From the NCBI GenBank assembly GCA_963775465.1, contig CAVZIW010000004.1, positions 96,001 to 160,000 of the forward strand: DNA of 64,000 nucleotides, in the 5' to 3' direction. Origin of the DNA: Candidatus Bathyarchaeota archaeon. GTDB lineage: Archaea; Thermoproteota; Bathyarchaeia; Bathyarchaeales; Bathycorpusculaceae. A program made the translations under genes and the position numbers. The notes beneath the pieces are model-generated. The model made no database searches. It had not been told where the DNA came from and was given only the letters and a program-made list of their open reading frames with translations. Positions within the stretch are counted from its first letter, which is position 1. Each line of letters starts with the position of its first letter. This document shows, piece after piece, positions 1 through 64,000 of the stretch.

Positions 1-1
1 C

Positions 2-859
2 GACATTGGACATGGACTGGTTCTTTTATTAGGAGGGGGTATTCTTGGATTTTTAATTAAACGAGAACAAGCAATCAAGAATATATGCTGGATTTTAGCC
101 TCTTGTGGAGCCGTAGCAGTCTTTACAGGGATCTTATTTGGCGAATTCTTCGGAAAGCAGTTGTTTGCTCCATTGTGGTTTAGTCCATTTGACAATGTGT
201 TCACGTTTCTAATCTTCAGCCTGTTTGTTGGAGTAGCTCAAATAATGAGCGGGCTAGTTTTGGAAATGACAAACTTTTTCCTTAAACATAATCCGATAGA
301 TGCTGTGTTGACTTCGATTCCCAAAATTGCGTTTTACAGCGGTGCAGTCTACCTTCTCGCATTCTACCAGCTAAATTTTTCAGCATGGCTTAGCGGTCCA
401 ATATTATTAGTGCTCGTTCCAATAATCGTCTTGATTCTGTGCAAACCAATCTTTTTCTCTATCTCAAGATCCTCAACAGCTACCGATGAGGAAAACTCAT
501 TTGGGCAAAGACTCTTCGAAAGTGGAGATTTGATAACTCGTCTGCTAAGTAACACTATGTCTTACACTCGAATTCTTGCTTTGCTTATGGCTCATTGGGC
601 TCTTGTTCTTGTGGTTTATGTTGTAGCTGGCTTAATTGGGTCAGCCTCGGTTTTAACTGCTATCTTAAGCGGTTTCATCATAGTTGCTGGGAACATTTTC
701 GTGATTGCTCTCGAAGGATTAATCGTGTTCATTCACACGATGAGACTACATTTTTATGAATGGTTTAGCAAATTCTATGAAGGTACAGGAGTGGAATTTG
801 CTCCTTTTAAGCAAAACTTTGTTCATACCGAAATCACTTTGAAGAAAAATATCTCTTAG
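2..859 (+). CDS. atpI: A/V-type ATP synthase subunit I (a), 5'-truncated by window edge
   Basis: Frame is open from base 2 (DIGHGLV..., GEFFG); conserved SYTRILAL arginine motif and IHTMRLHFYEWFSKFYEG C-terminal signature. Confidence 0.93.
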   Translation, partial: DIGHGLVLLLGGGILGFLIKREQAIKNICWILASCGAVAVFTGILFGEFFGKQLFAPLWFSPFDNVFTFLIFSLFVGVAQIMSGLVLEMTNFFLKHNPIDAVLTSIPKIAFYSGAVYLLAFYQLNFSAWLSGPILLVLVPIIVLILCKPIFFSISRSSTATDEENSFGQRLFESGDLITRLLSNTMSYTRILALLMAHWALVLVVYVVAGLIGSASVLTAILSGFIIVAGNIFVIALEGLIVFIHTMRLHFYEWFSKFYEGTGVEFAPFKQNFVHTEITLKKNIS

Positions 860-1908
860 AAAAAAAGTTGGCGCTCAATATCCTCAGGCTTCTTCCCAGC
901 CCCTACGCCTAGACAAACAACAATGAGATTTCGAACCTCAAAGCTTTTCTTAGTTAAAAAAGCCAAAACAGCACCTACATTAAAGATCTCTTTGATCCTA
1001 TTTTTTTTGGCGTGTTCAAGTAGTGCTTTTTCAAAGGCGTTTTCAGCAAGAGCAATTGTCTCCTGGGGAGATTGTGTTTTATCAAAATATTTGGCGTAGA
1101 AGGTTTTGAGCACAATTTTTAGGGCTGATTCAAAATCTGAAGAACAGACAATGTCCTCAACGGTCTTGTCAGAAATCCTAAACCTTTTGGTTGGCACAGC
1201 TATACGCAGCCAATTTGAATCATAGTTTAAGAGTTTACACCGCAACAGCAGCAATAAAACATAGCTGTCTATTTGAAGACTAACATAGGGATATGCATGT
1301 GGTTTTTCTTTTTTTGGCAGACTCTGATAGGCCGCCCATAGTTCTTCATAGTAGAATTTGTCCAGAAGTACATCAAAGCAAGTCGTTGAAGTATTTTCCT
1401 CGTAACTTTTGAAACCCATTTTCAAGGCAGAAGCGTATTTAGTTTTCTTTAGGGTACTAACAATGTGATTTATGCTCGAAGCTCTAATGGCTTCCTCCAT
1501 TATTGCGAGGTTGTTAAGGTAATTTTCTGGTGCAAAGTAGATTTTGGCTTGTTTTTGTTCAAGATGTAGCTCAGCATTGACTGCCTTGATTAGAGTTTTA
1601 ATGTTTTCTACCTCAAATCTTATAAGATAATGTTTAAGAAATTCGGCCGTTTTCTTAGGTGAGTTAATTATTATTTTAATGTAGGTTCCGATCAAATTTT
1701 CATTGAATGCCCGTTCAAGTTTACGGTTGGATAATGGGGGAGTAACTTTGGCTATTTCCTGTTGGTAGCTACTTTCTCGTAGAGAACCAATTAGGTCAGC
1801 TAAGTTATTTGTCTCGGTTAGCCCTCTGAATTTGGATTCGCTTAAAAATTCGCTTCTTCCTGCTCCGATCTTGACAAGAACATTTGCATATTTAGTTGTC
1901 TGGCTCAA
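856..1908 (-). CDS. atpC: A/V-type ATP synthase subunit C (AC39 family)
   Basis: 350 aa; RFEVENIKTLIK and FEVRNLIVV motifs; adjacent to other ATPase subunits. Confidence 0.85.
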   Translation of the reverse strand: MSQTTKYANVLVKIGAGRSEFLSESKFRGLTETNNLADLIGSLRESSYQQEIAKVTPPLSNRKLERAFNENLIGTYIKIIINSPKKTAEFLKHYLIRFEVENIKTLIKAVNAELHLEQKQAKIYFAPENYLNNLAIMEEAIRASSINHIVSTLKKTKYASALKMGFKSYEENTSTTCFDVLLDKFYYEELWAAYQSLPKKEKPHAYPYVSLQIDSYVLLLLLRCKLLNYDSNWLRIAVPTKRFRISDKTVEDIVCSSDFESALKIVLKTFYAKYFDKTQSPQETIALAENAFEKALLEHAKKNRIKEIFNVGAVLAFLTKKSFEVRNLIVVCLGVGAGKKPEDIERQLFF

Positions 1909-2237
1909 GGTCTCTCTTCCTCGAGAACGGCTGACACAATTTGTGAAACAGCATTTTCCATTCGCTGGTTTGCTTTAAAAATGAGTGTTTCTGCATTTTT
2001 TTGGCTTTCTTTCAATTTTTGTTCTCGGTTGCGTTTTGCTTGTTCGATTGCACTCTCGTAGTTTTGTCGTGCTTCTTGCTGAGCGTAGGTTTTGCTACTT
2101 TCTATGAGTTTGTCTCCTTCTTTTTGTGATAGAATTATTATTTCTTTAGCGTTTTTCTGGGCCTGGGCTCGGATTTCTTCTGCTTGTGCTTCGATTTTTT
2201 TTAGTTCCTCCCAGACTTTCTCCATGTTTTCACACAT
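1905..2237 (-). CDS. A/V-type ATP synthase subunit H/G (peripheral stalk)
   Basis: 110 aa E/K/A/Q-rich coiled coil (LKKIEAQAEEIRAQA), 4-nt overlap with subunit C. Confidence 0.75.
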   Translation of the reverse strand: MCENMEKVWEELKKIEAQAEEIRAQAQKNAKEIIILSQKEGDKLIESSKTYAQQEARQNYESAIEQAKRNREQKLKESQKNAETLIFKANQRMENAVSQIVSAVLEEERP

Positions 2238-2383
2238 ATGTTTAGCTTTGCGCTCAGTAATAAAATATCCTCTTTCTGCATTTTGAAGTTACTTGTTAAT
2301 GATTCTTTGATGGTCTTTTCGGGTGAATTGGGAAAATGCTTTAAAACCCTATACCAACCTTAGAGGCTGGTTACGATACGAGT

Positions 2384-3322
2384 ATGGCGAAGGAAAAAGA
2401 AAGGGAAAAGAAAAAGACTGGATTTGACTACCGCTCTTCACGATTCTTTTCCCTTCTTTTCCCAGCGATATATCTTGTGGCTATAGCTATCTTTAGCGTT
2501 CAATACAGCATTATTCCTGGTCCTGAATTTCTCGTCTTAGCCTTCCTGATTTATGCGGCATATAATCAAAAAACTTGGCGTTTCCTCAAGGATTGGCTAC
2601 CCTTTATCACCGTGTTTATTTCCTACGAAATCATGTATGGATTTGTCGGCGTAATCTCCAAGTATAATCTACATGCCGGACCTTACAATCTTGAAATGGG
2701 AATGTTTGGACAAATTCCAAGCTTAGTTCTCCAACAAACAATAAGAATGCCTATCCTAGATTATATGGGGGCCTTTTTTTATTCGCTGCATTTTTTTGCT
2801 CCAACAATTTTTGCTTTTATCCTTTGGAAAGTTAGCCCTAAGAATTATTGGAAATACACTGTTGCTTTTGGGATTTGCACGTATGCGGCACTCATCAGTT
2901 TTCTTTTCTATCCGGTGGCGCCGCCTTGGTGGGAGCTTAGTACGCATTCGAGTCTTGCATATTCAGGACCAACTGTTATTAGAGTGCTAACTGATTCGGT
3001 CGACGCCAACTTAGGCATCCCAGTTTACAGAACCCTCTTTGATATTTTTGGCGCCAATCAGTTTGCCGCTTTTCCCAGCATGCATTCAGCCTTGCCCTTC
3101 TTGATATCTCTATTCGCTATTAAAATTTGGAAAATAAGAGCTCTACCGGTCTTAATCTTCCCAATCGGTGTTTGGTTTAGCGCTGTGTATCTCGGTGAAC
3201 ACTATTTTGTAGATGTTTTGGGTGGTATAGCATATGCTTTTTTGGCTTTCGTAGCAGTGGAAAAAATTCTCCCATTACTTGCTAAAAGAACTGACTTCCT
3301 GAAAAAACACATGCCGAGCTAA
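2384..3322 (+). CDS. PAP2-superfamily membrane protein, AUR1/inositol-phosphorylceramide-synthase-like
   Basis: YPVAPPW, AAFPSMHSA and YLGEHYFVDVLGG motifs; multiple TM segments. Confidence 0.8.
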   Translation: MAKEKEREKKKTGFDYRSSRFFSLLFPAIYLVAIAIFSVQYSIIPGPEFLVLAFLIYAAYNQKTWRFLKDWLPFITVFISYEIMYGFVGVISKYNLHAGPYNLEMGMFGQIPSLVLQQTIRMPILDYMGAFFYSLHFFAPTIFAFILWKVSPKNYWKYTVAFGICTYAALISFLFYPVAPPWWELSTHSSLAYSGPTVIRVLTDSVDANLGIPVYRTLFDIFGANQFAAFPSMHSALPFLISLFAIKIWKIRALPVLIFPIGVWFSAVYLGEHYFVDVLGGIAYAFLAFVAVEKILPLLAKRTDFLKKHMPS

Positions 3323-3859
3323 ACAAACTTTGAAAACCAATCTTACATTAATTACGGCATAGGATGTGCAAAATTTAGTTTTATTTTTGCGTTTTTTGTT
3401 CATCTGCCAGAACAACAACACTTTGAAAATTATTGTTGTTATTCTACCAATCTTCAATGCACAAGAAGGCAGCTTTAGGCGTATTGCTGAAAAATTCTTT
3501 CCCAGGATAACACGCAATCGTTATGTGTGGACAGCTTTGTTTTGGGCAGATTAAAAGGACGAAGGATTTCAACTCTGTAGTTGTGTTTCCTAATCTTTAA
3601 TCGATAAGAACTCTGATTGTCTTGGATGCCCATATCTTGAATTTTCTGTTGTAAGTTTCTTTAGAAGCGATTGTTTTGTTACCAAAGCCTGACAGTTTAA
3701 CAGGCTTGATGAAGATGAAAAAGCGATAACTGGATTAAAAATTACACTCAGCTCTATATGATAAGTGAGAAGTGCATTTTGGCAAGAACCTGTTCTTAAC
3801 ATTTAATAGCAAAATATCAAAAAACATAATTGACAGTTACGACAACGAATATTGTCAAT

Positions 3860-5122
3860 ATGACAACCCCAAAGAGGTTTAAAGTAACAACTCAAGACGC
3901 ATACAACTATGCCGCCAGCAAGTTTTTTGCAGATCAACAGCTTGCAATGGTGCTAAAACTGAACGGGCAACTTGAAGAAGATTTGTTTGAACAAGCGATT
4001 CATTTAACCATGGATCTGGAGCCTGTTTTAGGGTGTCAATTTGTTGAAAACGGTGATAAACCCTTTTGGGAACGCAGAAACGATTTAGAAAATATTAAAC
4101 TGTCAGACGTAGTTAAAGCTGACCCGCCTGAGGATGCGCTTGAAACTTTTGTTAGTTCGCCTATTCGCGCAGATTTAGATCCCCTTGTTAGAGCAAGGAT
4201 TTTTCGGGGAAGGAATACAGATACACTTTGCATCAAAATAAACCATTCAGTCTGCGATGGGGGAGGCCTCAAAGAATATGTTTTCATGCTTTCCAATATC
4301 TATAACACTTTAGTCAGCGGCAAAGAATGTATTGTTTTGCCTAATTTAAGCAGAAGAGATCAGAGTCAAATACCCCAGCTAGCTAAAGATACTAAAAGCC
4401 TCGCTGTGAAAGGGTTTCCTCAACCAACTTGGACTTTATTACAAAAAGCTGGAACTGAACCCCTGCATTGCTTCAGGGTTATTCCGAAACCAAGGTTTGA
4501 AGTAATAAAGAAATATGCTCAAAATAAAAGTACCTCGGTAAACGATGTGCTTCTTGCTGCTCTATTTCGAGCTTTTTTTGTTTTAAACAACACACCAGCA
4601 GATTCTCCGATGATAATGCAGGTTTCTATAGACCTAAGAAGATACCTTTCAAAGAAGAAAGCGGAGGTAATATGCAACCTTTCGGGAGCATTATATGTCG
4701 CTTTGGAGAGGAAAGGCGGCGAAGAATTTGACGGAACATTAACCAGAGTTAGTGCAGCAATGAATAGACTTAAAGAAAATAATCCTGGCCTAGAGAGTGC
4801 CGCAGGTTTAGAATATTTGGCAAGTCAAGGTTATATTGGCTTAGTGAAATATTTGGAAGAAGCATCCGCAATGGGTAGAAAATTTAATGTTACTTTTCCG
4901 TTACTTTCAAATTTTGGTGTTCTTAGTCTTTACGGCTTTGGTGAACTAATAGTAATAAATGAATTCATTTCTAGCCCGATTATGTATCCTCCTGGATTCA
5001 TGCTGGGAGTGAGCACTTTCAATGACGAAATGACGTTTTCAATTGGATATTGCGGAAAAGAAAATAGGCGACAAATAAACAGATTTCTTGAAATCTACGT
5101 CGCTGAGTTACCCTTAACGTAA
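3860..5122 (+). CDS. Stand-alone condensation-domain / CoA-dependent acyltransferase
   Basis: NHSVCDGGG (HxxxDG) motif, SVNDVLLAA, IDLRRYL, LSNFG; ATG at 3860 preferred over TTG at 3830. Confidence 0.8.
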   Translation: MTTPKRFKVTTQDAYNYAASKFFADQQLAMVLKLNGQLEEDLFEQAIHLTMDLEPVLGCQFVENGDKPFWERRNDLENIKLSDVVKADPPEDALETFVSSPIRADLDPLVRARIFRGRNTDTLCIKINHSVCDGGGLKEYVFMLSNIYNTLVSGKECIVLPNLSRRDQSQIPQLAKDTKSLAVKGFPQPTWTLLQKAGTEPLHCFRVIPKPRFEVIKKYAQNKSTSVNDVLLAALFRAFFVLNNTPADSPMIMQVSIDLRRYLSKKKAEVICNLSGALYVALERKGGEEFDGTLTRVSAAMNRLKENNPGLESAAGLEYLASQGYIGLVKYLEEASAMGRKFNVTFPLLSNFGVLSLYGFGELIVINEFISSPIMYPPGFMLGVSTFNDEMTFSIGYCGKENRRQINRFLEIYVAELPLT

Positions 5123-5221
5123 AATTGCAAAACTGCACCAGAAAATAATTTTTAAGAAAGCAAATCGCAATAGCAATGATTTTATAATTCCAAATTGTCT
5201 TCTTAAAAATAAGTGAATTAT

Positions 5222-5455
5222 ATGTCTGAAGCAATAGAAAAAAGAGTTCGAAACGCACTCGATGAAATTAGACCGCAAATTCAAGCTGACGGAGGAGATG
5301 TTGAACTTGTGGCAGTGGGGAATGACTCCGTGAAAGTTCGCTTGGTTGGGCATTGTGCGGGTTGTCCGATGGCTGCGATGACGCTAAAAAACGGCGTTGA
5401 AGCACTCATTAAGCAAAGAGTACCAGAAATAAAGAAAGTTGAAGCAGTCCAATGA
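5222..5455 (+). CDS. NifU C-terminal (Nfu) Fe-S carrier protein
   Basis: IRPQIQADGGDVELV and GHCAGCP motifs. Confidence 0.92.
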   Translation: MSEAIEKRVRNALDEIRPQIQADGGDVELVAVGNDSVKVRLVGHCAGCPMAAMTLKNGVEALIKQRVPEIKKVEAVQ

Positions 5456-5689
5456 TCAGCTTTCTTCCAAACTTTTAAAACTCTTAATTTTAAATCGAAT
5501 CAACTTTTTCTCGTGAATGTTTATCCAAAAACTAAAAGGGTTAACGATAGTCCATGATCTAACTCCGAAGAACATTGAGTTATGGAGCTTCTTTTGGAAA
5601 AATAGATTTCTATAATTACCATCAAGAAACACATAGTAAACTAAACCTATACTATGGGCAAGGATGGTTCCTGGTGACCTTTTGAATAT

Positions 5690-5806
5690 CTAACGTTTAA
5701 CACATTGCCCTGAAACAGCATCAAAATGGTTTGTGTCCCCATAGTCGCAGGTCTTGCAATCATTTTTTATATCCTGACCAAATGGGCATCCTTTCAAATC
5801 AGCCAT
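5690..5806 (-). CDS. 38-aa Cys-rich microprotein (not in ORF track)
   Basis: Hand translation MADLKGCPFGQDIKNDCKTCDYGDTNHFDAVSGQCVKR*; GAGGTG RBS 6 nt upstream of ATG. Confidence 0.65.
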   Translation of the reverse strand: MADLKGCPFGQDIKNDCKTCDYGDTNHFDAVSGQCVKR

Positions 5807-6248
5807 ATTTTACACCTCAAATTAGTGTGGAAATAAACGTTATCATATTCTAATTATTCCAAAAACTATTTTTTCTTAATTAATTTTTCTGTGTGGAAAA
5901 CAATTAAACATTGAGGTATAGATCGAAATCTAACTGAACAGGGAGATTTCACCGCTTTACTTGGTTTTTACGATTTGATTGATACTGAGTTGATGCTACA
6001 ATTTTGATAATGGAATTTGCGCCGAAAATCATCTTAGTTTTGGTGGTGAAGATTGGTATTGAAACATTTTTAGCTGAATGTGCAAGTTTTTTTAGTATGC
6101 TATGATAGCTTAATAAATAGCAATTCAAACAAATGTATTTCAGGCAATCAGAAAACTCGGTTATCATTTTGGCTGAGAGTTCATTGATAACCATGTTTGC
6201 CTTGTTTGGAGCATTTTAATTAAAGAAGGGATAGAGGGGTAAAAAAAG

Positions 6249-7382
6249 ATGAGAGAGAAACGTGACAAAGTAGCCATCCGTGGACTAAGAGATGTCGCAG
6301 CAGCTGAAACCAAAATTAGCTACGTAAATCCAAATGGAACACTTTACTATTTAGGGTACAATATTGACGATCTAGTGGAAAACATCATCTACTCAGAAAT
6401 TCCGTACTTGCTACTTTACAAAAAATTGCCCAAACAAAAAGAGCTAAGCCACTTTCAAAATGAACTGTTTAATGAAATGAAACTTCCTAAACCAATTGTT
6501 GAAAGCATTAATTCAACCCCCAAAACCTGCCACCCAATGGACATTTTACGCACCGAAGTGTCTCATCTAGGAGAATATGATCCAGATGATAACGACTTTT
6601 CTGACGCTGCAAACATTAGAAGAGCTAAACGATTAATTGCCCAAGTTCCTACAATAGTAGCTACCATTCATAGAAGTCGATTTAACAAACCAGTTCCGAA
6701 GCCAAAGAAAGAATTCACTTTCGCCCAGAACTTCCTCTATATGTTTATCGGAGAGGCCCCAGACGAGATGGAGACAAGAGTCATTCATCGCTTCATGATA
6801 CTTCACGCTGATCACGGGTTCAATGCGTCCACGTTCGCCGCACGGGTAACGGCGAGCACCAATTCAGATATGTATTCAGCCATAACTTCGGCCATTGGAA
6901 CCCTCAAAGGTCCATTACATGGAGGGGCAAGCGAAAAAGTGATGGACATGCTTGATGAAATTAACCTTGAAGAAGAAGTCGAGGAATACATCAAAGGGCT
7001 TTTAGATGAAAAAAAGAAGATTATGGGTTTTGGTCATAGAATGTATAAGGCTCAAGACCCCCGAACTAAGCATCTCCGAGGGATAGTTGAAGATTTTTGC
7101 CATCAAGAGAGACCGCTAAAACTGTATAATAGGTGCGTGCAGATTGAAAAGATTGTTCATGAGAAAAAAAAGATCTATCCCAATGTAGATTTCTATGCTG
7201 CAGTTGCTATGGATGCATTAGGTGTTTCAAAGGAGTTCTTTCCATTGTTCTTTGCTTCAAGCAGGATATCTGGTTGGGTAGCTCATGTATTGGAACAGTA
7301 TGAAGATTCAGTTCTTCTTCGTCCGTCATCGAATTATGTTGGGGAATTCGAAAGAGTGTTCGTTCCGATAGAAAAACGATAA
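6249..7382 (+). CDS. Citrate synthase (citrate/2-methylcitrate synthase family)
   Basis: HADHGFNAST, GPLHGGA, MGFGHRMYK..DPR and YPNVDFY motifs. Confidence 0.93.
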   Translation: MREKRDKVAIRGLRDVAAAETKISYVNPNGTLYYLGYNIDDLVENIIYSEIPYLLLYKKLPKQKELSHFQNELFNEMKLPKPIVESINSTPKTCHPMDILRTEVSHLGEYDPDDNDFSDAANIRRAKRLIAQVPTIVATIHRSRFNKPVPKPKKEFTFAQNFLYMFIGEAPDEMETRVIHRFMILHADHGFNASTFAARVTASTNSDMYSAITSAIGTLKGPLHGGASEKVMDMLDEINLEEEVEEYIKGLLDEKKKIMGFGHRMYKAQDPRTKHLRGIVEDFCHQERPLKLYNRCVQIEKIVHEKKKIYPNVDFYAAVAMDALGVSKEFFPLFFASSRISGWVAHVLEQYEDSVLLRPSSNYVGEFERVFVPIEKR

Positions 7383-7423
7383 ACATTTAATACATTTCGA
7401 GTAAGCCAGATGGAGAAGGGGTT

Positions 7424-8773
7424 CTATTTCATGGCGCCGCTCTTCAGGTTTAGCCGAGTCCTTCTTAGATAAGCCAAGATGACCACTACAGCTAAAATCG
7501 CAACAATAATAACCAAACCTAATTGAATAGTCGCAGTCAGATATTTGATGCCTATGAATTCTGTGAATGATACCCCATGACTAGGTGAACTCGTCGAATT
7601 TGAAGATATAGAAGAGATAATTGTTGTATCGTTCCAATTGATAAGTTTGTTGTAATGTTGAGAACTGCCCATCTGAAGATAATCTTCGTAAATTATGTCT
7701 AGTTTAGACCCGTATTGTTCAAGCAAACTTCCCAAGTTTATGCTTATTGGAACCGATAAGTCGTCGGCTTCCCATAACCCCCAAATCTTGTCGTTTGGAC
7801 CTCGAAAACCGTACGCATAATCTTTAGGAAGCATGTAAGCAGTTCGTTCATTTATTGGGCTTAGTTTTCGGGGGTTTGTTTGTGTATATTGCCAGAATTG
7901 TTTTAGAGCATCTAAATGTTCTTGATTAAGAATTCCATCCGAATAATTCTTGTTCGAGTTGAAAACTGCAATATATTTTGCTCCATTGTCATAGGCAAGG
8001 AGAAGATCGTTGTAGAGTTCTTGATCTGTCTCGATATATGGTGGTTGTGTAAAGGTCCAAGTTATTATTGCGCCCCAATCCTTGTCTTGAGCTGTTGCTG
8101 CACCCCTACATAGTCCTACATTCAATTGTCTACTGTAGTTCCAGCCAAACTGTGCTAAGAGTACGTCATAGCCTGCCTTATAGTCAAACCAATAGAGCGC
8201 ATAATCCGAAGTAAACAAAGAAATATCCTCTCCTCTGGAATAGCCGTTTCTGAACCAACTTACGAAGCCACTTACCTTAGTGTTAAACTCGGTGCTGGCT
8301 TCTTCGTAACTATCGGCCTTTGGAACTACCATCCAGCCAGAAGTGTGATCCAATTGTCGTCCCCCAACTTCATCGGAGTAATAAATTCCCAGAAAATAGT
8401 TTCCCCATCGGGTTTTAGCGATTTCAAACCAGGTTGATTTATCAATTGAAAACAAAGAGAAATCTATAGGGTATTCTTGGTAGACAATAAAAAATAGTCC
8501 CTTATCAAAAAGATATTGACAGGCTTCTTCAAGTATGAACCTGTTTTGTGTAACGCCTGTGCAACCCAAAATAAAGAGATTAGTGTATGGAGCTACTTCA
8601 TCGGCTAATTGTTTTACTTGATCTATATCGCCAAAAGCCAAATCGACACCCACAAAAACATCTGGAACATTTTGAGCTTCCACAAAGTCGTAAGAGAAGG
8701 AGCCTAATAAAGTTGAAAAAACCAGAGTAAGTAACAAAAAGGAGCCAGTCAAACGAATCTTCATTGGTAACAA
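7424..8773 (-). CDS. Secreted, C-terminally membrane-anchored hypothetical protein (possible TIM-barrel/glycoside-hydrolase-like fold)
   Basis: N-terminal signal peptide, Ser-rich linker, C-terminal TM plus basic tail; aromatic-rich core with YYSDEVGG. Confidence 0.55.
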   Translation of the reverse strand: MLPMKIRLTGSFLLLTLVFSTLLGSFSYDFVEAQNVPDVFVGVDLAFGDIDQVKQLADEVAPYTNLFILGCTGVTQNRFILEEACQYLFDKGLFFIVYQEYPIDFSLFSIDKSTWFEIAKTRWGNYFLGIYYSDEVGGRQLDHTSGWMVVPKADSYEEASTEFNTKVSGFVSWFRNGYSRGEDISLFTSDYALYWFDYKAGYDVLLAQFGWNYSRQLNVGLCRGAATAQDKDWGAIITWTFTQPPYIETDQELYNDLLLAYDNGAKYIAVFNSNKNYSDGILNQEHLDALKQFWQYTQTNPRKLSPINERTAYMLPKDYAYGFRGPNDKIWGLWEADDLSVPISINLGSLLEQYGSKLDIIYEDYLQMGSSQHYNKLINWNDTTIISSISSNSTSSPSHGVSFTEFIGIKYLTATIQLGLVIIVAILAVVVILAYLRRTRLNLKSGAMK

Positions 8774-8818
8774 AATTAAAATCTGAATATATTAAAGTTT
8801 TTAGAATACGTTAACGAG

Positions 8819-8891
8819 TAGCCCGGGAGAGATTCGAACTCTCGTCAAGGGCTCCAGAGGCCCCTATGCTTGACCACTACACCACCGGGCT
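8819..8891 (-). tRNA. tRNA-Gln(CTG), intronless, CCA not encoded
   Basis: Reverse complement AGCCCGG...GGGGC-CTCTGGA-GCCCT...GAGAG-TTCGAAT-CTCTC-CCGGGCTA folds as a cloverleaf. Confidence 0.95.
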
Positions 8892-8936
8892 TCAAACTCA
8901 AACAGACATCTTTGATTAATATTTACTTTAATATTG

Positions 8937-9152
8937 CTATTCTTCTTTGGCACCGTTTTTCACTTTTTGGGCTTCTTGAACACAGTAGCAGTCTTGATTG
9001 ATTCTATTGTAGTCACTGCAATGCCATAATGTATCAACGATTGGATTTTGGTTTTTTCCGTGACGTTTGGAGCAGAAAATTTTTGTTGGATAATCGTAAC
9101 TGTTGTGACCGTCACAGTTACCACAGTAATTCCTTTGAGGGTTGTTCTTCAT
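8937..9152 (-). CDS. Small Cys-rich (putative Zn-binding) protein
   Basis: 71 aa with YCGNC, FCSKRH, WHC and DCYC; 4-nt overlap with dys stop. Confidence 0.65.
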   Translation of the reverse strand: MKNNPQRNYCGNCDGHNSYDYPTKIFCSKRHGKNQNPIVDTLWHCSDYNRINQDCYCVQEAQKVKNGAKEE

Positions 9153-10168
9153 TGGTTAGCGCTCCTGTTTTTGCGGTGTAAAAATGATTCACGTTTAAAG
9201 TCTCTACCTAGCCGTTCCCTCATGGAGGCAACAAGGAAAGGAAAAACCATTAACGCCTCACCGATAACCATGACATGATCTGCTTCGCCCTTCATTTTGC
9301 CCCAACTAACTGTTTCTTCTAGTGTTGACCCCGAAAGGCCACCTGTTTCTGGACGATCCAACGTGATTACTATACCATAGTCTAAGCCTTTTTTTGAAGC
9401 GAGTGCTGCGGATTGGACGGTGTTGCGGGGTACGCCACCTCCGATTACAATCATGCCGTTTTTAGGTGAACGGGTGCAGATACCGCAGATGGTAGGAACG
9501 TCTTTGAAGGCATCCAATTGCAAAATGTTCTTTTGGTCTTGTTGTGATGCATGGAGCCAATGGATAAAACCGAATTCTGAATCTCGTGCTGAAGGCAAAA
9601 AAATAGGAACGTTTTCTTCGTATGCCGCGCGCAGGATTGAGTTTTTATCGGTTAAACGTTTGCCAATTTCGTATGTGAATTCGTTTGAAGCTAAAGGTTC
9701 CCCTTTTCGCAGCTTAGCAATGTCTGTGTACATTTCTGAGAGTTCAAAGTCTAATTTGACGTAGGCTTCTTCTGGAACAAGAATATCATAGATTCTGAAA
9801 AGATGGTAACGGTAAAGCTCAGCATCGTCAACTATGTATCCGCCTTTGTAGTGGTGTCCTCCAACGGCTTCGATTGCATCATGAACCATACAGGCACCCG
9901 TACTTACAATCACATCCACTAGGTGATTTCGAATCAAATCGGCAACTAACGTCCTCATTCCGGCGGGAACCACTGCTCCTGAGATCGCTAAGAACACGGT
10001 ACAATCTTTGTCTTTAAGCATCTTTTCATAAATGTCAGATGCAGCCGCCAACCGTCCAGCTCCAAACGAACCTGAATTCTTGAATTGAACGATGAGTTGG
10101 TCTACAGTTAAGGCGCCAGATATTTTTATGTGCTTAACGGGTTCTTTTAGATAGTCTTTTCTTTCCAT
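9149..10168 (-). CDS. dys: Deoxyhypusine synthase
   Basis: IGGGVPRN and GGLSGSTLEETVSWGK with catalytic Lys; SGA/STGA NAD-binding motifs. Confidence 0.92.
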   Translation of the reverse strand: MERKDYLKEPVKHIKISGALTVDQLIVQFKNSGSFGAGRLAAASDIYEKMLKDKDCTVFLAISGAVVPAGMRTLVADLIRNHLVDVIVSTGACMVHDAIEAVGGHHYKGGYIVDDAELYRYHLFRIYDILVPEEAYVKLDFELSEMYTDIAKLRKGEPLASNEFTYEIGKRLTDKNSILRAAYEENVPIFLPSARDSEFGFIHWLHASQQDQKNILQLDAFKDVPTICGICTRSPKNGMIVIGGGVPRNTVQSAALASKKGLDYGIVITLDRPETGGLSGSTLEETVSWGKMKGEADHVMVIGEALMVFPFLVASMRERLGRDFKRESFLHRKNRSANQ

Positions 10169-10343
10169 TCAAGATGCGCCTAAACGTAGTTATTATTAAT
10201 TGTGGAAATATGTTTCTGTCTTTAAATCGAAAAATAAGCAACAATTGTCAATGAATCAAGTTGCCTATAGGGCACTTCGTTTTCCTTTCCCCGATAGCTT
10301 GAAATAATGTATCTAACAAATTGCATGCAACTGAGGCAACTCA

Positions 10344-11444
10344 ATGATTTCAATTAATCTCCCAAAGATAGGCGAAGAAGAAATTCAGGCAGTCGTAGAA
10401 GTAATGAAAAGCGGAATATTAACAACCTCATTAGGTGCTGGACCAAAAGTAACCGAGTTCGAGAAGAAATATGCAGAGTTTGCTGGAGTTAAACATGCTA
10501 TAGCGGTTAACACGGGAACCGCTGCTCTACATGCCACATTGTTGGCTGTTGGAATCAAAGCAGGTGACGAAGTAATCTTGCCGAGTTTCACGTTCGTAGC
10601 AACCGCGGAAGCAGTTGTACTCGCTGGTGGAAGACCAGTCTTTGCCGACATCGACTCCGAAACCTACACCCTATCCCCACAAGCCATTGAAAAGGCAGTA
10701 ACCAAAAAAACGAAAGCGATAATCCCAGTAGACATCTATGGACTGCCAGCTGATATGAAACCGATAATGGAAATCGCCTCAAAAAACAACCTTTCAGTGG
10801 TTGAAGATTGTGCACAGTCACATGGAGCAACTTGCGAAGGTAAACCAGCGGGTGCCCTTGCGGATTTAGCTTGCTGGAGCCTTTATGCAGCTAAGAATAT
10901 CGGCACCGGCGAAGGGGGAGTCGTAACAACCGATAACGATCAACTTGCTGAGAAAGTCAAGATGGTAAGAACTCATGGAGAAAAAGCAAAATACCAATCA
11001 CTCATGTTGGGCACGAATTATCGCATGACTGAAATTCAAGCCGCAATAGGGGTTATACAGCTTAGAAGACTACCAGAATTCCTTGCAAAACGTTCCCAAA
11101 ATGCCCAGAGCCTAACTATGAAGTTGGAGAGCAACGGAATAGAACTACCTCCAAAACCAAAGAACAGAACACCAAGCTGGTACCTCTATACCATCAGAAT
11201 AAAAGATGCAACAAAAGAAAAAAGGGACGAAATCATAAGTAAAATGCACAAGAAAGGAATAGGAGCCGACGCCTATTATCCAACGCCAATTAACCAAATG
11301 CCATACTATAAAGAAAACTTCGGAACCTTCGTCTTACCAGAAACCGAAAAAGCCGCAAAACAAGTAATCTCCCTACCAATTCACCCGGGCGTGACAGAAG
11401 AGCAAATAGATTTGATAGCTCAAACATTTTTAGCAATTCTGTAA
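10344..11444 (+). CDS. DegT/DnrJ/EryC1/StrS sugar aminotransferase
   Basis: NTGTAALH, TFVATAEAV, EDCAQSHG and SLYAAKNIGTGEGG PLP-lysine motif. Confidence 0.92.
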   Translation: MISINLPKIGEEEIQAVVEVMKSGILTTSLGAGPKVTEFEKKYAEFAGVKHAIAVNTGTAALHATLLAVGIKAGDEVILPSFTFVATAEAVVLAGGRPVFADIDSETYTLSPQAIEKAVTKKTKAIIPVDIYGLPADMKPIMEIASKNNLSVVEDCAQSHGATCEGKPAGALADLACWSLYAAKNIGTGEGGVVTTDNDQLAEKVKMVRTHGEKAKYQSLMLGTNYRMTEIQAAIGVIQLRRLPEFLAKRSQNAQSLTMKLESNGIELPPKPKNRTPSWYLYTIRIKDATKEKRDEIISKMHKKGIGADAYYPTPINQMPYYKENFGTFVLPETEKAAKQVISLPIHPGVTEEQIDLIAQTFLAIL

Positions 11445-11509
11445 GAAGATTTTCAAATGCTTTAAATCACTGCGAACTACAATTCTACTTCATTGCAAGG
11501 CGAAAAAAC

Positions 11510-12382
11510 ATGCAGAGTGTACTAGTTGTTGGTTTGGGAGAAATCGGAAGTACAGTATTTACTGTCCTAAAACAGAGCCAAAAATTCAGGCTCTACGGCA
11601 TAGATTTCGATAGAAAGAAAATGCTAAAATGTGAAACAACCGAGCCACCAAACAACTCAAAAATCGATGTTTTGCAAGTTTGCATTCCTGCCGAAGACAA
11701 GACCAAATTAATTCAAATCACTAAAAGTTACATAAAAAAGTACCAACCTAAAGTGACCATCATAAACAGCACCGTTCCTATTGGCACAACCATGGAATTG
11801 TATAAGCAATGTGGCGGATTAGTAGCTCATTCTCCATGCCGAGGCGTGCACAAGAATAAGGAGTACATGGTAAAAGAGTTCAGACGCTGGACAAAATATG
11901 TCGGAGGCGCCACGCCTAAAGCAGGAAAAGCAGCAGAAAAACATTTCAAGTCATCAGGATTAAAAACTAAACAACTTGCCAACTGCACAGACACTGAATT
12001 TGCTAAACTATTTGAAACAACATACAGAACATGGATGATTGTTTTCTTCCAAAAAATGCAGCGTCTCGCAAGAAGATATAACAAAGCAAATCCGGATTTG
12101 AATATTGATTTTGACGAAACGGTCGACTTCATCGAAGATACTCACCGCCAAAGACACGACAGGCCCGTCATGTTCCCAGATGCAATCGGCGGCCACTGCC
12201 TGCTTCCAAATTCAAAACTGATGCTGAGCGAGTATGAACCTGAAATGCTAAATCTCATAATAGAAAGCAATAACCGAATGATTGTGGAAAAAAAAGACGC
12301 TAAAGTTTCAGCACAAGTCAAGAAAGTTGCCAACCGAGTCGCTAGTTTTGAAAAGGAACAGGACAATCAGGTCATGCATTGA
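11510..12382 (+). CDS. Short UDP-glucose/GDP-mannose dehydrogenase family protein
   Basis: VGLGEIG Rossmann motif, STVPIGTT, EFAKLFETTYR and GGHCL catalytic Cys; only 290 aa. Confidence 0.78.
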   Translation: MQSVLVVGLGEIGSTVFTVLKQSQKFRLYGIDFDRKKMLKCETTEPPNNSKIDVLQVCIPAEDKTKLIQITKSYIKKYQPKVTIINSTVPIGTTMELYKQCGGLVAHSPCRGVHKNKEYMVKEFRRWTKYVGGATPKAGKAAEKHFKSSGLKTKQLANCTDTEFAKLFETTYRTWMIVFFQKMQRLARRYNKANPDLNIDFDETVDFIEDTHRQRHDRPVMFPDAIGGHCLLPNSKLMLSEYEPEMLNLIIESNNRMIVEKKDAKVSAQVKKVANRVASFEKEQDNQVMH

Positions 12383-12532
12383 TTCTTTAGAGTTTCTTAC
12401 GAGAGTTCAAGGATGTTAAAAGCAATATTAAGTCAATAGTTGGAATTAATTTTGTGATAGTAATTCCTTCGGAGCCATTACTATTATAGGTATAATATTA
12501 ATTACGTTCAGAAATCTAAATTAGAAAATTAG

Positions 12533-13480
12533 TTAGTGTATAAGTCCATTATCTCTGAGCAAAACACTCAAACCCTCAGTTAGTAAAAACTGTGGCTCAT
12601 AGCAAAGAAGCTTTTTTGCCTTGGAAATATCCGCGTAGCTGTCCTTGATGTCGCCAGGACGTGTTTTTTCATAAATGATTTCCACGTCCTCACCACTTAA
12701 CTCTAAAAGAGTCCTAGCTAGCTTATTTATAGAAGTAGGCTTGCCTGATCCAACGTTAAAGACTTGACCGACAGCATCCTCAAGTTTCATAGCAGCTAAA
12801 ACTGCAGATGCAATATCATTTACGTTAACAAAGTCACGTGTCTGCAATCCGTCGCCATAGATGACCAAGGGCTCTTTGCGGCTTATATGATCAATGTAAC
12901 GTGTTATTACCCCACTGTAATCATTCATGCCTTGTCTTGGACCGTAAACGTTAAAGAAACGCAAAATAACAGAAGACAAAAGACCACGTTCCTGGAACCC
13001 TGTGCAGTAGCGTTCACCGATGAGTTTGGATTCAGCGTAAGGAGAAATCGGATTGGGAGGTGTATCTTCACTTACTGGGAGAGTGGCTGGGTCTCCGCAT
13101 ACTGCACAACTTGAAATAAAAACAAACCGATTAACCTGCGCCTCAACGCATGACTCCAATAAGTTCAAGGTTCCAAGAAGGTTAACATCGAAGGTTAATT
13201 TTGGATTTTTAATTGAAATAGGCACACTGATCATTGCCGCAAAATGAAGAACTGCATTAATGTCACGAAGGTTCTCGCGGACAAATGAAACGTCACGAAT
13301 GTCACCCTTGGCGAAAGTTACTTTTCCAGAATCTAAATGTGCGCGTATGTTCTTTATCTTGCCAGAGGATAAATCATCGATTACTCTAACGGAGTAGCCC
13401 TCTTTGACCAAGCGGTCAACAACATGGCTACCGATAAAGCCAGCACCACCAGTAACCAGAATCTTCATTTTATCAGGCAT
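12533..13480 (-). CDS. NAD-dependent sugar epimerase/dehydratase (extended SDR, UDP-glucose 4-epimerase-like)
   Basis: TGGAGFIGSH, SPYAESK (YxxxK), RFFNVYGPRQ, GDGLQTRDF. Confidence 0.92.
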   Translation of the reverse strand: MPDKMKILVTGGAGFIGSHVVDRLVKEGYSVRVIDDLSSGKIKNIRAHLDSGKVTFAKGDIRDVSFVRENLRDINAVLHFAAMISVPISIKNPKLTFDVNLLGTLNLLESCVEAQVNRFVFISSCAVCGDPATLPVSEDTPPNPISPYAESKLIGERYCTGFQERGLLSSVILRFFNVYGPRQGMNDYSGVITRYIDHISRKEPLVIYGDGLQTRDFVNVNDIASAVLAAMKLEDAVGQVFNVGSGKPTSINKLARTLLELSGEDVEIIYEKTRPGDIKDSYADISKAKKLLCYEPQFLLTEGLSVLLRDNGLIH

Positions 13481-13864
13481 AACATATTACTCAACTTAGT
13501 AATTTATTAAACAATTTGTTAGCTACACCGCAACTCAGAAAACACAAACAGCCTCTTTAACAAAATAATCACCCGCTTAGCAATTATTCCAACTATCATG
13601 CCTGAAAAACAAAGATATAATGATGACTACAACAGAATACCCTTACTCAGCAAGTAGATAACCAAAGAGAATAACTAACCTGTTATAGCGGCATACCCTA
13701 AAAGAGATAGCTCTTTGGAAAGATAGTTTGCTGCGATGTTTGGCAGATGCAATGTTGTTCTCCATCCCGAATTTGGCTCATCTATGGTAAGACAGATAGT
13801 ATATTTTCTCCAAACCAGCTAAAAAACAAATCCAAGATTACTAAAGCAACCATCCTCACATTTT

Positions 13865-14998
13865 CTAATTGCTTGGCTGTCCCTGAAGTGCTGAAGTAGA
13901 TCTTATTTCATGCTTAATTAACAAAACTATTTTTTCAACTTCCGAAACTTTTAGATCGGGATACAAAGGAAGACACAAAACCCTGTCAGCTATCGAATCT
14001 GCATTCACTAAATGATATTTTTCCACTAAGTTCAATCCGGCACCTTTGAAGTAATCAAAATTAACTGTGAGAGGATAGAAATATTTTCTTGACTTGACAC
14101 CATTCCTAAGAAGCATAAGATATATTGAATCTCTTTCCTTCTTTGAACTAAAAAGCACAGGCATATAACTGTAATTACATTTAGAAGCTACAATCTTCTG
14201 GAATTTTATACCCTCGAAACCAGATAGCAACTCAAAATAACGATCATAAAGTTTACCTCTAAGATTAATCGCGTTATCAATATTTTCAAGGTTACAAAGT
14301 CCCATAGAAGCTTGAAACTCATTCATCTTTCCATTAACACCAGCAAACGCAACTTCCTCTTCAGACTTAATTCCATGATTTCTAGCAAGCTTTAATTTCT
14401 CAGCAATTTCATCATCTTTAGCAATAGCCGCACCGCCCTCTATTGTATTAAACACTTTAGTAGCATGAAAACTCAATGTTGACCCATCACCAAAGTCAGT
14501 TATTGGTCGATTCTTATACTCCACACCAAAAGCATGAGCCGCATCAAAAATAAGTTTCAAGCCATGCTCCTCTGCAACTTCTTGAAGTTCCTCTACATAG
14601 CAAGGGTTTCCATAAACATGCACAGCAAGAATAGCACTCGTCTTATCAGTAATTTTTCTACGCACGTCAAATGGGTCGACATTATAGGTTTCAGGATCAA
14701 TATCAGCAAAGACAGGAGATAAACCAGCCCATAACAACACATTTGTAGTTGCTGCAAACGTAAAAGGAGTAGTAATAACCTCTCCTTGGATATCAAGCAC
14801 CTTTAGCATGATTTGAAGAGATAAAGTGCCATTGGACATAAGCACAAGATTTTTGACTTTAAGATATTCTTCCAGTCTCTTTTCTAGTAACTGCACAAAT
14901 TTCCCATCATTAGTTAACCACCGATTAGCCCATATCGTCTTCAAGTATTCAATGTATTTTTCAATTTGAGGAAGGTCAGCTTTCGTTACTGTAATCAT
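13865..14998 (-). CDS. VioA-like dTDP-4-amino-4,6-dideoxyglucose aminotransferase (DegT family)
   Basis: WLTNDG, VHVYGNPC, DAAHAFG, SFHATKVFNTIEGGA and NGKMNEFQA motifs typical of the VioA subgroup. Confidence 0.82.
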   Translation of the reverse strand: MITVTKADLPQIEKYIEYLKTIWANRWLTNDGKFVQLLEKRLEEYLKVKNLVLMSNGTLSLQIMLKVLDIQGEVITTPFTFAATTNVLLWAGLSPVFADIDPETYNVDPFDVRRKITDKTSAILAVHVYGNPCYVEELQEVAEEHGLKLIFDAAHAFGVEYKNRPITDFGDGSTLSFHATKVFNTIEGGAAIAKDDEIAEKLKLARNHGIKSEEEVAFAGVNGKMNEFQASMGLCNLENIDNAINLRGKLYDRYFELLSGFEGIKFQKIVASKCNYSYMPVLFSSKKERDSIYLMLLRNGVKSRKYFYPLTVNFDYFKGAGLNLVEKYHLVNADSIADRVLCLPLYPDLKVSEVEKIVLLIKHEIRSTSALQGQPSN

Positions 14999-15045
14999 TA
15001 TTTACTACCTATCTTTAGCTTTACTTTAATCACTAAGTGTTTATT

Positions 15046-15936
15046 TTAATGATTTCCCCAATCATAGAAACCTTTCCCACACTTACGTCCCAAGTGACCA
15101 CGATTAACCATTTTTACTAAAAGTGGAGAGGGCGAAAACTTCTCACCAAGTTCTTTGTTTAACACTTCACAAATCGATAACACAGTATCAGCACCTATAT
15201 AATCAACCAAAGCCAGAGGCCCCATAGGCCAATTCAACCCCAACTTAACAGCTTTATCAATGTCCTCCACACTTGCCACACCTTCATCTACTAAAGAAAC
15301 AGCCTCATTAAGAGCTAAAATTAGTAAACGATTAACTATAAAACCGGGTGTATCTTTATTTAAAACCACGGGGTCTTTACCCATCTGCTTTGATGCTTCA
15401 CGTATCTCATTGATTGTACTATCAGAGGTTTGTTGCCCAGGGATTACTTCGACAAGTTTGATTATTTGAGGGGGATTAAAAAAATGCATTCCTACAAAAT
15501 TTTCAGGCCTGATTGTGACTAAAGCCAATTCTGAAATCATTATCGAAGATGTGTTAGATGCAATTAAAGCAGAAGACTTGGCGATTTTTTCAATATTCTT
15601 TATCAAAGTTTTCTTAGCTACAATATTTTCTGGAATAGCCTCAATAATTAGATCAGCATTTTCAACTGCTTCTTTGAGTGAAATCACGGGATGAATTTTA
15701 CAATAAAAATGCTCAAACTGCGCTTGCGTAATCTCTTTTTTTTTCAATCTCCTATTCAAATCATTTTTTATCCTAGTCATTCCTTTATCGAGAAATTCCT
15801 CGTTGACATCCTGCAAATAAACATCACAGCTAATATTTTGGGCCACAAGCTGGGCAATACCGATCCCCATCAAACCAGCCCCAATAATAGCCAATTTTTT
15901 TATTTCCAAAACATGCCTCCTAGCTGGTTTAAGCAA
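15046..15936 (-). CDS. 3-hydroxybutyryl/3-hydroxyacyl-CoA dehydrogenase
   Basis: [54 protein letters not shown]. Confidence 0.93.
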
Positions 15937-15952
15937 TTAAAGACCTTAAAGC

Positions 15953-16609
15953 TTACCACGGTTTCTCATCTATACTTTTATAAATTTTCTTCACAGAAGC
16001 GGGAACTCCTGCTACTAACGCCATCTCAGGAACATCCTTGGTAACTACTGCCCCTGCAGCTATTACCGCTCCATCCCCAACCTTTACGCGTTCAATTACA
16101 GTTGCGTTAGTACCAACATAAACTTGCTCACCCAATTGCGCGAACCCCATGAGCTCTGCGCCAGGAGAAATTGTTGTAAAACTGCCTATGACAACATCAT
16201 GACCAATATGGGCTCCGAGATTAGCAATAACATGTTGACCTATCTGAATTTGGCAGGTCATAATAACCCCCGCGGCAAAAATTGAACCAGCACCAATATC
16301 AACCCATCTTGATCGAACAACGTTTGGATGAATTATAGTATCAAAAGTAAATCCATCATTTTCAAGTTTTCTAATTAGCCGCTTGCGTTTAGTTGAGCCA
16401 ATAGCAGCCACTAAAAAAACATCGTTATAATCCAAATTTATTATGGTGGATATATCTCGCACCACCTTACCGTTCAGCAATTGACCAGTCTTTCTACAAT
16501 TTTCTTCAAAAAAACATACAACATCAGTTTCCCTCCCCGAATCGATAAAAATATTCAAGGTTTCCCTTGCAAACCCCCCTGCACCAAGTATACACACTTT
16601 TTTACCCAC
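15953..16609 (-). CDS. Sugar N/O-acyltransferase, NeuD/PglD/AntD-type hexapeptide (LbH) family
   Basis: N-terminal ILGAGGFARE domain, IGHD catalytic His, AGAVVTKDVP...AGVPA. Confidence 0.88.
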   Translation of the reverse strand: MGKKVCILGAGGFARETLNIFIDSGRETDVVCFFEENCRKTGQLLNGKVVRDISTIINLDYNDVFLVAAIGSTKRKRLIRKLENDGFTFDTIIHPNVVRSRWVDIGAGSIFAAGVIMTCQIQIGQHVIANLGAHIGHDVVIGSFTTISPGAELMGFAQLGEQVYVGTNATVIERVKVGDGAVIAAGAVVTKDVPEMALVAGVPASVKKIYKSIDEKPW

Positions 16610-16775
16610 TTAACATCCACAAAGTCTGAAGAAGGTACGCACCTTAATATTAACATTTTTTAAGCCTACCCATATTAACAAAAAAAATCTAAAAATGAAA
16701 TCCACCAGTCACTGAAGGTAAAAATAAACTACAAATTTTAACTTAAAAGGAAAATACCCTGGGAAAATAAAATAA

Positions 16776-17861
16776 TTATGGGTATGTATAGAACTTTTTA
16801 TAAAAAAGCTCTAAATTTCTAATATAAGAATTGTGACTATACATTTCATCACATAACTGGAATTGCTTAAGCTGGTAGGCACTATAATTATTTTCAATAT
16901 CAAAATCTATGATGTCATTACAAATATTTTTAATCAGAGCATCATAACTTGGATATACCGTTCGAAGAGACTCAAACTTCTTCGGAAAGAATTCAGGTCG
17001 ATATACGCTAAAACTTATAGCTCCGCTGAATATAGATTCGACAAAATACCCATCTAAACCTTCTCCAAAAGTTAAGGCCCATTTCGCCTTAGCAATTACC
17101 TGTTTATATCGTTCATATGTTAGGTTTTGTATTACTTGTATCTGCAATTTAGGAAACATATTGCGCAATGCATCAATAACCTCAGTTCGTCGAAAGTGAG
17201 GATCAGGCGAAAGAATCATTAGATCGTCTTTGTCTGCAAATTGACGATAACAGTATTTATCAGAACTAACATAAGTTGATAGTTTATGCAAAGGAAACCC
17301 TAGCTCCTTTCTAAGCTGCATCGTACAATATTTTTCATGAGCAGTAGTCGCCGTTAATTTCCCGATGCTGCCTAAACGATTAAGAACTCTTTTAGAGGGT
17401 AAATATTCAATATTTTGGAGAAGAATATTAATTGAAAAATGAGGTATTTCTCGAATTTTTTTACGATCAGCGGGAGAAATACTGCATAGGAAGCGAAACG
17501 CAAAATGCTCCGGTATATGTATTAATAAATCGTCTGGACTAAAAAACTTTAAAACATCCGAAAAATTCAGTAATACATTATTGTTTCTAAACTTTGTATA
17601 TCTAAGCAGGGGAGGGTCACCAGGGTATTCGCATAATACAGTCTCAACATTAGCCATAACCGAGAGTTTCCTCGTTTCTTCGTACAATGAACAAATAGAC
17701 AAAATTCCACCATTCACAGTATCTATACCAGGCGACATAAAAATCACCAATTTTTTAACATTATCCACATAGTTATTTTCTAGAAACCATCTCTGTTGCA
17801 ATTTTATTCGAATAAACTTTGGCGAAAACGACAAAAAAATACCTATAGCCATTGAAAACAA
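16776..17861 (-). CDS. Hypothetical protein, probable GT-B-like glycosyltransferase
   Basis: NGGILSI N-terminal motif and FGEGLDGYFVES resembling the GT-B nucleotide-binding motif; lies within sugar cluster; start uncertain. Confidence 0.5.
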   Translation of the reverse strand: MFSMAIGIFLSFSPKFIRIKLQQRWFLENNYVDNVKKLVIFMSPGIDTVNGGILSICSLYEETRKLSVMANVETVLCEYPGDPPLLRYTKFRNNNVLLNFSDVLKFFSPDDLLIHIPEHFAFRFLCSISPADRKKIREIPHFSINILLQNIEYLPSKRVLNRLGSIGKLTATTAHEKYCTMQLRKELGFPLHKLSTYVSSDKYCYRQFADKDDLMILSPDPHFRRTEVIDALRNMFPKLQIQVIQNLTYERYKQVIAKAKWALTFGEGLDGYFVESIFSGAISFSVYRPEFFPKKFESLRTVYPSYDALIKNICNDIIDFDIENNYSAYQLKQFQLCDEMYSHNSYIRNLELFYKKFYTYP

Positions 17862-17917
17862 ATCATAAACGAACTTGCGTAGACTGAAAGGAACATAATG
17901 TCTAAAAAAGTTAAACG

Positions 17918-20806
17918 TTAAAATAATCCCTTTCTCCTTTTCAAAATTAATCTCTGAACACTACTGCTCGTAAGTATGTAGAAAAGTACTACCACAGATG
18001 CAGTCGATATTGTCACTAAAACTCCTTTAGCGAATAAGGTTTCAGGTGTATACTCGACAATTATAGAAAACTGACCAGTCCGATTTACCCAAAAACCATT
18101 CATCATTCCCGAAATCGGTATGCTTGAAAAGATTTTCCCTGCCACACCTGCAGTCCATAGACCGTTATACGGTTCTGAAAACACGAGCATAAAAGGACTT
18201 GAGGAATTAATATTCACCACAAACTTTGTCGGGTTTACTTCAGTATAACTGACAATAAAAGGCAACTTTTGAGCTGAACCAAAAACATCGCCTGATAAGG
18301 TTCCATTTGTAGAAAGTGTCACAACATTTGATTGACGCATTAAATCGTTAAGCTGTTGGGTGCAACTATGTTTAGCCGAAAGTGGTAATAATGAAATAAG
18401 ATTTAAAGGATTAAAACCGTTCTCACTAGTAATGCTAATATCATGTTTTCCAGAACCTAACGAAATATTTCCTAAGCTCAACCATTTGAAACCTTCAAGC
18501 GTATTTGTTTGTGTATTAATTACCCCAACTTGATTTCCATCAATACTCATAGATACATTCCCACCTTGTGGATTTTGTAAGACTCTAAGCCAGCCTTCAT
18601 AGTTATCAGATATAGGTAAGAAGGTTGTAAAATTAAGTGTTGCTTGCTGAGTCTCAGGTATTATGATACCCTTATTTAAATCAAAATCGTACTTGTTGCC
18701 GCCATCAAATTTTTTAAGAACAGCTTGGCTCCAATAATAGTCAGAGTAAGTTTCTTTGCTCCAAGCAGTTATGGGATATGTTTGAGTAAGATAATTAACT
18801 GGTGAAATTGAATAGTTCTGACATAAAGTATCCATTAACAGGTCATCGAAGTTTTTGTTACCATAAAATAATATCGTATTATTTTCTTGCAAATGAAAGA
18901 TAGTATTCAATCGGACAAAATCCATTGGATATTGTTCTAGAAATATCCAAGCATTATTATTTAAGGACACATTTGAATAGTCGCTTAATGTAATTAAAGA
19001 ATCCAAGCCACCTACAACAAATACGGTTCTATTCAAAGCGTACAGAAAACGTGAGTCGCCTGTATTTCTAAAAAGATATAGATTACTTTCATTGAAATTA
19101 CATAACAGATCATTCTGAGCAATTAAATTAGTATAAATTGACTGATATGAAGCCCAATCGTAAGTATCATTGTGAAAAATTACATACCTCACGTTTGCTA
19201 AAGAAAACAGATTACCCATATTCTGAGAACCATTTGAAAGTAACGCATCGTAAACTAAATTACCGAAAACCCCCATATTCGGAGAAGGCACTGTCCCCCA
19301 GCCATATGATAAAATAGGTCTTGATGAGGTAATATATTCTGGCTTGTTAGTAAATTGGTTTGCCCAAATCATACTTGCACTTTCAGGATAAAAAACAGTT
19401 CTAAAATTACCACTCGCCGTATCCAAAAATTTATTCATATTTACGTATTGGCTAGGTAACTGTACTGGAGTTATTGCCCCATTCATATTTCCAGTCATTA
19501 GAGGATAACTTGTTATCCCAACTGAGAGCACAACCAAACATACTAAGGCTAAAGCAAACAATTTTTTTCGTGCCTTACCAAACAGCCATAAACTGGTAGA
19601 TGGTCGTGCAGTTTTAGCGGCTAAATGATTATTAACAAAATATTTTGAGAGCACATAGGAAATGAAAAATCCGCATAAAAAGGCGTAGGCCAAACAAGTT
19701 ATCCCGACAAAATAACCAGGATACTTTAAAATCGTTTCAAATAACGATTGAAGACCAATCGCCTTTGGAAGTACGGATGAAAACCATATGTACAATCCCC
19801 CAAATGGCTCAGAGGTACCTTTAGCAATAAAAATTGAAAGTAATAAAAGCATTGATAGAGATTGTATGGTTTTATCCTTAGACTTTTTCAACAAAGCAAG
19901 AGAAGCTAAAATTGGCACAATAATAGCTGTTATCCAAATAATACTAAAACCACCATCAGGATAAAAGAATGGTTGAGGATAAGAAGTAGCCGAAATAACG
20001 CTGAGTACAGAAGGACTGTTAGAGATTATAGTATTCGTAGATGTTATAGCCCAGTATGCTACAGGCCGGACTTCGATATAAGGCATCAACCAAAAAGAAG
20101 AAATTAACACAGAGAGGAATATCATTAAAATAAAAGCAATAGATACTTTCTTTATGTATGCGAATACTGAATGTTGATTGAAATGGTAAATAACATTCCA
20201 AACTAAAAGAAATACAACAACAATTGAACACATGAACATTGCTCGAGCCTCAGCCATAAAAGGGAACAAAACAGCTAAGACTAATGCATTTCTTAGAGCC
20301 CCCTTAAGGGCCACGCTATTAATCATTTTTTGAGTGAAATGAAAAACAAGAGGTAGAAGCATATATCCCCATAAAAATGAATAGTGAAAGAACTGGGGAA
20401 CAATGCTGGGATTAATCGTGTAAATTAATGACCCAATGGTAGCACCCACGTACAAAGACAGTTGATTATTATCTCTTTTCCTGAGAAATGAATAAATCAC
20501 GCCAAAAGAAATGAAATTTATCAAAAAAAATATAAGAAAATAATATATTTTCTGAGAAATCTCTGTGTTGAAAATAAAAGCTATTGGTGAGTATACAAAA
20601 ACACTCAAGAACATGCTATTATCGCCGCTCAAGGCAGGATTAAAAGTGTGAGCTGAACTTCTAAGCACATTGCTATAATAAGTCCAGATTATATCGATGG
20701 ATTCCATTTGGCCAGGCGTAAACAAAACGCCCCTTAAAATAAACACTGAAAGAGCAATCGATTGAACAAGTGCTACTAAAATTAAAATTATAGTCGTCTT
20801 CTTCAT
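17918..20806 (-). CDS. Large polytopic membrane protein, GT-C (AftD/YfhO-like) with extracellular beta-sandwich/CBM-like domain
   Basis: Multi-TM N-terminal half (YTINP, SSFWLMP, AKGTSEPFG), NVRYVIFHND, YTEVNPTKFVV..LVFSEPY..W and terminal TM. Confidence 0.62.
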   Translation of the reverse strand: MKKTTIILILVALVQSIALSVFILRGVLFTPGQMESIDIIWTYYSNVLRSSAHTFNPALSGDNSMFLSVFVYSPIAFIFNTEISQKIYYFLIFFLINFISFGVIYSFLRKRDNNQLSLYVGATIGSLIYTINPSIVPQFFHYSFLWGYMLLPLVFHFTQKMINSVALKGALRNALVLAVLFPFMAEARAMFMCSIVVVFLLVWNVIYHFNQHSVFAYIKKVSIAFILMIFLSVLISSFWLMPYIEVRPVAYWAITSTNTIISNSPSVLSVISATSYPQPFFYPDGGFSIIWITAIIVPILASLALLKKSKDKTIQSLSMLLLLSIFIAKGTSEPFGGLYIWFSSVLPKAIGLQSLFETILKYPGYFVGITCLAYAFLCGFFISYVLSKYFVNNHLAAKTARPSTSLWLFGKARKKLFALALVCLVVLSVGITSYPLMTGNMNGAITPVQLPSQYVNMNKFLDTASGNFRTVFYPESASMIWANQFTNKPEYITSSRPILSYGWGTVPSPNMGVFGNLVYDALLSNGSQNMGNLFSLANVRYVIFHNDTYDWASYQSIYTNLIAQNDLLCNFNESNLYLFRNTGDSRFLYALNRTVFVVGGLDSLITLSDYSNVSLNNNAWIFLEQYPMDFVRLNTIFHLQENNTILFYGNKNFDDLLMDTLCQNYSISPVNYLTQTYPITAWSKETYSDYYWSQAVLKKFDGGNKYDFDLNKGIIIPETQQATLNFTTFLPISDNYEGWLRVLQNPQGGNVSMSIDGNQVGVINTQTNTLEGFKWLSLGNISLGSGKHDISITSENGFNPLNLISLLPLSAKHSCTQQLNDLMRQSNVVTLSTNGTLSGDVFGSAQKLPFIVSYTEVNPTKFVVNINSSSPFMLVFSEPYNGLWTAGVAGKIFSSIPISGMMNGFWVNRTGQFSIIVEYTPETLFAKGVLVTISTASVVVLFYILTSSSVQRLILKRRKGLF

Positions 20807-21879
20807 CTTGCAATGTTGACTCCCGTTGCACTAGAAAATTGGTCATACAACCGCTGATTATTTCTTAGACTCGCTGGATTAACATTCTTCATAAGAGCGG
20901 TAACAGTATTATCCGGCATTCTACGCACAAAATACTGCACTATCACCCGTTTCTTCCAACTTTGTCTAAAATTACTTAGGTTCCAAATATACGCTTTCAA
21001 TATAGCAAATGTACACTCAGGGTTACCACCGGCAAAATTTGATAACGCCCGAATACTCTCTAGAATAATCAACAAGGGAAAGTATTTCATTAAATTAGAG
21101 AGCGAATAATTTTTAATCAGAGTCAGCATGCGATTTTTACAGTGATGAAAAACAAGTCGACTTCGTTTGCGGGAGGTTGTTCTACTCCTGTGATGATAAA
21201 CAATCGAGCGTGGAGCAATTACAGTTTCATATCCGCCTAACTTCATCTTCCAGGAAAGGTCAACATCCTCATAAGCGAAGAAAAAATCGGAGTCAAAAAG
21301 CGTGACCTTTCCAGGACATACCCTTCTAAGCGCTCGCATCTTAATCGTCACAGCCGCACCGTTGGCGTAAAACACCTCGTCCACCTTATTATATACATTC
21401 TTGCCCTTGACAAATCCCCGCTCAAAACCATAACCGCACTTATCGATGAAAGCTCCAGCGCTTTCAAGAACATCACGATTATACCAAAAAAACAGTTTAC
21501 TCTGAATAATCCCAATTTTTTCATCTGATTCAGCAACTTTTATCGATTCACTCAACCAATCCTTGTCAACTTCGGTGTCATTATTTAACAGAGTAACGTA
21601 GGCACCTTTAGCGTATGTTAAACCAACGTTGTTGCCTTCAGCAAACCCTTTGTTCGCATCATTCTTAACAAAACTTAATCGCCGATCTTTGCCAAACTGA
21701 TTAACAGTCGACTCATAACTTCCATCTGCAGAAGCATTGTCAACAAAAATGACCTCAAAATTGGGGTAGTTTGTATCTAAGACAGATTGAACGCATTTAT
21801 CCACAACACCGGCGCCATTATAATTAAGAATAATAATAGAAACCAAGGGATTAAAGGAGACTTCGTTCAAGCATTTCAC
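20803..21879 (-). CDS. Glycosyltransferase family 2
   Basis: VSIIILNYNG, VDNASADG, GFAEGNN, LLNND, YEDVDL. Confidence 0.92.
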   Translation of the reverse strand: MKCLNEVSFNPLVSIIILNYNGAGVVDKCVQSVLDTNYPNFEVIFVDNASADGSYESTVNQFGKDRRLSFVKNDANKGFAEGNNVGLTYAKGAYVTLLNNDTEVDKDWLSESIKVAESDEKIGIIQSKLFFWYNRDVLESAGAFIDKCGYGFERGFVKGKNVYNKVDEVFYANGAAVTIKMRALRRVCPGKVTLFDSDFFFAYEDVDLSWKMKLGGYETVIAPRSIVYHHRSRTTSRKRSRLVFHHCKNRMLTLIKNYSLSNLMKYFPLLIILESIRALSNFAGGNPECTFAILKAYIWNLSNFRQSWKKRVIVQYFVRRMPDNTVTALMKNVNPASLRNNQRLYDQFSSATGVNIAR

Positions 21880-22817
21880 TTAGATCGGCCAAGATTAGAC
21901 AAATACTCTTTAATGCCCTCTTCAGGGCTTCTTGCGACTATACCCAATTGTTTCTTCATTAAACTAGTTTCAGCTAATGTATAATCGAAGTATTTTTCAG
22001 GTTTTGGAACATAGACGGGCTCAATTTTCTTCCCCAACAACTCATTAATAATAAGCACAACATCGTTGAATTTGAGGTTCCTTCCAGTGCCCACATTAAC
22101 TATTGTATTTGAGATTGATTTCTCTGCGGAACTTACAACCGAATCTACAACATCATCGATGTAAACAAAGTCCCTATTCTGAGTTCCATCTCCAAAGATA
22201 ATTGGGCGCTCATTTTTGAGCATACAATTCAGAAAAATCGTCACCACACTTGCATAATCACCTTTATGTTCCTCGCCAGGACCAAATCCTGCAAAAATTC
22301 TTAAGCCCACGCTTGGAACAAGATCAAAATTCCACAGTGCAATTTTTTCGCAAGTGAGCTTGGTTGTTCCATAGAGATTGGTTGGGTTAGCTAAGCCATG
22401 TTCTGATTGAGGAGCAGGAGCGGTTCCGTAGACACTGCCACTTGACGGATAAACCACCTTTTTTACTCCAGTATTTTTAGCAAATTCAAAAATATTATTC
22501 AAACCACAAATAGTACTACTTAAGGCAAAAACTGGGTCTTTATTGAACAATATTATAGAAGATGGCGCGCCAAAATGGAACACGTAATCAATATCCTGAG
22601 GAAGATTTTCAAACGATTTTCTCTTTCTCACATCAGCCTTGATTATACAAACGGGCATTTTTGATAGTGTTTCGATGGATTTTCCTGTAGAAAAGTTGTC
22701 CATAGCAATCACTTTGGCTTTTAAATAAACAAGTCTTTTCAATAGGTTAATACCAATAAAGCCCGCGGCGCCTGTTATCAGAACCTTTCTATCATTCCAC
22801 TTCATGTTAGACGACAT
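21876..22817 (-). CDS. NAD-dependent epimerase/dehydratase
   Basis: TGAAGFIG, YGTTK, GDGTQNRDFVY. Confidence 0.9.
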   Translation of the reverse strand: MSSNMKWNDRKVLITGAAGFIGINLLKRLVYLKAKVIAMDNFSTGKSIETLSKMPVCIIKADVRKRKSFENLPQDIDYVFHFGAPSSIILFNKDPVFALSSTICGLNNIFEFAKNTGVKKVVYPSSGSVYGTAPAPQSEHGLANPTNLYGTTKLTCEKIALWNFDLVPSVGLRIFAGFGPGEEHKGDYASVVTIFLNCMLKNERPIIFGDGTQNRDFVYIDDVVDSVVSSAEKSISNTIVNVGTGRNLKFNDVVLIINELLGKKIEPVYVPKPEKYFDYTLAETSLMKKQLGIVARSPEEGIKEYLSNLGRSK

Positions 22818-22861
22818 TCTCTTAATATAGGATTTAGATTGCTATTGGCTTTGGCGATAAT

Positions 22862-24121
22862 TTAAGACTTGCGTTTTTCTAGTATATTATAATATAAGTC
22901 CTCAGTGCATTTTGCCACTTGCCCCCAAGAACGCTCAGCAGCAATACTTCTCGCCGACTTTGATAGCTCCAAATTGAAAGAGTCATCATCAAGCGCCCTC
23001 TCAAGTTTTTGGGATAAATCCGAAATAGATCCAGTTTTAAAAACAGCTGAGGCAGGCAAAATATCACTAAACGACGAGACCTTTGAAGCAATCACAGGTC
23101 TATGGTGACCAACTGTAATGTTCATAGGTCCACCAGTTGAGAAAGAGGCAACATAAGGAAAGACAACAACGTCAGAAGCTGAAATGTAAGTTGATAATTG
23201 GTCATCTGGAATAAAACCGACAAATTTTATTCTTTTATCGCCCGAGATTTCATCCATTATTGTATCCCAGAATTTTTTATAGTTAGGTTCGTTTTTCAAT
23301 CTGGGATGCGCTGCCCCCCCAATTACAAGAACGCAATTTGGATCCTTGATATTCTTAAACGCCTTAACAAGAATATCAATCCCTTTATATTTTGTAATAT
23401 AACCAAAATACAACACAATTTTCTGCATATCAAAACCAAGCTTGCTCTTAGCTATTTCTTGGTTAATTGGTTCACTTTTAGGGATTCCATGAGGGACCAA
23501 AAATATCTTTTTAGGTGAACAGTGATATTGCTCTACTAGGACATTCTTATGCGTGTTATTCATTACAATGATTTTGCTTGAATTATCAGTAATTAATCGC
23601 GTAATTAACAATAAACCCATTTGTGACAACCAAATAGGCATTCCCTGAAGGTTTTCATTTCCTAAACTCCCTAATTCAGGATCCTTAATTTCAACGGGAT
23701 TGACAATACCATGTAAAGTCACTATTGTTTTCAATCTGAGAAATTTTGTAAGAAATATCACTAGAGGGAATAGCGCAGCTGAGAATGCTCGACCGAAAAT
23801 AAAATATTCATGCTGAATATGGACAATTTGCGGTTTATTTTGACAAAGTGTCTTAAAAATTTGAAATGGATATAGAACGCCTTCATTCCAACAATCTACA
23901 ATTCTAATTTTATCAGAAAAACCACGCTTTCCAAATTTTTCGCAACTATTTTTTTGAGATAAAATTGCTAAATGAAAATTGGCGAGATTGAATGACTCAA
24001 ACAGATTTCTTGTATAAGTCGAGACTCCACCGCCATCGGGTGGAGTAGTGGAAACAACGCACACTATGGGGGATATTGTTCCGTTCATTGCCCGTCTCTT
24101 TTGCATATTTCTCATCAACAA
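22862..24121 (-). CDS. Glycosyltransferase family 4 (GT-B)
   Basis: HIQHEY, VPHG, FGYITKYKG, SDVVVFPY. Confidence 0.88.
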   Translation of the reverse strand: MLMRNMQKRRAMNGTISPIVCVVSTTPPDGGGVSTYTRNLFESFNLANFHLAILSQKNSCEKFGKRGFSDKIRIVDCWNEGVLYPFQIFKTLCQNKPQIVHIQHEYFIFGRAFSAALFPLVIFLTKFLRLKTIVTLHGIVNPVEIKDPELGSLGNENLQGMPIWLSQMGLLLITRLITDNSSKIIVMNNTHKNVLVEQYHCSPKKIFLVPHGIPKSEPINQEIAKSKLGFDMQKIVLYFGYITKYKGIDILVKAFKNIKDPNCVLVIGGAAHPRLKNEPNYKKFWDTIMDEISGDKRIKFVGFIPDDQLSTYISASDVVVFPYVASFSTGGPMNITVGHHRPVIASKVSSFSDILPASAVFKTGSISDLSQKLERALDDDSFNLELSKSARSIAAERSWGQVAKCTEDLYYNILEKRKS

Positions 24122-24180
24122 TTCTCACGAATAATAAGTGTTGCTATTAATTTTAATAATTCTAAAACAAAATTTCGTTA

Positions 24181-24951
24181 TCAACCACGAAAAACAGAAG
24201 AAACTAAATTCTGAATACTATTCTTTTTAAGAACCAGGCCTTCGTACGAATGTGTAATTCGTAGTCTGTAGGCTATTCTAAACAAATCCATAAGCATATA
24301 CCACATTTCCATTGGCTTGAATTTGGCATCCAACTTGATATTCACAGGCATCTCCACCACTTTTAAGCCATAAAGATTCGCGACAGCGAGTAACTCAACG
24401 TCGAAAGCATAACGCTTCACAGCCAATCTGGGAAATATGTCGATGAATGCATACTTCTTCATTGCTTTAAGTCCGGACTGGGTATCTTTAAGTTGTACTC
24501 CTGTAAGAAGGCGAACTAAGCCATTGAAACTTTCACTTAAAATTTTTCTTGACAATGGCACTTCTACTTGTGAATTGATATGTTTTTTAGAAGCTATGAC
24601 AATGTCCCCGTGTTTAAGGGCTTCAAGGTATTTTGAAATCGTTCTCAAGTCGATTTCCATGTCGCCATCCGCAAAAATGACAACACTTCCGGCAGCTTCC
24701 ATGAAACCAGTCTTAACAGCATACCCTTTCCCAAGGTTTCTATCATGACTTACTACTCTAACATGACCATTTTTACTTGCATACTTCGACGCTTTGGCTA
24801 GAGTTTTATCTGCACTTCCATCATTAACAACCAAGATTTCATAACTCAAATTTTTGTCAATAATAACAGCGTCGATCGATCCAAGCGTATCTTCAATAAA
24901 CTCTTCTTCATTGAAGGCTGGAACAACGAATGATAATTCAACTTGGCTCAT
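24181..24951 (-). CDS. GT2, dolichyl-phosphate glycosyltransferase-like
   Basis: VPAFNEE, NDGSAD, NLGKGYAV, DGD, DTQSGLK, AFDVELL. Confidence 0.88.
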   Translation of the reverse strand: MSQVELSFVVPAFNEEEFIEDTLGSIDAVIIDKNLSYEILVVNDGSADKTLAKASKYASKNGHVRVVSHDRNLGKGYAVKTGFMEAAGSVVIFADGDMEIDLRTISKYLEALKHGDIVIASKKHINSQVEVPLSRKILSESFNGLVRLLTGVQLKDTQSGLKAMKKYAFIDIFPRLAVKRYAFDVELLAVANLYGLKVVEMPVNIKLDAKFKPMEMWYMLMDLFRIAYRLRITHSYEGLVLKKNSIQNLVSSVFRG

Positions 24952-25201
24952 TAGGAACCTCCGCGGAAGTGGACGCCTCTCTATACTTTAGAAGGCAACC
25001 AAACTGTAAAGCTACACCAGCCACCAAAGCGTAAAAGGCATAGATAGAGATAGATTCAGCAAAATAAGTTAATCCCCAAGATAATGAAAGTGCAGCACCA
25101 AGCAAAAGTAATATAAATGCAACTATAAAGGGGGAGCCCCAGTTCTTCTTAACGTATCCTCTTAGCTCGAGCAGAATTTTGCAGTGGCCAACTTTTATCA
25201 T
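24938..25201 (-). CDS. Small membrane protein (2 TM)
   Basis: Two hydrophobic helices (NWGSPFIVAFILLL; YAFYALVAGVALQ), overlaps the downstream GT2 start. Confidence 0.6.
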   Translation of the reverse strand: MIKVGHCKILLELRGYVKKNWGSPFIVAFILLLLGAALSLSWGLTYFAESISIYAFYALVAGVALQFGCLLKYREASTSAEVPNEPS

Positions 25202-25528
25202 ATTAAGGAAGCACGGTTATGTTTAGAGCGTGGCGCAGAATTTAACATTTGTCATAATTTATGATTACACACAAAAAATTCCAGAGTAGGAAGAACCATT
25301 AGAACAAAGAGACATTACTGCATTCTTGAATTAATAGCATTATGATTGGACATTAATAACTTGTATAACAACCGAGAAGAAAAAGAAAGAGAATCAATGC
25401 CCAGTTAATAACAGAAGTATTTCCAATTTTCTGAGTTCTTTTAAGTTTTAACAATCAAGTCAGAATAAATAATATATATATTATTTTTTTTTGGAAATTA
25501 GAAAGAATTGCAGTCCTGTTGATAAATT

Positions 25529-27046
25529 CTACTGAGATGCGTCATACCCATAGATTGCAATGTTCCCACTGCTATAGACTTCTCGGAACAATGATGGTAA
25601 AGTTGGTTGGTCATACCATCCATGTCCATTTATCCACCAAATAATGAATAATTGTGAGTGCCCTTCTTGAGCTGCCACATTTGCCGCTTGTTCAGGAGCG
25701 TCAAATCCGTAGTTTCTTATCTGATTCTCATTAATTGTTAGCAATGCCCAACCATAAAACACCGTATGAGTTAGCAAAAGTGCGCTGCTATTTTCATTAT
25801 TTTTGAACCATTGCAGCGCATTTACAGTGTCTTTGCAATCGGTTATTGAAATGGTATTTTGGAGCATCGAAGTTGGGATTTGATAGGAGTAACCATTGAA
25901 GGATTCAGGGTTAAAGTATTCGAATGGATGGTTTGGAGTAATAGATATGTAGCCAAAGCTTAGAACCGCTGTCGACAAAACAAGATATAATACTGCAATT
26001 CTGCGCACATTAACCTTGTAGTGTTTCCATTTAATCGCCCTGAGCCTACTTAACGCATCCGTCGCGAAAAAGGCAAGTGGATAAGTAAGCATAAGTACCC
26101 AACGATAAGGACTAACAGATGCTATTGGCAACAACATCAGAATAAAGCTAAAAAAAAGCCAAGAATCAAGATGAAGATTCCTAAGGCGCCATATACCTAT
26201 GAGCGCTAAAGGCAGCATAAACAAGAAACAATACAAAAACAAACCACCTGTACTTATCAACATCGATTGATAGGAAGCAAAGCCAGTCCAACTAGCTAAT
26301 ACCGACCCCACATTTGTTGAGTAATCAAGAAGACCAGCTTGTAACACACCATTCAAATAAACTATGAAAAAATATGAAACCGCAGGCAAAGAAACCGCAA
26401 TCAATTTAATAGAGTTGCCAAAAGCTTTATGATACAAACTATTTACAATTGTAAAAGCAATAACTCCCAACATAAGAACTGACACAAGTTGGTGAGATAA
26501 CGCCACCACTGTCATGGCTAAGGAAAGAACAACACAATTTTTCCATTTCATAACCTTTCTTTCGCTTAGCAGCATTAAGACCAAAAAAAAGAAAACTAAA
26601 CCGAGTTCTTCTCGAAGCTGATCCCAAGAAGCTCTCAAAGCAACGAAGTAAAGGGTCCCTAAAAGAGCCACAAACGCACTTTTGGAAGGCGACCAGTTTA
26701 AGCCCTTTCGTGCATATGTAAATATAGTTAACCCTAACAAACCTAGAAGCAAGGGCGAAATTATCTTAAGGACAAAGACAGGTGACCCGACTACGGCAAC
26801 TACTGACGTGAAAATAATATAGAATAGAGGTGCAGTTTCAAGAAATTTTCCTAAACTTATGCCACCATGCAACAACAACATAGAATTAGGAACATAGAAG
26901 CCAATGGTATCAAACCCAATGATATAGGGTCCTATCAGAATCTCAGGTATAACTCTTATAATTAAAGGCAATAAGAATGCCAAGAGAGGGAAAATGAGCC
27001 GATTTTGGGCAATCCAATCTTTCACTTGTTTACAAACTTTAACCAC
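25529..27046 (-). CDS. Polytopic membrane protein, probable GT-C glycosyltransferase
   Basis: IGFDTIGFY acidic loop after TM1, many TM helices, DTVNALQWF..N C-terminal soluble domain. Confidence 0.58.
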   Translation of the reverse strand: MVKVCKQVKDWIAQNRLIFPLLAFLLPLIIRVIPEILIGPYIIGFDTIGFYVPNSMLLLHGGISLGKFLETAPLFYIIFTSVVAVVGSPVFVLKIISPLLLGLLGLTIFTYARKGLNWSPSKSAFVALLGTLYFVALRASWDQLREELGLVFFFLVLMLLSERKVMKWKNCVVLSLAMTVVALSHQLVSVLMLGVIAFTIVNSLYHKAFGNSIKLIAVSLPAVSYFFIVYLNGVLQAGLLDYSTNVGSVLASWTGFASYQSMLISTGGLFLYCFLFMLPLALIGIWRLRNLHLDSWLFFSFILMLLPIASVSPYRWVLMLTYPLAFFATDALSRLRAIKWKHYKVNVRRIAVLYLVLSTAVLSFGYISITPNHPFEYFNPESFNGYSYQIPTSMLQNTISITDCKDTVNALQWFKNNENSSALLLTHTVFYGWALLTINENQIRNYGFDAPEQAANVAAQEGHSQLFIIWWINGHGWYDQPTLPSLFREVYSSGNIAIYGYDASQ

Positions 27047-27273
27047 TTAATTTTTCCAACGTTAGAGTGATTCTTGTATTAAACTTTAGTTGCCATCCTA
27101 AATGTTTTCCGCTGACAAAAACCACTAAAACCTAAGATTCAGAACCCAGATCAAATCAGACGATGATTTGCATTTACCCAAGAAGCCTAATTTGTTAAAA
27201 AGTCTAAAGGTTAATGTGCAAGAAATTGCTGAATCTGACCAATTATGGGATTCCAAAATAGAGTCCGAAAAAA

Positions 27274-28515
27274 TCAGATAATCAAGTTATCTGACACGTT
27301 ATCGCTAATGCCTTTCTTCGTAGTTTTTGTCCACTCTCTTTTTCGTCTAAACAACAAATTCAAAAAAGCCCACCCTGCAATAACCATTTGGATTAGCCAA
27401 TAGACGTAGATTGTGGGTATCCAGACTAGATTTTTGAGTTTTATGGGCTTTTCAGAAGCTGTGAGGGCGACTCCTATTGAGATAATTGAGACTGCAGTTA
27501 ACGCAATGACAAGCCCGGTAAAGTCTAGGATTGGGCTGCTTTGTGAGAGAAATATCGCGATGAAAATCCAGTTAAGGTAACTTAGCAGCGATACAACCAT
27601 CATGAAGGGACCAGCCATGGATATTTCGGCATCCATGGTTCTTTTGTTAATTTTGTCTAATAAGCGACCATATTTTATTGCAGTTTCCATGTATCCTCGG
27701 TACCATCTAACCCGTTGTTTGATTAAACCACTTAAATTGTCAGGTGTCTCCTGTCCCGAGCAAACGTCAGGAGCATACTTAATTAAATGCTCCTTCTCGA
27801 CAAGTCTCAAGGCTAACTCAACATCTTCTGTTAGCGAGTTCTCATCCCAACCGCCCATTTCCTCAAGAACGTTTGTTCTTACGAATTGGCAGCTTCCCGT
27901 TAGCGGAACAAAAAGTTGAAGTCTTTCTCTGCCGCTTAGCAGCATTTGGAACCAAGCTTTTTCTTCTTTTGAGATGACTCTTGTTAGGGCGTTGCTTTTT
28001 TCGTTGATGGAGGTTGTTCTGCCTTGAACAGCTGTTATTTTCTGGTCGCCAAAGTATGATGCGACTTTTTTCAGAACATCTCTTTCTGGAAGACTATCTG
28101 CGTCAAATGTGCCTACCAGTTCACCTTTGACGTGGAGCAAAGCGAGGTTTAGAGCAGCGGGTTTACCTTTAGCCGTGGCTTCAGAGATAATTTTAAAAAT
28201 GTCAGGATACTTTTCAGAAAATTCTAAGCAAACTTTGCAGGTATCGTCGCTAGAGTTACCATCTACTACGATGACCTGCATTTTGTCTTTGGGATAGTCT
28301 ATTTTTAATATACCGTCTAGGCATCGGCGAACGACGTTTTCTTCATTTTTAGTGGGAACAATAAGAGAGATGTTTGGAAGATTTAGGATTGTGCTTTCTG
28401 CTGCTCGTTGTTTGCGTTTGTTTTTAATGCCTATGTAAATGATGGACCCATTGTATACCGTCCAAAAAAGTAGCACCGCCAACAAAGTAAGAGAGATAAT
28501 GTCAAAAACAATCAT
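27274..28515 (-). CDS. Processive GT2 (cellulose synthase/IcaA-like)
   Basis: GKPAALN, FDAD, LTEDVEL and QRVRW (QxxRW) motifs plus TM helices. Confidence 0.9.
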   Translation of the reverse strand: MIVFDIISLTLLAVLLFWTVYNGSIIYIGIKNKRKQRAAESTILNLPNISLIVPTKNEENVVRRCLDGILKIDYPKDKMQVIVVDGNSSDDTCKVCLEFSEKYPDIFKIISEATAKGKPAALNLALLHVKGELVGTFDADSLPERDVLKKVASYFGDQKITAVQGRTTSINEKSNALTRVISKEEKAWFQMLLSGRERLQLFVPLTGSCQFVRTNVLEEMGGWDENSLTEDVELALRLVEKEHLIKYAPDVCSGQETPDNLSGLIKQRVRWYRGYMETAIKYGRLLDKINKRTMDAEISMAGPFMMVVSLLSYLNWIFIAIFLSQSSPILDFTGLVIALTAVSIISIGVALTASEKPIKLKNLVWIPTIYVYWLIQMVIAGWAFLNLLFRRKREWTKTTKKGISDNVSDNLII

Positions 28516-28906
28516 AAGATACCTACTTGTTTAATTCCTTGAAAGGATCGGAAACGCAATTGCAATGCGCAAATTGATTTATCTTCCAATAAGGGTGCAC
28601 AGCCAGTGAATATGAAACACTCTAATTGAATTGTAGAGGGGAAGATAAATTGTTTGTTCATTGTAGGTTCACATATGATTCTTTCGACTTTTTAATTTTT
28701 GTTTTTTTATTTCTTGGTTTGAGTTATTAAACCCATTGTTTAGAACAAGACAGATAAATAAGTATCTGAATAATCACTACACTTTTAGCGCAAAAAAGCT
28801 GAACGGCAAAGCATTCAAATTGAAGTATGATTTACGGGGTTTATAATGATAATTTTTAATAAACCTTAAAGGTTGCCCTTTCCTTTTTTAGTTACTGGAA
28901 CAAGAT

Positions 28907-29827
28907 ATGCGTAGATTTTTTCTGTATCTGTTGATTACGATTTTAGTGTCCACTCTGGTGGTAAGCAACTGCAGAGTGATGGGACAGAGTCAAGATACAT
29001 ATTCTGTTCAACTTCAGGGTTGGGTTTGGAACCATACAGCACTCCAAGTTTTAGTCATAAATTCTGTAAACGAATCTTGGTGGGATCCCAATTATCTTAA
29101 TGCAACACTTCGCGCCATTGGTCAATGGAACGATGCCTTCTCAGCGTTCGCGGAGAATTATTCAGATTTCTCTTACCTGTCGAGCCTAAAAATTGAGGAA
29201 ATTGTTGCTAGTGAAAATATGCCTGGGTTTGATATTTATGTTAATTGGACGCAGTTTCCGCTGAGCAACACTTCTAACGAGGTGGGCTTGTCCACGCTTT
29301 ATCCAAGGCGCGACAGCACCATTAATTATAGCACGATCAACCTCGCCACCCATACCATGCATGGAGATGCTTTAAGTGTGGGTGATATGCAAAACATCGC
29401 TCTTCACGAATTTGGACACAGTTTAGGGCTTGGTCATAGTAATTATGCTGGCGATTTAATGTATGCAAGCTACTCCATGAGTAGCGCTGCAGAATCAATT
29501 TCGACACTTGACGCTTATGGTATAGCAACATTGTTTGCTTGGAAAATAGAGCCTTCAAGTTTTTATCCTATTCGGAATTGGTTAGTTGCAAACTCGGCGG
29601 TTTTGCCTTCAGACATACCGTTTGAAGGGCTGCCTGTTTCCCAGCAAAATGTTAGCCCTCAAACAGCGGCTGAAAATCCTGTGATTCAAATTTTGGTATT
29701 GATGTTTGAGATTTTGATTCATCCAGAAGTTTTTTCGGTCGTTTTAGTGTTTATCATAGTTTTTGTGTTGATAGCGTTGATTCCGCGTAGAAAAAAATCT
29801 GCGGATACTACTATGGTTGGCTCATGA
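28907..29827 (+). CDS. Membrane-anchored matrixin-like (metzincin) metalloprotease
   Basis: Signal peptide, HEFGHSLGLGH, Met-turn DLMY, C-terminal TM. Confidence 0.88.
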   Translation: MRRFFLYLLITILVSTLVVSNCRVMGQSQDTYSVQLQGWVWNHTALQVLVINSVNESWWDPNYLNATLRAIGQWNDAFSAFAENYSDFSYLSSLKIEEIVASENMPGFDIYVNWTQFPLSNTSNEVGLSTLYPRRDSTINYSTINLATHTMHGDALSVGDMQNIALHEFGHSLGLGHSNYAGDLMYASYSMSSAAESISTLDAYGIATLFAWKIEPSSFYPIRNWLVANSAVLPSDIPFEGLPVSQQNVSPQTAAENPVIQILVLMFEILIHPEVFSVVLVFIIVFVLIALIPRRKKSADTTMVGS

Positions 29828-30425
29828 ATTCAATGAAGTCTGTGAGGGCTCTGGGCTGCAATGTATAGTTTGATGTTCTTTCTCGCCCAATCGTCGAGGT
29901 GGGGGTTGAACCGTAATCGTGCCCTGGATAGACTTCGATATTATCTTCTAGTTTTAGGATCTTATTAAAAAGACTATCATACATGCTTTTAGAGCTGCCG
30001 CCAGGCATGTCTGTTCTTCCGCATTCACCCACGAACAAAGTGTCACCAGTCAAAAGCTTCTGATTATCCACTAGTATGCAAATGCTATCAATTGTGTGTC
30101 CTGGAGTGTAAATGATTTTCAAAGGGATGGTTCCTACTTTTATAACATCACCATCTTCAACCCTTACATCGCAGTTTACTTTTGACAGCTTATGGGTGAC
30201 TATTTTTGCCCCGAAAATAGATTTTAGTTCTGTGTTGCCTGCAGTGTGGTCGGAGTGCCCATGTGTGTTGATGACGTATTTTAGTCGGAGATTTTGGGTT
30301 TTTAGGATTTTGATTATTTCGTCTGCGTTATAACTCGAATCAACGACTGCGGCTTCTTTTGTTTTTTCGTCGGCTATTAGGTAAGTGAAGTTGTCGCTGT
30401 GTTGTTGTATTTGGTTAAAAATCAT
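29811..30425 (-). CDS. MBL-fold metallo-hydrolase (glyoxalase II-like)
   Basis: THGHSDH, TPGHT, TGDTLF, YPGH. Confidence 0.9.
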   Translation of the reverse strand: MIFNQIQQHSDNFTYLIADEKTKEAAVVDSSYNADEIIKILKTQNLRLKYVINTHGHSDHTAGNTELKSIFGAKIVTHKLSKVNCDVRVEDGDVIKVGTIPLKIIYTPGHTIDSICILVDNQKLLTGDTLFVGECGRTDMPGGSSKSMYDSLFNKILKLEDNIEVYPGHDYGSTPTSTIGRERTSNYTLQPRALTDFIEFMSQP

Positions 30426-30438
30426 GTCTCAATTCACC

Positions 30439-30918
30439 TTATTTGTTTTTTCTTTGGGATAGCATTTTTTTAGCTAAATCTTGCCCTTTTTTGGTATAGA
30501 TCAGATTGATAATTTTGTTCCATTCAAAGCCTTCACGTGAGTTGTAGGTGGGGTATTCTTCTTGTGTGAACATAACTATTTTGTCTGCGTCGTATAGGGT
30601 CTTGAAAGGTTCGGAGGGATTAGTTGGGTGGTCATGGTGAGTGTGGATTATTTCGCAGACTTGCTTGACAAAAGAGTTTGGGCACCCCAATTTTTTTAGG
30701 ATTTCGGTTGCTATTTCGGGACCTTTTTCGTATTGGTCTTTTATGGTGCAGCCGCCTATGTCATGCAAAATAATCGCAGTGTATGTTAGATCTTGAAGTT
30801 CGGGTTTAACAGGAAAGTTTTTTTTGGCTATCTCAAGAACACGTTTTGTGTGTGAAACACCAAAATCGTTTTTTTCCAAAATTGGGGTAGCTAACTCTAA
30901 AACTTTTTTTAGATCCAA
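30439..30918 (-). CDS. HD-domain phosphohydrolase
   Basis: HTKRV...LHDIG...HH...YDADK. Confidence 0.82.
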   Translation of the reverse strand: MDLKKVLELATPILEKNDFGVSHTKRVLEIAKKNFPVKPELQDLTYTAIILHDIGGCTIKDQYEKGPEIATEILKKLGCPNSFVKQVCEIIHTHHDHPTNPSEPFKTLYDADKIVMFTQEEYPTYNSREGFEWNKIINLIYTKKGQDLAKKMLSQRKNK

Positions 30919-30984
30919 TTAATCACCTGTGGGCTTTTATTCTAGCTATTTTAGTTGCCTAAATTTGTTTCCGAGCCTAAATGT

Positions 30985-31731
30985 TTAGGAGTCTAAATAG
31001 CTTTTAAGATAACCAACGTCTGAAGGCGGAAATCCAGAGAAGTATTTTCCAAAGTATCCATAAACAATCATTTGCTTATCTAAGAAAGAACCAAGTTTGT
31101 CAGCCCAAACCTTCAAGTCGTCTTTTCTGTCGACCTCTATTTTGCCTAAGGTTCCGTTCACTTTTTTTCGGTTTCCTTCCCATCGCAAATACAGAAAATC
31201 TGCAGTTACTTCTTTATTTTGAAGCGATAAAGGACCATCTGCCCATGCTAAAGCAACGCCGATAGCCGACAAGGCAGAATAAAAATCCTTATTGAGCCAA
31301 CTTTTATTTCTGACCTCAACTACGTAACGGCGGGGTTTCGGGAGACGCTGTAAATAATCTGTTAGATCGGGTAGGCGTTTAGCAGTAAAGTTGGGTGGAA
31401 ACTGGAGCAGTAGAGGACCAAGTTTTTCTTCCAGTAAATTTGCTCTTTGAAGAAAAATTCTGGTTTCGTTGTGGCAGTCTTTGAGCTTCTTAACGTGGGT
31501 TATTATCTGAGGGAACTTTAGGGCAAACCTAAAGTTTGGAGGTGTTTGTTGTTTCCAGTTGGTTACTGTTTTTTCAGTGGGGATACGGTAGAATGTGCTG
31601 TCTATTTCCACGGTGTTAAATTTTGAGGAATAATAGTTCAGGTAGTTTTTGGAAGCTGTTTTGTTAGGATAAAAGGTGTCTTTCCAGAAATCGTAGCTAA
31701 AACCGATTGTGCCCAAATACAAGTTTGGCAT
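30985..31731 (-). CDS. DUF72 (YecE-like) protein
   Basis: GTIGFSY, FNTVEIDSTFYRIP, KFPQIITH, LLQFPP, VEVRNKSW, YLRW. Confidence 0.9.
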   Translation of the reverse strand: MPNLYLGTIGFSYDFWKDTFYPNKTASKNYLNYYSSKFNTVEIDSTFYRIPTEKTVTNWKQQTPPNFRFALKFPQIITHVKKLKDCHNETRIFLQRANLLEEKLGPLLLQFPPNFTAKRLPDLTDYLQRLPKPRRYVVEVRNKSWLNKDFYSALSAIGVALAWADGPLSLQNKEVTADFLYLRWEGNRKKVNGTLGKIEVDRKDDLKVWADKLGSFLDKQMIVYGYFGKYFSGFPPSDVGYLKSYLDS

Positions 31732-31735
31732 ATCT

Positions 31736-33154
31736 CTATTTTCCTTTCAACAAAAGCCAGTCTTTGTCGCCTGCCCGTTTTAGCCTCACTAGAATGTAGC
31801 GTCCTTTAAGGCGATTGCCGTCGAGTGTGACTTCAATCTTGTCATTTTCCCAAAGCTTTGGTTCATAATAGCCTTTGTCCCAAATCTTTACTGTTCCAGC
31901 GCCATACTGCCCTTTTGGAATTTCCCCTTCGAAACTTGCATAGTCGTATGGGTGATCTTCGACTTCCACTGCTAAGACTTTCTGTCCAACTTCAGGGATA
32001 CCCTTTGGAACTGCCCAACTCTTCAAGACACCATCTTTTTCTAGTCGCAGATCATAATGGAGTCTTCGTGCATGGTGTTCTTGGATAACAAAGATTAGTT
32101 TGCCTTTCTTTTTTTCTATGGAGGCTTTTGGTTCGGGGGTTTCTTCAAAACGGCGTTTTGAGGCGTATTCTGATAGTGGTGTTGAGTTTGTGTGACCAGT
32201 TTTTTTGTTTTCCACAATCTGGTCGATTATGCATTCTGATGGCAGTTTATCGTCTCTTAGGCGTTTAAATCGTGCCATCCTCAACCTCATGTCCCGGGTT
32301 AAGACTTGATAGGCTACTTCGCAAACTAGCTTGGGTTCAAGCCAAGTAACTATATCGCCCGTTTCTGGTTTGAATGGAGCAACTTGTGTTTTTATTTTTT
32401 CAAATTTGTCAATTAAGAGTCTGATCATTTCCTGTGTGAAACCCGTTCCGACCTTCCCCAAATAAACGGGTTTGTTCCCGTCGTAAACCCCAATCAGGAG
32501 CGCTCCGAAGGTTGCGTTTCGGGATTTGCTGCCTTTTGAGTAGCCAAAGATTACGCAGTCACATGTTTTTAGTTTCTTTATTTTCAGCCAGCTCCCTGTC
32601 CGTAAAGCTTCCTCATACTCGCTATCCTTTCTTTTCGCCACAATCCCTTCCAAGCCCTTTGCCAAAGCGGATTCAAAGTAAGCTTCCCCTTTTTCCTCTA
32701 TAAAATCGCACAAGAGCACGTTAGCTCCTTCTTTCAACGAGTCCTTCAGAATTTCTTTGCGCTTCATCAAGGGCAGATTAGTGAGTGATTTTCCATCTTT
32801 TTCTAAAATGTCAAAAACGATGTAGACTGCAGGTAGTTTGCTTGAATGCCTTTGGATTTCAAGTTTGGAAACTGCTGCCCCACGCTCCAGCAGAGATTGG
32901 AAGTCGGGTTTGCCTTCACGCATGACAATGATTTCCCCGTCGACCACAATGTTACTGGCAAGCTTTTTTAGTTCTATAAGTTCGGGAAAGCTTTGTTTTA
33001 GCTCTTTCATGTTTCGGCTCTTGAGGCTAAAGGGTTCTTCAATGTAGGCGATTGCCCTAAATCCGTCCCATTTTACCTCAAAAATCCAGTCTTTATTCGA
33101 AAAAGCTTTCTCGGCAACCTTTGCAAGCATCGGGCGGTAGTTGTGGCGACTCAT
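31736..33154 (-). CDS. ligD: NHEJ ATP-dependent DNA ligase (LigD LIG domain) fused to a C-terminal 3'-phosphoesterase (PE) domain
   Basis: EVKWDGFR, VDGEI, VFDIL, EGIVAK, WLKIK and GKVGTGF; then EYASKRRFEETPEP, FVIQEHHARRLHYDLRLE, SWAVPKG, VEDHP and GTVKIWD. Confidence 0.92.
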   Translation of the reverse strand: MSRHNYRPMLAKVAEKAFSNKDWIFEVKWDGFRAIAYIEEPFSLKSRNMKELKQSFPELIELKKLASNIVVDGEIIVMREGKPDFQSLLERGAAVSKLEIQRHSSKLPAVYIVFDILEKDGKSLTNLPLMKRKEILKDSLKEGANVLLCDFIEEKGEAYFESALAKGLEGIVAKRKDSEYEEALRTGSWLKIKKLKTCDCVIFGYSKGSKSRNATFGALLIGVYDGNKPVYLGKVGTGFTQEMIRLLIDKFEKIKTQVAPFKPETGDIVTWLEPKLVCEVAYQVLTRDMRLRMARFKRLRDDKLPSECIIDQIVENKKTGHTNSTPLSEYASKRRFEETPEPKASIEKKKGKLIFVIQEHHARRLHYDLRLEKDGVLKSWAVPKGIPEVGQKVLAVEVEDHPYDYASFEGEIPKGQYGAGTVKIWDKGYYEPKLWENDKIEVTLDGNRLKGRYILVRLKRAGDKDWLLLKGK

Positions 33155-34008
33155 TTCTGCTCCAACTGCTTGAGGGTGTCACGTAGAGCAACCATAAGAC
33201 TCTTCGCTTCGACTTCTGGAGGCTTCTCGATGTGGATTTTTTCGCCTTTCACCTTTTGCTTAACCAGTTCTTGGACGCGTTTCATGTAGGTGTCTTCGAA
33301 TTCTGTTATGTCAAATTCGCCTGAGAGGTCAGATACGATTTTAACTGCAAGATCTAACTCTGTTTTCTGTGGAGTCTCGAGTTTGTGTAAGGGTTCAAAG
33401 TCTGTAGGGTCTACGACGTCGTAGGCGTAGCGGAGTGTTGTTATGACTAGAGCGCCTTTGTAGGTGTGTAGTAATGCGGGGTATTCTTTGGTTCGTAGGG
33501 TTATGCGGGCAGCACCTGCTTTGTTTGTTTTTTCTAATGCGTTAAATAGTAGACTGTAGGCGTCTTTGCTTTTGTCAGGTAACAAAGCGTAGGTTCGGTC
33601 AAAATAGACGGGATCTACTGAAAAGTAATCTACAAACTTGCTGATTCGGATGCGCCTGTCCGATTCGGGTTTGGCGGCGTTGAGTTCTTTTTGGTCAAAG
33701 GTTATGTATTCGTTTTTGGCGACTTCGTAGCCGCGGACAACTTCATTCCAAGGGACAATCTTGTCGTCTTTAGTGCACATTTTAACGTATTTTAAGGGTT
33801 GACCATCGACCTTATGCAAAAAATGAAACGATATACCCTTGTCATAAATCATCGAAAATAACTTAACAGGCACATTTACTAAGCCGATGGTGATGTTTCC
33901 CGACCAAATAGACCTGCTTGGGGCGGGCGCACTGGTTTTTTCTGTTTCGGATCGCTCCGAGTTTTTTGTTTGTTCTTCTTGCTCTGAACCCAAAAGATAT
34001 CTCTCCAA
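33151..34008 (-). CDS. ku: Prokaryotic Ku protein
   Basis: RSIWSGNITIGLVNVPVKL, VRGYEV, DPVYFDRTY and C-terminal SLMVALRDTL helix; exact start uncertain. Confidence 0.93.
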   Translation of the reverse strand: MERYLLGSEQEEQTKNSERSETEKTSAPAPSRSIWSGNITIGLVNVPVKLFSMIYDKGISFHFLHKVDGQPLKYVKMCTKDDKIVPWNEVVRGYEVAKNEYITFDQKELNAAKPESDRRIRISKFVDYFSVDPVYFDRTYALLPDKSKDAYSLLFNALEKTNKAGAARITLRTKEYPALLHTYKGALVITTLRYAYDVVDPTDFEPLHKLETPQKTELDLAVKIVSDLSGEFDITEFEDTYMKRVQELVKQKVKGEKIHIEKPPEVEAKSLMVALRDTLKQLEQK

Positions 34009-34118
34009 AAATCTTAAAAATCAAGCACTAGATCTATACGTTTTCAAGGTTTTAACCTTTTTCAAAACAGGAAGAAGATTATAGAAAAAGCAGTTCTGTC
34101 CCTATTTTCATGAGCAGT

Positions 34119-35327
34119 TTATTTTTTCTTTTTTGGTTGCTTCATATTGTTAGCTTTAAAGGCAGCCAATGCGGCTTCTGCTTTTGGACCGCCTAATTCT
34201 TTTGCGACTTCTTTGAGTTTTTCAGGTATGTTTATGCCTTGTGGACACCGCACCATACATTGTTTGCAGTCTTTGCATAGAGCTGCATCCGCGCGAATAC
34301 CGGTCAATCCGCCCATCAAAAACATGGCGTACATGCCACGAGCCTGCTGTTCATCGCCTGAAATGTAGAGGTCATTGTAGGCTTGAAAGTTTCGGGGGAT
34401 GCTAACGCCATTGGGGCAGGGCATGCAATATTGGCATCCTGTGCAGGGTACTTTGAGTAGTTTGCGATATGCATCGGAGACAGATTTTATCACTTTGAGT
34501 TCATTTGGATTCATGGAGCTGGGCAATGCGGATTCAGCAGTTTTGATGTTTTCGAGTATTTGCTTTTCCTGGTTCATCCCTGACAAAACGAGGGTTACTT
34601 CAGGATGATTCCAAACCCATCGCAGCCCCCATTCAGCAGGAGTCCGCTTAATTGGCACTGCATCGTAGATTTTTTGGGCTTCAACTGGCAATTTGTTGGC
34701 TAAGCTGCCGCCTCGCAACGGCTCCATAACCATAACCGCGAGTTTTTTGGAAGCCGCATACTTTAGGCCTTCAGTGCCAGCCTGTAATTTCTCGTCAAGA
34801 AAGTTGTATTGGATTTGGCACATAGTCCAATCGTTGGCTTCTATGATTTCTTTGAAGGTTGAAATGGAACCGTGGAATGAGAAGCCCATGTTAGCGATTT
34901 TGCCTTCTTTTTTGGCTTTTTCAAGGAATTTTAGAGCTCCGAACCTTTGCATTTTTTTCCAGAACTCTGCCTCAAGTCCATGCAGCAGGTAATAGTCTAT
35001 GTGGTCGGTTTGGAGTTTTTGAAGCTGTGTATTTAACATTTTTTCCATATCTTCAGCTTTATGAAGCATGAAGGGTGTAAGTTTAGTGGCGATTTTTACT
35101 TTGTTTCGGTAACCGTCAAGTAACGCTTTTCCCAGTATTTTTTCGCTTTCGCCCATATGGTAGGGTGGAGCAGAATCAACATAGTTTACGCCGTTTTCTA
35201 TGGCTAAGCGGATTTGTTTGATGGCGCGTTCTTCATCAACAACTTGTTCTTTCATGGGGAGACGCATACATCCGAATCCGAGAACAGATAGTTTGTCGCC
35301 GTTTTTTGGAACAATCCTGTATTGCAT
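34119..35327 (-). CDS. Aldo/keto reductase with C-terminal 4Fe-4S dicluster domain
   Basis: LGFGCMRLP, DYYLLH, VMEPLRGG; CTGCQYCMPCP and CKDCKQCMVRCP. Confidence 0.9.
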   Translation of the reverse strand: MQYRIVPKNGDKLSVLGFGCMRLPMKEQVVDEERAIKQIRLAIENGVNYVDSAPPYHMGESEKILGKALLDGYRNKVKIATKLTPFMLHKAEDMEKMLNTQLQKLQTDHIDYYLLHGLEAEFWKKMQRFGALKFLEKAKKEGKIANMGFSFHGSISTFKEIIEANDWTMCQIQYNFLDEKLQAGTEGLKYAASKKLAVMVMEPLRGGSLANKLPVEAQKIYDAVPIKRTPAEWGLRWVWNHPEVTLVLSGMNQEKQILENIKTAESALPSSMNPNELKVIKSVSDAYRKLLKVPCTGCQYCMPCPNGVSIPRNFQAYNDLYISGDEQQARGMYAMFLMGGLTGIRADAALCKDCKQCMVRCPQGINIPEKLKEVAKELGGPKAEAALAAFKANNMKQPKKKK

Positions 35328-35361
35328 ATTCTACACTCCGTCTAACCAAAAACACATTTTA

Positions 35362-35377
35362 TTGACTGAGTAGTCAA
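35362..35377. promoter_or_regulatory. Palindromic operator candidate TTGACT-N4-AGTCAA upstream of the aldo/keto reductase
   Basis: Perfect 6-bp arms ~35 nt upstream of the ATG, next to an AT-rich TATA-like box. Confidence 0.45.
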
Positions 35378-35426
35378 CATAAAATATTTTTACCTTTAAA
35401 CCTTACCGAATCTACTTGCGAAAATC

Positions 35427-36299
35427 TTAAATTTTCAGTTTGCATTTTTTCTCAAAAATATCTTTCCACGGATTACTATTCCGCTTGGCTACACTAAAAA
35501 TAGTGTAATCAGAAGGAGTTATGCCTTTTTTTACTTCGCTCCATTCCATCGGCGTAGAAACTGTTGCGTTTGGAGTAGACCTCAAACTATATGGTATTAC
35601 CATGGTTCGCATCGGAGAATTCTGAAGGTAATCAGCGAAAACTTTTCCCGGCTTTTTGGTATCTTTGAATTCGGAAACAACCAAATCGTTTTCTTTAGCT
35701 AATTCGATTCCTATGCTGTGAACGAAAGCGCGGGTTTTCTCAAACGAGTGTTCAGGAAAGATGGGGATCACAACATGCAAGCCTTTTTTGCCTGAAGTTT
35801 TGACAAAGGGTGTTAGCCCAAGCTCTAAGAGTTTGTCTTTTAGAAGCAAAGCAACTTCGGCTGCGTCACTTAATGTTGCAGGCGGTTCAGGGTCAACGTC
35901 AAAAAAGAGCAGGTCTGGTTTGTTCAAGTCTTCCGTAGTGGAAAATGGCATGTGAATTTCGATTGAAGCCAAGTTTGCAAGCCAGATTAAGGTGTCTAGG
36001 TCATTGCAAACTATGTAGGCTACGTCTCGTTTGGATGCTGGAGAATAGATGCTTTTGGTTTTTACCCATTTTGGTGTGCCTTGGGGAGCGTTCTTTTCGT
36101 AAAAGCTTACTTTTTTGTGATCTACTCCATCGGGATAACGAGTTAAAACTAGAGGTCGATTAGCGATGATTGGAAGAATTTTTGGAGCCATTTTGATATA
36201 GTGTTCGATTACTTGGGCCTTGGTTACTTTGATTTCTGGGTAGAATGTTTTATTCAAGTTTTTTAAGCCAACTTTAGTTAAGTGTTTGAGTTCTTCCAT
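35427..36299 (-). CDS. NHEJ primase-polymerase (LigD POL domain), stand-alone
   Basis: LKNLNKTFYP, LTRYPDG, FYEKNAP, FDVDP, KTSGKKGLHV, DYLQN, PYSLR, VSTPMEW. Confidence 0.92.
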   Translation of the reverse strand: MEELKHLTKVGLKNLNKTFYPEIKVTKAQVIEHYIKMAPKILPIIANRPLVLTRYPDGVDHKKVSFYEKNAPQGTPKWVKTKSIYSPASKRDVAYIVCNDLDTLIWLANLASIEIHMPFSTTEDLNKPDLLFFDVDPEPPATLSDAAEVALLLKDKLLELGLTPFVKTSGKKGLHVVIPIFPEHSFEKTRAFVHSIGIELAKENDLVVSEFKDTKKPGKVFADYLQNSPMRTMVIPYSLRSTPNATVSTPMEWSEVKKGITPSDYTIFSVAKRNSNPWKDIFEKKCKLKI

Positions 36300-36558
36300 A
36301 AGGTGCGCTCCAAAAATTGGGGTTTAGAATATTTTATGTGCAGTCAACTTCTTTTGCTTTTTGGAGAAAAAATTCTGTAAAAGTGTATAAAAGTAATCTT
36401 TTCCTTACAAAAAGTGTTTTTTTTACAGTTACATCTATATACTCAGCACAATAGTATTAAATTGCAGAATTTAATCAAGAAAAAGTAAATTTTACTAGCT
36501 ACAGTTTGCTTTTTTCGAGATGATTCGCTAAAAATAAATGGAGAAATAAGATAACATT

Positions 36559-37182
36559 ATGAAACCAAAAAAGCCGACCTTAGAAGATCAACTCGCATTT
36601 ATCTCAGCCCAAAACGATATTTATCCAACTGAGCTCTTCCAAGCTTTAGTTTCATCAAAAGAAGAAGGCAAAACAGCAGTAGCAAACTTAACAATAGAAT
36701 ATAGAGGAAACATTAACGATCAAGCTATCTTCCTCATAAAGAAAGACGACAAAGTCGTTGCACAATTCAGAGTCCCAGAAGAAACACTATCAAGAAAAGA
36801 CGTTTCTTTTGACAACTGGATGGATACAAGCAGGATACGCAAAGAAATCGCCAAACAAAACCCATTGCCCTCGCATCTAAAAATCGAGGATTTGCGGGTT
36901 GGAATGAAAAAAATAAACTTAAACCTGGAAGTTTTAGAGACCGCCGAACCAGCAAGGGTTCACACTCAGTTTAGGGACAATGCAATCGTTTCAAATGCAG
37001 TTGTTGGAGATGAAACTGGAAAGATTCTGTTGTGCCTCTGGGATCAACAAATTAACTCTGTTGCTACAGGCGATTTCATAGAGGTCAAAAATGCACACGT
37101 TGCCATGTTTAAAGGCGAAAAACAATTGCGACTGGGCAAAAACGGAACAATCACTGTTCTTGAAAAACCACTCAGCAACTAA
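36559..37182 (+). CDS. OB-fold ssDNA-binding (SSB/RPA-like) protein with N-terminal extension
   Basis: C-terminal KIEDLRVGMKKINL...VGDETGKILLCLWD...VKNAHV..FKGEKQL single OB fold. Confidence 0.8.
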   Translation: MKPKKPTLEDQLAFISAQNDIYPTELFQALVSSKEEGKTAVANLTIEYRGNINDQAIFLIKKDDKVVAQFRVPEETLSRKDVSFDNWMDTSRIRKEIAKQNPLPSHLKIEDLRVGMKKINLNLEVLETAEPARVHTQFRDNAIVSNAVVGDETGKILLCLWDQQINSVATGDFIEVKNAHVAMFKGEKQLRLGKNGTITVLEKPLSN

Positions 37183-37360
37183 TCCAGCTTTCTTTTTTGA
37201 AGTTTTTTTGACTTAATCTTTTTAGTATTAAATAATTTGAAAGCAGCATAATCCTTTAGCTCTTGACAAAAAAAAGTACACGCAATGGACAACCGATTTT
37301 TTTGAAACTTTAACTTATTGCCTAAATAGAAGTGGGATTTTTGAAGTAAAAAAAGGAAGA

Positions 37361-37732
37361 TTAGACATATTTCTTGTCGTTATAGCAGTACCATCGTTGG
37401 TATTGAGGTATCCACGTTAATGGTTTGCCGCATGTTGGACATGTTGGTTGAGTTGTTTGTTCTTGTTGAGGGGCTTGAGTTTGTTGAAGGGGCTGATGAG
37501 TCCTAACAGATTCAGCTACTGGTTTTAAGACTATGAAATCGCAGGCAGCTTGAACCTCGTCCCAGCCAATGGTTTGAACTTCTCCGTCTTTTTTCTCAAT
37601 CGTTATTGAGATGCCCATTTTTCCAATGGCGAAAACGACGTCTTTGACTTTTCCAACTAATTGTCCTTTTGCGTTTATGACTTGCATAGAAATTAGTTCA
37701 TCGCGGGTTAATGGTTTGTCGGTTCCTTCCAT
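37361..37732 (-). CDS. PRC-barrel protein with Q-rich linker and C-terminal zinc ribbon
   Basis: MQVINAKGQLVGKVKDV PRC motif; CPTCGKPLTWIPQYQRWYC; start reassigned to MEGTDK at 37732. Confidence 0.72.
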   Translation of the reverse strand: MEGTDKPLTRDELISMQVINAKGQLVGKVKDVVFAIGKMGISITIEKKDGEVQTIGWDEVQAACDFIVLKPVAESVRTHQPLQQTQAPQQEQTTQPTCPTCGKPLTWIPQYQRWYCYNDKKYV

Positions 37733-37806
37733 TTCAGGTTCACTTCTGATCTGAATAGCTGTTTCTTGTTTAAAGTTTTTTCGTTTCTTGCTAGAACCAA
37801 ATTTGT

Positions 37807-38358
37807 CTATTGCAGCGGAATTTCCCAGTAGCTGATTATGTCGCCTTTCACCCATTTGCCGCCTAGACTTCGCACAACTTCGTTTATGTCATCCCATTCA
37901 GTTTTTAAAAAAGTCACGGGCTTAACTATGACATAATCGTCTTTTACAGAGAAGTTGAGTAGTTTCTGTTGATCTGGAGTAAACTCGTTTTCCATTTTCG
38001 ATGCATATCGACTTAATGGTGGCTTAGTATGTCTGGGGATTAGTGGTTTGCTTTCCTCCAAAACTTCGGTTTTGACTGTTATTGTAGGCTTGGGCATAAG
38101 TTCAGGTTCTGAGGCTGAGAGGGTAAGTTCAGGAATCGGAATTGATTCGGCTACGTCAGCAAAACTGTCACTTCTTACAACAAGTAATATTTGTTTTGCA
38201 AACAAGTCCATTTTTGCACTCAATATTTCAGCATCATTTGGTAGATTTTGGGCAAAAGAGGCTTGTTTTGCCTTTAGTAGAGAGATTAAATATTCAGGCG
38301 TTAACTTTATGATTCTTAGTTTCATGATAATTTCTGGTTTGTTTTTATTGGAGCGCAT
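37807..38358 (-). CDS. Hypothetical protein
   Basis: 183-aa ORF co-oriented with its neighbours; C-terminal VRSLGGKWV small domain. Confidence 0.65.
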   Translation of the reverse strand: MRSNKNKPEIIMKLRIIKLTPEYLISLLKAKQASFAQNLPNDAEILSAKMDLFAKQILLVVRSDSFADVAESIPIPELTLSASEPELMPKPTITVKTEVLEESKPLIPRHTKPPLSRYASKMENEFTPDQQKLLNFSVKDDYVIVKPVTFLKTEWDDINEVVRSLGGKWVKGDIISYWEIPLQ

Positions 38359-38417
38359 AACTTAAAAGTATTGGACAGAAATTTGGCAAAAGAAAAGGAA
38401 GGAAAAAGATGTTAGTT

Positions 38418-38999
38418 TTAGTTTTTTTGGCGGTTTCGCCAGTCGGCAAAGTTACCTACGTACATGCCCCATGCTTTTAATTTTGGTGAAATAGCTCTTA
38501 TCAAAGCTGGGCAAGCAATAATGGCTATAGGCAAGTTCAATACAAAGGTTCCCGGCAAAAGAGGCCAAGCGATTTCTGCAGGCAAAAGACCAACAAGTGT
38601 AAATTGCCATAAGATTGCGACCGTTCCTGCGAATAATGTTAAGGCGTAGATGCTTGAGAGTATTGTTATGCCTTTTGCTGAGTTGGCTTTGGAAGCAATT
38701 TTTGGGATAAGCAGCCAGTTTAGGCCATAAATTACTATTGCAGTCGTTACTTCAACCCAAGCTAGATGCAAAGGTAAACCTTCAACGTAAACTCCGCCTA
38801 TGAAGGCGCCGATCATGCTTCCTACTAGACCGCTCCATCCAAACCAGAGTGGAAAGACTCCGAGAAGAATTATTGGAAGGTATAGAACAGTGAAGTTGGG
38901 TACGGGTGTTGCAAATGATAGGAAAAAGAATACTGCGTATAGTGCAGCTGATATGGCGATGATTGAGGCACGTTTTGCGCTGCTTTGTTTTTGAATCAT
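38418..38999 (-). CDS. ECF-transporter S-component-like membrane protein (QueT-like)
   Basis: IAISAALYA start, FG..GLVGSMIGAFIG, about 6 TM. Confidence 0.6.
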   Translation of the reverse strand: MIQKQSSAKRASIIAISAALYAVFFFLSFATPVPNFTVLYLPIILLGVFPLWFGWSGLVGSMIGAFIGGVYVEGLPLHLAWVEVTTAIVIYGLNWLLIPKIASKANSAKGITILSSIYALTLFAGTVAILWQFTLVGLLPAEIAWPLLPGTFVLNLPIAIIACPALIRAISPKLKAWGMYVGNFADWRNRQKN

Positions 39000-39056
39000 T
39001 TATTTTCAATCCTGTTTGACGCTTCAAAGCATGAAATACATAAAAGCATTTCCCAG

Positions 39057-39076
39057 TGTATTACATTTGTAATACA
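39057..39076. promoter_or_regulatory. Palindromic operator candidate TGTATTACA-TT-TGTAATACA
   Basis: Perfect 9-bp inverted repeat in a divergent intergenic region. Confidence 0.55.
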
Positions 39077-39162
39077 TTAACCTTGGGGAGTACCCGACAA
39101 CCAAATATAAAAGATTCAACCAAATCACTTAATCAAAAAGAACCAACCCAGAGAAAACACCC

Positions 39163-40077
39163 TTGAATCAAACATTAACCAAGAAGATCCTCATAGTTAC
39201 AATAGTCTTGCTCATCACCCTAAACCTATACACACTAATCACTGCATACCCTGAAACTTATACACCGAGCCCAGGAATAAACACCGCAGGCGACATACTA
39301 TCCAAAGACTTCTCTGCCTACTACGTCGGCGCGTGGAGGTTTTGGAACAACCCGTCACAAATTTACCATTTCGGCGCACTAGGTGGGAATGAACCAGTTA
39401 CGCCACCGCAGCCTGAAGCCTACAAGTATCTACCCTCTTTTTTGCTCCTTGTTTCCCCATTTCTTATGTTAGATTACCAACAAGCCCTAACAGCTTTTGA
39501 CATCATTCAATTCTTGCTATTGCCCTTGATGGCTTACATGCTCTACAAAATACTTAGAGACAAACATCTGGCAGCAAATGTTGTGGTTATGACTATTGCT
39601 CTGTTACTACCTCTTCCTGGAACGCAATGGGGGTTATTTCCAAGTTATTATTGGCAATGGGGTGAAGGACAAGCCAAAGTCTTCCTAACATTTTTGCTTC
39701 TGCTTAGCTTCTATCTTGGCAAAAGAGGCAGACCCGTCTTGTCAGGCATAGCTTTCGCCTTTGGATTTTTTGATCCCCGATTTGGGCTACTTGCAATCCC
39801 GCTTTACTTAATGTATAATCGACGAAACCTTAAACTTGCAGCTGCCAGCGCAATAGTCTCTTTGGGTTTGTCTAATTTGATTCTTTTTTACCCAGGGCTG
39901 GGAAGCAGTTTCATAGGAATGGCTTTCAACAACGCTGTTGCCACGCCACTGTATTATTACTCCTTGATTCCATTCTTGACTTTGATTGCGCTTATAGCAG
40001 TTAATTTCAAAGAATTGGTCGCAACGTTTGATTACAAAGGTGTATTCGCTAACTTCACAAAACCTTCAAGAAAATAG
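39163..40077 (+). CDS. GT87/DUF2029-like membrane glycosyltransferase (GT-C)
   Basis: KDFSAYY, IY, YKYLP..LLL..PF and EGQ motifs; polytopic. Confidence 0.7.
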   Translation: MNQTLTKKILIVTIVLLITLNLYTLITAYPETYTPSPGINTAGDILSKDFSAYYVGAWRFWNNPSQIYHFGALGGNEPVTPPQPEAYKYLPSFLLLVSPFLMLDYQQALTAFDIIQFLLLPLMAYMLYKILRDKHLAANVVVMTIALLLPLPGTQWGLFPSYYWQWGEGQAKVFLTFLLLLSFYLGKRGRPVLSGIAFAFGFFDPRFGLLAIPLYLMYNRRNLKLAAASAIVSLGLSNLILFYPGLGSSFIGMAFNNAVATPLYYYSLIPFLTLIALIAVNFKELVATFDYKGVFANFTKPSRK

Positions 40078-40166
40078 GTCGTTTTTGTCAGGGAAATCGA
40101 AAGCTTGGATTAATCAATTTGTGAATAGATTGTAAAAAAATGTTTGTCTCATCAGTCAAAAGAAGG

Positions 40167-40745
40167 TTAAATGTGTTGGTTTATCAACTTTACAGTGTCT
40201 ATAACGGTTAAGTCGAATTCGCATTTTGGACAAGTTTTCAGAATTTCATTTTTCCCGCCCAGTTTTAGTGGTTCTCCACAATGACAGCAATAGTAGGTTA
40301 GGATTTGTCCCATTCTAGATAATTGCTCTAAGAGTACATCGATGTCGGTTTCCGGAAGGTTTTGTTTTTTGATTTTTTTGCGCGTTTCTTCTGCTTTTTC
40401 TGGCATTCCTATTTTAGCGTATTCCTCGGCTGCATCCTCAAAGCGTCCAGTCATCTCGAACTTTTTGATCCTTGCTTTAGCTACATTGGCTGGGTCGGGA
40501 TCGTTAGTGAAATATTCGCATTTTAAGTTCTGTAGATAAGGTTCCTCAAGTTCGGTACCAAAGAGTTCACAAGAGTCTATATTGAAGAAAACGCAGGCTA
40601 AACAACTGTTCTTTTTATAAGCGGCATCTAGTGCATTGTAACAGTTAGGACAAACTTCGACTTTCTTACCATCTTTAACAGTGTTTAATGGTATACCACG
40701 GAAACTTTCATCACAAACTTGACATTGGGATTTCATTGTTCTCAA
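40167..40745 (-). CDS. Multi-CxxC hypothetical protein (putative Zn-binding)
   Basis: CQVC, CPNC, CLAC, CCHC and CPKC. Confidence 0.7.
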   Translation of the reverse strand: MRTMKSQCQVCDESFRGIPLNTVKDGKKVEVCPNCYNALDAAYKKNSCLACVFFNIDSCELFGTELEEPYLQNLKCEYFTNDPDPANVAKARIKKFEMTGRFEDAAEEYAKIGMPEKAEETRKKIKKQNLPETDIDVLLEQLSRMGQILTYYCCHCGEPLKLGGKNEILKTCPKCEFDLTVIDTVKLINQHI

Positions 40746-41013
40746 GAGGCTCTGTGAGTCATCATTTATTTGGGTTTCTCAAGAACAAGCAAAATTACCC
40801 TTTTGTTGAAGACAAGTTATATTTGAAACCTAAGAGACTATAAAATTTATGAAATTTCCTTTCAGACAAACCGTGAAAGTAACATTCTGACAAGGTGCAA
40901 TTATTAAAAATGCATCGAGCTATGCAATTTTTTGCAAACAAAATTTAAATAACTATTAATTTATAAATTCTTACTGAAATTTTGTGTTTTATTGCAGAAG
41001 AGGCGAGTGTTAA

Positions 41014-42201
41014 TTGGATATTGAACAAGGAAGAATAAGTCGAATTCATGATTATTCTATGAATTTTGATTACTTAAAATCGAGGTTGACTGAGTTACGT
41101 GAAAATCATCCTTCAGGGGTAATAATTCCACTCATTGAAAGTGATCTTGAAACGCCCGCAATCGAAAAAATAATTGACGGGTTAAACAAATGCGATTACC
41201 TAAAAAAAACATACATTGCTTTATCTGCAAAAACTGAAAACGGGTACGATAAAGCAGTCAACTCTTTCTCTAAGTTAGAAGGTCCACATGATATAGTGTG
41301 GTGCAATAATCAAAATGTAGCAAATGTTTTGGGTGAACTAAGAAAAAAAGGGCTTGATGTCACTAATTTACAAGGAAAAGGAAAAGATCTTTGGATAGCG
41401 CTTGGAATCGCGTCACTTGAACTTCAAGCAATCGCAATTCATGATGCGGATATAACAACTTACTCAGAGCTGTTACCGACCAAGCTTCTTTATTCAGTGG
41501 TTGAACCACGATTAGATTTTTGGTTTGCTAAAGGCTACTACGCGCGAATCAGTCTTGAAAAAAGGTTAATCTATGGAAGGATATACCGTTTATTCATTAA
41601 TCCATTACTGGAAGCGCTCCATAAGAAAATGCCCCAAAAATCGGCATTCGTTCGTTACTTGCAATCTTTTAGATATACACTTTCAGGTGAAATGGCAATA
41701 TTTACTGATATAGCATTGAATCTGAGAATTCCAAGCGGTTGGGGTTTAGAAATAGGGATCCTATCTGAGCTCTACAGGAACGCTTCAAGCAAACGGATAT
41801 GTGAGGTTGATCTGGGCTTCTTTGACCATAAGCACAAACCAATTGACCCCGATGCATTGATAAAAACTGCTGAAACAAGTTTGATTACGTTGCTTAGAAC
41901 CTTAACAGAAACCGAAGCAATTAACATATCTAACTCATCACTTTTGAGCCTTCAAGTTACTTATCGAAGGTTTGCGCAGGATAGAATTCGTCAATATTAT
42001 GCTGATGCGATATGTAATGACTTAAATTATGATAGGCATGCAGAAGAAACGTGTGTGGAACTATTATCGGATGCGATAATTACTGCTGGACAACAGTATA
42101 TGAAATGCCCCACTGGCGCCCAGTTGCCTGATTGGCTCCGAACATTGTCGGCAATGAGTGATGCACGACAGAAACTAAGAGATGCCGCGATTCAAAAATG
42201 A
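41014..42201 (+). CDS. gpgS: Glucosyl-3-phosphoglycerate synthase (GpgS-type)
   Basis: GKGKDLWIALG, HDADI, KGYYARI, YGRIYRLF..PL, FRYTLSGE, WGLEIG, DHKH; followed by the cognate phosphatase. Confidence 0.75.
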   Translation: MDIEQGRISRIHDYSMNFDYLKSRLTELRENHPSGVIIPLIESDLETPAIEKIIDGLNKCDYLKKTYIALSAKTENGYDKAVNSFSKLEGPHDIVWCNNQNVANVLGELRKKGLDVTNLQGKGKDLWIALGIASLELQAIAIHDADITTYSELLPTKLLYSVVEPRLDFWFAKGYYARISLEKRLIYGRIYRLFINPLLEALHKKMPQKSAFVRYLQSFRYTLSGEMAIFTDIALNLRIPSGWGLEIGILSELYRNASSKRICEVDLGFFDHKHKPIDPDALIKTAETSLITLLRTLTETEAINISNSSLLSLQVTYRRFAQDRIRQYYADAICNDLNYDRHAEETCVELLSDAIITAGQQYMKCPTGAQLPDWLRTLSAMSDARQKLRDAAIQK

Positions 42202-42944
42202 TCTCTTCAAAAATAGTAATCTTTAGTGACATTGATGGAACCGTCATCGATGACAATTATAGTTTAAGAGAAACTGAAATCATCATTTCTGAAATATTAG
42301 AAAAACAAGTTAATTTCGTTCTATGTAGCAGTAAAACGAGAGCAGAAATAGAATATTATAGAAACCAATTAGGCATAAAAGATCCCTTCATTTCAGAGAA
42401 CGGCGCGGCGATCTTTATTCCGAAGGGGTACTTTGATTTTTCTTATGATTACTCGAAACAAACCAGCGAGTTTGACGTTATAGAATTAGGCTTGGCTTAT
42501 TCAGAAATTAGAGAAAAAATTAGGGTAATAGAAGAAAAAGGGTCTTTTAAGATAGTTGGTTTTGGGGATATGACTGCGGAGGAAGTTTCGAAAGGCACTG
42601 GACTTCCCCTCGATCTAGCAATGCTGGCTAAGCAAAGAGAGTATAGTGAGCCTTGCATCATTTATGGGAAAAATGAAGAGGAGTTCTCCGGTTTACTAAG
42701 AAACGAAGGTTTGCGTTATGAAAAAGGAAAAAAATACTACAACCTAATTGGAATTCATGATAAAGGAAAAGCTGTTGCACGTCTTAAGGATCTTTATGTT
42801 TCTAAGTTTGGAGCGATCAAGAGTTTCGCAGTAGGTAACGATAGAAATGATATTTCGATGTTAAAGATTTCAGATTGTTCCTTTTTTGTTGAAAAAGAGC
42901 AAAGCCTTAAGACTGTCTGGACTCGTGTTTACAGCAGCCTATAA
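42198..42944 (+). CDS. gpgP: Glucosyl/mannosyl-3-phosphoglycerate phosphatase (HAD IIB)
   Basis: FSDIDGT, CSSKTRAE, PFISENG, AKQREYSEP, DKGKAV, GNDRND; 4-nt overlap with the synthase. Confidence 0.8.
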   Translation: MISSKIVIFSDIDGTVIDDNYSLRETEIIISEILEKQVNFVLCSSKTRAEIEYYRNQLGIKDPFISENGAAIFIPKGYFDFSYDYSKQTSEFDVIELGLAYSEIREKIRVIEEKGSFKIVGFGDMTAEEVSKGTGLPLDLAMLAKQREYSEPCIIYGKNEEEFSGLLRNEGLRYEKGKKYYNLIGIHDKGKAVARLKDLYVSKFGAIKSFAVGNDRNDISMLKISDCSFFVEKEQSLKTVWTRVYSSL

Positions 42945-43015
42945 ATACGATCTTCAACTTTCGAATTGGTTAATTAAAATGTTTTTTTGTAAATGTGAGA
43001 GACAACTTTTCTTCC

Positions 43016-43327
43016 TTATTTCGGTGGTTCGTTTATGACTAGAATAATTTTTTCTACAGTGGAATCGCATATTTTTCGGATTCCTCTTTTTCCTCGTTCA
43101 TAAGTAATGTTGATTAAGCCTAGATCTTCTAGGGCGCGAACTTGCTCACTTATGTAGGCTTCGCTTAATCCTATTTTCTTGGCTATCGTTGTAATGTCTA
43201 AACGTTCCGTTGATAATATTTGAAGCATCAAGAAAGTCGTAGTGTTTAGCGCTTCAGCTAGGGTCAGCGCTTTTTCTCCAGACACTATTACTTCTTTGGG
43301 AGATGGCAGAGTTTCACCGGTAACCAA
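43016..43327 (-). CDS. ArsR-like winged-HTH regulator
   Basis: AEAL...LQIL...ITTIAKKIGLSEAYISEQVRALEDLGLI. Confidence 0.8.
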   Translation of the reverse strand: MVTGETLPSPKEVIVSGEKALTLAEALNTTTFLMLQILSTERLDITTIAKKIGLSEAYISEQVRALEDLGLINITYERGKRGIRKICDSTVEKIILVINEPPK

Positions 43328-43509
43328 TATACTTTCCAGTTGTATTAATCGATTACTCTTTTTCGTAAAGAAATTAATTATATTTTGACTATTTTACAAC
43401 AATAAGCATTTAGTCAAAAGTTCTCGAATACTTTTTTTATTTTTGACTTGCGAATCATTTTTAAAAAATGGGTGCATAAGAATCGTGACAAAAGACTTTG
43501 GGATTGCCA

Positions 43510-44745
43510 ATGAGTGAAAATCAATCAGCATTATCTTTAGATGCACACATTTATCTCCACGATATAGAAAGAGCAGATATTTTGGTTGGGATTCCAGCGT
43601 TCAATAATGTACTTACAGCTAGCTATGTCCTCTCTCAAGTGGTCAAAGGATTAGACACATACTTTCCAACATTGAGATCAGTAATTTTTGTTTCAGATGG
43701 AAACTCAAACGATGACACCCTAACTTCTGTCAAGAAGATTAACTTGCCTTCGGAAGTTAAGCTAATTCCAGCTATTTATATGGGGCTTTCAGGCAAAGGA
43801 ACAGCGGTTAGAGCAATATTTGAAGCAGCGACTCACCTGAAAGTTAAGAGCGTTGCGCTTGTCGATTCAGATTTACGTAGCATAACTCCTGAATGGATGA
43901 AACTGTTAATTACGCCTACCTTGGGTGGAACAGGTTTTGTGGCTCCTTACTACAATCGTCGCAAGTATGATGGAACAATAACTAACTTCTTGTGCTATCC
44001 AGTGACGACAAGCTTGTTTGGTAAGGATATAAGACAACCTATAGGTGGCGACTTCGGATTATCAATAGATTTAGTGCAAGACCTGTTAGACTCCCCGATC
44101 TGGAAAAATCCGGATGTTTACCGTTTTGGGATAGACATCTTTGAAACTTGTACTGCGTTAGCGAAGGGGTATGAGGTCAAAGAAGCCTTCTTGGGGGTAA
44201 AGAACCATGATGCCAAAGATCCATCCAGTCAGTTAGCATCAATGTTTAGACAAGTCATGAATGTTATGTTTAGCTGTATTGAATATTATGAACCAGTATG
44301 GAAGGACACAAAGGGCGTTTCTAAGGTCGAAATGTTTGGTGAATCTAAAAATAGCTCTACACCCGAACCCATCCCAGTCTCTTTACCTGAAACAATTGAA
44401 GCTTTCAGAAGCAAGTATGACCAGTACAAAATCTTCTACCAATCATTTCTAGAACAGAAAATTCAAGAAAAGTTTGAGGAAATAAAGCAAATAGAAACCT
44501 GTTCGGTTGATTTTTCTTCGGAAATTTGGGCTAAAACAGTCTATTCGTTTATTGCTGAATTCCATCAGAACCCCAGCTATGGAAAAGACAAACTCATCGA
44601 TGCACTGCGTGTGCTTTGGATCGGCAGAGTTGCCGTTTTCTTAAAAGAAACTGCGGATCTAACCAGAGAGGAAGCGGAGCTTAAAATAGCGGAAGAAGCA
44701 AAGGTATTCCAAGATTTGAAAGGTTACCTTATCGCGAAATACTAG
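43510..44745 (+). CDS. Glucosylglycerate-synthase-like (Ggs/Mgs-related) glycosyltransferase, paralog 1
   Basis: DILVGIP..NN, SDG.S.D.T, GKGTA, VDSDLRSI, RRKYDGTITN, RQPIGGDFG, FGIDI. Confidence 0.72.
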   Translation: MSENQSALSLDAHIYLHDIERADILVGIPAFNNVLTASYVLSQVVKGLDTYFPTLRSVIFVSDGNSNDDTLTSVKKINLPSEVKLIPAIYMGLSGKGTAVRAIFEAATHLKVKSVALVDSDLRSITPEWMKLLITPTLGGTGFVAPYYNRRKYDGTITNFLCYPVTTSLFGKDIRQPIGGDFGLSIDLVQDLLDSPIWKNPDVYRFGIDIFETCTALAKGYEVKEAFLGVKNHDAKDPSSQLASMFRQVMNVMFSCIEYYEPVWKDTKGVSKVEMFGESKNSSTPEPIPVSLPETIEAFRSKYDQYKIFYQSFLEQKIQEKFEEIKQIETCSVDFSSEIWAKTVYSFIAEFHQNPSYGKDKLIDALRVLWIGRVAVFLKETADLTREEAELKIAEEAKVFQDLKGYLIAKY

Positions 44746-44955
44746 ATTTTTATTTTTAAAGCACAAATAGCTCTACTTTTTACCTTTTTTCATGTTAGTG
44801 ATAATAGTATTTTAGAAATGTCTTACCAATTCAATCATTTGTTAGATACTTGTTGCTCTGGCTTTTTTCAAACATAAGTTATTGTCTAGTAGCTCTGTTT
44901 TAGGAAAAATTCTTAAGCTATTAAAAGTAAAATTTGAGTTGATAGGAAAATCAAC

Positions 44956-45723
44956 ATGTCTCAAGAAGAAGAACACTATCAGACTTTTGTAAATTTAGGG
45001 CTTACTTATCTTCAAGCAAAAGTGTATGTAACATTACTCAGACTGGGAGATGTTGGAACGGAGGTAAGAAAAATCGCCAGTGCCTCAGCGATTGCTCGTC
45101 AAGATGTGTACAGAATTTTACCTGTGCTTCAAAAAATGGGGCTTGTAGAGAAAGTTGTTGCAATTCCTACAATCTATAGACCTATACCATTGGAAGAGGG
45201 AATTTCTAAATTAATGAAAAAGAGGACTAAAGAGTATCAAGATGTTCAAAAGAAAGCAAAGTTTCTTTTAGAGAATTTCGTGGCTCCAGAAGTAGAACCT
45301 AAAGAGGATTCATCACAATTCGTTATTACGTCCGAGAGATCTCTTTTTCTGAAAAGAGTCAGAGAAGATACCGCTAAAACAGAATCATCTATAGATATTA
45401 TTTACGGTGATGAAAGGTTAAGGACAATTGTATTTCATACGTTTGATGAGTTTCAGAAAGCAAGCGCAAGAGGGATAAAGATACGAGCGATAACGTACAA
45501 AACGGAGGAGGAGCCATTAGATAAAAATCTCCAAATTTTGTCAAGCAAAGCTACCTTTGACCTTCGATTTATCAACAGAGACATTCCAGTTGGTTTAGTT
45601 ATTTTTGATAATACAAAAGTGAATATTCGTACAATGCGTAGCATAGTTCCTAGTTTATGGACAAATAACGGTAATGTCGTTAGATTGTCTAAATTCTATT
45701 TTGACTGTTTATGGGAAATGTAA
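44956..45723 (+). CDS. TrmB-family transcriptional regulator
   Basis: LGLTYLQAKVY..LL, IARQDVYRIL..L...GLV HTH; effector domain with RGIKIRAI and IFD. Confidence 0.85.
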   Translation: MSQEEEHYQTFVNLGLTYLQAKVYVTLLRLGDVGTEVRKIASASAIARQDVYRILPVLQKMGLVEKVVAIPTIYRPIPLEEGISKLMKKRTKEYQDVQKKAKFLLENFVAPEVEPKEDSSQFVITSERSLFLKRVREDTAKTESSIDIIYGDERLRTIVFHTFDEFQKASARGIKIRAITYKTEEEPLDKNLQILSSKATFDLRFINRDIPVGLVIFDNTKVNIRTMRSIVPSLWTNNGNVVRLSKFYFDCLWEM

Positions 45724-45862
45724 ACAGTTGCAGTTAGTGCTTCTTACTGGAAAAATAACGTAAATTTTTTGGGTAAATCATATTTAAAGTTGGCAGTTAA
45801 GCTAATTATTAGTTTTATTGAATGTCGAAGGCATAAACTAAATACTTGAGAAAGATTACGTT

Positions 45863-46729
45863 TTGTCTATGGGATACCAGCCGCGGAAAAAGCTGTCAAG
45901 AGACGCAATTCATCAGTACAGAAAGCCTCTTCGGGAAAAAAGCAAAAATAGAAAATGTATCCGTAACCTTCATGGAAGTCCGCCGGCTGAAAAGGCACAA
46001 ATTTTTACTGAAAAAGAAATTTCGGAGGCAACCCTCAGGCGATTACATACCTTAGGAAGTCAAAAATTTGGTTCTTCTCCATTCAGTGAGCATTTTAACC
46101 GCTGGTTGATGAATGTATCCATCGTGCTAGATGAGTTTCAGGCGCACCCAAATATAAATGTGGACAAACAATTCGTAACGGAATGTAATCAAACGCTCTC
46201 CACCATTAATTTTCAACTTAAAGCAAGACATCGCCAAGAAACTTCGCTTGATCAGGAACTAAAAAATTTGGCATATTACAGAGAACGCCTAAAACAAATC
46301 AATACAGAATATTCAATCGAGGCTTCAAAGATTAAGGGTCAAAAAAATAGAGAAATCAGGCGTCTTAACAGCAGCATAAATCGTTTAAAAAGAGAACAAG
46401 ACGAAGTTATTCGGATGAAAACGGGTCTTTTTCGAAGCGTCTCAAAGAAAGACAGGGAACAGAGAGAAATCGTGATAGTAGAGGAATTGAATAATAAGCA
46501 AACAGAACTCGAAATGGTTATTTTAGATTTCAAAAATCAACAAAAAATTCTTCAAGACAATTATGAAAAAAACAAAGAGCCCGTTCTTGACCAGATATAT
46601 GATTTTAAGAAAAAAATTCGGCATATGGACGCGGACGGTTCTTTGGAAGAGCGATGGTTTGCTTGTGAAGCACTCATCGATTCGATAAACAGTTTTTTAC
46701 AAAGAAAAGCAACAACTAAGTTACCCTAA
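45863..46729 (+). CDS. Hypothetical coiled-coil protein
   Basis: 288-aa ORF, basic N-terminus and long heptad-like helical region. Confidence 0.65.
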   Translation: MSMGYQPRKKLSRDAIHQYRKPLREKSKNRKCIRNLHGSPPAEKAQIFTEKEISEATLRRLHTLGSQKFGSSPFSEHFNRWLMNVSIVLDEFQAHPNINVDKQFVTECNQTLSTINFQLKARHRQETSLDQELKNLAYYRERLKQINTEYSIEASKIKGQKNREIRRLNSSINRLKREQDEVIRMKTGLFRSVSKKDREQREIVIVEELNNKQTELEMVILDFKNQQKILQDNYEKNKEPVLDQIYDFKKKIRHMDADGSLEERWFACEALIDSINSFLQRKATTKLP

Positions 46730-46795
46730 AAAAGTTAATAGTTGTAAAAATCAAGAAGAAATAAAGAATATTGTCAAACTTTGCGATATTTTGGT

Positions 46796-46921
46796 TTAGC
46801 CATCTATTAAATGGACTGTGCCATCTGGACAGTAGACCTTTTCTCCGACAGATGTTTTCTTATAACGTCTTTTACATTCAGAAGACATTTGAGAGCATCC
46901 GTCGCAATCTCGTGATAACAT
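46796..46921 (-). CDS. 41-aa Cys/His microprotein (not in ORF track)
   Basis: Hand translation MLSRDCDGCSQMSSECKRRYKKTSVGEKVYCPDGTVHLIDG*; GAGGCG RBS-like sequence upstream. Confidence 0.65.
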   Translation of the reverse strand: MLSRDCDGCSQMSSECKRRYKKTSVGEKVYCPDGTVHLIDG

Positions 46922-47239
46922 TTTATCGCCTCTTTAATTGAATCTGAATATTTAAGATTAAAGTTGGAAGAAATAAACGTTTCGAACCAACAATCTTGAT
47001 TTCAACGAACATCTACCAAGTTAAAAGTTGATCTGAGAATTAGCTAAAACTTCGGTTTTACTCATAAAACTTACCAACGCGTTAGTTCTTTAATAAGCCT
47101 ATACATAATCTAATTGGCAGCAGTGCTTTTTAAGCGCATATAAATCAAGAAAAGAAGGGTGCATAAAGAGCAGAAAAAAATAACCATTTATCTTTTTTGC
47201 TTCTCATGTTCTAGCGTATGATTAAAAAATGAAAAAGAA

Positions 47240-47524
47240 TTATGGGGGTTTAAGATAAATGTGAAGCTGCCCCTTTGAAACCTGAAGGTCAACTCTATTC
47301 TTTGAAGTACAACATTTAGAAGCTGGTCCAACAGCCGAAATAGCCAATAGGTTTTTAAATTTGCTATTTACGCCAATTATCTCTTTTGCTGCCTCTTTAG
47401 TTAATTCGATTTCAAAATGAGTTATTTTCCACTCTTCAGCATCGATAATTACGTCTGTAACAATACCCACTTTTAGGTTTTCAACATAGATTTCTTTATA
47501 GAGTAATTCGTAACGGAAATTCAT
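47240..47524 (-). CDS. PRC-barrel domain protein
   Basis: ELLYKEIY...KVGIVTDVIIDAEEWKITHFEI. Confidence 0.7.
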   Translation of the reverse strand: MNFRYELLYKEIYVENLKVGIVTDVIIDAEEWKITHFEIELTKEAAKEIIGVNSKFKNLLAISAVGPASKCCTSKNRVDLQVSKGQLHIYLKPP

Positions 47525-47809
47525 AGTGTATCAGACACTCCACCAGACGTTATATCGATGATTTATTAATAAAACTTACCAAAACCATAATAGATTTTCA
47601 GTTCTTATTTTTCTATTTCATTGTTAGCTTATCAAAACTGCTTTTCGGTAACCTTCATATTAGCCTAGTTTATGAAAACGTATCTCTTTTCAAATTCTAC
47701 CATATTGTACTATCTTGTGCAAGTTTTCAAAGATAGCAGATACTTGCCACCTAAACCAATTAAAGTATAAATTAATTCAAAAAAGTCCTTAAAAAAAGGA
47801 AGGGGTTGT

Positions 47810-48658
47810 TTAGTTTGTTTCTTTGGATATTTTTTTAGCGAGTGCGTACCCGATTGGAATCAACATTATTGCGAGTGCAATAGCAAAAGCCCAAGAAATG
47901 TTAGCAATGACATTTGTGACACCTGGAAAAGTGGCGAAAATTGCGCCAGCGCCTATAATCAAGAATATGCTGTATAGTACGAATTTTGCGTAGCCTGCAA
48001 CTGTTTTGAATTCTGCGTGATCTTCAGTAATCGACTGGATCAATGTGTCAGTTAAGGCAATACCAGCACCGATAATTACGAAGCCAAGTATTAATGGATA
48101 GATTGTGTTGCCTGAAAGCAGCATTGTATCGAGAGCGAGTAGTATTATGAATGCTATTAGTCCAATTAGAAGCAAGTTCTTTAGCATATCGGCAATTTCT
48201 ACTTTGGCTTCTGGGAACATAGGTCGTAGCATTTTACCAATGAATGTTGCTAGAAAATCTACGAATACTGTTCCAAAGACGATTATCAGTATACCTCCGA
48301 GAAGTCTTGGCAAATAGTCAGCTATTGAACTAAGATATCCACCGAAAGTTCCTCCGATGTTCAGGACTTGAATGGCCAGTATTATTGATAGTATTACAAT
48401 GAATGCTTTAGTTACTGCTCCGATAAAGTTAGATAGGTCAAGACCAGCAGCCCTGAAAGATTTTCCAGTTACTGTTTGGTCAAAGCTTTTTTCCATCCCT
48501 AATTTTTCAACTATTTTGTTTACTGCTTTGCCAACGAAAGTTCCGACAAACCATCCAATTATAATGATTATGATTGCAGCGATCACAGCAGGAAGGGCAT
48601 TGACTATATCCGTCGCGACATTACTAAAAACTTCAACTATGTCAACCAAGAATATCAC
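47810..48658 (-). CDS. Conserved TM-helix-repeat membrane protein (MscS-associated/CmpX-like)
   Basis: Repeated LPAVIAAIIIIIIGW and YLPRLLGGILIIVFG helices. Confidence 0.7.
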   Translation of the reverse strand: MIFLVDIVEVFSNVATDIVNALPAVIAAIIIIIIGWFVGTFVGKAVNKIVEKLGMEKSFDQTVTGKSFRAAGLDLSNFIGAVTKAFIVILSIILAIQVLNIGGTFGGYLSSIADYLPRLLGGILIIVFGTVFVDFLATFIGKMLRPMFPEAKVEIADMLKNLLLIGLIAFIILLALDTMLLSGNTIYPLILGFVIIGAGIALTDTLIQSITEDHAEFKTVAGYAKFVLYSIFLIIGAGAIFATFPGVTNVIANISWAFAIALAIMLIPIGYALAKKISKETN

Positions 48659-48851
48659 TAATCTCTTATTTGTATAGATTATTATTAAAAGTTATCCATT
48701 TGATAAAAAGCGTGATTAGTAATTTTTTTGCTATTATCGTTATACGCATTCATAGCAGAAGAAAGCAATATTTTATCAACATTTCTGAATCTCCTCTCCA
48801 ACGTTAACAAGGTACAAGATAGATTTTTAAAGCGAGTTTGATGAACTAATA

Positions 48852-50123
48852 ATGTACATTTCTAAGGAGACGCTGTTAATGAGGAAAAATCCAAGTTTAA
48901 TTTCTTCGAATGAAGCCTCCAAATATTTACAAGATATTGCTATTGCAGATATCCTTGTAGGCATGCCCTCCTACAACAACGTAATCACAGCAAACTACGT
49001 AGTATCTCAGATAGTCAAGGGATTAGATACCTACTTCCCAGACTACAAGTCAGTAGTTTTCGTATCAGACGGGGGTTCTGGAGACCAAACACTAACTTCA
49101 GTTAGAAAAATCGACATTAAATCAACCAACGTCAAACTAATTCCAACTATATATATCGGAGCTTCCGGAAAAGGAACAGCTGTTCAAGCTATTTTTGAAG
49201 CGGCCAGGTACCTTCAAGTGAAGAGTGTTGCGCTTGTTGATTCAGATCTGCGGAGTATAACGCCTGAATGGATGAAACTGTTGATTGAACCCACATTAAC
49301 TGGAACAGATTTTGTAGCGCCTTTGTATAATCGAAGCAAATATGACGGAACCATTACAAACTTTCTGTGTTACCCTTTAACCGTTGCGCTTTTCGGGAAG
49401 AATGTTAGGCAGCCAATAGGTGGAGATTTCGGATTGTCATTACCTTTAGTGGAGGAGATTTTGGAGTCTTCGATGTGGAATTATTCTTACGTTAGCCGTT
49501 TTGGAATCGACATTTTTGAGACCCACACGGCATTGGCAAAGGGGTTTAAGGTTAAAGAGGCAAGGTTAGGTGTAAAAGAGCATGACCCAAAAGACCCCTC
49601 CAGCCAGTTAGCAGGCATGTTTAGACAAGTAACGGGTACATTGTTCAAATGTATTGAGAAATACGAGCCAATTTGGAAAAAAATCAATGGTGTATCTGAG
49701 ACTGAGAAAATTGGCGAAGATACATCGAACGGCATTCCCAAAGCAGTCGAGGTTTCTCTACCCAACACGATAAAGGCATTTAGAGCCAACTATGAAAATT
49801 ATGCACCCACTTTTAGGTCACTATTAAGCAAAGACATTACATCCAAGTTTGAACAATTAAAGAGTCTTGAAACATCAAACGTTGACTTTCCCTCGGAGGT
49901 TTGGGCTAACACCGTCTACACATTTATCGCAGAATTTCACAAAGAGAAAGACACTAGAGCAGCACTACTGTTGCTAGATGCGCTACGAATTTTATGGATC
50001 GGAAGAGTCGCTGCTTTCATCAAAGATACGTGGAACCTTGAGCGAGACCAAGCAGAAGAAAAAGTTCTACAAGAGGCAAAAGTTTTCACATCATTAAAAC
50101 CCAATCTCGTTGATGTGTATTAG
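48852..50123 (+). CDS. Glucosylglycerate-synthase-like glycosyltransferase, paralog 2
   Basis: Same motifs as 43510..44745 (VKSVALVDSDLRSITPEWMKLLI and KYDGTITNFLCYP identical). Confidence 0.72.
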   Translation: MYISKETLLMRKNPSLISSNEASKYLQDIAIADILVGMPSYNNVITANYVVSQIVKGLDTYFPDYKSVVFVSDGGSGDQTLTSVRKIDIKSTNVKLIPTIYIGASGKGTAVQAIFEAARYLQVKSVALVDSDLRSITPEWMKLLIEPTLTGTDFVAPLYNRSKYDGTITNFLCYPLTVALFGKNVRQPIGGDFGLSLPLVEEILESSMWNYSYVSRFGIDIFETHTALAKGFKVKEARLGVKEHDPKDPSSQLAGMFRQVTGTLFKCIEKYEPIWKKINGVSETEKIGEDTSNGIPKAVEVSLPNTIKAFRANYENYAPTFRSLLSKDITSKFEQLKSLETSNVDFPSEVWANTVYTFIAEFHKEKDTRAALLLLDALRILWIGRVAAFIKDTWNLERDQAEEKVLQEAKVFTSLKPNLVDVY

Positions 50124-50202
50124 CATAAATTTCAAGATTAGCTATGGCTGAGATTAATTTTGGCTGAGAACGTGGTTTTTAAAGATTTGGATAGGATAAG
50201 AA

Positions 50203-51144
50203 ATGCAAGAAGCAATCAAGACACTATTGAACACAGATAATGAAGCATTAATAGCGTTTACCAAACGGAATTTGCTTGAGAAAGAAGTGGATATCGAAGA
50301 ATTATGGACCTTGCCAAGAGTGAAAAAAATATTGAAAGCCCAACAATCCAATGGTTCATGGATCTATCCAAACAAGAAAGCAGCGTTGCGTTCACCCACA
50401 AACTATGACCAATACCAAACATACAAGACGATAGCCGAACTGGTGGAATTCTACGGACTAAATAGTAAACATGAAGCAATAAGAAAAGCAGCTGATTATC
50501 TATTTTCATTTCAAACCGAAGAAGGAGAATTCAGAGGTATGTACGGAAACCAGTACAGCCCCAATTACAGTGCGAGCATTACGGAATTTTTAATAAGAGC
50601 CGGATATGGCAACGATATAAGAATCGAAAAATCACTCAGTTGGTTGCTTGGAATGAGGCAGTACGATGGAGGATGGGCTATTCCTCTGAGAACCAGAAAC
50701 AGAGAATTGGAAGCTCTGAAAGAGGAAGACACAATTGAGCCAGATAAAACCAAACCGTTCTCTCACTTAGTTACAGGTATTGTGCTAAGACCATTTTCAT
50801 TAATGCCTCGGTTCAGAACAAAAGTAAAAGATGCAGGAATACTATTAGCAGATAGAGTCTTCACCAGAGACAAATACTCTGATAGAAGAGGCGTTGAGTA
50901 CTGGACAAAATTCACTTTTCCATATCATTGGACAGACCTACTGTCAACAATAGATGCATTGACGCTTCTTGGAATCAATAATCACCCAAAAATCAACGAA
51001 ATAACAAAGTGGTTTGAGAGGCACAAACAAAACAACGGAATATACAAAGTAAATGTGATGGCGGGAGCTAAGTACAAGGATGTCAAGTACTGGATAACCT
51101 TACATTATTCATATGTGCTTAAGAGAATGATTCAACAAAGATAG
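50203..51144 (+). CDS. Alpha/alpha-barrel protein with prenyltransferase/squalene-cyclase-like QxxxGxW repeats
   Basis: AQQSNGSW, FQTEEGEF, MRQYDGGW and KQNNGIY repeats. Confidence 0.65.
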   Translation: MQEAIKTLLNTDNEALIAFTKRNLLEKEVDIEELWTLPRVKKILKAQQSNGSWIYPNKKAALRSPTNYDQYQTYKTIAELVEFYGLNSKHEAIRKAADYLFSFQTEEGEFRGMYGNQYSPNYSASITEFLIRAGYGNDIRIEKSLSWLLGMRQYDGGWAIPLRTRNRELEALKEEDTIEPDKTKPFSHLVTGIVLRPFSLMPRFRTKVKDAGILLADRVFTRDKYSDRRGVEYWTKFTFPYHWTDLLSTIDALTLLGINNHPKINEITKWFERHKQNNGIYKVNVMAGAKYKDVKYWITLHYSYVLKRMIQQR

Positions 51145-51270
51145 CTGGAAATTTTTTACTTTGCCCAAGCTTTCAGAATGATCCTTTTGGTTTTTGAAGA
51201 ATAAAATATTCGGACTACAACTGCAGGTCCGTTAAAAAAACGCACTTCCATAAACTCTCAGCTTATTTTA

Positions 51271-53352
51271 TCATATTAGAGGCGGGGGATATGTTGTCAA
51301 GATCATATCTCTCCCTATTACTCCGTCAGTTCCAGGACCTGAATATTTTGCTTTTGAGTGAAAAAGAGTTACGAAAGAGTCGAAACCATTTCCTTCTATT
51401 AAGACCTTTACGCCAGAAGGCATAACGGATTTTGTGACAGAAGTTTTGAGCCTACTATAGCCTTCAAATAGTAAGCCCGCAGGTGGGAGAATATATTTGG
51501 GAGGAAACAAAGGTATCGACACAGTCCAGCCCGCGAACAGAGTATTGCCATGTATTTGAACTTGTAACTGGTCCTTTTTTAGTAATTGGCAGTTTTGTGC
51601 GGCAGGAGTACCACTGTAATAATTGTTTTTTCGCCATTCGACACTTTTAGAGTTATCTCCAACCACTGCAACGGGTACATAAGCGTGACCTTTTGGTGTT
51701 TCAAGCCACAGGTAGACTTGGAACCAATCTTCGACACCGAAAGAGGATTGCTTGTTGCAATGATAAAAAACCATGATCATATCTGGTACACCAAGACAGT
51801 TTGGTGTGTGAATGACTGCAGAAGCCATACTTCCATAAACCTTTACCATGTCTTTTGAAGGATTTCTGGCGAGGATTCTTTTGGCGTTTATTATTTTGTT
51901 TAGAATGTATTCTGACGTTACAGCCCCACCCTTTTCGTCGATGTCAACTATCATCTTTCTATAAGGGCTGCCTTTTCTCGACATAGAGTATTCATTATCA
52001 TTTACGGGAATATTTGAGGGTGCAGGGGGTCTTGTTATTTCTTCAAGCGTTATTGCAGTTGGCACTCGAGCATTCTTCCAAAGATCGTTTAGCATTTTCT
52101 TTGTCTTGTCTACGTATTCAAAATCGTCAGTGTAGAAAGCATTTTCAAATGAAAGATCATTTCCTTTATCGTTCAGCGTAGGGTTCTTAAACTGAAAAAG
52201 ATGTTGGCTGTCAACAATTGTTGTTCTAAAGTAATTATTTGGTATATGCTTCACTTTATGATGCTTTGCCAACTGGATTGCAGCGTCCAAGTTGTCTTTG
52301 GTTATCGGGGCCATAATTTTTATTGATACATCTTTAGCAATTTCTGTGAGTAGAAAAGGCGCGTTTCTGAAATAATCCAAAAGCCCTTCAGACGAGGTTA
52401 ACATTATGATTTCTTGGTTGGCTTCATTCATTTTTTCATAGTACTTCTTCTCTGCTACTTTGGCGTCGTTTATAATGCAGGTTTTTGGTGCTGGTTTGCC
52501 ACTTTTAATCTCGCTTATTTTCCTTCCGATATCTATTGATTTAGACCAGAATTCTTCAAACAGAGAGGAAAAGGCGATTGTCAGTGTTTTGCTATTCGTC
52601 CAAAGACAGGTCCCTTCTCTCTCGGTTGTCAGGTCCTCTTCTTTTGTGATGAAAAAAAGGGCTTCGTTGTCGTCTTTTATTATCACGCGGTTGGTGAGTT
52701 TTAAACCTAAATCGGGGGTTCTGACTTCAAAATTTGAATTCTTTAATTGATTTTTCAGTAGCCAACTCTCTATTAAAGTTGCGTTATGCTCAGATATTTC
52801 GGTTAGACATTTGAACTTAATGTCTCTTTCTAATGAATGCTTTAGAGCAGTATCTATAACTCCAAATTGATCAGCACGAAACAAACTGGGAATTGTAGTA
52901 ATTGCTAAGAGTTGTCTTTCTGTTTCTCGTATCATCTGCTGAATTTTTGAGAAAATATAGTTTCTACCTTCTAAAACCATAAATTTTGAAGTTGGTGAAG
53001 CATAATCTTCAACAGACAGTGCTTTCCAATCAGAGAGAATTTTACTCTTTTTTCGCTTCAAAAGTTTAGCTTCTTCCATCTTCACTTCTACGAACAAGTC
53101 AACTATTCTTTCTATCGATAATGCAGAAAAGCGTGCAGGTCGCTCCATAGTAACGCTGAGCACACCTTTTTTTTCCAGTTTTTTGAGAATAGGGTAGAGC
53201 GTCTGTTTTTGAATCTTCAAGATTTTAGATATATTGACGGCTTTTTGGGGACCTTTCTTAGCGAGAAGCACGTATACATTAGCTTCAAGTGGTGAAAATC
53301 CGAGATTTTCAAGAGCTTCCAGTATTTTATTTGGAGGCATAATATCCACCAA
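51271..53352 (-). CDS. Long TrmB-family regulator (HTH, two effector-like domains and an unassigned C-terminal domain)
   Basis: LGFSPLEANVYVLLAKKGP..., ERPARFSA; two LLAIT/IIMLTS..KIM..IVD repeats; about 250 aa extra C-terminus. Confidence 0.8.
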   Translation of the reverse strand: MVDIMPPNKILEALENLGFSPLEANVYVLLAKKGPQKAVNISKILKIQKQTLYPILKKLEKKGVLSVTMERPARFSALSIERIVDLFVEVKMEEAKLLKRKKSKILSDWKALSVEDYASPTSKFMVLEGRNYIFSKIQQMIRETERQLLAITTIPSLFRADQFGVIDTALKHSLERDIKFKCLTEISEHNATLIESWLLKNQLKNSNFEVRTPDLGLKLTNRVIIKDDNEALFFITKEEDLTTEREGTCLWTNSKTLTIAFSSLFEEFWSKSIDIGRKISEIKSGKPAPKTCIINDAKVAEKKYYEKMNEANQEIIMLTSSEGLLDYFRNAPFLLTEIAKDVSIKIMAPITKDNLDAAIQLAKHHKVKHIPNNYFRTTIVDSQHLFQFKNPTLNDKGNDLSFENAFYTDDFEYVDKTKKMLNDLWKNARVPTAITLEEITRPPAPSNIPVNDNEYSMSRKGSPYRKMIVDIDEKGGAVTSEYILNKIINAKRILARNPSKDMVKVYGSMASAVIHTPNCLGVPDMIMVFYHCNKQSSFGVEDWFQVYLWLETPKGHAYVPVAVVGDNSKSVEWRKNNYYSGTPAAQNCQLLKKDQLQVQIHGNTLFAGWTVSIPLFPPKYILPPAGLLFEGYSRLKTSVTKSVMPSGVKVLIEGNGFDSFVTLFHSKAKYSGPGTDGVIGRDMILTTYPPPLI

Positions 53353-53447
53353 TCACTTTGAAGTTATTATGGAAACTAAATAAAATAATATTTTCCAATA
53401 AAACCTTGAAGTGGTATAAATATTTTGGTCTTTTTAGATTTGTAATT

Positions 53448-53762
53448 TCAATTAATCTTAAAAAGCTCTTTTGTTGAGTCCACTTTTTGTGCTTGCTCAA
53501 TCTTGGTTTTGATTATCAAATCTAAAATTACTTCCAGTGGTACTGCAGAAAAGGTGGCGGGCCGTTCGGTGTTTACTTTTACCATGTTTTGATCTTGAAG
53601 CCTTTTTAGAATACGGTAAAGTTGTCCCTTTGTTAACTCCAAAGAATACGCCAATTCTTTTACTTGTTTAGATCCATTTTTCTCAAGGAAAACATAGACT
53701 TCAGCACCTATTTTTTTAACACCAAAATCTTCAAGGACTTTAACTATATGCTCTCGAATCAA
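53448..53762 (-). CDS. Short TrmB-family HTH protein (DNA-binding domain only)
   Basis: AEVYVFLEKNG..., QLYRILKRLQ, ERPATFSAVP. Confidence 0.78.
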   Translation of the reverse strand: MIREHIVKVLEDFGVKKIGAEVYVFLEKNGSKQVKELAYSLELTKGQLYRILKRLQDQNMVKVNTERPATFSAVPLEVILDLIIKTKIEQAQKVDSTKELFKIN

Positions 53763-53842
53763 TTTGTCGACATCCGATATTTTCTTAAAACTTCAAAAAA
53801 AGGAAATCGGGATTGATTTTATTGGTCATTTAGTTTTTTTCT

Positions 53843-54421
53843 CTAGGAGACTATGGTTGTTGTTGTCCACCACCAGTCAAAGAAGAACGTATAGCCTTCA
53901 ACAGACACCCATTTGATGTTCAAGTTACCATCTACAGGGAACAATTTTGCTGTATCCCATGTTTCAAAACTGAATTCATTGATGTTATAGTCCCAATTCA
54001 ATTTAGCAATGCCTTTAAGAGTCCCAGATCCGTACGGACCATTATCAAGTACAAGCGTGTATTGATAAATACCATATCCAATACCAATACTAATAGAATT
54101 AGGAATTTCAACGTGCATTATGCTGTATACTGTCTTAAAAAAGAGCCTACCTGCCCCCAATGGACCATTATAGTCACACTGTCGTAGGTTTCCATGGGCG
54201 ATTCTAATTGTTCCCTCACAGACATATTTTTCTGAACCAGGCTCTAAGTCTTTCATATTGGTCATAGTCGGCGGATCTACGAACGGGGTTGCAGTAAATT
54301 TATCAACAGCAGATGATCTACACGTTTGCTTTGCTGAGACGGGGGTTATTCCAAAAATCGAAACGATCAGCATAGCTATCATAAGAATAATAACAGCTGA
54401 ACTCATAACTTTCTTGTTCAA
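53843..54421 (-). CDS. Secreted hypothetical beta-rich protein
   Basis: Signal peptide MNKK..(hydrophobic)..PVSA; GGAGGTG RBS upstream. Confidence 0.7.
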   Translation of the reverse strand: MNKKVMSSAVIILMIAMLIVSIFGITPVSAKQTCRSSAVDKFTATPFVDPPTMTNMKDLEPGSEKYVCEGTIRIAHGNLRQCDYNGPLGAGRLFFKTVYSIMHVEIPNSISIGIGYGIYQYTLVLDNGPYGSGTLKGIAKLNWDYNINEFSFETWDTAKLFPVDGNLNIKWVSVEGYTFFFDWWWTTTTIVS

Positions 54422-55124
54422 TTATTCACCTCCGTCTACTGAAATTGTTTCAAGAATTTCCTAAGCAAACAATCGATTTATTTTCTAGTCAGTCAAGTCA
54501 CGGACTGACCAACTTCTCTCAGAGTGCTCTCCACTTTGTCTCGTGTTTGAGCCAAACCCACGTTGGGATAAAGTGGTACCTAAATTGAAATTATCTGTAT
54601 CTATTCTGACGTCCAAGTTCACAGCTTCTCGGTCAGAGTATGCCAACGGAAAATAGACAACGATCTTGTTCAAAATTTTAGGTTGATCCGCCGAGTATTT
54701 TCGCGGAATCGGCGTCGCGACTAGAACGATTTGACAAGTATGAATCACGATGTCCAAACAAATCGGACAAGCCAACCGTCGAATCCAAAGTAACATGAAA
54801 AATAAAAAAGCTAACATCGGCACCTCCACAAACGTGCCATCATCGCCGCCATGCCTCCGATCTCCGCTATTTCTTTTTCCCCATACACCCAGTACAATAA
54901 CCGCCAACAAGTATGCCGACCCATACGAGTCAGGAACTTGATAATACAATATACATCAAAACTCTCTCAAAAGGTAAAAAGAGAAAATGATTTTCATAAA
55001 AAGTATACCTGTTCCTCGGCGCGACGGCGTATCCGATTGTCGTAATTTCAAACGGTCATCATACTTTTGCTACGGGGAGCGCTTAAATCTAGGCATACAT
55101 AATCATATATATGAGGAATCAAGG

Positions 55125-55382
55125 ATGGCAACGAAGAAACAAACCTTGCTTTATATCGATATTGAAGTAACTAAAAAAGCGAAGGATTTAGGCTTAAATC
55201 TTTCTAAAGTATCTGAAAACGCCTTAAAAGAGGCAATATGCCGCCTAGAAGGCATGAATTCTGAAACAGGGTGCCAAGATGACACACATTGCAACGAAAA
55301 CGCGGGGCATTGGTGGCGGGGGTGGGACTTGAACCCACGAAGGCCTGCGCCAGAGGATCTTAAGTCCTCCTCCATATCTTAG
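55125..55382 (+). CDS. RHH/CcdA-like domain ORF reading antisense into tRNA-Leu; candidate N-terminal fragment of a split (SSV/pTN3-type) integrase
   Basis: QTLLYID..V.KKAKDLGLNLSKVSENALKEAI RHH signature; frame continues as WWRGWDLNPRR across the tRNA 3' exon and stops in the intron. Confidence 0.55.
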   Translation: MATKKQTLLYIDIEVTKKAKDLGLNLSKVSENALKEAICRLEGMNSETGCQDDTHCNENAGHWWRGWDLNPRRPAPEDLKSSSIS

Positions 55383-55429
55383 GTGTAGAGATCTGGCCAC
55401 CTATTTAGACCTGGCTCGGATACCCCGCC
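55311..55429 (-). tRNA. tRNA-Leu(TAA) with a 31-nt D-arm intron (55374..55404); CCA encoded
   Basis: GGCGGGG/CCCCGCC-ACCA acceptor, GAGGA-CTTAAGA-TCCTC anticodon arm, long variable arm, GTGGG-TTCAAGT-CCCAC T arm; BHB motif at intron ends. Confidence 0.92.
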
Positions 55430-55575
55430 ACCAGCACCGATACATCTGCGCGCTATTGTTTAAGTTTTTTGATGTTTTGTGCGTAGTCCAACGGTGTCAA
55501 TATATCGTTTTTTTTTGAAAAACTAATGTGAAATTAACTGCGAAAGCATCTATATCAATTAATTGACACTGGGAC

Positions 55576-56412
55576 TTAAAGTGAAGAATATTCAAGTGTT
55601 TTTAACATGCTGCCTGAACGAAAACCTTCCAAATCAAATGTTATATAATCGAAACCCAGACTTTTCAACGCTACCACAATTCTGTCTACAACCTCCATAT
55701 CGAAAAAGAGCCCGCGTTGGTCTTTGGAAATTTCTATACGCGCTAAACCGTTATGGTCTCTGACTCTTAGATGACTCACTGGCACAATCTGTTTTATGGC
55801 TTGTTCTGCTTTTTCGATGCGCTGGAGTTTTTCAGCGGTAATTTTCTCATTGAAAGGTATCCTAGATGCTAAACACGCCAAAGCAGGTTTGTCGTGTACA
55901 CTAAGACCCATCTGTTTAGCTAATTGACGAATCTCGTTTTTAACGAAACCGGTAATCATCCAAGGACTGTACACATCTTTAGATTCTAAAACTGCTCTAA
56001 AACCTGGTCGGTGGTCTTTTAGATCGCTAAAGTTTGTGCCTTCGAAAACTGCTTGGAATCCAAGTTTATGTGCAAACTCAACTAGAGTTTGGAGAAGCTC
56101 CTTCTTGCAAAAATAGCATCTGTTCTCGGGGTTTTTGATGAATTCCGGGTTGTGTAATTCGTTTGTTTTCACAATGTGCAGTTTGATGCCGATGTTTTTG
56201 GCTGTTATTTTGGCATCCTGTAATTCTTCAGAAGTGTAAGTAGGAGACGCAGCGATGATCGCTACTACTTTTTTGTCCCCTAAAACTTCGTGAGCGACCG
56301 CAGAAAGAGTTGAGCTGTCCACGCCGCCTGAGAAAGCAATAGCAACTCCATTCTTTCCTTTTTCTGCGATAAATTTTCTGAGTCTTTCTAATTTGACGTT
56401 TAGATCTGACAT
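55576..56412 (-). CDS. larE: NPN-cofactor sulfur transferase LarE
   Basis: AFSGGVDSS PP-loop, RCYFCKK, DHRPG, ACLASRIP, RVRDH. Confidence 0.93.
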   Translation of the reverse strand: MSDLNVKLERLRKFIAEKGKNGVAIAFSGGVDSSTLSAVAHEVLGDKKVVAIIAASPTYTSEELQDAKITAKNIGIKLHIVKTNELHNPEFIKNPENRCYFCKKELLQTLVEFAHKLGFQAVFEGTNFSDLKDHRPGFRAVLESKDVYSPWMITGFVKNEIRQLAKQMGLSVHDKPALACLASRIPFNEKITAEKLQRIEKAEQAIKQIVPVSHLRVRDHNGLARIEISKDQRGLFFDMEVVDRIVVALKSLGFDYITFDLEGFRSGSMLKTLEYSSL

Positions 56413-56420
56413 TTTTTCAC

Positions 56421-57668
56421 CTATTTGAGAAACTGTTCCTGGGTGGCTGAGACTGCAAGGTCTAATAGTTCTCGCAAAGGTTTCTTGGTTTTCTCTGCAA
56501 GGCGTTTTAGATCTTCATATTCAGGTTTTATACGGATAATTTCTCCGTTTTGGTCTTTAGAGATCTTAACTTTAACGGTTTCTTTGTTGCCCAATATGAG
56601 TAAATCGACCACATGGAGTTCTCTGTTTATGATATGTCGTTCACAATAGTAGACCCTTACACCAAGTGTGCCTGTTTCGTCAATTAGAACTTTTGATAGA
56701 CGTTGGATATCTTTTTGTTCCGCTATTACTTTAATTATTTGTCCTGGACGATTTTTCTTTGTAAACATTGGAATTATGCTTACGTCTTTAGCCCCTTCAT
56801 TTAGGAGTTTGTCGATTACGTATCCGAGTACTTCGCCAGTTGTATCATCAAGGTTAGTTTCCAGAACGGCTATTTCATCTCTCAATGGCTTTTCAATAGA
56901 CTCTTCACCCATGGTTAATCTAAGAACTGCGGGTAATCCTGGGAAATCTTTGGTTCCAGCACCATAACCTAACTTCATAGGAACAATGGGAGGATAAAAA
57001 CGGCTTACTTCATCTGTCAAGTTTACTAGGATTGATACTCCCGTGGGTGTAGCGAGTTCTGCATTGATTGGGCCTCCATGGAAAGGGAAGTTTTTTGATT
57101 GAAGAATTGCTAACGTTGCTGGTGCAGGGCTTGAAACGGTGCCGTGTGAAAAATTGAATGTTCCACCGCCTACGGCTACGGGTGTTGAGTAGATTCTTGA
57201 TTCAAAAAGCTTTAAGTCTTCAAGGGCAACTGCAACGCCTAGTATTTCAGCGGCAGTATCGACAAAGGCTACTTCGTGTAGGTGGGCATCATCGAAGGAA
57301 ACTTTATGCAGATCGGCTTCAACACTAACTAATGAGCGGATCGCTTTGGAAACAAACTCTTTGGCTTTCGTTGGAAGACTCAAGTTTGCTGCAGCGTTTT
57401 CAACTAGATCGACCAGTTGGCTACCACTGTTTTTCGATGTTGACTCAGAGGTTACATCAATCTGTGTAGCTTTAAATTGACCCCGTGTTACTTTTTTTAA
57501 ATCTATTTTGATCTTACCGTAGCCGAGATCTGGGTGCTCTAGAGATTTAATCGCCAAAATTACTTTGTTAGCGTCTGCGCCGAGATCAATCAAAGCGCCT
57601 AAAATCATATCTCCGGCAACACCGGAAACTTGACAATCAATTATGAGAACTTTTTTGGGTCCTGACAT
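56421..57668 (-). CDS. larC: Nickel pincer cofactor nickel insertase LarC
   Basis: SGVAGDMILGAL, HLHEV, PAPAT, TPTG, ETNLDD, MFTKKNRPG, ETGTLGVR, KPEYED; C1 and C2 in one frame. Confidence 0.93.
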   Translation of the reverse strand: MSGPKKVLIIDCQVSGVAGDMILGALIDLGADANKVILAIKSLEHPDLGYGKIKIDLKKVTRGQFKATQIDVTSESTSKNSGSQLVDLVENAAANLSLPTKAKEFVSKAIRSLVSVEADLHKVSFDDAHLHEVAFVDTAAEILGVAVALEDLKLFESRIYSTPVAVGGGTFNFSHGTVSSPAPATLAILQSKNFPFHGGPINAELATPTGVSILVNLTDEVSRFYPPIVPMKLGYGAGTKDFPGLPAVLRLTMGEESIEKPLRDEIAVLETNLDDTTGEVLGYVIDKLLNEGAKDVSIIPMFTKKNRPGQIIKVIAEQKDIQRLSKVLIDETGTLGVRVYYCERHIINRELHVVDLLILGNKETVKVKISKDQNGEIIRIKPEYEDLKRLAEKTKKPLRELLDLAVSATQEQFLK

Positions 57669-57744
57669 GATTTATCACAAAAACTTAGTTAGTAAGACAA
57701 ACATAATAGATATATTGTGTTGTCTTTTTTTAAATTGCTTGTTT

Positions 57745-58533
57745 ATGTCATCGCTTAAAGATATTTTAGACAAGGTTGCTAACCAAGAAATTACACCAAT
57801 ACAAGCTGAAAAACTTTTGAAGTTAAATGCAATCGATCAAGTAGGATGCTTAGCCAAGATAGATGGAAACCGAGAAATACGTAAAGGCGTTCCAGAGATT
57901 GTTCTGGCTGAAGGTAAAACACCAATCGAAGTCTTAGACATAACTAAGGGTATGCTCAGTAGAACCGGCAGAGTCATCATCAGCAGATCAACAGAAGAAT
58001 ACGTAAAAGCCCTCAAAGAGGCTTTTGATAAAGATGCCACACTTGAGGTACATAACAAAGCGAGAATAGTGGTTGTGAAAAAGAAGGATTACATAATGTG
58101 CCAAAGTGGCGGCAGAGTGGCAGTTTTGACAGCAGGAACTTCGGATGTCCCGGTAGCTGAGGAAGCAAAAATTATTGCTCAAGAAATGGGATGCAGAGTT
58201 TGGTCAGCCTACGATGTGGGAGTAGCAGGAATTCACAGACTACTCGACCCGATTAAAGAAATTATTGCAAACGACGTTGATGTAATTGTTGTGGTTGCTG
58301 GCAGGGAAGGCGCTTTGGCATCCGTTGTTTCTGGACTCATTGATGTTCCTGTAATCGCAGTGCCGACTTCCAACAGTTTCGGTTTTGGAGGAAAAGGCGT
58401 GGCTGCATTGATGGCGATGCTTCAGTCTTGTTCGTTGGGACTGGCGGTTGTTAACATTGATGGCGGAGTTGCTGCAGGCGCAGTAGCTGCATTGATTGCC
58501 AATCGCACGGGCAAATTAAGAAAACAGGCTTAG
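57745..58533 (+). CDS. larB: NPN-cofactor carboxylase/hydrolase LarB
   Basis: GVPEIV..EGKT, AGTSDVPVAEEA, DVGVAGIHRL, AGREGALASV, PTS, SC..GL.VVNID; start reassigned to MSSLKD. Confidence 0.93.
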   Translation: MSSLKDILDKVANQEITPIQAEKLLKLNAIDQVGCLAKIDGNREIRKGVPEIVLAEGKTPIEVLDITKGMLSRTGRVIISRSTEEYVKALKEAFDKDATLEVHNKARIVVVKKKDYIMCQSGGRVAVLTAGTSDVPVAEEAKIIAQEMGCRVWSAYDVGVAGIHRLLDPIKEIIANDVDVIVVVAGREGALASVVSGLIDVPVIAVPTSNSFGFGGKGVAALMAMLQSCSLGLAVVNIDGGVAAGAVAALIANRTGKLRKQA

Positions 58534-58676
58534 AAATTTTTCCTTTTAACACTCTAAGCGAACGGGTTTGCTAAAAAACTCGAGCACCCATTTTTTAGGT
58601 TCGCTCATATTATTAGTATAATTTGAACAAAAATTTGGATGAAAAATTTAGAGGCCTAAAAAATAGGCTGGTGAAA

Positions 58677-58949
58677 TTAGCTGTCCTCTGCGTCTTCTTT
58701 TGCCAATTCATCTGAAATACTATCATCATGACTCTGAGCGTTCTTGCGTGTTTGTTTTTTGCTCGGAGCTCCTTGTTCTCGTCCTAACATGAACCCTTCC
58801 TCGGCGGGCGTGATTTCGTCATCTTCAAGCATTGTGTCTCTTTCGCCTGCATCGTAGATGTCATCAGTTTCTTCTTCTTTGTCCTCTTTATCGAGTGGAG
58901 GGCCTTGATAGAAATGAGGAGGTGCTTTCTTCTTTGTTTTATTACTCAA
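58677..58949 (-). CDS. Small acidic hypothetical protein
   Basis: 90 aa, D/E-rich, DIYD...EDDEITPAEEGFM. Confidence 0.65.
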   Translation of the reverse strand: MSNKTKKKAPPHFYQGPPLDKEDKEEETDDIYDAGERDTMLEDDEITPAEEGFMLGREQGAPSKKQTRKNAQSHDDSISDELAKEDAEDS

Positions 58950-59297
58950 ATCATCATCTCCATTTTAACTTTTTTTAAGTTCTGTTTTAGACAAATAGAC
59001 ATTGTAATTTTAACGTCTTTTATGAGTATGTGATTACATAATGACAATCACAAATAAAACTGTTCAAACAAAATTAAAAGTTGCCATAAATCCTTGTGTA
59101 TTACAAAGGTTACCAATCGTAAATTTTTAAGTGATGCTGCGTCTAATTGCACAAATTATTTAAAAAATGTAAATTCTAACCATGTACTTTGCAATAAAAC
59201 TTACTAAAGATTTTTATACTCAAAAACAAACCTTTGAAATGTCACATTAACTCAGTATCACAAAGCCCAACAAGCTTTTAGGATAAGAAAAGGATCT

Positions 59298-60476
59298 GTG
59301 GCAGAAGAAAACAAGCAAATGCAAACTCAATCATTTAAGGATTTACCTTTATCTAGGGAAATCCAGAGAAGTATCGAAGAACTCGGGTTTGAAAGTCTTT
59401 TTCCGATTCAAGCTCAAGCAATAATCCCCCTGCTCGAAGGCAAAGACGTCATCGGGCAAGCCCAAACCGGCACAGGTAAAACCGCAGCTTTTGGCTTACC
59501 AATGGTTCATTGTATAAACCGCGAAGTCCGCGGCGTCCAAGGACTTATTTTGGTACCAACACGTGAACTCGCAGTTCAAGTCGCCGAAAACATGACAAAA
59601 TTCGGCAAATATGCCAAACTAAAGGTTTTAGCTGTCTACGGAGGAGAATCCATAAACAAACAAATCCACTCACTATCAAGCGGTGTCCAAATTGTAGTTG
59701 GAACACCTGGCAGACTCATTGACCTCATGGAAAGACGCGTACTGAATTTAGCGTCTGTGCGTATTGTGGTTTTAGATGAAGCTGACCGAATGCTCGACAT
59801 GGGCTTCACAGAAGACGTTGAATACATTTTGTCAAAAACACCAAGAGACCGTCAAACAAGTCTTTTTAGCGCAACCATCGACGATTCTGTAATGCGTGTG
59901 TGCAACAAATACCTAAAAAATCCTCAAAAAATTCTTGTTAGCAAAGACGAAATTGCACTAACCCAAATGAAACAATACTATGCCATCGTCAATCAAGGCG
60001 GCAAACTCAACGCGCTCTGCGATTTTCTGCAGGATGACCAAGTAGACAAAGCCATCATTTTCTGTAGAACCCGCCATGAAACAAGCCGGTTAGCGGACCA
60101 ACTCTACAAACGAGGTTTCAAAACACAAGTCCTCCATGCAGGCTTTACGCAAGCCCAACGCGACCGATCAATCAACGATTTTCGCCGCGGCACACGCAAC
60201 CTTCTAGTAGCAACCGACGTAGCCGCAAGGGGCTTAGACATCGAAGGCATAACCCACATAATCAACTACGACGTACCAAACGACCCCCCAGTATATTTCC
60301 ACCGCATAGGCAGAACTGCACGTAAAGGCGAAGAAGGCACCGCAATAACCCTTGTAAGTTATGGTGAAATGTCAAACTTTAACAACATCAAATGCTTAAC
60401 CAAAACAAAAATAGAAGAAATCAAAAAAGCAACAACCACCCGAATAGAAGACTCTCCAATCCAGAGCTTCTACTAA
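59298..60476 (+). CDS. DEAD-box RNA helicase
   Basis: Q motif, AQTGTGKT, PTRELA, GTPGR, DEAD, SAT, ARGLD, HRIGRTAR. Confidence 0.96.
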   Translation: MAEENKQMQTQSFKDLPLSREIQRSIEELGFESLFPIQAQAIIPLLEGKDVIGQAQTGTGKTAAFGLPMVHCINREVRGVQGLILVPTRELAVQVAENMTKFGKYAKLKVLAVYGGESINKQIHSLSSGVQIVVGTPGRLIDLMERRVLNLASVRIVVLDEADRMLDMGFTEDVEYILSKTPRDRQTSLFSATIDDSVMRVCNKYLKNPQKILVSKDEIALTQMKQYYAIVNQGGKLNALCDFLQDDQVDKAIIFCRTRHETSRLADQLYKRGFKTQVLHAGFTQAQRDRSINDFRRGTRNLLVATDVAARGLDIEGITHIINYDVPNDPPVYFHRIGRTARKGEEGTAITLVSYGEMSNFNNIKCLTKTKIEEIKKATTTRIEDSPIQSFY

Positions 60477-60591
60477 ACCCACTTTTCTGGTTTTTCAACC
60501 ATCAACCCAGCATTGTAAAAGTCTTAATACTTGCAATTCAGCTATTAGACAACAAAAAAATCCATACAATAAAATATACCATTTTTGGCTA

Positions 60592-60960
60592 CTAACATTC
60601 TTCCGTTGAACTCGGCTTTATAGTTAAAGCTGATTTGTCTGTTGTAGCTAACTCATATTGGTTTGAATGTTTTATGGCCTTTTTAGGGCAAATATCAACA
60701 CAATGGTAGCAGAATATACATTTATCCAAGTGAACCTGAGGCTTCTTTTTTCCATCCACTTCAACCATTTCGATTGCTTTAGAGGGGCATTCTTTGCAGC
60801 ATAAACCGCACCCGATACAAAGTTCTGAGTCAAACATTGGTTGGCCACGGTAATCGTCAGGCAAAGTAGGCTTAGTAGACGGATATTTGGTCGTTGCTGG
60901 TTTAGAGACAAGTTCGTGCGCAGCTCTCTTAAATAATCGGGGGATACGCGGTTTAGGCAT
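60592..60960 (-). CDS. 2x[4Fe-4S] protein, NuoI/HycF/MbhN-like
   Basis: KPATTKYP..YRG, CIGCGLCCKECP, CIFCYHCVDICP. Confidence 0.85.
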   Translation of the reverse strand: MPKPRIPRLFKRAAHELVSKPATTKYPSTKPTLPDDYRGQPMFDSELCIGCGLCCKECPSKAIEMVEVDGKKKPQVHLDKCIFCYHCVDICPKKAIKHSNQYELATTDKSALTIKPSSTEEC

Positions 60961-61346
60961 TTAATTACACCACTTGCTAATTCTCTGGTATAAACCATTA
61001 TTTTAATGCAACTAAAAAAGCAATCTATGAAGTCTGAAAATCGAATAATTGTGGTCATCATTCTCTTTTTTGCCGAGATCCTTAGCGCCGTTGATAAGAC
61101 TGCGCTCTTTCTCAAATATGCTCTGCCTTCTTTGAGGGTAGCTTTTGATCAATATTGCATTTCCTTCTTTTTCCTGATTTTCTGCAAAAAATACTCCTTG
61201 TGCAAGACAGTTTACTCAGTGAAAGTTTGCTCGCAGCAAGTTGTTGTCTGCGTTGCTCTAATAAAATGCTAATAACTCACAGAAAGCATTATTTGATATC
61301 ATGTGGTTTTTTCGCTCGGACAGTTAGTATTTAAAAGGCAAGGAAA

Positions 61347-62387
61347 ATGAAACAAGTTTCTAAGTATGCAACTGCTAAAGAAAGGAGAAATATGACCCAG
61401 CAAGAAAAGATACGGCTAGGTCTAAGAATGTGTCGCGGAGTAATCTCAAACCTGGTTGGTGCGAGAACTCCACTGTTCTGTGGTCATAAACTAACTTATA
61501 ATTGTAACCTCAAATGTAGAATGTGCCCATTTTGGAAAAGATCGACAACAGATTTGAGTCTAGAGAAAGAAAAAACCATTCTGAGGCAAATTTATAATTC
61601 AGGAGTTTGCGGAATCGCATTTGAAGGCGGAGAGCCACTTCTGAGAAAGGACTTGGTTGAAATTCTTGACTATGCTAGGTCTTTACCTTTGCAAACGAGC
61701 CTTATCACAAACGGCACTATGTTGGAACCCAGAATAGATGAAATAACACCATACATTAACGGTGGCATTTATGTTTCTCTAGATGGAATAGGCAAAACTC
61801 ATGATTTAATCAGGGGTGTCAGCGGCTGTTTCAAAAAGGCAATAGAGGGAATAAGCGCAGCCTCCAAAAAAATTCCTGTTGCAATTAATACGACGATAAT
61901 GGCTGAAAATATCTATGAGATTGAAGATCTGGTTAAGTTGGCAAAGGAATTAGATGTAAAAATATCAGTTGCTGTTGCCCATGAATACTGCAACGCTGAA
62001 GTCTCTACACCTCAAAGTCAAGAAATCATTGACACAGCCAGAAATCTCATCGAATTAAAAAAGAAAGGTTATCCTCTCATAAATTCATTAAGCTATTTTA
62101 AAGTAATTGCTAAAGAGAAAAAATGGAACTGTAAACCTTGGTCGACAATTAACGTAAGTCCGGAAGGATATTTAGTTCTACCTTGTTATGTGCTAAATGG
62201 ATATGCGAAATCTATTTCCGTTTTTAAAACTAGTATCAGAACTGCTATATCCGATTTTGATTGGAGAGAAATACAGAGGTGTCAAATTTGCAGTCTCCAC
62301 TGTTATGTGGAACCGTCACTGGTGCTTTCTTATGATTTTGGAACCCTACGGAATTGGGCTTTTCCAACAAAGGACAATCTAGCTTAA
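61347..62387 (+). CDS. Radical SAM protein with C-terminal Cys (twitch/SPASM-like) extension
   Basis: CNLKCRMC, GGEPLL, TNG, VSLDG; C-terminal CKPW..PC..CQICSLHC. Confidence 0.88.
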   Translation: MKQVSKYATAKERRNMTQQEKIRLGLRMCRGVISNLVGARTPLFCGHKLTYNCNLKCRMCPFWKRSTTDLSLEKEKTILRQIYNSGVCGIAFEGGEPLLRKDLVEILDYARSLPLQTSLITNGTMLEPRIDEITPYINGGIYVSLDGIGKTHDLIRGVSGCFKKAIEGISAASKKIPVAINTTIMAENIYEIEDLVKLAKELDVKISVAVAHEYCNAEVSTPQSQEIIDTARNLIELKKKGYPLINSLSYFKVIAKEKKWNCKPWSTINVSPEGYLVLPCYVLNGYAKSISVFKTSIRTAISDFDWREIQRCQICSLHCYVEPSLVLSYDFGTLRNWAFPTKDNLA

Positions 62388-62434
62388 GCATATTGGTCTT
62401 TGCAGAGATAATCTAGGACGCGTTTATTCTTGTT

Positions 62435-62647
62435 TTATTTGATTTTTTGGTTTTCAAAAATAAAAAGTTCATCTATTTTGGTTTTTAGAGTTTCAGCTAT
62501 TTGGTAAGCAAGTATTAGTGATGGATTATACTTTCCCTTTTCTAGATAAAGGATGGTTTCTCTTCTAACACCGACCGCTCTTGCAAGATCTTCTTGAGTT
62601 AAATCATATCTTGCTCTGAACTCTTTGATTCTGGTTTTAAACTTCAT
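62435..62647 (-). CDS. XRE-family HTH regulator
   Basis: [36 protein letters not shown]; start reassigned to 62647. Confidence 0.9.
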
Positions 62648-62982
62648 CACAATTCTCCTTTTTTGGCGTAATACCAGCTTAATAAACCATAAGAAAATCC
62701 TGATACCAGCATTATGGCAATTACAGCCCATCCAGCTTCTATCTCTGGCAAGTTTAGAAACTCGTTTCCAACTATGATCCAAACCAACGTTGAGACCATA
62801 AATGCCAAACCGATATAGTAGCTTCCCAAAGCTGCTTTCCCCTGAATCTTTGACGTTCTTTCATCTCTTAACGGGTATCCTGCTTTTCTATCTCTCTGGG
62901 TTCTCCAGATTACAAATATTCCCAGTAGAATAATCAGCAAAGCATTTATGATAAGAATTATTGGCCATCCGAAGGCACCCAT
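62647..62982 (-). CDS. DUF2178-like membrane protein
   Basis: TM-DER-TM-TM pattern ([11 protein letters not shown]), coupled to the XRE gene. Confidence 0.75.
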
Positions 62983-63478
62983 AACTATTCACCTCCACTA
63001 TTCATTATTCCTCTTTGACCTGAAAGAGGACATATTCCAGTTATTCCCAGTACCAGCGTAGTTTTTGCCTGTTGTTTCGCCCAGAATTGCTCCATCAAAA
63101 TTCTTCTTGATCCAAGTAAACAAATCAAAATTCCCAAAACGAACATTGTTTTCAAGTTTTTGTCCATATTTCCCGGGCTCCATTTATCCAAATCCAACAT
63201 TTTATTATCTTTATCTAACAAAATGTTATGTTATTCTAACTAATAAATTTTTTGCGCAGACTTCTTAGACCCACCTCAGCCTCAACATTAAATAGCGTGT
63301 GTCTTTGGGTCTTGGAAAGCGCAACGTGCTCCTTCTAATTCGACTTCTGAGGGGGCTATCTAAGTTCAGTATTCGTTTCTCCTTCCTGTCGGTTAATTCG
63401 AGGTTAGCTAAGGTTTTTTCAAATGCACATACTTTATGAGTTAAAAGCAGAATGTTAATTGCGGTGGCACAGTAAGCT

Positions 63479-63910
63479 ATGAGTAATTCTCGATTATCAA
63501 GTGAATTACAAGGAAATACCCTTCGTGTGTACTGGTATTTAATCAACTCGTCCAAGACGGCTGTTGGTCCTAGAGATGTTCAAAGGAAATTGGGTTTTTC
63601 AAGTCCTAACTTGTCGGTTTATCATTTGGATAAATTAGTTGATTTAGGTATAGTTGAGAAAGTTACGGGTGGGTATCATGTAACTGAAATAGTTGATGTG
63701 GGTGTCTTAAAGCAGTTTACAAAGGTTCGGGGTTTTGTTTTTCCTAGACAGATCATCTATGCTTCGATGTGGACATCGTTGTTTATTTTTTATCTTTACG
63801 AATTTAGAACTTTGAATTTCTATAGTTTCTTTGCTTTTCTACTTGGGATTCTTGGTACTGTGATTTTTTGGTTTGAAGCTCTGAACAATTGGCGGAACCG
63901 CCCCCGCTAA
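63479..63910 (+). CDS. Winged-HTH protein with C-terminal TM helices (membrane-bound regulator)
   Basis: GNTLRVYWYL, GPRDVQRKLGFSSP..YHLDKL..LG, two C-terminal hydrophobic helices. Confidence 0.78.
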   Translation: MSNSRLSSELQGNTLRVYWYLINSSKTAVGPRDVQRKLGFSSPNLSVYHLDKLVDLGIVEKVTGGYHVTEIVDVGVLKQFTKVRGFVFPRQIIYASMWTSLFIFYLYEFRTLNFYSFFAFLLGILGTVIFWFEALNNWRNRPR

Positions 63911-64000
63911 TTTTAATGTGCTTTTTTGTTTCGCCGGCCAGGTCAATTAATGTATCAAAATTTTCGTTTAGTTTGCATACATTGAAGTATATCTTATTGA

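Follow-up and report, generated by a model that had tools for sequence, protein, structure and literature searches.

The question raised by this locus is why a gene for a 3-hydroxybutyryl-CoA dehydrogenase (Hbd) should lie between two amino-sugar genes in a glycan cluster of an archaeon. The window (the whole stretch of 64,000 nt analysed here) belongs to a Bathyarchaeia genome and holds this cluster of 18 kb; the host is an uncultured archaeon of soil and wetland. On the minus strand, genes for an acyltransferase (15953-16609), Hbd (15046-15936) and a DegT-family aminotransferase (13865-14998) follow each other in the same orientation, as the preliminary description had placed them, and its gaps of 16 and 47 nt are reproduced with the longest ORFs. 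In an independent assembly, a single 27-kb contig covers positions 13500-18000 without any joint, and in another assembly run short contigs bridge both gene junctions of the triad. Since these independent contigs span the region and both junctions, this gene order was not created by misassembly. Upstream of the acyltransferase gene, an AT-rich spacer of 166 nt (16610..16775, minus strand), with indels in a related strain, is a possible internal promoter of the LbH-Hbd-DegT sub-operon. The other end of the triad is bordered by a non-coding spacer of 384 nt (13481..13864, minus strand). In the equivalent place, two related genomes (G012 and G103) have an ORF of 120-127 aa of unknown function, 86% identical between them, of which no counterpart was found in the window or its genome.

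The Hbd protein (15046..15936, minus strand) matches PF02737 with 200 bits (cut-off 22) and PF00725 with 114 bits (cut-off 22.1), both above the gathering cut-offs. With the NCBIfam 3-hydroxybutyryl-CoA dehydrogenase model PRK05808 it reaches 320.7 bits, below the subfamily cut-off of 408, and by these scores it is a member of the family that does not earn the curated PRK05808 name. Its closest solved relative is the Clostridium 3-hydroxybutyryl-CoA dehydrogenase 6aa8 (E 2.6e-76, full-length alignment), matched identically or nearly so in the stretches NTSS, HFFNP, LVEV and PGFxVNR, which we take to be those of the catalytic Ser, His, Glu and Asn in HADH/Hbd structures. The longest ORF opens at TTG 15936; the true start is probably the in-frame TTG 15909, giving a protein of 287 aa and a spacer of 43 nt, since AGGAGG precedes this codon and homologues of Hbd begin there. 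The gene is the only true 3HCDH gene of the genome, with no separate catabolic hbd beside it. A search of the entire genome (92% complete) revealed no crotonase, and both thiolases are on other contigs, one with DUF35 and one with HMG-CoA synthase, so the earlier remark that neither enzyme is encoded nearby holds. Likewise, the genome searched contains nowhere an acyl-CoA dehydrogenase or CoA-transferase partner for Hbd.

The acyltransferase is a hexapeptide (LbH) sugar N-acyltransferase of 218 aa from the NeuD/PglB/VioB family (TIGR03570, 189.5 bits, above the cut-off of 160.8), with an N-terminal PglD_N domain (30.6 bits) and a C-terminal Hexapep domain (59.5 bits). VioB (7txp) is its best solved relative (E 2.2e-28), followed by PerB, PglB and PglD among the best 60 of 128 matches. 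His137, presumably the catalytic LbH histidine, the role of which is known from work on PglD and PerB, aligns with the histidine of 7txp, and all 6 homologues compared share it. We propose that the enzyme moves 3-hydroxybutyryl from CoA to an amino sugar. The aminotransferase, a PLP enzyme of 377 aa containing the stretch SFHATK, matches PF01041 with 315.9 bits and appears DesI/VioA-like. Its top NCBIfam model is DesI (TIGR04427), with 292 bits under an equivalog cut-off of 650, against 207 bits for PseC; the best solved relative is also DesI (2po3, E 9.9e-60), with 206 bits, the others reaching no more than 161. The proposed product is a 4-amino-4,6-dideoxyhexose. Viosamine, as the putative identity of the sugar, is suggested only by the closest hits, DesI and VioB, both under equivalog cut-offs.

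The same acyl group could be destined for another acceptor, such as a UDP-2-acetamido-4-amino-2,4,6-trideoxyhexose of the bacillosamine type, a GDP-sugar or a 3-amino sugar, instead of dTDP-viosamine. The PglD_N domain and the presence of PglD and PglB among the relatives of the acyltransferase would fit such a sugar, and two bacterial-looking metagenome loci described below (L119 and L121) resemble pglC-pglD-pglE modules. Next to the aminotransferase gene lies that of an SDR-family NDP-sugar epimerase/dehydratase of 315 aa (12533..13480, minus strand; PF01370, 223 bits), copies of which, 64-89% identical, adjoin the aminotransferase in G022, G012, G103 and G057. It scores best as GalE- or LegB-like (GalE TIGR01179, 229 bits, cut-off 262) and not as RmlB (160 bits, cut-off 365). 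No RmlA is above the cut-off in the genome, where the best rmlA_long score (258, cut-off 320) falls on archaeal GlmU-type enzymes. On the other hand, the aminotransferase clearly favours DesI, VioB is the best match of the acyltransferase, and a true RmlB is encoded on contig 11, away from the triad (470 bits, above 365). We consider another acceptor fairly unlikely, and keep dTDP-viosamine as the sugar to which the best matches point. A second DegT aminotransferase (10344-11444; PF01041, 416 bits), PseC-like with a TIGR03588 score of 320 bits under the cut-off of 423.5, is on the plus strand, divergent from the triad, and a short ORF resembling NDP-sugar dehydrogenases (11510-12382, plus strand; TIGR03026, 55 bits, below cut-off) is found there too.

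Beyond the spacer upstream of the acyltransferase, the gene at 16776..17861 (minus strand) had been described as unclassified but GT-like, and its 361-aa product has no match in Pfam or NCBIfam. The AlphaFold (AF2) model (pLDDT 88) bears this impression out, matching in Foldseek several GT-B enzymes, with 8xsh as the best (E 4.7e-10) and also PimA and BshA. Judging from 795 homologues of about 50% identity in Bathyarchaeia, Thermoplasmata, Methanosarcina and Methanobacterium, this is an archaea-wide family without a Pfam model. The gene adjoins that of the acyltransferase in G012, G103, G057 and a second locus of G048, and with its predicted GT-B fold the enzyme is a candidate transferase for the modified sugar. 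Next to it is encoded a multi-pass membrane protein of 962 aa (17918..20806, minus strand), itself without a Pfam match and weakly similar, in the C-terminus, to a protein of G012 (E 6e-12) that matches PF11847 (GT-C_AftD); it is thus the positional equivalent of an AftD-like GT-C, and its family occupies the corresponding position in four further loci (L069, L104, L105 and L064). The remaining glycan cluster (20803..28515), all on the minus strand, was assigned with Pfam and NCBIfam and comprises GT2 (20803-21879), SDR (21876-22817), GT4 (22862-24121), GT2 (24181-24951), a 505-aa protein without family (25529-27046) and GT2 (27274-28515).

From 120 species genomes of the genus, 10 contain Hbd-family matches at E <= 1e-30. 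In 5 of these (G000, G022, G012, G048 and G103) the order aminotransferase-Hbd-acyltransferase is found, with Hbd identities of 59-96% and, where the contigs allow, flanked by the SDR and GT-B genes; the triad that the preliminary description had proposed to seek elsewhere recurs in 4 further species. In two other genomes, Hbd is joined to different acyltransferases: in G075 (51% identity) it abuts a different hexapeptide transferase, close to a polysaccharide deacetylase, GT4 genes and a methyltransferase, and in G134 an Hbd-like gene (38%), very divergent in the tree (branch > 2), overlaps a GNAT gene, with GDP-mannose 4,6-dehydratase, SDR and DegT as neighbours. An hbd unlinked to such genes in every other genome, the outcome which had been named as fatal to the proposal, is therefore not what we observe. 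Crotonase (PF00378) is absent from all 7 genomes with a glycan-linked Hbd, whereas it is present in 3 of 3 genomes of the genus with a metabolic Hbd, in which the gene adjoins crotonase and thiolase or is fused to them.

Outside the genus, Hbd was found in 259 of 401 sampled Bathyarchaeia genomes, and the 32 closest loci have an adjacent crotonase in 30 cases and DegT or LbH in none. The window's Hbd is 55-60% identical to crotonase-linked Hbds, and in the ML tree the five triad Hbds form one clade (100/98) nested within the crotonase-linked clade (99/96). According to this topology, the Hbd gene descends from crotonase-linked Hbds of related Bathyarchaeia and was captured by the glycan cluster. 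The AU test does not reject a single ancestor shared by the Hbd of G075 and those of the triads (p 0.135), and therefore their independent recruitment is not proven; capture from the beta-oxidation operons of relatives may have occurred in this genus, perhaps repeatedly. Three classes of acyltransferase may have acted as captors: VioB-type LbH, short hexapeptide transferase and GNAT. The capturing genus is otherwise mostly without Hbd.

Alternatively, the cluster could make an ordinary N-acetyl-viosamine or other N-acetyl amino sugar, with hbd as a passenger in a variable slot, having an unrelated role or none at all. The homologous cluster of G057 keeps SDR, DegT (66%), LbH (58%), GT-B and GT-C and lacks Hbd, the slot containing 366 non-coding bases with no detectable Hbd remnant; for this reason the acyltransferase presumably does not need Hbd and may use acetyl-CoA. 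Other genes, too, occupy the place between aminotransferase and acyltransferase, G460 having a methyltransferase-like ORF there and G093 a GT2 gene, so position alone is weaker evidence than it first appears. In G103, which has Hbd, the acyltransferase gene seems to carry a frameshift and that of GT-C is broken up. VioB, the closest solved relative, is classed by name in an acetyltransferase family, and none of the 6 alignment columns that differ between Hbd-linked and Hbd-less acyltransferases is assignable to the acyl pocket, leaving no clear specificity signature. Moreover, Hbd dN/dS rises to 0.50 for the G000-G022 pair (on 10 amino-acid changes) and the branch of the window's own lineage is long (0.47 in the ML tree), a fast evolution that could mean relaxed constraint. 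However, a passenger should decay, and hbd has stayed intact while the 5 species carrying it diverged to about 60% identity, with a dN/dS of 0.17 for the informative pair G012-G048 (0.11 for the acyltransferase), values by which the gene is under constraint. No crotonase partner exists in any of the 7 genomes, and Hbd also pairs with other acyltransferases and, in unrelated operons, with thiolase. A passenger hbd in an N-acetyl sugar cluster seems unlikely to us, and we return to Hbd as the probable donor enzyme of the triad.

In metagenomes, 80 loci with distant relatives of the acyltransferase were compared, and only 2 of them have an Hbd, both on distant, bacterial-looking contigs and each with the complete set in a single operon. 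One has the order Bac_transf, LbH, thiolase, Hbd, DegT (L119); in the other the genes run Bac_transf, thiolase, Hbd, LbH, DegT, and stops overlap starts (L121). A thiolase directly beside Hbd makes sense only for acetoacetyl-CoA, and this, together with the 55-60% identity to crotonase-linked Hbds and the full-length alignment with the Clostridium enzyme, makes it very improbable that Hbd changed its substrate, to a sugar or to a different 3-hydroxy acid not bound to CoA, even if L-gulonate and carnitine dehydrogenases share the fold and act on non-CoA substrates, the score is below the subfamily cut-off, the branch after recruitment is long and the G134 member is very divergent.

The preliminary description had suggested that Hbd was recruited to supply 3-hydroxybutyryl-CoA for N-acylation. 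The support that this reading gains is comparative: it is backed by the crotonase-free phyletic pattern and by the thiolase-Hbd-acyltransferase-aminotransferase cassettes on unrelated contigs. Gene identities, order, conservation and phyletic pattern are direct observations, on which the following scheme is built. A thiolase, needed anyway for the mevalonate pathway, would convert 2 acetyl-CoA to acetoacetyl-CoA, and the cluster Hbd would reduce it with NAD(P)H to (S)-3-hydroxybutyryl-CoA, a step that would also pull the unfavourable thiolase reaction forward; an Hbd of the beta-oxidation type would give the (S)- and not the (R)-acyl group. The DesI-like aminotransferase would turn an NDP-4-keto-6-deoxyhexose into the 4-amino sugar, most likely from dTDP-4-keto-6-deoxyglucose made by the RmlB encoded elsewhere, the product then being viosamine. 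The VioB-family hexapeptide transferase would pass the hydroxybutyryl from CoA to the sugar amine, and the GT-B enzyme and GT-C membrane protein would incorporate the sugar into a surface glycan, with the S-layer or archaellin, as suggested earlier, as its putative target. We thus favour, as the probable reading, a sub-operon giving an amino sugar with N-(3-hydroxybutanoyl) in place of N-acetyl. More tentatively, amino-sugar N-hydroxybutyrylation fed by thiolase and Hbd could quite possibly be a general, undescribed module of surface-glycan diversification in archaea and bacteria. If true, the product is an (S)-3-hydroxybutyramido sugar, with acetoacetyl-CoA drawn from the mevalonate-pathway thiolase; in the literature open to search, such a decoration is not reported for any archaeal glycan.

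Several known systems can be compared with this triad. In Bacillus anthracis, the antABCD operon for 4-amino-4,6-dideoxyglucose contains an aminotransferase, an N-acyltransferase and a glycosyltransferase, and the crotonase AntA, from acyl-CoA catabolism, makes the hydroxyacyl-CoA donor, the acyl being 3-hydroxy-3-methylbutyryl. Both operons have an acyl-CoA-forming enzyme inside an aminotransferase/acyltransferase operon, a hydratase there and a dehydrogenase here. Since AntD is absent from the best 60 of 128 solved relatives of the triad acyltransferase, the two transferases are no near relatives, and the anthrose comparison made earlier stands as an analogy and not as shared ancestry. Surface-polysaccharide clusters also encode dedicated 3-hydroxybutanoyltransferases for dTDP-amino-dideoxyhexoses, namely FdhC (E. 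coli O103, Salmonella O55) and QdhC (Acinetobacter, Hafnia); their acceptors, however, are the 3-amino sugars Fuc3N and Qui3N, and the group transferred is the (R)-acyl. The available portion of the report on them mentions no donor-supply gene in these clusters (PMC4869667). In Pseudomonas syringae pv. tabaci, a viosamine island (vioA, vioB, vioS, vioR, acp, vioT, vioM) uses a VioB-family enzyme and in-cluster donor-supply genes to make N-(3-hydroxy-1-oxobutyl)-viosamine on flagellin (PMC3927599). It shares with our locus a VioA-type aminotransferase, a VioB-family transferase of about 213 aa, in-cluster donor genes and a glycosyltransferase, and differs in the donor, made by FabH-like and FabG-like proteins with ACP, a fatty-acid-synthesis route on a carrier protein (PMC3927599). 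The archaeal cluster has a single CoA-dependent Hbd of beta-oxidation type as the proposed donor enzyme, and no FabH-like or FabG-like protein, ACP, carrier protein or ketosynthase among the window's cluster genes. Clostridial and beta-oxidation Thl-Hbd-Crt modules, like the crotonase-linked Hbd of Bathyarchaeia, hold the enzyme family from which the triad Hbd comes, but here it sits in a sugar operon, without crotonase, acyl-CoA dehydrogenase or CoA-transferase. By these comparisons, N-(3-hydroxybutanoyl) amino sugars are already known, and the variant at this locus would be the supply of their donor by a CoA route.

In the genome carrying the window (2.42 Mb, 92% complete), a glycan-synthesis cluster spans about 10.3-28.5 kb of the window. 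According to Pfam and NCBIfam profile families, its minus strand encodes an SDR (12533-13480), a DegT aminotransferase (13865-14998), a 3-hydroxyacyl-CoA dehydrogenase (Hbd, 15046-15936), a hexapeptide (LbH) acyltransferase (15953-16609), a 361-aa protein with no family match (16776-17861) and a 962-aa membrane protein (17918-20806), beyond which follow, in order and on the same strand, GT2, SDR, GT4, GT2, a 505-aa unknown protein and GT2. The triad of aminotransferase, Hbd and acyltransferase genes has the order, orientation, coordinates and gaps claimed for it in the preliminary description, all of them correct. Since the spacers inside the triad are short (16-43 nt and 47 nt) and the flanking ones long (166 nt and 384 nt), a candidate sub-operon is suggested. 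A 27-kb contig from an independent run covers the entire triad stretch, and contigs of other runs cross both junctions. The locus occurs at wetland or salt-marsh sites. The GT-C protein encoded in the cluster suggests that the glycan is assembled outside the membrane; an STT3/AglB gene lies away from the cluster, on contig 3.

Divergent to the minus-strand cluster are another DegT gene and a short ORF resembling NDP-sugar dehydrogenases (together 10344-12382). This 290-aa ORF (11510-12382) has partial NDP-sugar dehydrogenase domain matches only, all below cut-off; it is kept at 84% identity in G022, a related genome, and may be truncated or divergent. Immediately outside the cluster, a 430-aa ORF (3830-5122) adjoining a PAP2 phosphatase gene gives a weak match to an NRPS condensation domain (E 1.8e-10). 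The window also contains a bacterial-type NHEJ set (31736-36299), uncommon in archaea, comprising an ATP-dependent ligase that carries a fused LigD phosphoesterase domain (31736-33154), Ku (33151-34008) and a LigD primase-polymerase (35427-36299). The genes at 55576-58533, encoding NAD-synthase/LarE-like (55576-56412), LarC-like nickel-insertion (56421-57668) and AIR-carboxylase/LarB-like (57643-58533) proteins, resemble those for the nickel-pincer cofactor.

The Hbd protein contains both Pfam 3HCDH domains and aligns over its full length with 6aa8, a 3-hydroxybutyryl-CoA dehydrogenase of Clostridium (E 2.6e-76), and keeps the catalytic stretches. Its score of 320.7 is below the NCBIfam subfamily cut-off of 408. 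Judging by sequence, it is a canonical member of the family. An in-frame TTG at 15909, six bases past an AGGAGG, is most likely the start rather than that of the ORF, since the alignments of homologues begin there. The acyltransferase scores above the cut-off of the NeuD/PglB/VioB model (189.5 against 160.8), its best solved relative being VioB (7txp, E 2.2e-28), then PerB, PglB and PglD. For the aminotransferase, DesI is the best model at 292 bits, far under the cut-off of 650, and also the best solved relative (2po3, E 9.9e-60, about 45 bits above the next match); the predicted enzyme is DesI-like. The product of 16776-17861, previously labelled only GT-like, has a predicted GT-B glycosyltransferase fold (AF2 model with pLDDT 88; best Foldseek E 4.7e-10). 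Its family, for which there is no Pfam or NCBIfam model and which is called hypothetical throughout, has at least 795 archaeal members of about 360-390 aa and about 50% identity, found across Bathyarchaeia, Thermoplasmata, Methanosarcina and Methanobacterium. In every locus examined, the gene of this family has that of an AftD-like GT-C membrane protein as its neighbour.

Hbd is common across the class and rare in the genus. It was found in 259 of 401 sampled class genomes (E <= 1e-40); the genus contributed 40 genomes to this sample, of which 4 had it. A family match was found in 10 of 120 species genomes of the genus (E <= 1e-30). The loci of all ten were inspected. Five of them (G000, which carries the window, G022, G012, G048 and G103) have the order aminotransferase-Hbd-acyltransferase, flanked by the SDR and GT-B genes where the contig extends far enough. 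The linkage of hbd thus recurs in four other genomes, with Hbd identities of 96, 65, 65 and 59% in G022, G012, G048 and G103. A 120-127-aa ORF between aminotransferase and SDR in G012 and G103 (L042 6891-7274; L059 10947-11309), 86% identical between them, was dropped as a part of the module, matching no family and being absent from the window and the rest of its genome. The acyltransferase is present in 7 of the 120 genus genomes. A scan of genome contigs with its alignment returned only 5 loci, all from the same genus or from genomes already seen, the peptide patterns being too specific.

Two further genomes of the ten have Hbd in other surroundings. In G075, it faces, in convergent orientation, another kind of hexapeptide transferase (185 aa), for which comparison with solved structures returned generic O/N-acetyltransferases only; the cluster also encodes a polysaccharide deacetylase, an FkbM methyltransferase and two GT4 proteins. 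In G134 (L064 6847-12336), the Hbd-like gene is divergent in sequence and overlaps that of a 309-aa GNAT, whose sequence had no match among solved structures. The pair is divergently oriented to genes for GDP-mannose 4,6-dehydratase, an SDR, a weakly cupin-like protein of 139 aa and DegT, and the locus also holds an AftD-like GT-C; it resembles a pathway to N-hydroxyacyl amino sugars that would run on GDP-sugars. The remaining three (G079, G130 and G087) have the classical arrangement, in which crotonase and thiolase are fused to Hbd or lie next to it. Outside the genus, the 32 closest loci of Hbd were viewed with about 1.5 kb of flanking DNA on either side: crotonase adjoins Hbd in 30, the exceptions being L026 and L095, and neither DegT nor LbH occurs in any of them. 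In wider views of 9 of these loci, the neighbours were genes for thiolase, acyl-CoA dehydrogenase, CoA-transferase or acyl-CoA ligase.

The origin of the gene was followed in an ML tree carefully built from 45 Hbd sequences, namely that of the window, those of 9 other genus genomes and 35 from other genera, leaving out the lower-scoring second copies (L034, L035, L038-L040). The five triad Hbds form one clade (UFBoot/SH-aLRT 100/98), whose sister is a crotonase-linked Hbd (95/85) and which is nested in the crotonase-linked clade (99/96); its branches are lengthened (0.47 for the G000/G022 stem). We take the tree to show one capture of Hbd by the glycan cluster. More than one is only possible, since the Hbds of G075, in another starred clade, and of G134, very distant, are both on long branches. 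An independent origin of the G075 copy is not claimed: the tree places it apart, but a single clade with the triad is compatible with the data (AU test, p 0.135). Pairwise dN/dS between G012 and G048 is 0.17 for Hbd and 0.11 for the acyltransferase; between G000 and G022 it is 0.50 for Hbd, from only 10 amino-acid changes, 0.10 for the acyltransferase and 0.20 for the aminotransferase.

In the proposed pathway, Hbd would reduce thiolase-derived acetoacetyl-CoA to (S)-3-hydroxybutyryl-CoA, and the VioB-type transferase would place the 3-hydroxybutyryl group on a DesI-type 4-amino-4,6-dideoxyhexose. Two thiolases of this genome could provide acetoacetyl-CoA, one with DUF35 on contig 8 and one with HMG-CoA synthase on contig 10. 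Metagenomes give the acyl-supply mechanism its strongest independent support. When they were scanned with an alignment of six transferase sequences, 80 loci of distant relatives (identity <= 40%) came up, with a DegT gene in the flanks of 28 and Hbd in 2, and both of the latter also have a thiolase, all genes being co-oriented. These are L119 (3329-8179, GC 46.5%), with Bac_transf, LbH, thiolase, Hbd and DegT, and L121 (1018-5832, GC 62.9%), with Bac_transf, thiolase, Hbd, LbH and DegT, where stops and starts overlap and the 365-aa Hbd has a 92-aa N-terminal extension. In each of these operons, a PglC-like phosphoglycosyl transferase and a PglD-like acyltransferase occur together with thiolase, Hbd and DegT; the Bac_transf gene suggests that both loci are bacterial. 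Such a thiolase-Hbd pair within an aminotransferase/acyltransferase operon would make sense only if it supplied 3-hydroxybutyryl-CoA to the transferase. Overall, we consider the acyl-supply role of Hbd more probable than not; viosamine specifically as the sugar is a tentative assignment.

Several observations keep alive the rival reading of the transferase as a plain acetyltransferase. The genome G057 has a homologous cluster (SDR 64%, DegT 66%, LbH 58%, GT-B 47%, GT-C) with 366 non-coding bases in the place of Hbd. G460, of another genus, has a 229-aa methyltransferase-like ORF between the DegT and LbH genes, and G093 a GT2 gene between those of aminotransferase and acyltransferase. No Hbd remnant was found by tblastn with 45 Hbd proteins in the spacers of G057 (366 nt) and G460 (694 nt), the best E being 0.045. 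Hbd-linked and Hbd-less transferases differ at only six alignment columns (positions 13, 22, 60, 101, 115 and 152), and the acyltransferase of G103 is apparently frameshifted, with two HSPs in different frames (L059 8107-8765). In the same locus (4273-6847), the GT-C gene is split into ORFs of 544 and 280 aa; either cluster decay or assembly error would account for the frameshift and the split. A role of Hbd in the 3-hydroxypropionate/4-hydroxybutyrate or butyrate pathway was rejected because no crotonase was found in this 92% complete genome, where the search for a separate catabolic hbd left the cluster copy as the single true Hbd; crotonase was found in none of 7 genomes with glycan-linked Hbd versus 3 of 3 classical-Hbd genomes of the genus.

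Bacterial O-antigens, capsules and flagellins commonly carry N-(3-hydroxybutanoyl) amino sugars as antigenic decorations, and the source of their acyl donor is mostly left open or assigned to a carrier-protein route. If the acyl-supply role of Hbd is true, a one-gene route via CoA (Hbd alone or together with thiolase) in a sugar operon would be a simple annotation marker for this decoration, would predict the (S)-configuration, which is the less common one, and would illustrate a catabolic enzyme re-used for cell-surface variation. For Bathyarchaeia, abundant, uncultured and, to our knowledge, of envelope chemistry not yet known, it gives a concrete, testable prediction of a surface glycan residue. 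The clusters with Hbd (G000 or G012) and without it (G057) are a natural pair bearing on the evolution of acyl specificity.

The anthrose operon is a case analogous to the window triad. We found no paper that connects the acylation of amino sugars with a 3-hydroxyacyl-CoA dehydrogenase and no report of a hydroxybutyryl sugar in archaea, in a search sparse in subscription journals, so that absence is unproven for both. FdhC and QdhC are 3-hydroxybutanoyltransferases for 3-amino sugars from enterobacterial and Acinetobacter clusters, for which the available excerpts mention no donor-supply genes (PMC4869667; PMC3726653). The N-(3-hydroxy-1-oxobutyl)-2-O-methyl-viosamine of Pseudomonas syringae flagellin is made by way of vioA, a 213-aa vioB, vioS (FabH-like), vioR (FabG-like), acp, vioT and vioM, and loss of vioR abolishes the transfer (PMC3927599). 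This is the closest known system, with the same two core enzymes and the same class of product as that proposed for the window triad, and a different donor route, through FabH-like and FabG-like enzymes and acp there and, as proposed, Hbd here.

Follow-up and report, generated by a model that had tools for sequence, protein, structure and literature searches.

Among the archaea, the closest described end-joining system is the archaeo-prokaryotic non-homologous end joining (AP-NHEJ) of Methanocella paludicola, which comprises Ku, a primase-polymerase (Pol), a phosphoesterase (PE) and a ligase (Lig) (Bartlett et al. 2013, as relayed in passages of PMC4797286 and PMC12019639); the PE has been described as lying in one operon with Pol and Lig. 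According to statements in parts of PMC8708640, PMC12019639 and PMC7554672, Ku is found in very few archaea, and M. paludicola is the only one known with complete NHEJ. For the mesophilic, soil-dwelling ammonia-oxidising Nitrososphaerales of the TACK group, a section of PMC7554672 reports a complete NHEJ complex, acquired from bacteria.

Here, we analyzed a window of DNA (the whole stretch of 64,000 nucleotides) from a Bathyarchaeia genome, and we consider it very likely that it holds a chromosomal, vertically maintained AP-NHEJ cassette with genes for Pol, Ku and a Lig::PE fusion, and with a DUF72 gene tightly coupled to them. Judged by its genes, the locus would thus be an AP-NHEJ set, i.e., of a kind already known.

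Gene content and domain architecture

Genes were called by ORF calling combined with profile scans at the curated cut-offs of Pfam and NCBIfam (Table 1). The initial annotation had described a complete NHEJ set, and this description stands: Ku, Lig, PE and Pol all score above their NCBIfam cut-offs, the catalytic residues are all there, and the set is intact. It had also placed the four activities within 4.6 kb on one strand. All four are indeed present on the minus strand, but the fusion of Lig to PE leaves three proteins to carry them, and 1.2 kb of the interval belongs to an unrelated aldo/keto reductase gene; the notion of separate proteins, as in M. paludicola, does not apply to a locus where Lig and PE form one polypeptide. 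The reported overlap of the Ku stop with the ligase start can be read directly in the sequence (...cagaaATGAgtcgc...), where the TGA of Ku and the ATG of the ligase overlap by 4 nt. ORF calls gave the identical overlap in 30 of 32 related loci, the two exceptions being degraded loci. This arrangement would couple Ku and the ligase translationally and presumably links both in one transcription unit.

Table 1. Positions of the cassette genes and their parts in the window.
Feature	Position	Strand	Basis
NHEJ primase-polymerase (LigD Pol/AEP domain protein, 290 aa)	35427..36299	-	PF21686, TIGR02778
Aldo/keto reductase with C-terminal 4Fe-4S dicluster domain, 402 aa	34119..35327	-	PF00248 + Fer4
Ku, 285 aa from TTG start	33151..34008	-	TIGR02772, PF02735
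ATGA overlap, Ku stop / ligase start	33151..33154	-	direct sequence reading
Lig::PE fusion, single 472-aa ORF	31736..33154	-	TIGR02779 + TIGR02777
Ligase part of Lig::PE, residues 1-310	32225..33154	-	PF01068, PF04679, TIGR02779
3'-phosphoesterase part of Lig::PE, residues 327-472	31736..32176	-	PF13298, TIGR02777
DUF72 protein, cassette-specific subfamily, 248 aa	30985..31731	-	PF01904

Ku and ligase are a textbook pair, and the C-terminal motif of Ku is said to recruit LigD. The Ku protein of the window matches TIGR02772 with 247.2 bits (cut-off 150) and PF02735 with 136.4 bits (cut-off 25; E 1.4e-39); its closest solved structure is 9vnq (E 6.3e-43), and the matches to solved bacterial Ku proteins span E 6e-43 to 2e-36. 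Downstream of a TTG start, the position of which is uncertain by a few codons, the Ku core occupies residues 32–258 or thereabouts and is followed by a conserved C-terminal motif—K-[ENS]-L-M-[VES]-A-L—that is kept in 11 of 11 aligned Bathyarchaeia Ku proteins from both locus types. The genome contains a single copy of Ku, and Pol and PE are likewise single-copy.

The ligase part of the fusion (TIGR02779, 270.2 bits against a cut-off of 227.75, residues 8–308 of the 472-aa ORF) consists of a nucleotidyltransferase domain (PF01068) and an OB domain (PF04679, 87.8 bits), without an N-terminal DNA-binding domain. Its closest solved structure is the ligase domain of Mycobacterium tuberculosis LigD (1vs0, E 7.4e-36), and all 25 orthologues retain K28, D30, G31, D115, E169, K174, K191 and K193, the residues representing motifs I, III, IV and V. 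The PE part covers residues 327–471 (TIGR02777, 191.1 bits, cut-off 144; PF13298, E 9.6e-40), and the closest solved structure in this case is 3p43 (E 2e-46), which we take to be the 151-aa PE of Methanosarcina barkeri. Residues H360, H366, D368, R370, H401 and Y405, which align to the active site of the Korarchaeum PE, are conserved together with E372 in all 25 orthologues.

A separate 590-aa ligase is encoded elsewhere in the genome; therefore, the cassette enzyme is not the sole ligase of the host. Against the three-domain LigD profile TIGR02776, Lig::PE scores 232.6 bits and Pol 242.6 bits, both below the cut-off of 373.2. With these scores, and with Pol encoded by a separate gene, the locus represents a split or 'non-conventional' NHEJ set rather than LigD sensu stricto; in many metagenome records the cassette is auto-annotated as LigD-like. 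Among 80 loci, the bacterial fusions were PE-Lig, PE-Lig-Pol, Lig-Pol and PE-Pol, and the Lig-PE order was found in eight archaeal cassette loci only. The idea that this order is unique to archaea was rejected, as bacterial Lig-PE-Pol proteins exist (Blastocatellia, Planctomycetota, Parapedobacter and Opitutia). Lig::PE offers a compact two-activity protein for study.

The primase-polymerase matches PF21686 (E 1e-78) and TIGR02778 (242.6 bits, cut-off 214.7), with the NHEJ Pol of M. paludicola as the closest solved structure (5dmu, E 1.8e-42). The catalytic motifs of the AEP fold are DxD with a third Asp, and SGxxGxH. All 23 cassette orthologues keep D134, D136, S169, H175, D223 and N227, of which all but N227 line up with the 5dmu and 5op0 sequences. 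The aldo/keto reductase (PF00248, E 3.6e-43, plus Fer4 domains), a lineage-specific insertion that does not belong to the NHEJ machinery, lies between Pol and Ku in just two of the 12 related loci and in none of 20 class-level loci. Since an unrelated gene splits Pol from Ku here, Pol may be transcribed separately.

Host, distribution and ancestry of the cassette

The contig is archaeal: about 8 kb ahead of the window it carries an archaeal 16S rRNA gene (1474.5 bits). Its placement in a Bathyarchaeia lineage, as initially suggested, is borne out by the closest Ku loci (75–88% identity), which are titled 'Candidatus Bathyarchaeota archaeon'. In addition, a homologue at 76% identity carries the NCBI name of a Bathyarchaeota NHEJ ligase. 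The host is a soil and wetland archaeon of the Bathyarchaeia, with 20 matching public sequencing runs, all of them DNA (wetland, soil and salt-marsh metagenomes). RadA is present in the genome, whose assembly is 92% complete, and a search for NurA (PF09376) found none.

Complete NHEJ had been regarded as rare in archaea, a premise that the genome counts do not support: in the collections searched, 77 of 301 genomes of the class carry Ku, as do 69 of 251 and 53 of 251 in two methanogen classes. These searches contradict the rarity stated in the literature, with Ku in roughly a fifth to a quarter of the species-level genomes of three large archaeal classes—which shifts the baseline for double-strand-break repair in mesophilic, soil and sediment archaea. 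Ku occurs in 20 of 24 congeners and is patchy in the class (15 of 107 genera); outside the class, only two genomes of a 401-genome sample of the phylum have it, both from one family (2 of 32). For the slow-growing or dormant lifestyle suggested in the initial annotation, there are two pointers: Ku-positive relatives have larger genomes, a comparison confounded by kinship, and the matching DNA runs come from soil and wetland.

On the question of an archaeal clade versus horizontal transfer from bacteria, the Ku and ligase phylogenies yielded archaea-only clades (26 rows for Ku and 36 rows for the ligase, each with SH-aLRT 100). The Pol-Ku-Lig::PE cassette forms one archaeal clade spanning Bathyarchaeia and two methanogen classes; as the methanogens belong to another phylum, an inter-phylum transfer must have occurred at some time. 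The Ku, ligase and DUF72 trees largely match host family groupings.

All 12 genus or order loci keep the block Ku-Lig::PE-DUF72, and in 11 of them Pol lies next to it. The collinear order also occurs in 15 class-level loci, in 12 of which Lig::PE is one ORF. Within the genus, the proteins keep 57–90% identity while dS is saturated, and dN/dS ranges from 0.02 to 0.17 where defined—a rough bound only, because dS is above 2 or undefined in every pair. The cassette is under purifying selection. It is also dispensable. Three relatives carry decayed copies, with stops or splits in Ku, Pol and Lig in genome G193 (locus L073), a split PE in G166 (L059) and the loss of Ku and the ligase N-terminus in G200 (L201); Ku is absent in 4 of 24 congeners, two of which are less than 70% complete.

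The DUF72 gene

The DUF72 gene, which the initial annotation had not included in the set, starts 4 nt past the Lig::PE stop, and its product matches PF01904 with 193.4 bits (cut-off 25.3). Each of the 27 Bathyarchaeia type-A loci examined has a DUF72 gene downstream of Lig::PE, and 35 of the 45 cassette-type DUF72 genes of the class sit on the Ku contig, within about 4 kb; DUF72 is a candidate fifth component of the cassette, co-inherited with Ku. It is absent from three type-A loci of the genus and present in none of 20 loci of one methanogen class, and therefore it is not essential to the cassette. The cassette subfamily has an insert of ~12 residues (about 185–200 in the window protein) that is absent from three other aligned Ku-linked DUF72 proteins. 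In one type-B Bathyarchaeia locus and in some bacteria, the DUF72 gene beside ku and ligD is of a second lineage, apparently the result of a separate recruitment. Other DUF72 copies of the genome belong to a duplicated segment (PQQ-propeller/DUF5789/DUF72), one copy of which has a Rad51-like gene as its neighbor; the idea of a PolB2/iRadA-type repair operon beside these copies was dropped, as no polymerase was found.

To our knowledge, DUF72 is a widespread family with solved structures and no member with a demonstrated activity. The predicted model of the window protein (pLDDT 94.9) superposes on 1vpy and 1vpq with Z 24.3 and 24.1, respectively, and the sequence match to 1vpq has an E-value of 2.1e-20. 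More distant similarities extend to endonuclease IV (Z 11.7–12.8) and UVDE (Z 11.7), with sugar epimerases/isomerases tied at Z 12–13.6; Foldseek returned 3ngf and 3tc3 at E 2.6e-3, and the fold search with the model did not single out nucleases. DUF72 has been proposed as an endonuclease-IV/UVDE-like repair enzyme (passages of PMC3828134 and PMC11791011), and sections of PMC3828134 describe crystals without metal and a modeled DNA site in TM1631 formed by Tyr47, Tyr48, Lys72, His79 and Gln114. The invariant F47/Y48, K72, H79 and Q110 of cassette DUF72 proteins resemble these residues, a likeness by residue numbering only.

As a tentative proposal that may well prove wrong, the cassette-type DUF72 protein could be a dedicated fifth enzyme of the archaeal NHEJ machine: a metal-poor TIM-barrel nuclease/phosphoesterase, cleaning damaged or blocked ends or incising break-adjacent lesions ahead of Pol, PE and Lig. 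On this reading, DUF72 would be co-inherited with Pol-Ku-Lig::PE across Bathyarchaeia and Methanosarcinales-type methanogens. One DUF72 subfamily is genetically tied to end joining, and its function therefore becomes directly testable.

Proposed mechanism, rival readings and known systems

We infer the biochemical activities, the stimulation of the ligase by Ku and any role of DUF72, and the mechanism is drawn by homology to the M. paludicola, Mycobacterium and Pseudomonas systems. A Ku homodimer would thread onto the broken end and recruit the enzymes; the primase-polymerase would bridge the ends and fill gaps, preferably with ribonucleotides; the phosphoesterase would trim 3'-ribonucleotide runs and take off 3'-phosphates; and the ligase would seal the nick last. 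Because resection and sealing share one polypeptide, we propose that the PE product may be passed directly to the ligase. DUF72, a TIM barrel of the xylose-isomerase/AP-endonuclease-2 fold class, might act as an accessory end- or lesion-processing enzyme.

The same enzymes could instead mainly repair lesions other than double-strand breaks (gaps, nicks, embedded ribonucleotides or abasic sites), like mycobacterial LigC/Prim-PolC, with Ku as an auxiliary and DUF72 as a lesion-incising enzyme. According to part of PMC12019639 (2025), short gaps that arise in excision repair are repaired by Prim-PolC together with LigC, and both the repair role that two papers propose for DUF72 (the passages of PMC3828134 and PMC11791011 mentioned above) and the resemblance of the model to endonuclease IV would fit such a role. 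However, the fold match is not nuclease-specific, and Ku is co-inherited with the ligase and, through the overlap in 30 of 32 loci, apparently coupled to it translationally—a combination that is the signature of end joining and leaves this reading unlikely. A mobile or selfish nature of the cassette, or a role in the service of mobile elements or defence (e.g., circularising linear DNA) rather than in repair of the host chromosome, seems very improbable to us. The sharing of the cassette between Bathyarchaeia and two methanogen classes of another phylum, its scatter over 15 of 107 genera and the GC content of the 32–34 kb bin (0.438, against about 0.40 for the contig) could all be read in this way, yet the chromosomal neighbors are constant across the genus, the Ku, ligase and DUF72 trees largely track host families, and the surroundings show no integrase or transposase between 17.9 and 48.7 kb and no flanking tRNA within about 12 kb.

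An assembly or binning artefact (bacterial sequence placed in an archaeal bin) or a relic without function would be scarcely credible explanations for the cluster, even though the assembly consists of 15 contigs with an estimated contamination of 3.45% and relatives carry decayed copies. Apart from the archaeal 16S gene that the contig carries, four independent runs supplied contigs of at least 99% identity that span every gene junction without joints (DUF72-Lig::PE, Lig-Ku-AKR and AKR-Pol-next gene, where AKR is the aldo/keto reductase); this test used assembled contigs only and speaks to contiguity, not to expression or operon structure. Moreover, the synteny holds in three relatives with single-contig genomes (G003, G014 and G040), the ORFs are intact, the catalytic residues are invariant and dN/dS is well below 1. 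Since the independent assemblies and 12 syntenic relatives agree, chimerism is excluded; together with the archaea-only trees, this answers the concern, raised in the initial annotation, that the contig might be chimeric or bacterial in this region.

Taken as a chromosomal AP-NHEJ cassette, the set has the same four activities as the archaeal system of M. paludicola, from which it differs in the fusion of Lig and PE, the order Pol-Ku-Lig::PE, the DUF72 gene coupled downstream and the phylum of its host; for the window PE, 3p43 (E 2e-46) is also a closer match than 5dmp (E 3.4e-30), the PE of M. paludicola. With the Ku and LigD of bacteria (M. tuberculosis, P. aeruginosa and B. subtilis) it shares Pfam and NCBIfam families, catalytic residues and the adjacency of ku to the ligase gene; unlike the bacterial multidomain enzymes, it lacks a three-domain LigD. 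Whereas the Nitrososphaerales set is reported as bacterial in origin, the Bathyarchaeia cassette sits in an archaea-only clade with methanogens. The PE has the same minimised archaeal form as the stand-alone enzymes of Methanosarcina barkeri and Candidatus Korarchaeum cryptofilum (described in parts of PMC3082917), matching 3p43 at E 2e-46 and 3p4h at E 1.6e-36, with its metal ligands (two His, one Asp) and phosphate ligands (Arg, His, Tyr) aligned; in contrast to these proteins, it shares its polypeptide with a ligase, to whose C-terminus a linker of about 16 residues connects it. Finally, the DUF72 protein shares its family and fold with TM1631 (1vpq) and EF0366 (1vpy, 1ztv), but differs from both in being physically coupled to NHEJ genes.

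Anatomy and integrity of the cassette

ORF calling in the window placed six ORFs head to tail on the minus strand, the HD-domain gene being the last of them, with a metallo-beta-lactamase-fold gene following. In a scan with NCBIfam profiles, the three-domain LigD model was not reached (232.6 bits vs a cut-off of 373.2), and the NHEJ set of the window is thus split and includes an unusual protein of two domains, a ligase fused to a 3'-phosphoesterase (PE; the fusion is written Lig::PE). The Ku stop and the ligase start share the 4 nt ATGA, an overlap already pointed out in the initial annotation and read here directly in the sequence. The other spacers measure 99 nt from Pol to the aldo/keto reductase (AKR) gene, 110 nt from AKR to Ku, 4 nt from Lig::PE to DUF72 and 66 nt from DUF72 to the HD-domain gene. 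Within this last spacer, contigs of all four public runs described in the next section carry one extra A after window position 30978 relative to the window, which is a homopolymer-length error or else a variant in the population.

Genes of the NHEJ cassette and those following it, with positions in the window
Gene	Position	Strand	Remarks
Pol	35427-36299	minus	NHEJ family, Pfam and NCBIfam above curated cut-off
AKR	34119-35327	minus	4Fe-4S dicluster domain fused
Ku	33151-34008	minus	NHEJ family, Pfam and NCBIfam above curated cut-off
Lig::PE fusion	31736-33154	minus	472 aa; ligase and PE parts each above curated Pfam/NCBIfam cut-off
DUF72	30985-31731	minus	
HD-domain gene, then metallo-beta-lactamase-fold gene		minus	after DUF72

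The ligase of the window has K28 within KWDG together with the residues of motifs III, IV and V; H360, H366, D368, R370, H401 and Y405 of its PE part align with the residues described as the active site of the Korarchaeum PE, and Pol displays D134, D136 and D223 plus the SGxxGxH motif. These ligase and PE residues were invariant in 25/25 Lig::PE orthologues, and those of Pol in 23/23 orthologues. The nearest solved structures were 1vs0, the M. tuberculosis LigD ligase domain, for the ligase; 3p43 for PE (E 2e-46); 5dmu, the M. paludicola NHEJ Pol, for Pol; and 9vnq, a bacterial Ku, for Ku. Between congeners, synonymous sites were saturated and the proteins still 57-90% identical, with cassette dN/dS values of 0.02-0.17 in those congener pairs where they were computable. 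Searches of the genome recovered a single Ku, Pol and PE, a second ATP-dependent ligase (590 aa) elsewhere, and RadA.

The initial annotation had described a complete NHEJ set on one strand. That observation is confirmed, and its main reading holds to the extent that sequence alone can tell. The coupling of DUF72 was not anticipated there; the anatomy as corrected comprises the Lig::PE fusion, an inserted AKR gene and the coupled DUF72 gene.

Host contig and conservation within Bathyarchaeia

The alternative raised alongside that description, a contig that is chimeric or bacterial in this region, is contradicted by independently assembled contigs from four public runs, which span DUF72-Lig::PE, Lig-Ku-AKR and AKR-Pol-next gene without joints (at least 99% identity for most pieces), and by an archaeal 16S rRNA gene (1474.5 bits) on the same contig as the window, at C4:86580-88073 (the window is G000:C4:96001-160000). 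An archaeal contig is also indicated by the closest public Ku loci (75-88% identity), which are titled 'Candidatus Bathyarchaeota archaeon' or 'Bathyarchaeia archaeon'; a Lig::PE homologue at 76% identity is a Bathyarchaeota NHEJ ligase by its NCBI name. Public runs in which at least half of the sampled words occur carry the label of wetland metagenomes, and those with smaller word shares include soil metagenomes.

Genes between 17.9 and 48.7 kb of the window encode glycosyltransferases, an epimerase, a matrixin-like protease and similar proteins, with no integrase or transposase found among them; the sole tRNA of the window lies at 8.8 kb. The matrixin-like zinc metalloprotease (28907-29827; PF00413, motif HEFGHSLGLGH) is secreted or membrane-anchored, and its gene is kept beside the cassette in most congeners. 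Divergent from Pol, at 36559-37182, lies the gene of a 207-aa protein with an Ssb-like OB fold at its C-terminus and an N-terminal half assigned to no family. Such a gene was present near the cassette in 11/12 genus or order loci and 0/20 class-level loci and, because of the latter absence, is probably a mere neighbour.

Ku was detected in 20/24 other genomes of the genus and in only 1/16 other genomes sampled from the order. All 12 fetched genus and order loci contain Ku-Lig::PE-DUF72, with Pol adjacent in 11 of them. AKR lies between Pol and Ku in just two of the 12 (L012 and L013), which marks it as a later insertion; it is patchy within the genus and absent from the closest Ku relatives (loci L020, L074, L075 and L077). 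Across the class, Ku occurs in 77/301 genomes (72 above cut-off) and 15/107 genera, concentrated in families f1, f24 and f35; outside the class, it was found only in two genomes of a 401-genome phylum sample, both of family f46 (2/32).

Two types of NHEJ locus exist in Bathyarchaeia. Type A is collinear, Pol-Ku-Lig::PE-DUF72 (15 loci, 47-68% identity to the window), with Lig::PE as a single ORF in 12/15, and type B, of family f35, has Pol divergent from Ku-Lig, 35-40% identity and no fused PE. The type-B loci (L054, L055 and L056-L058) are the more bacterial-like; the L055 locus is flanked by a DUF72 from a different lineage and by a PE gene standing alone. Some cassettes are decaying: in genome G193 (L073) a stop interrupts Ku, and both Pol and Lig are split; G166 (L059) has a split PE and G229 (L069) a fragmented DUF72, and in G200 (L201) the ligase C-terminus, PE and DUF72 are all that remain—decay which indicates that the cassette is dispensable. 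In the order sample, the median size of Ku-positive genomes is ~2.5 Mb (n=22) vs 1.4 Mb for Ku-negative ones (n=19), echoing a genome-size association reported for bacteria (PMC7719229); a single genus supplies nearly all the positives, and the negatives include incomplete genomes, so the difference is no more than a hint about lifestyle.

DUF72 as a candidate accessory gene

A DUF72 match was located downstream of Lig::PE in 27/27 fetched type-A Bathyarchaeia loci (3 partial or interrupted, 2 at 1-2 kb); three type-A loci of the genus are without DUF72. The window DUF72 matches 177 of the 301 class genomes at E 1e-20 or better, so the family is widespread and independent of Ku. Among the 45 strongest matches (E 5.5e-52 or better, 39-66% identity), 35 fall within ~4 kb of a Ku match on the same contig, and for 7 the genome's Ku is on a different contig. 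The other 3 are in genomes lacking a Ku match; two of them lie where a contig ends, with either Lig::PE remnants or the limit of the assembled sequence beside them, and the third adjoins a truncated ligase-PE. Among the 80 best Ku loci, DUF72 was found within 6 kb in only 2/72 non-cassette loci.

In a tree, 26 cassette DUF72 proteins, a subfamily carrying an insert of ~12 residues, group at SH-aLRT 92, apart from the genome's two other DUF72 paralogues and from a second lineage (99*), which joins the NHEJ-adjacent DUF72 genes of one type-B Bathyarchaeia locus and two bacterial loci. The two paralogues (L199, G000:C6:14000-27000; L200, G000:C1:285000-298000) are near-identical to each other and sit in a duplicated segment with PQQ beta-propeller and DUF5789 proteins, with a 242-aa Rad51-like gene beside the C6 copy. 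The C1 locus also contains a 533-aa ORF with FixO and cbb3-type cytochrome c domains (L200:11051-12652), unexpected for Bathyarchaeia, which could reflect a true capacity for respiration or else contamination of the bin (estimated at 3.45%).

The AlphaFold model of the window DUF72 (pLDDT 94.9) superposes on DUF72 crystal structures at Z 24, and in the next structural tier (Z 11.6-13.6) endonuclease IV and UVDE stand among sugar epimerases and isomerases. Given this mixture, the modelled fold class is compatible with a repair nuclease, singling none out. Structure or gene neighbourhood has led two papers to propose a DNA-repair role for DUF72 (PMC3828134, PMC11791011), and a full-text search found no literature linking DUF72 with end joining. 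The cassette DUF72 is a concrete candidate for an accessory gene of the NHEJ cassette.

Relatives beyond the class and known systems

Among the 80 best Ku loci of a species-representative collection, the next Ku relatives after Bathyarchaeia come from two MAGs, one of Methanosarcinales (56%) and one of Methanomicrobiales (52%), with bacterial Ku at 42% identity or less. Both MAG loci read Pol-Ku-Lig::PE, the Methanosarcinales one also with DUF72. Twenty loci fetched from the class of the Methanosarcinales MAG comprised 7 with Pol-Ku-Lig::PE (4 with DUF72), 10 Ku-Lig pairs lacking Pol and PE (L169-L178) and 3 with Ku alone or Ku plus PE. The 20 from the class of the Methanomicrobiales MAG, none with DUF72, included 10 in the order Pol-Ku-Lig-PE (9 fused) and 6 with Pol-Ku-PE (L181-L185 and L190), the ligase being elsewhere or absent from view.

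In quick, unrooted ML trees from short searches, covering the 80 best loci and hand-picked genomes, cassette Ku (26 rows) and cassette ligases (36 rows) each formed a clade of these archaea only at SH-aLRT 100; all archaeal Ku rows group at SH-aLRT 90, not a starred branch. The Pol tree is compatible with both, and branching inside the cassette clade largely tracks host families. Between acquisition from bacteria by HGT and an archaeal clade, the check proposed in the initial annotation, the Ku and ligase trees thus point to the latter: the cassette forms an archaeal clade that is common to two phyla and spans Bathyarchaeia and methanogens.

Within the 80 loci, the Lig-PE order appears in 8/8 archaeal cassette loci and 0/72 others, the bacterial fusions being PE-Lig, PE-Lig-Pol, Lig-Pol and PE-Pol. 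When 1.84 billion proteins were searched, 9 of the best 150 representatives matched the Lig and PE domains collinearly, five of them Lig-PE-Pol proteins, four with organism names (Blastocatellia, Planctomycetota, Parapedobacter and Opitutia). These bacterial proteins rule out a Lig-PE order unique to archaea. The two-domain form is already labelled 'bifunctional NHEJ protein LigD' by metagenome pipelines.

Ku has been called extremely rare in archaea, with M. paludicola holding the only complete set (PMC8708640, PMC7554672, PMC12019639), and Sharda et al. 2020 reported Ku plus ligase in 10/243 archaeal genomes. A 2023 bioRxiv preprint, the text of which does not name Bathyarchaeia, recovered all four parts by BLAST in 97 archaeal species. 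Literature searches on NHEJ in Bathyarchaeia or Bathyarchaeota turned up a study of ammonia oxidisers but no description of this system; the archaeal species lists published with Sharda et al. 2020 (supplementary table 2), PMC7554672 (Data Set S1) and the 2023 preprint (Fig. 5) may include Bathyarchaeia. The rarity of complete archaeal NHEJ assumed in the initial annotation is not supported by the Ku counts: besides its frequency in the class, the window Ku matches 69/251 genomes in the class to which the Methanosarcinales MAG belongs and 53/251 in that of the Methanomicrobiales MAG. The NHEJ system is of a known kind, and in this Bathyarchaeia lineage it is common rather than exceptional.
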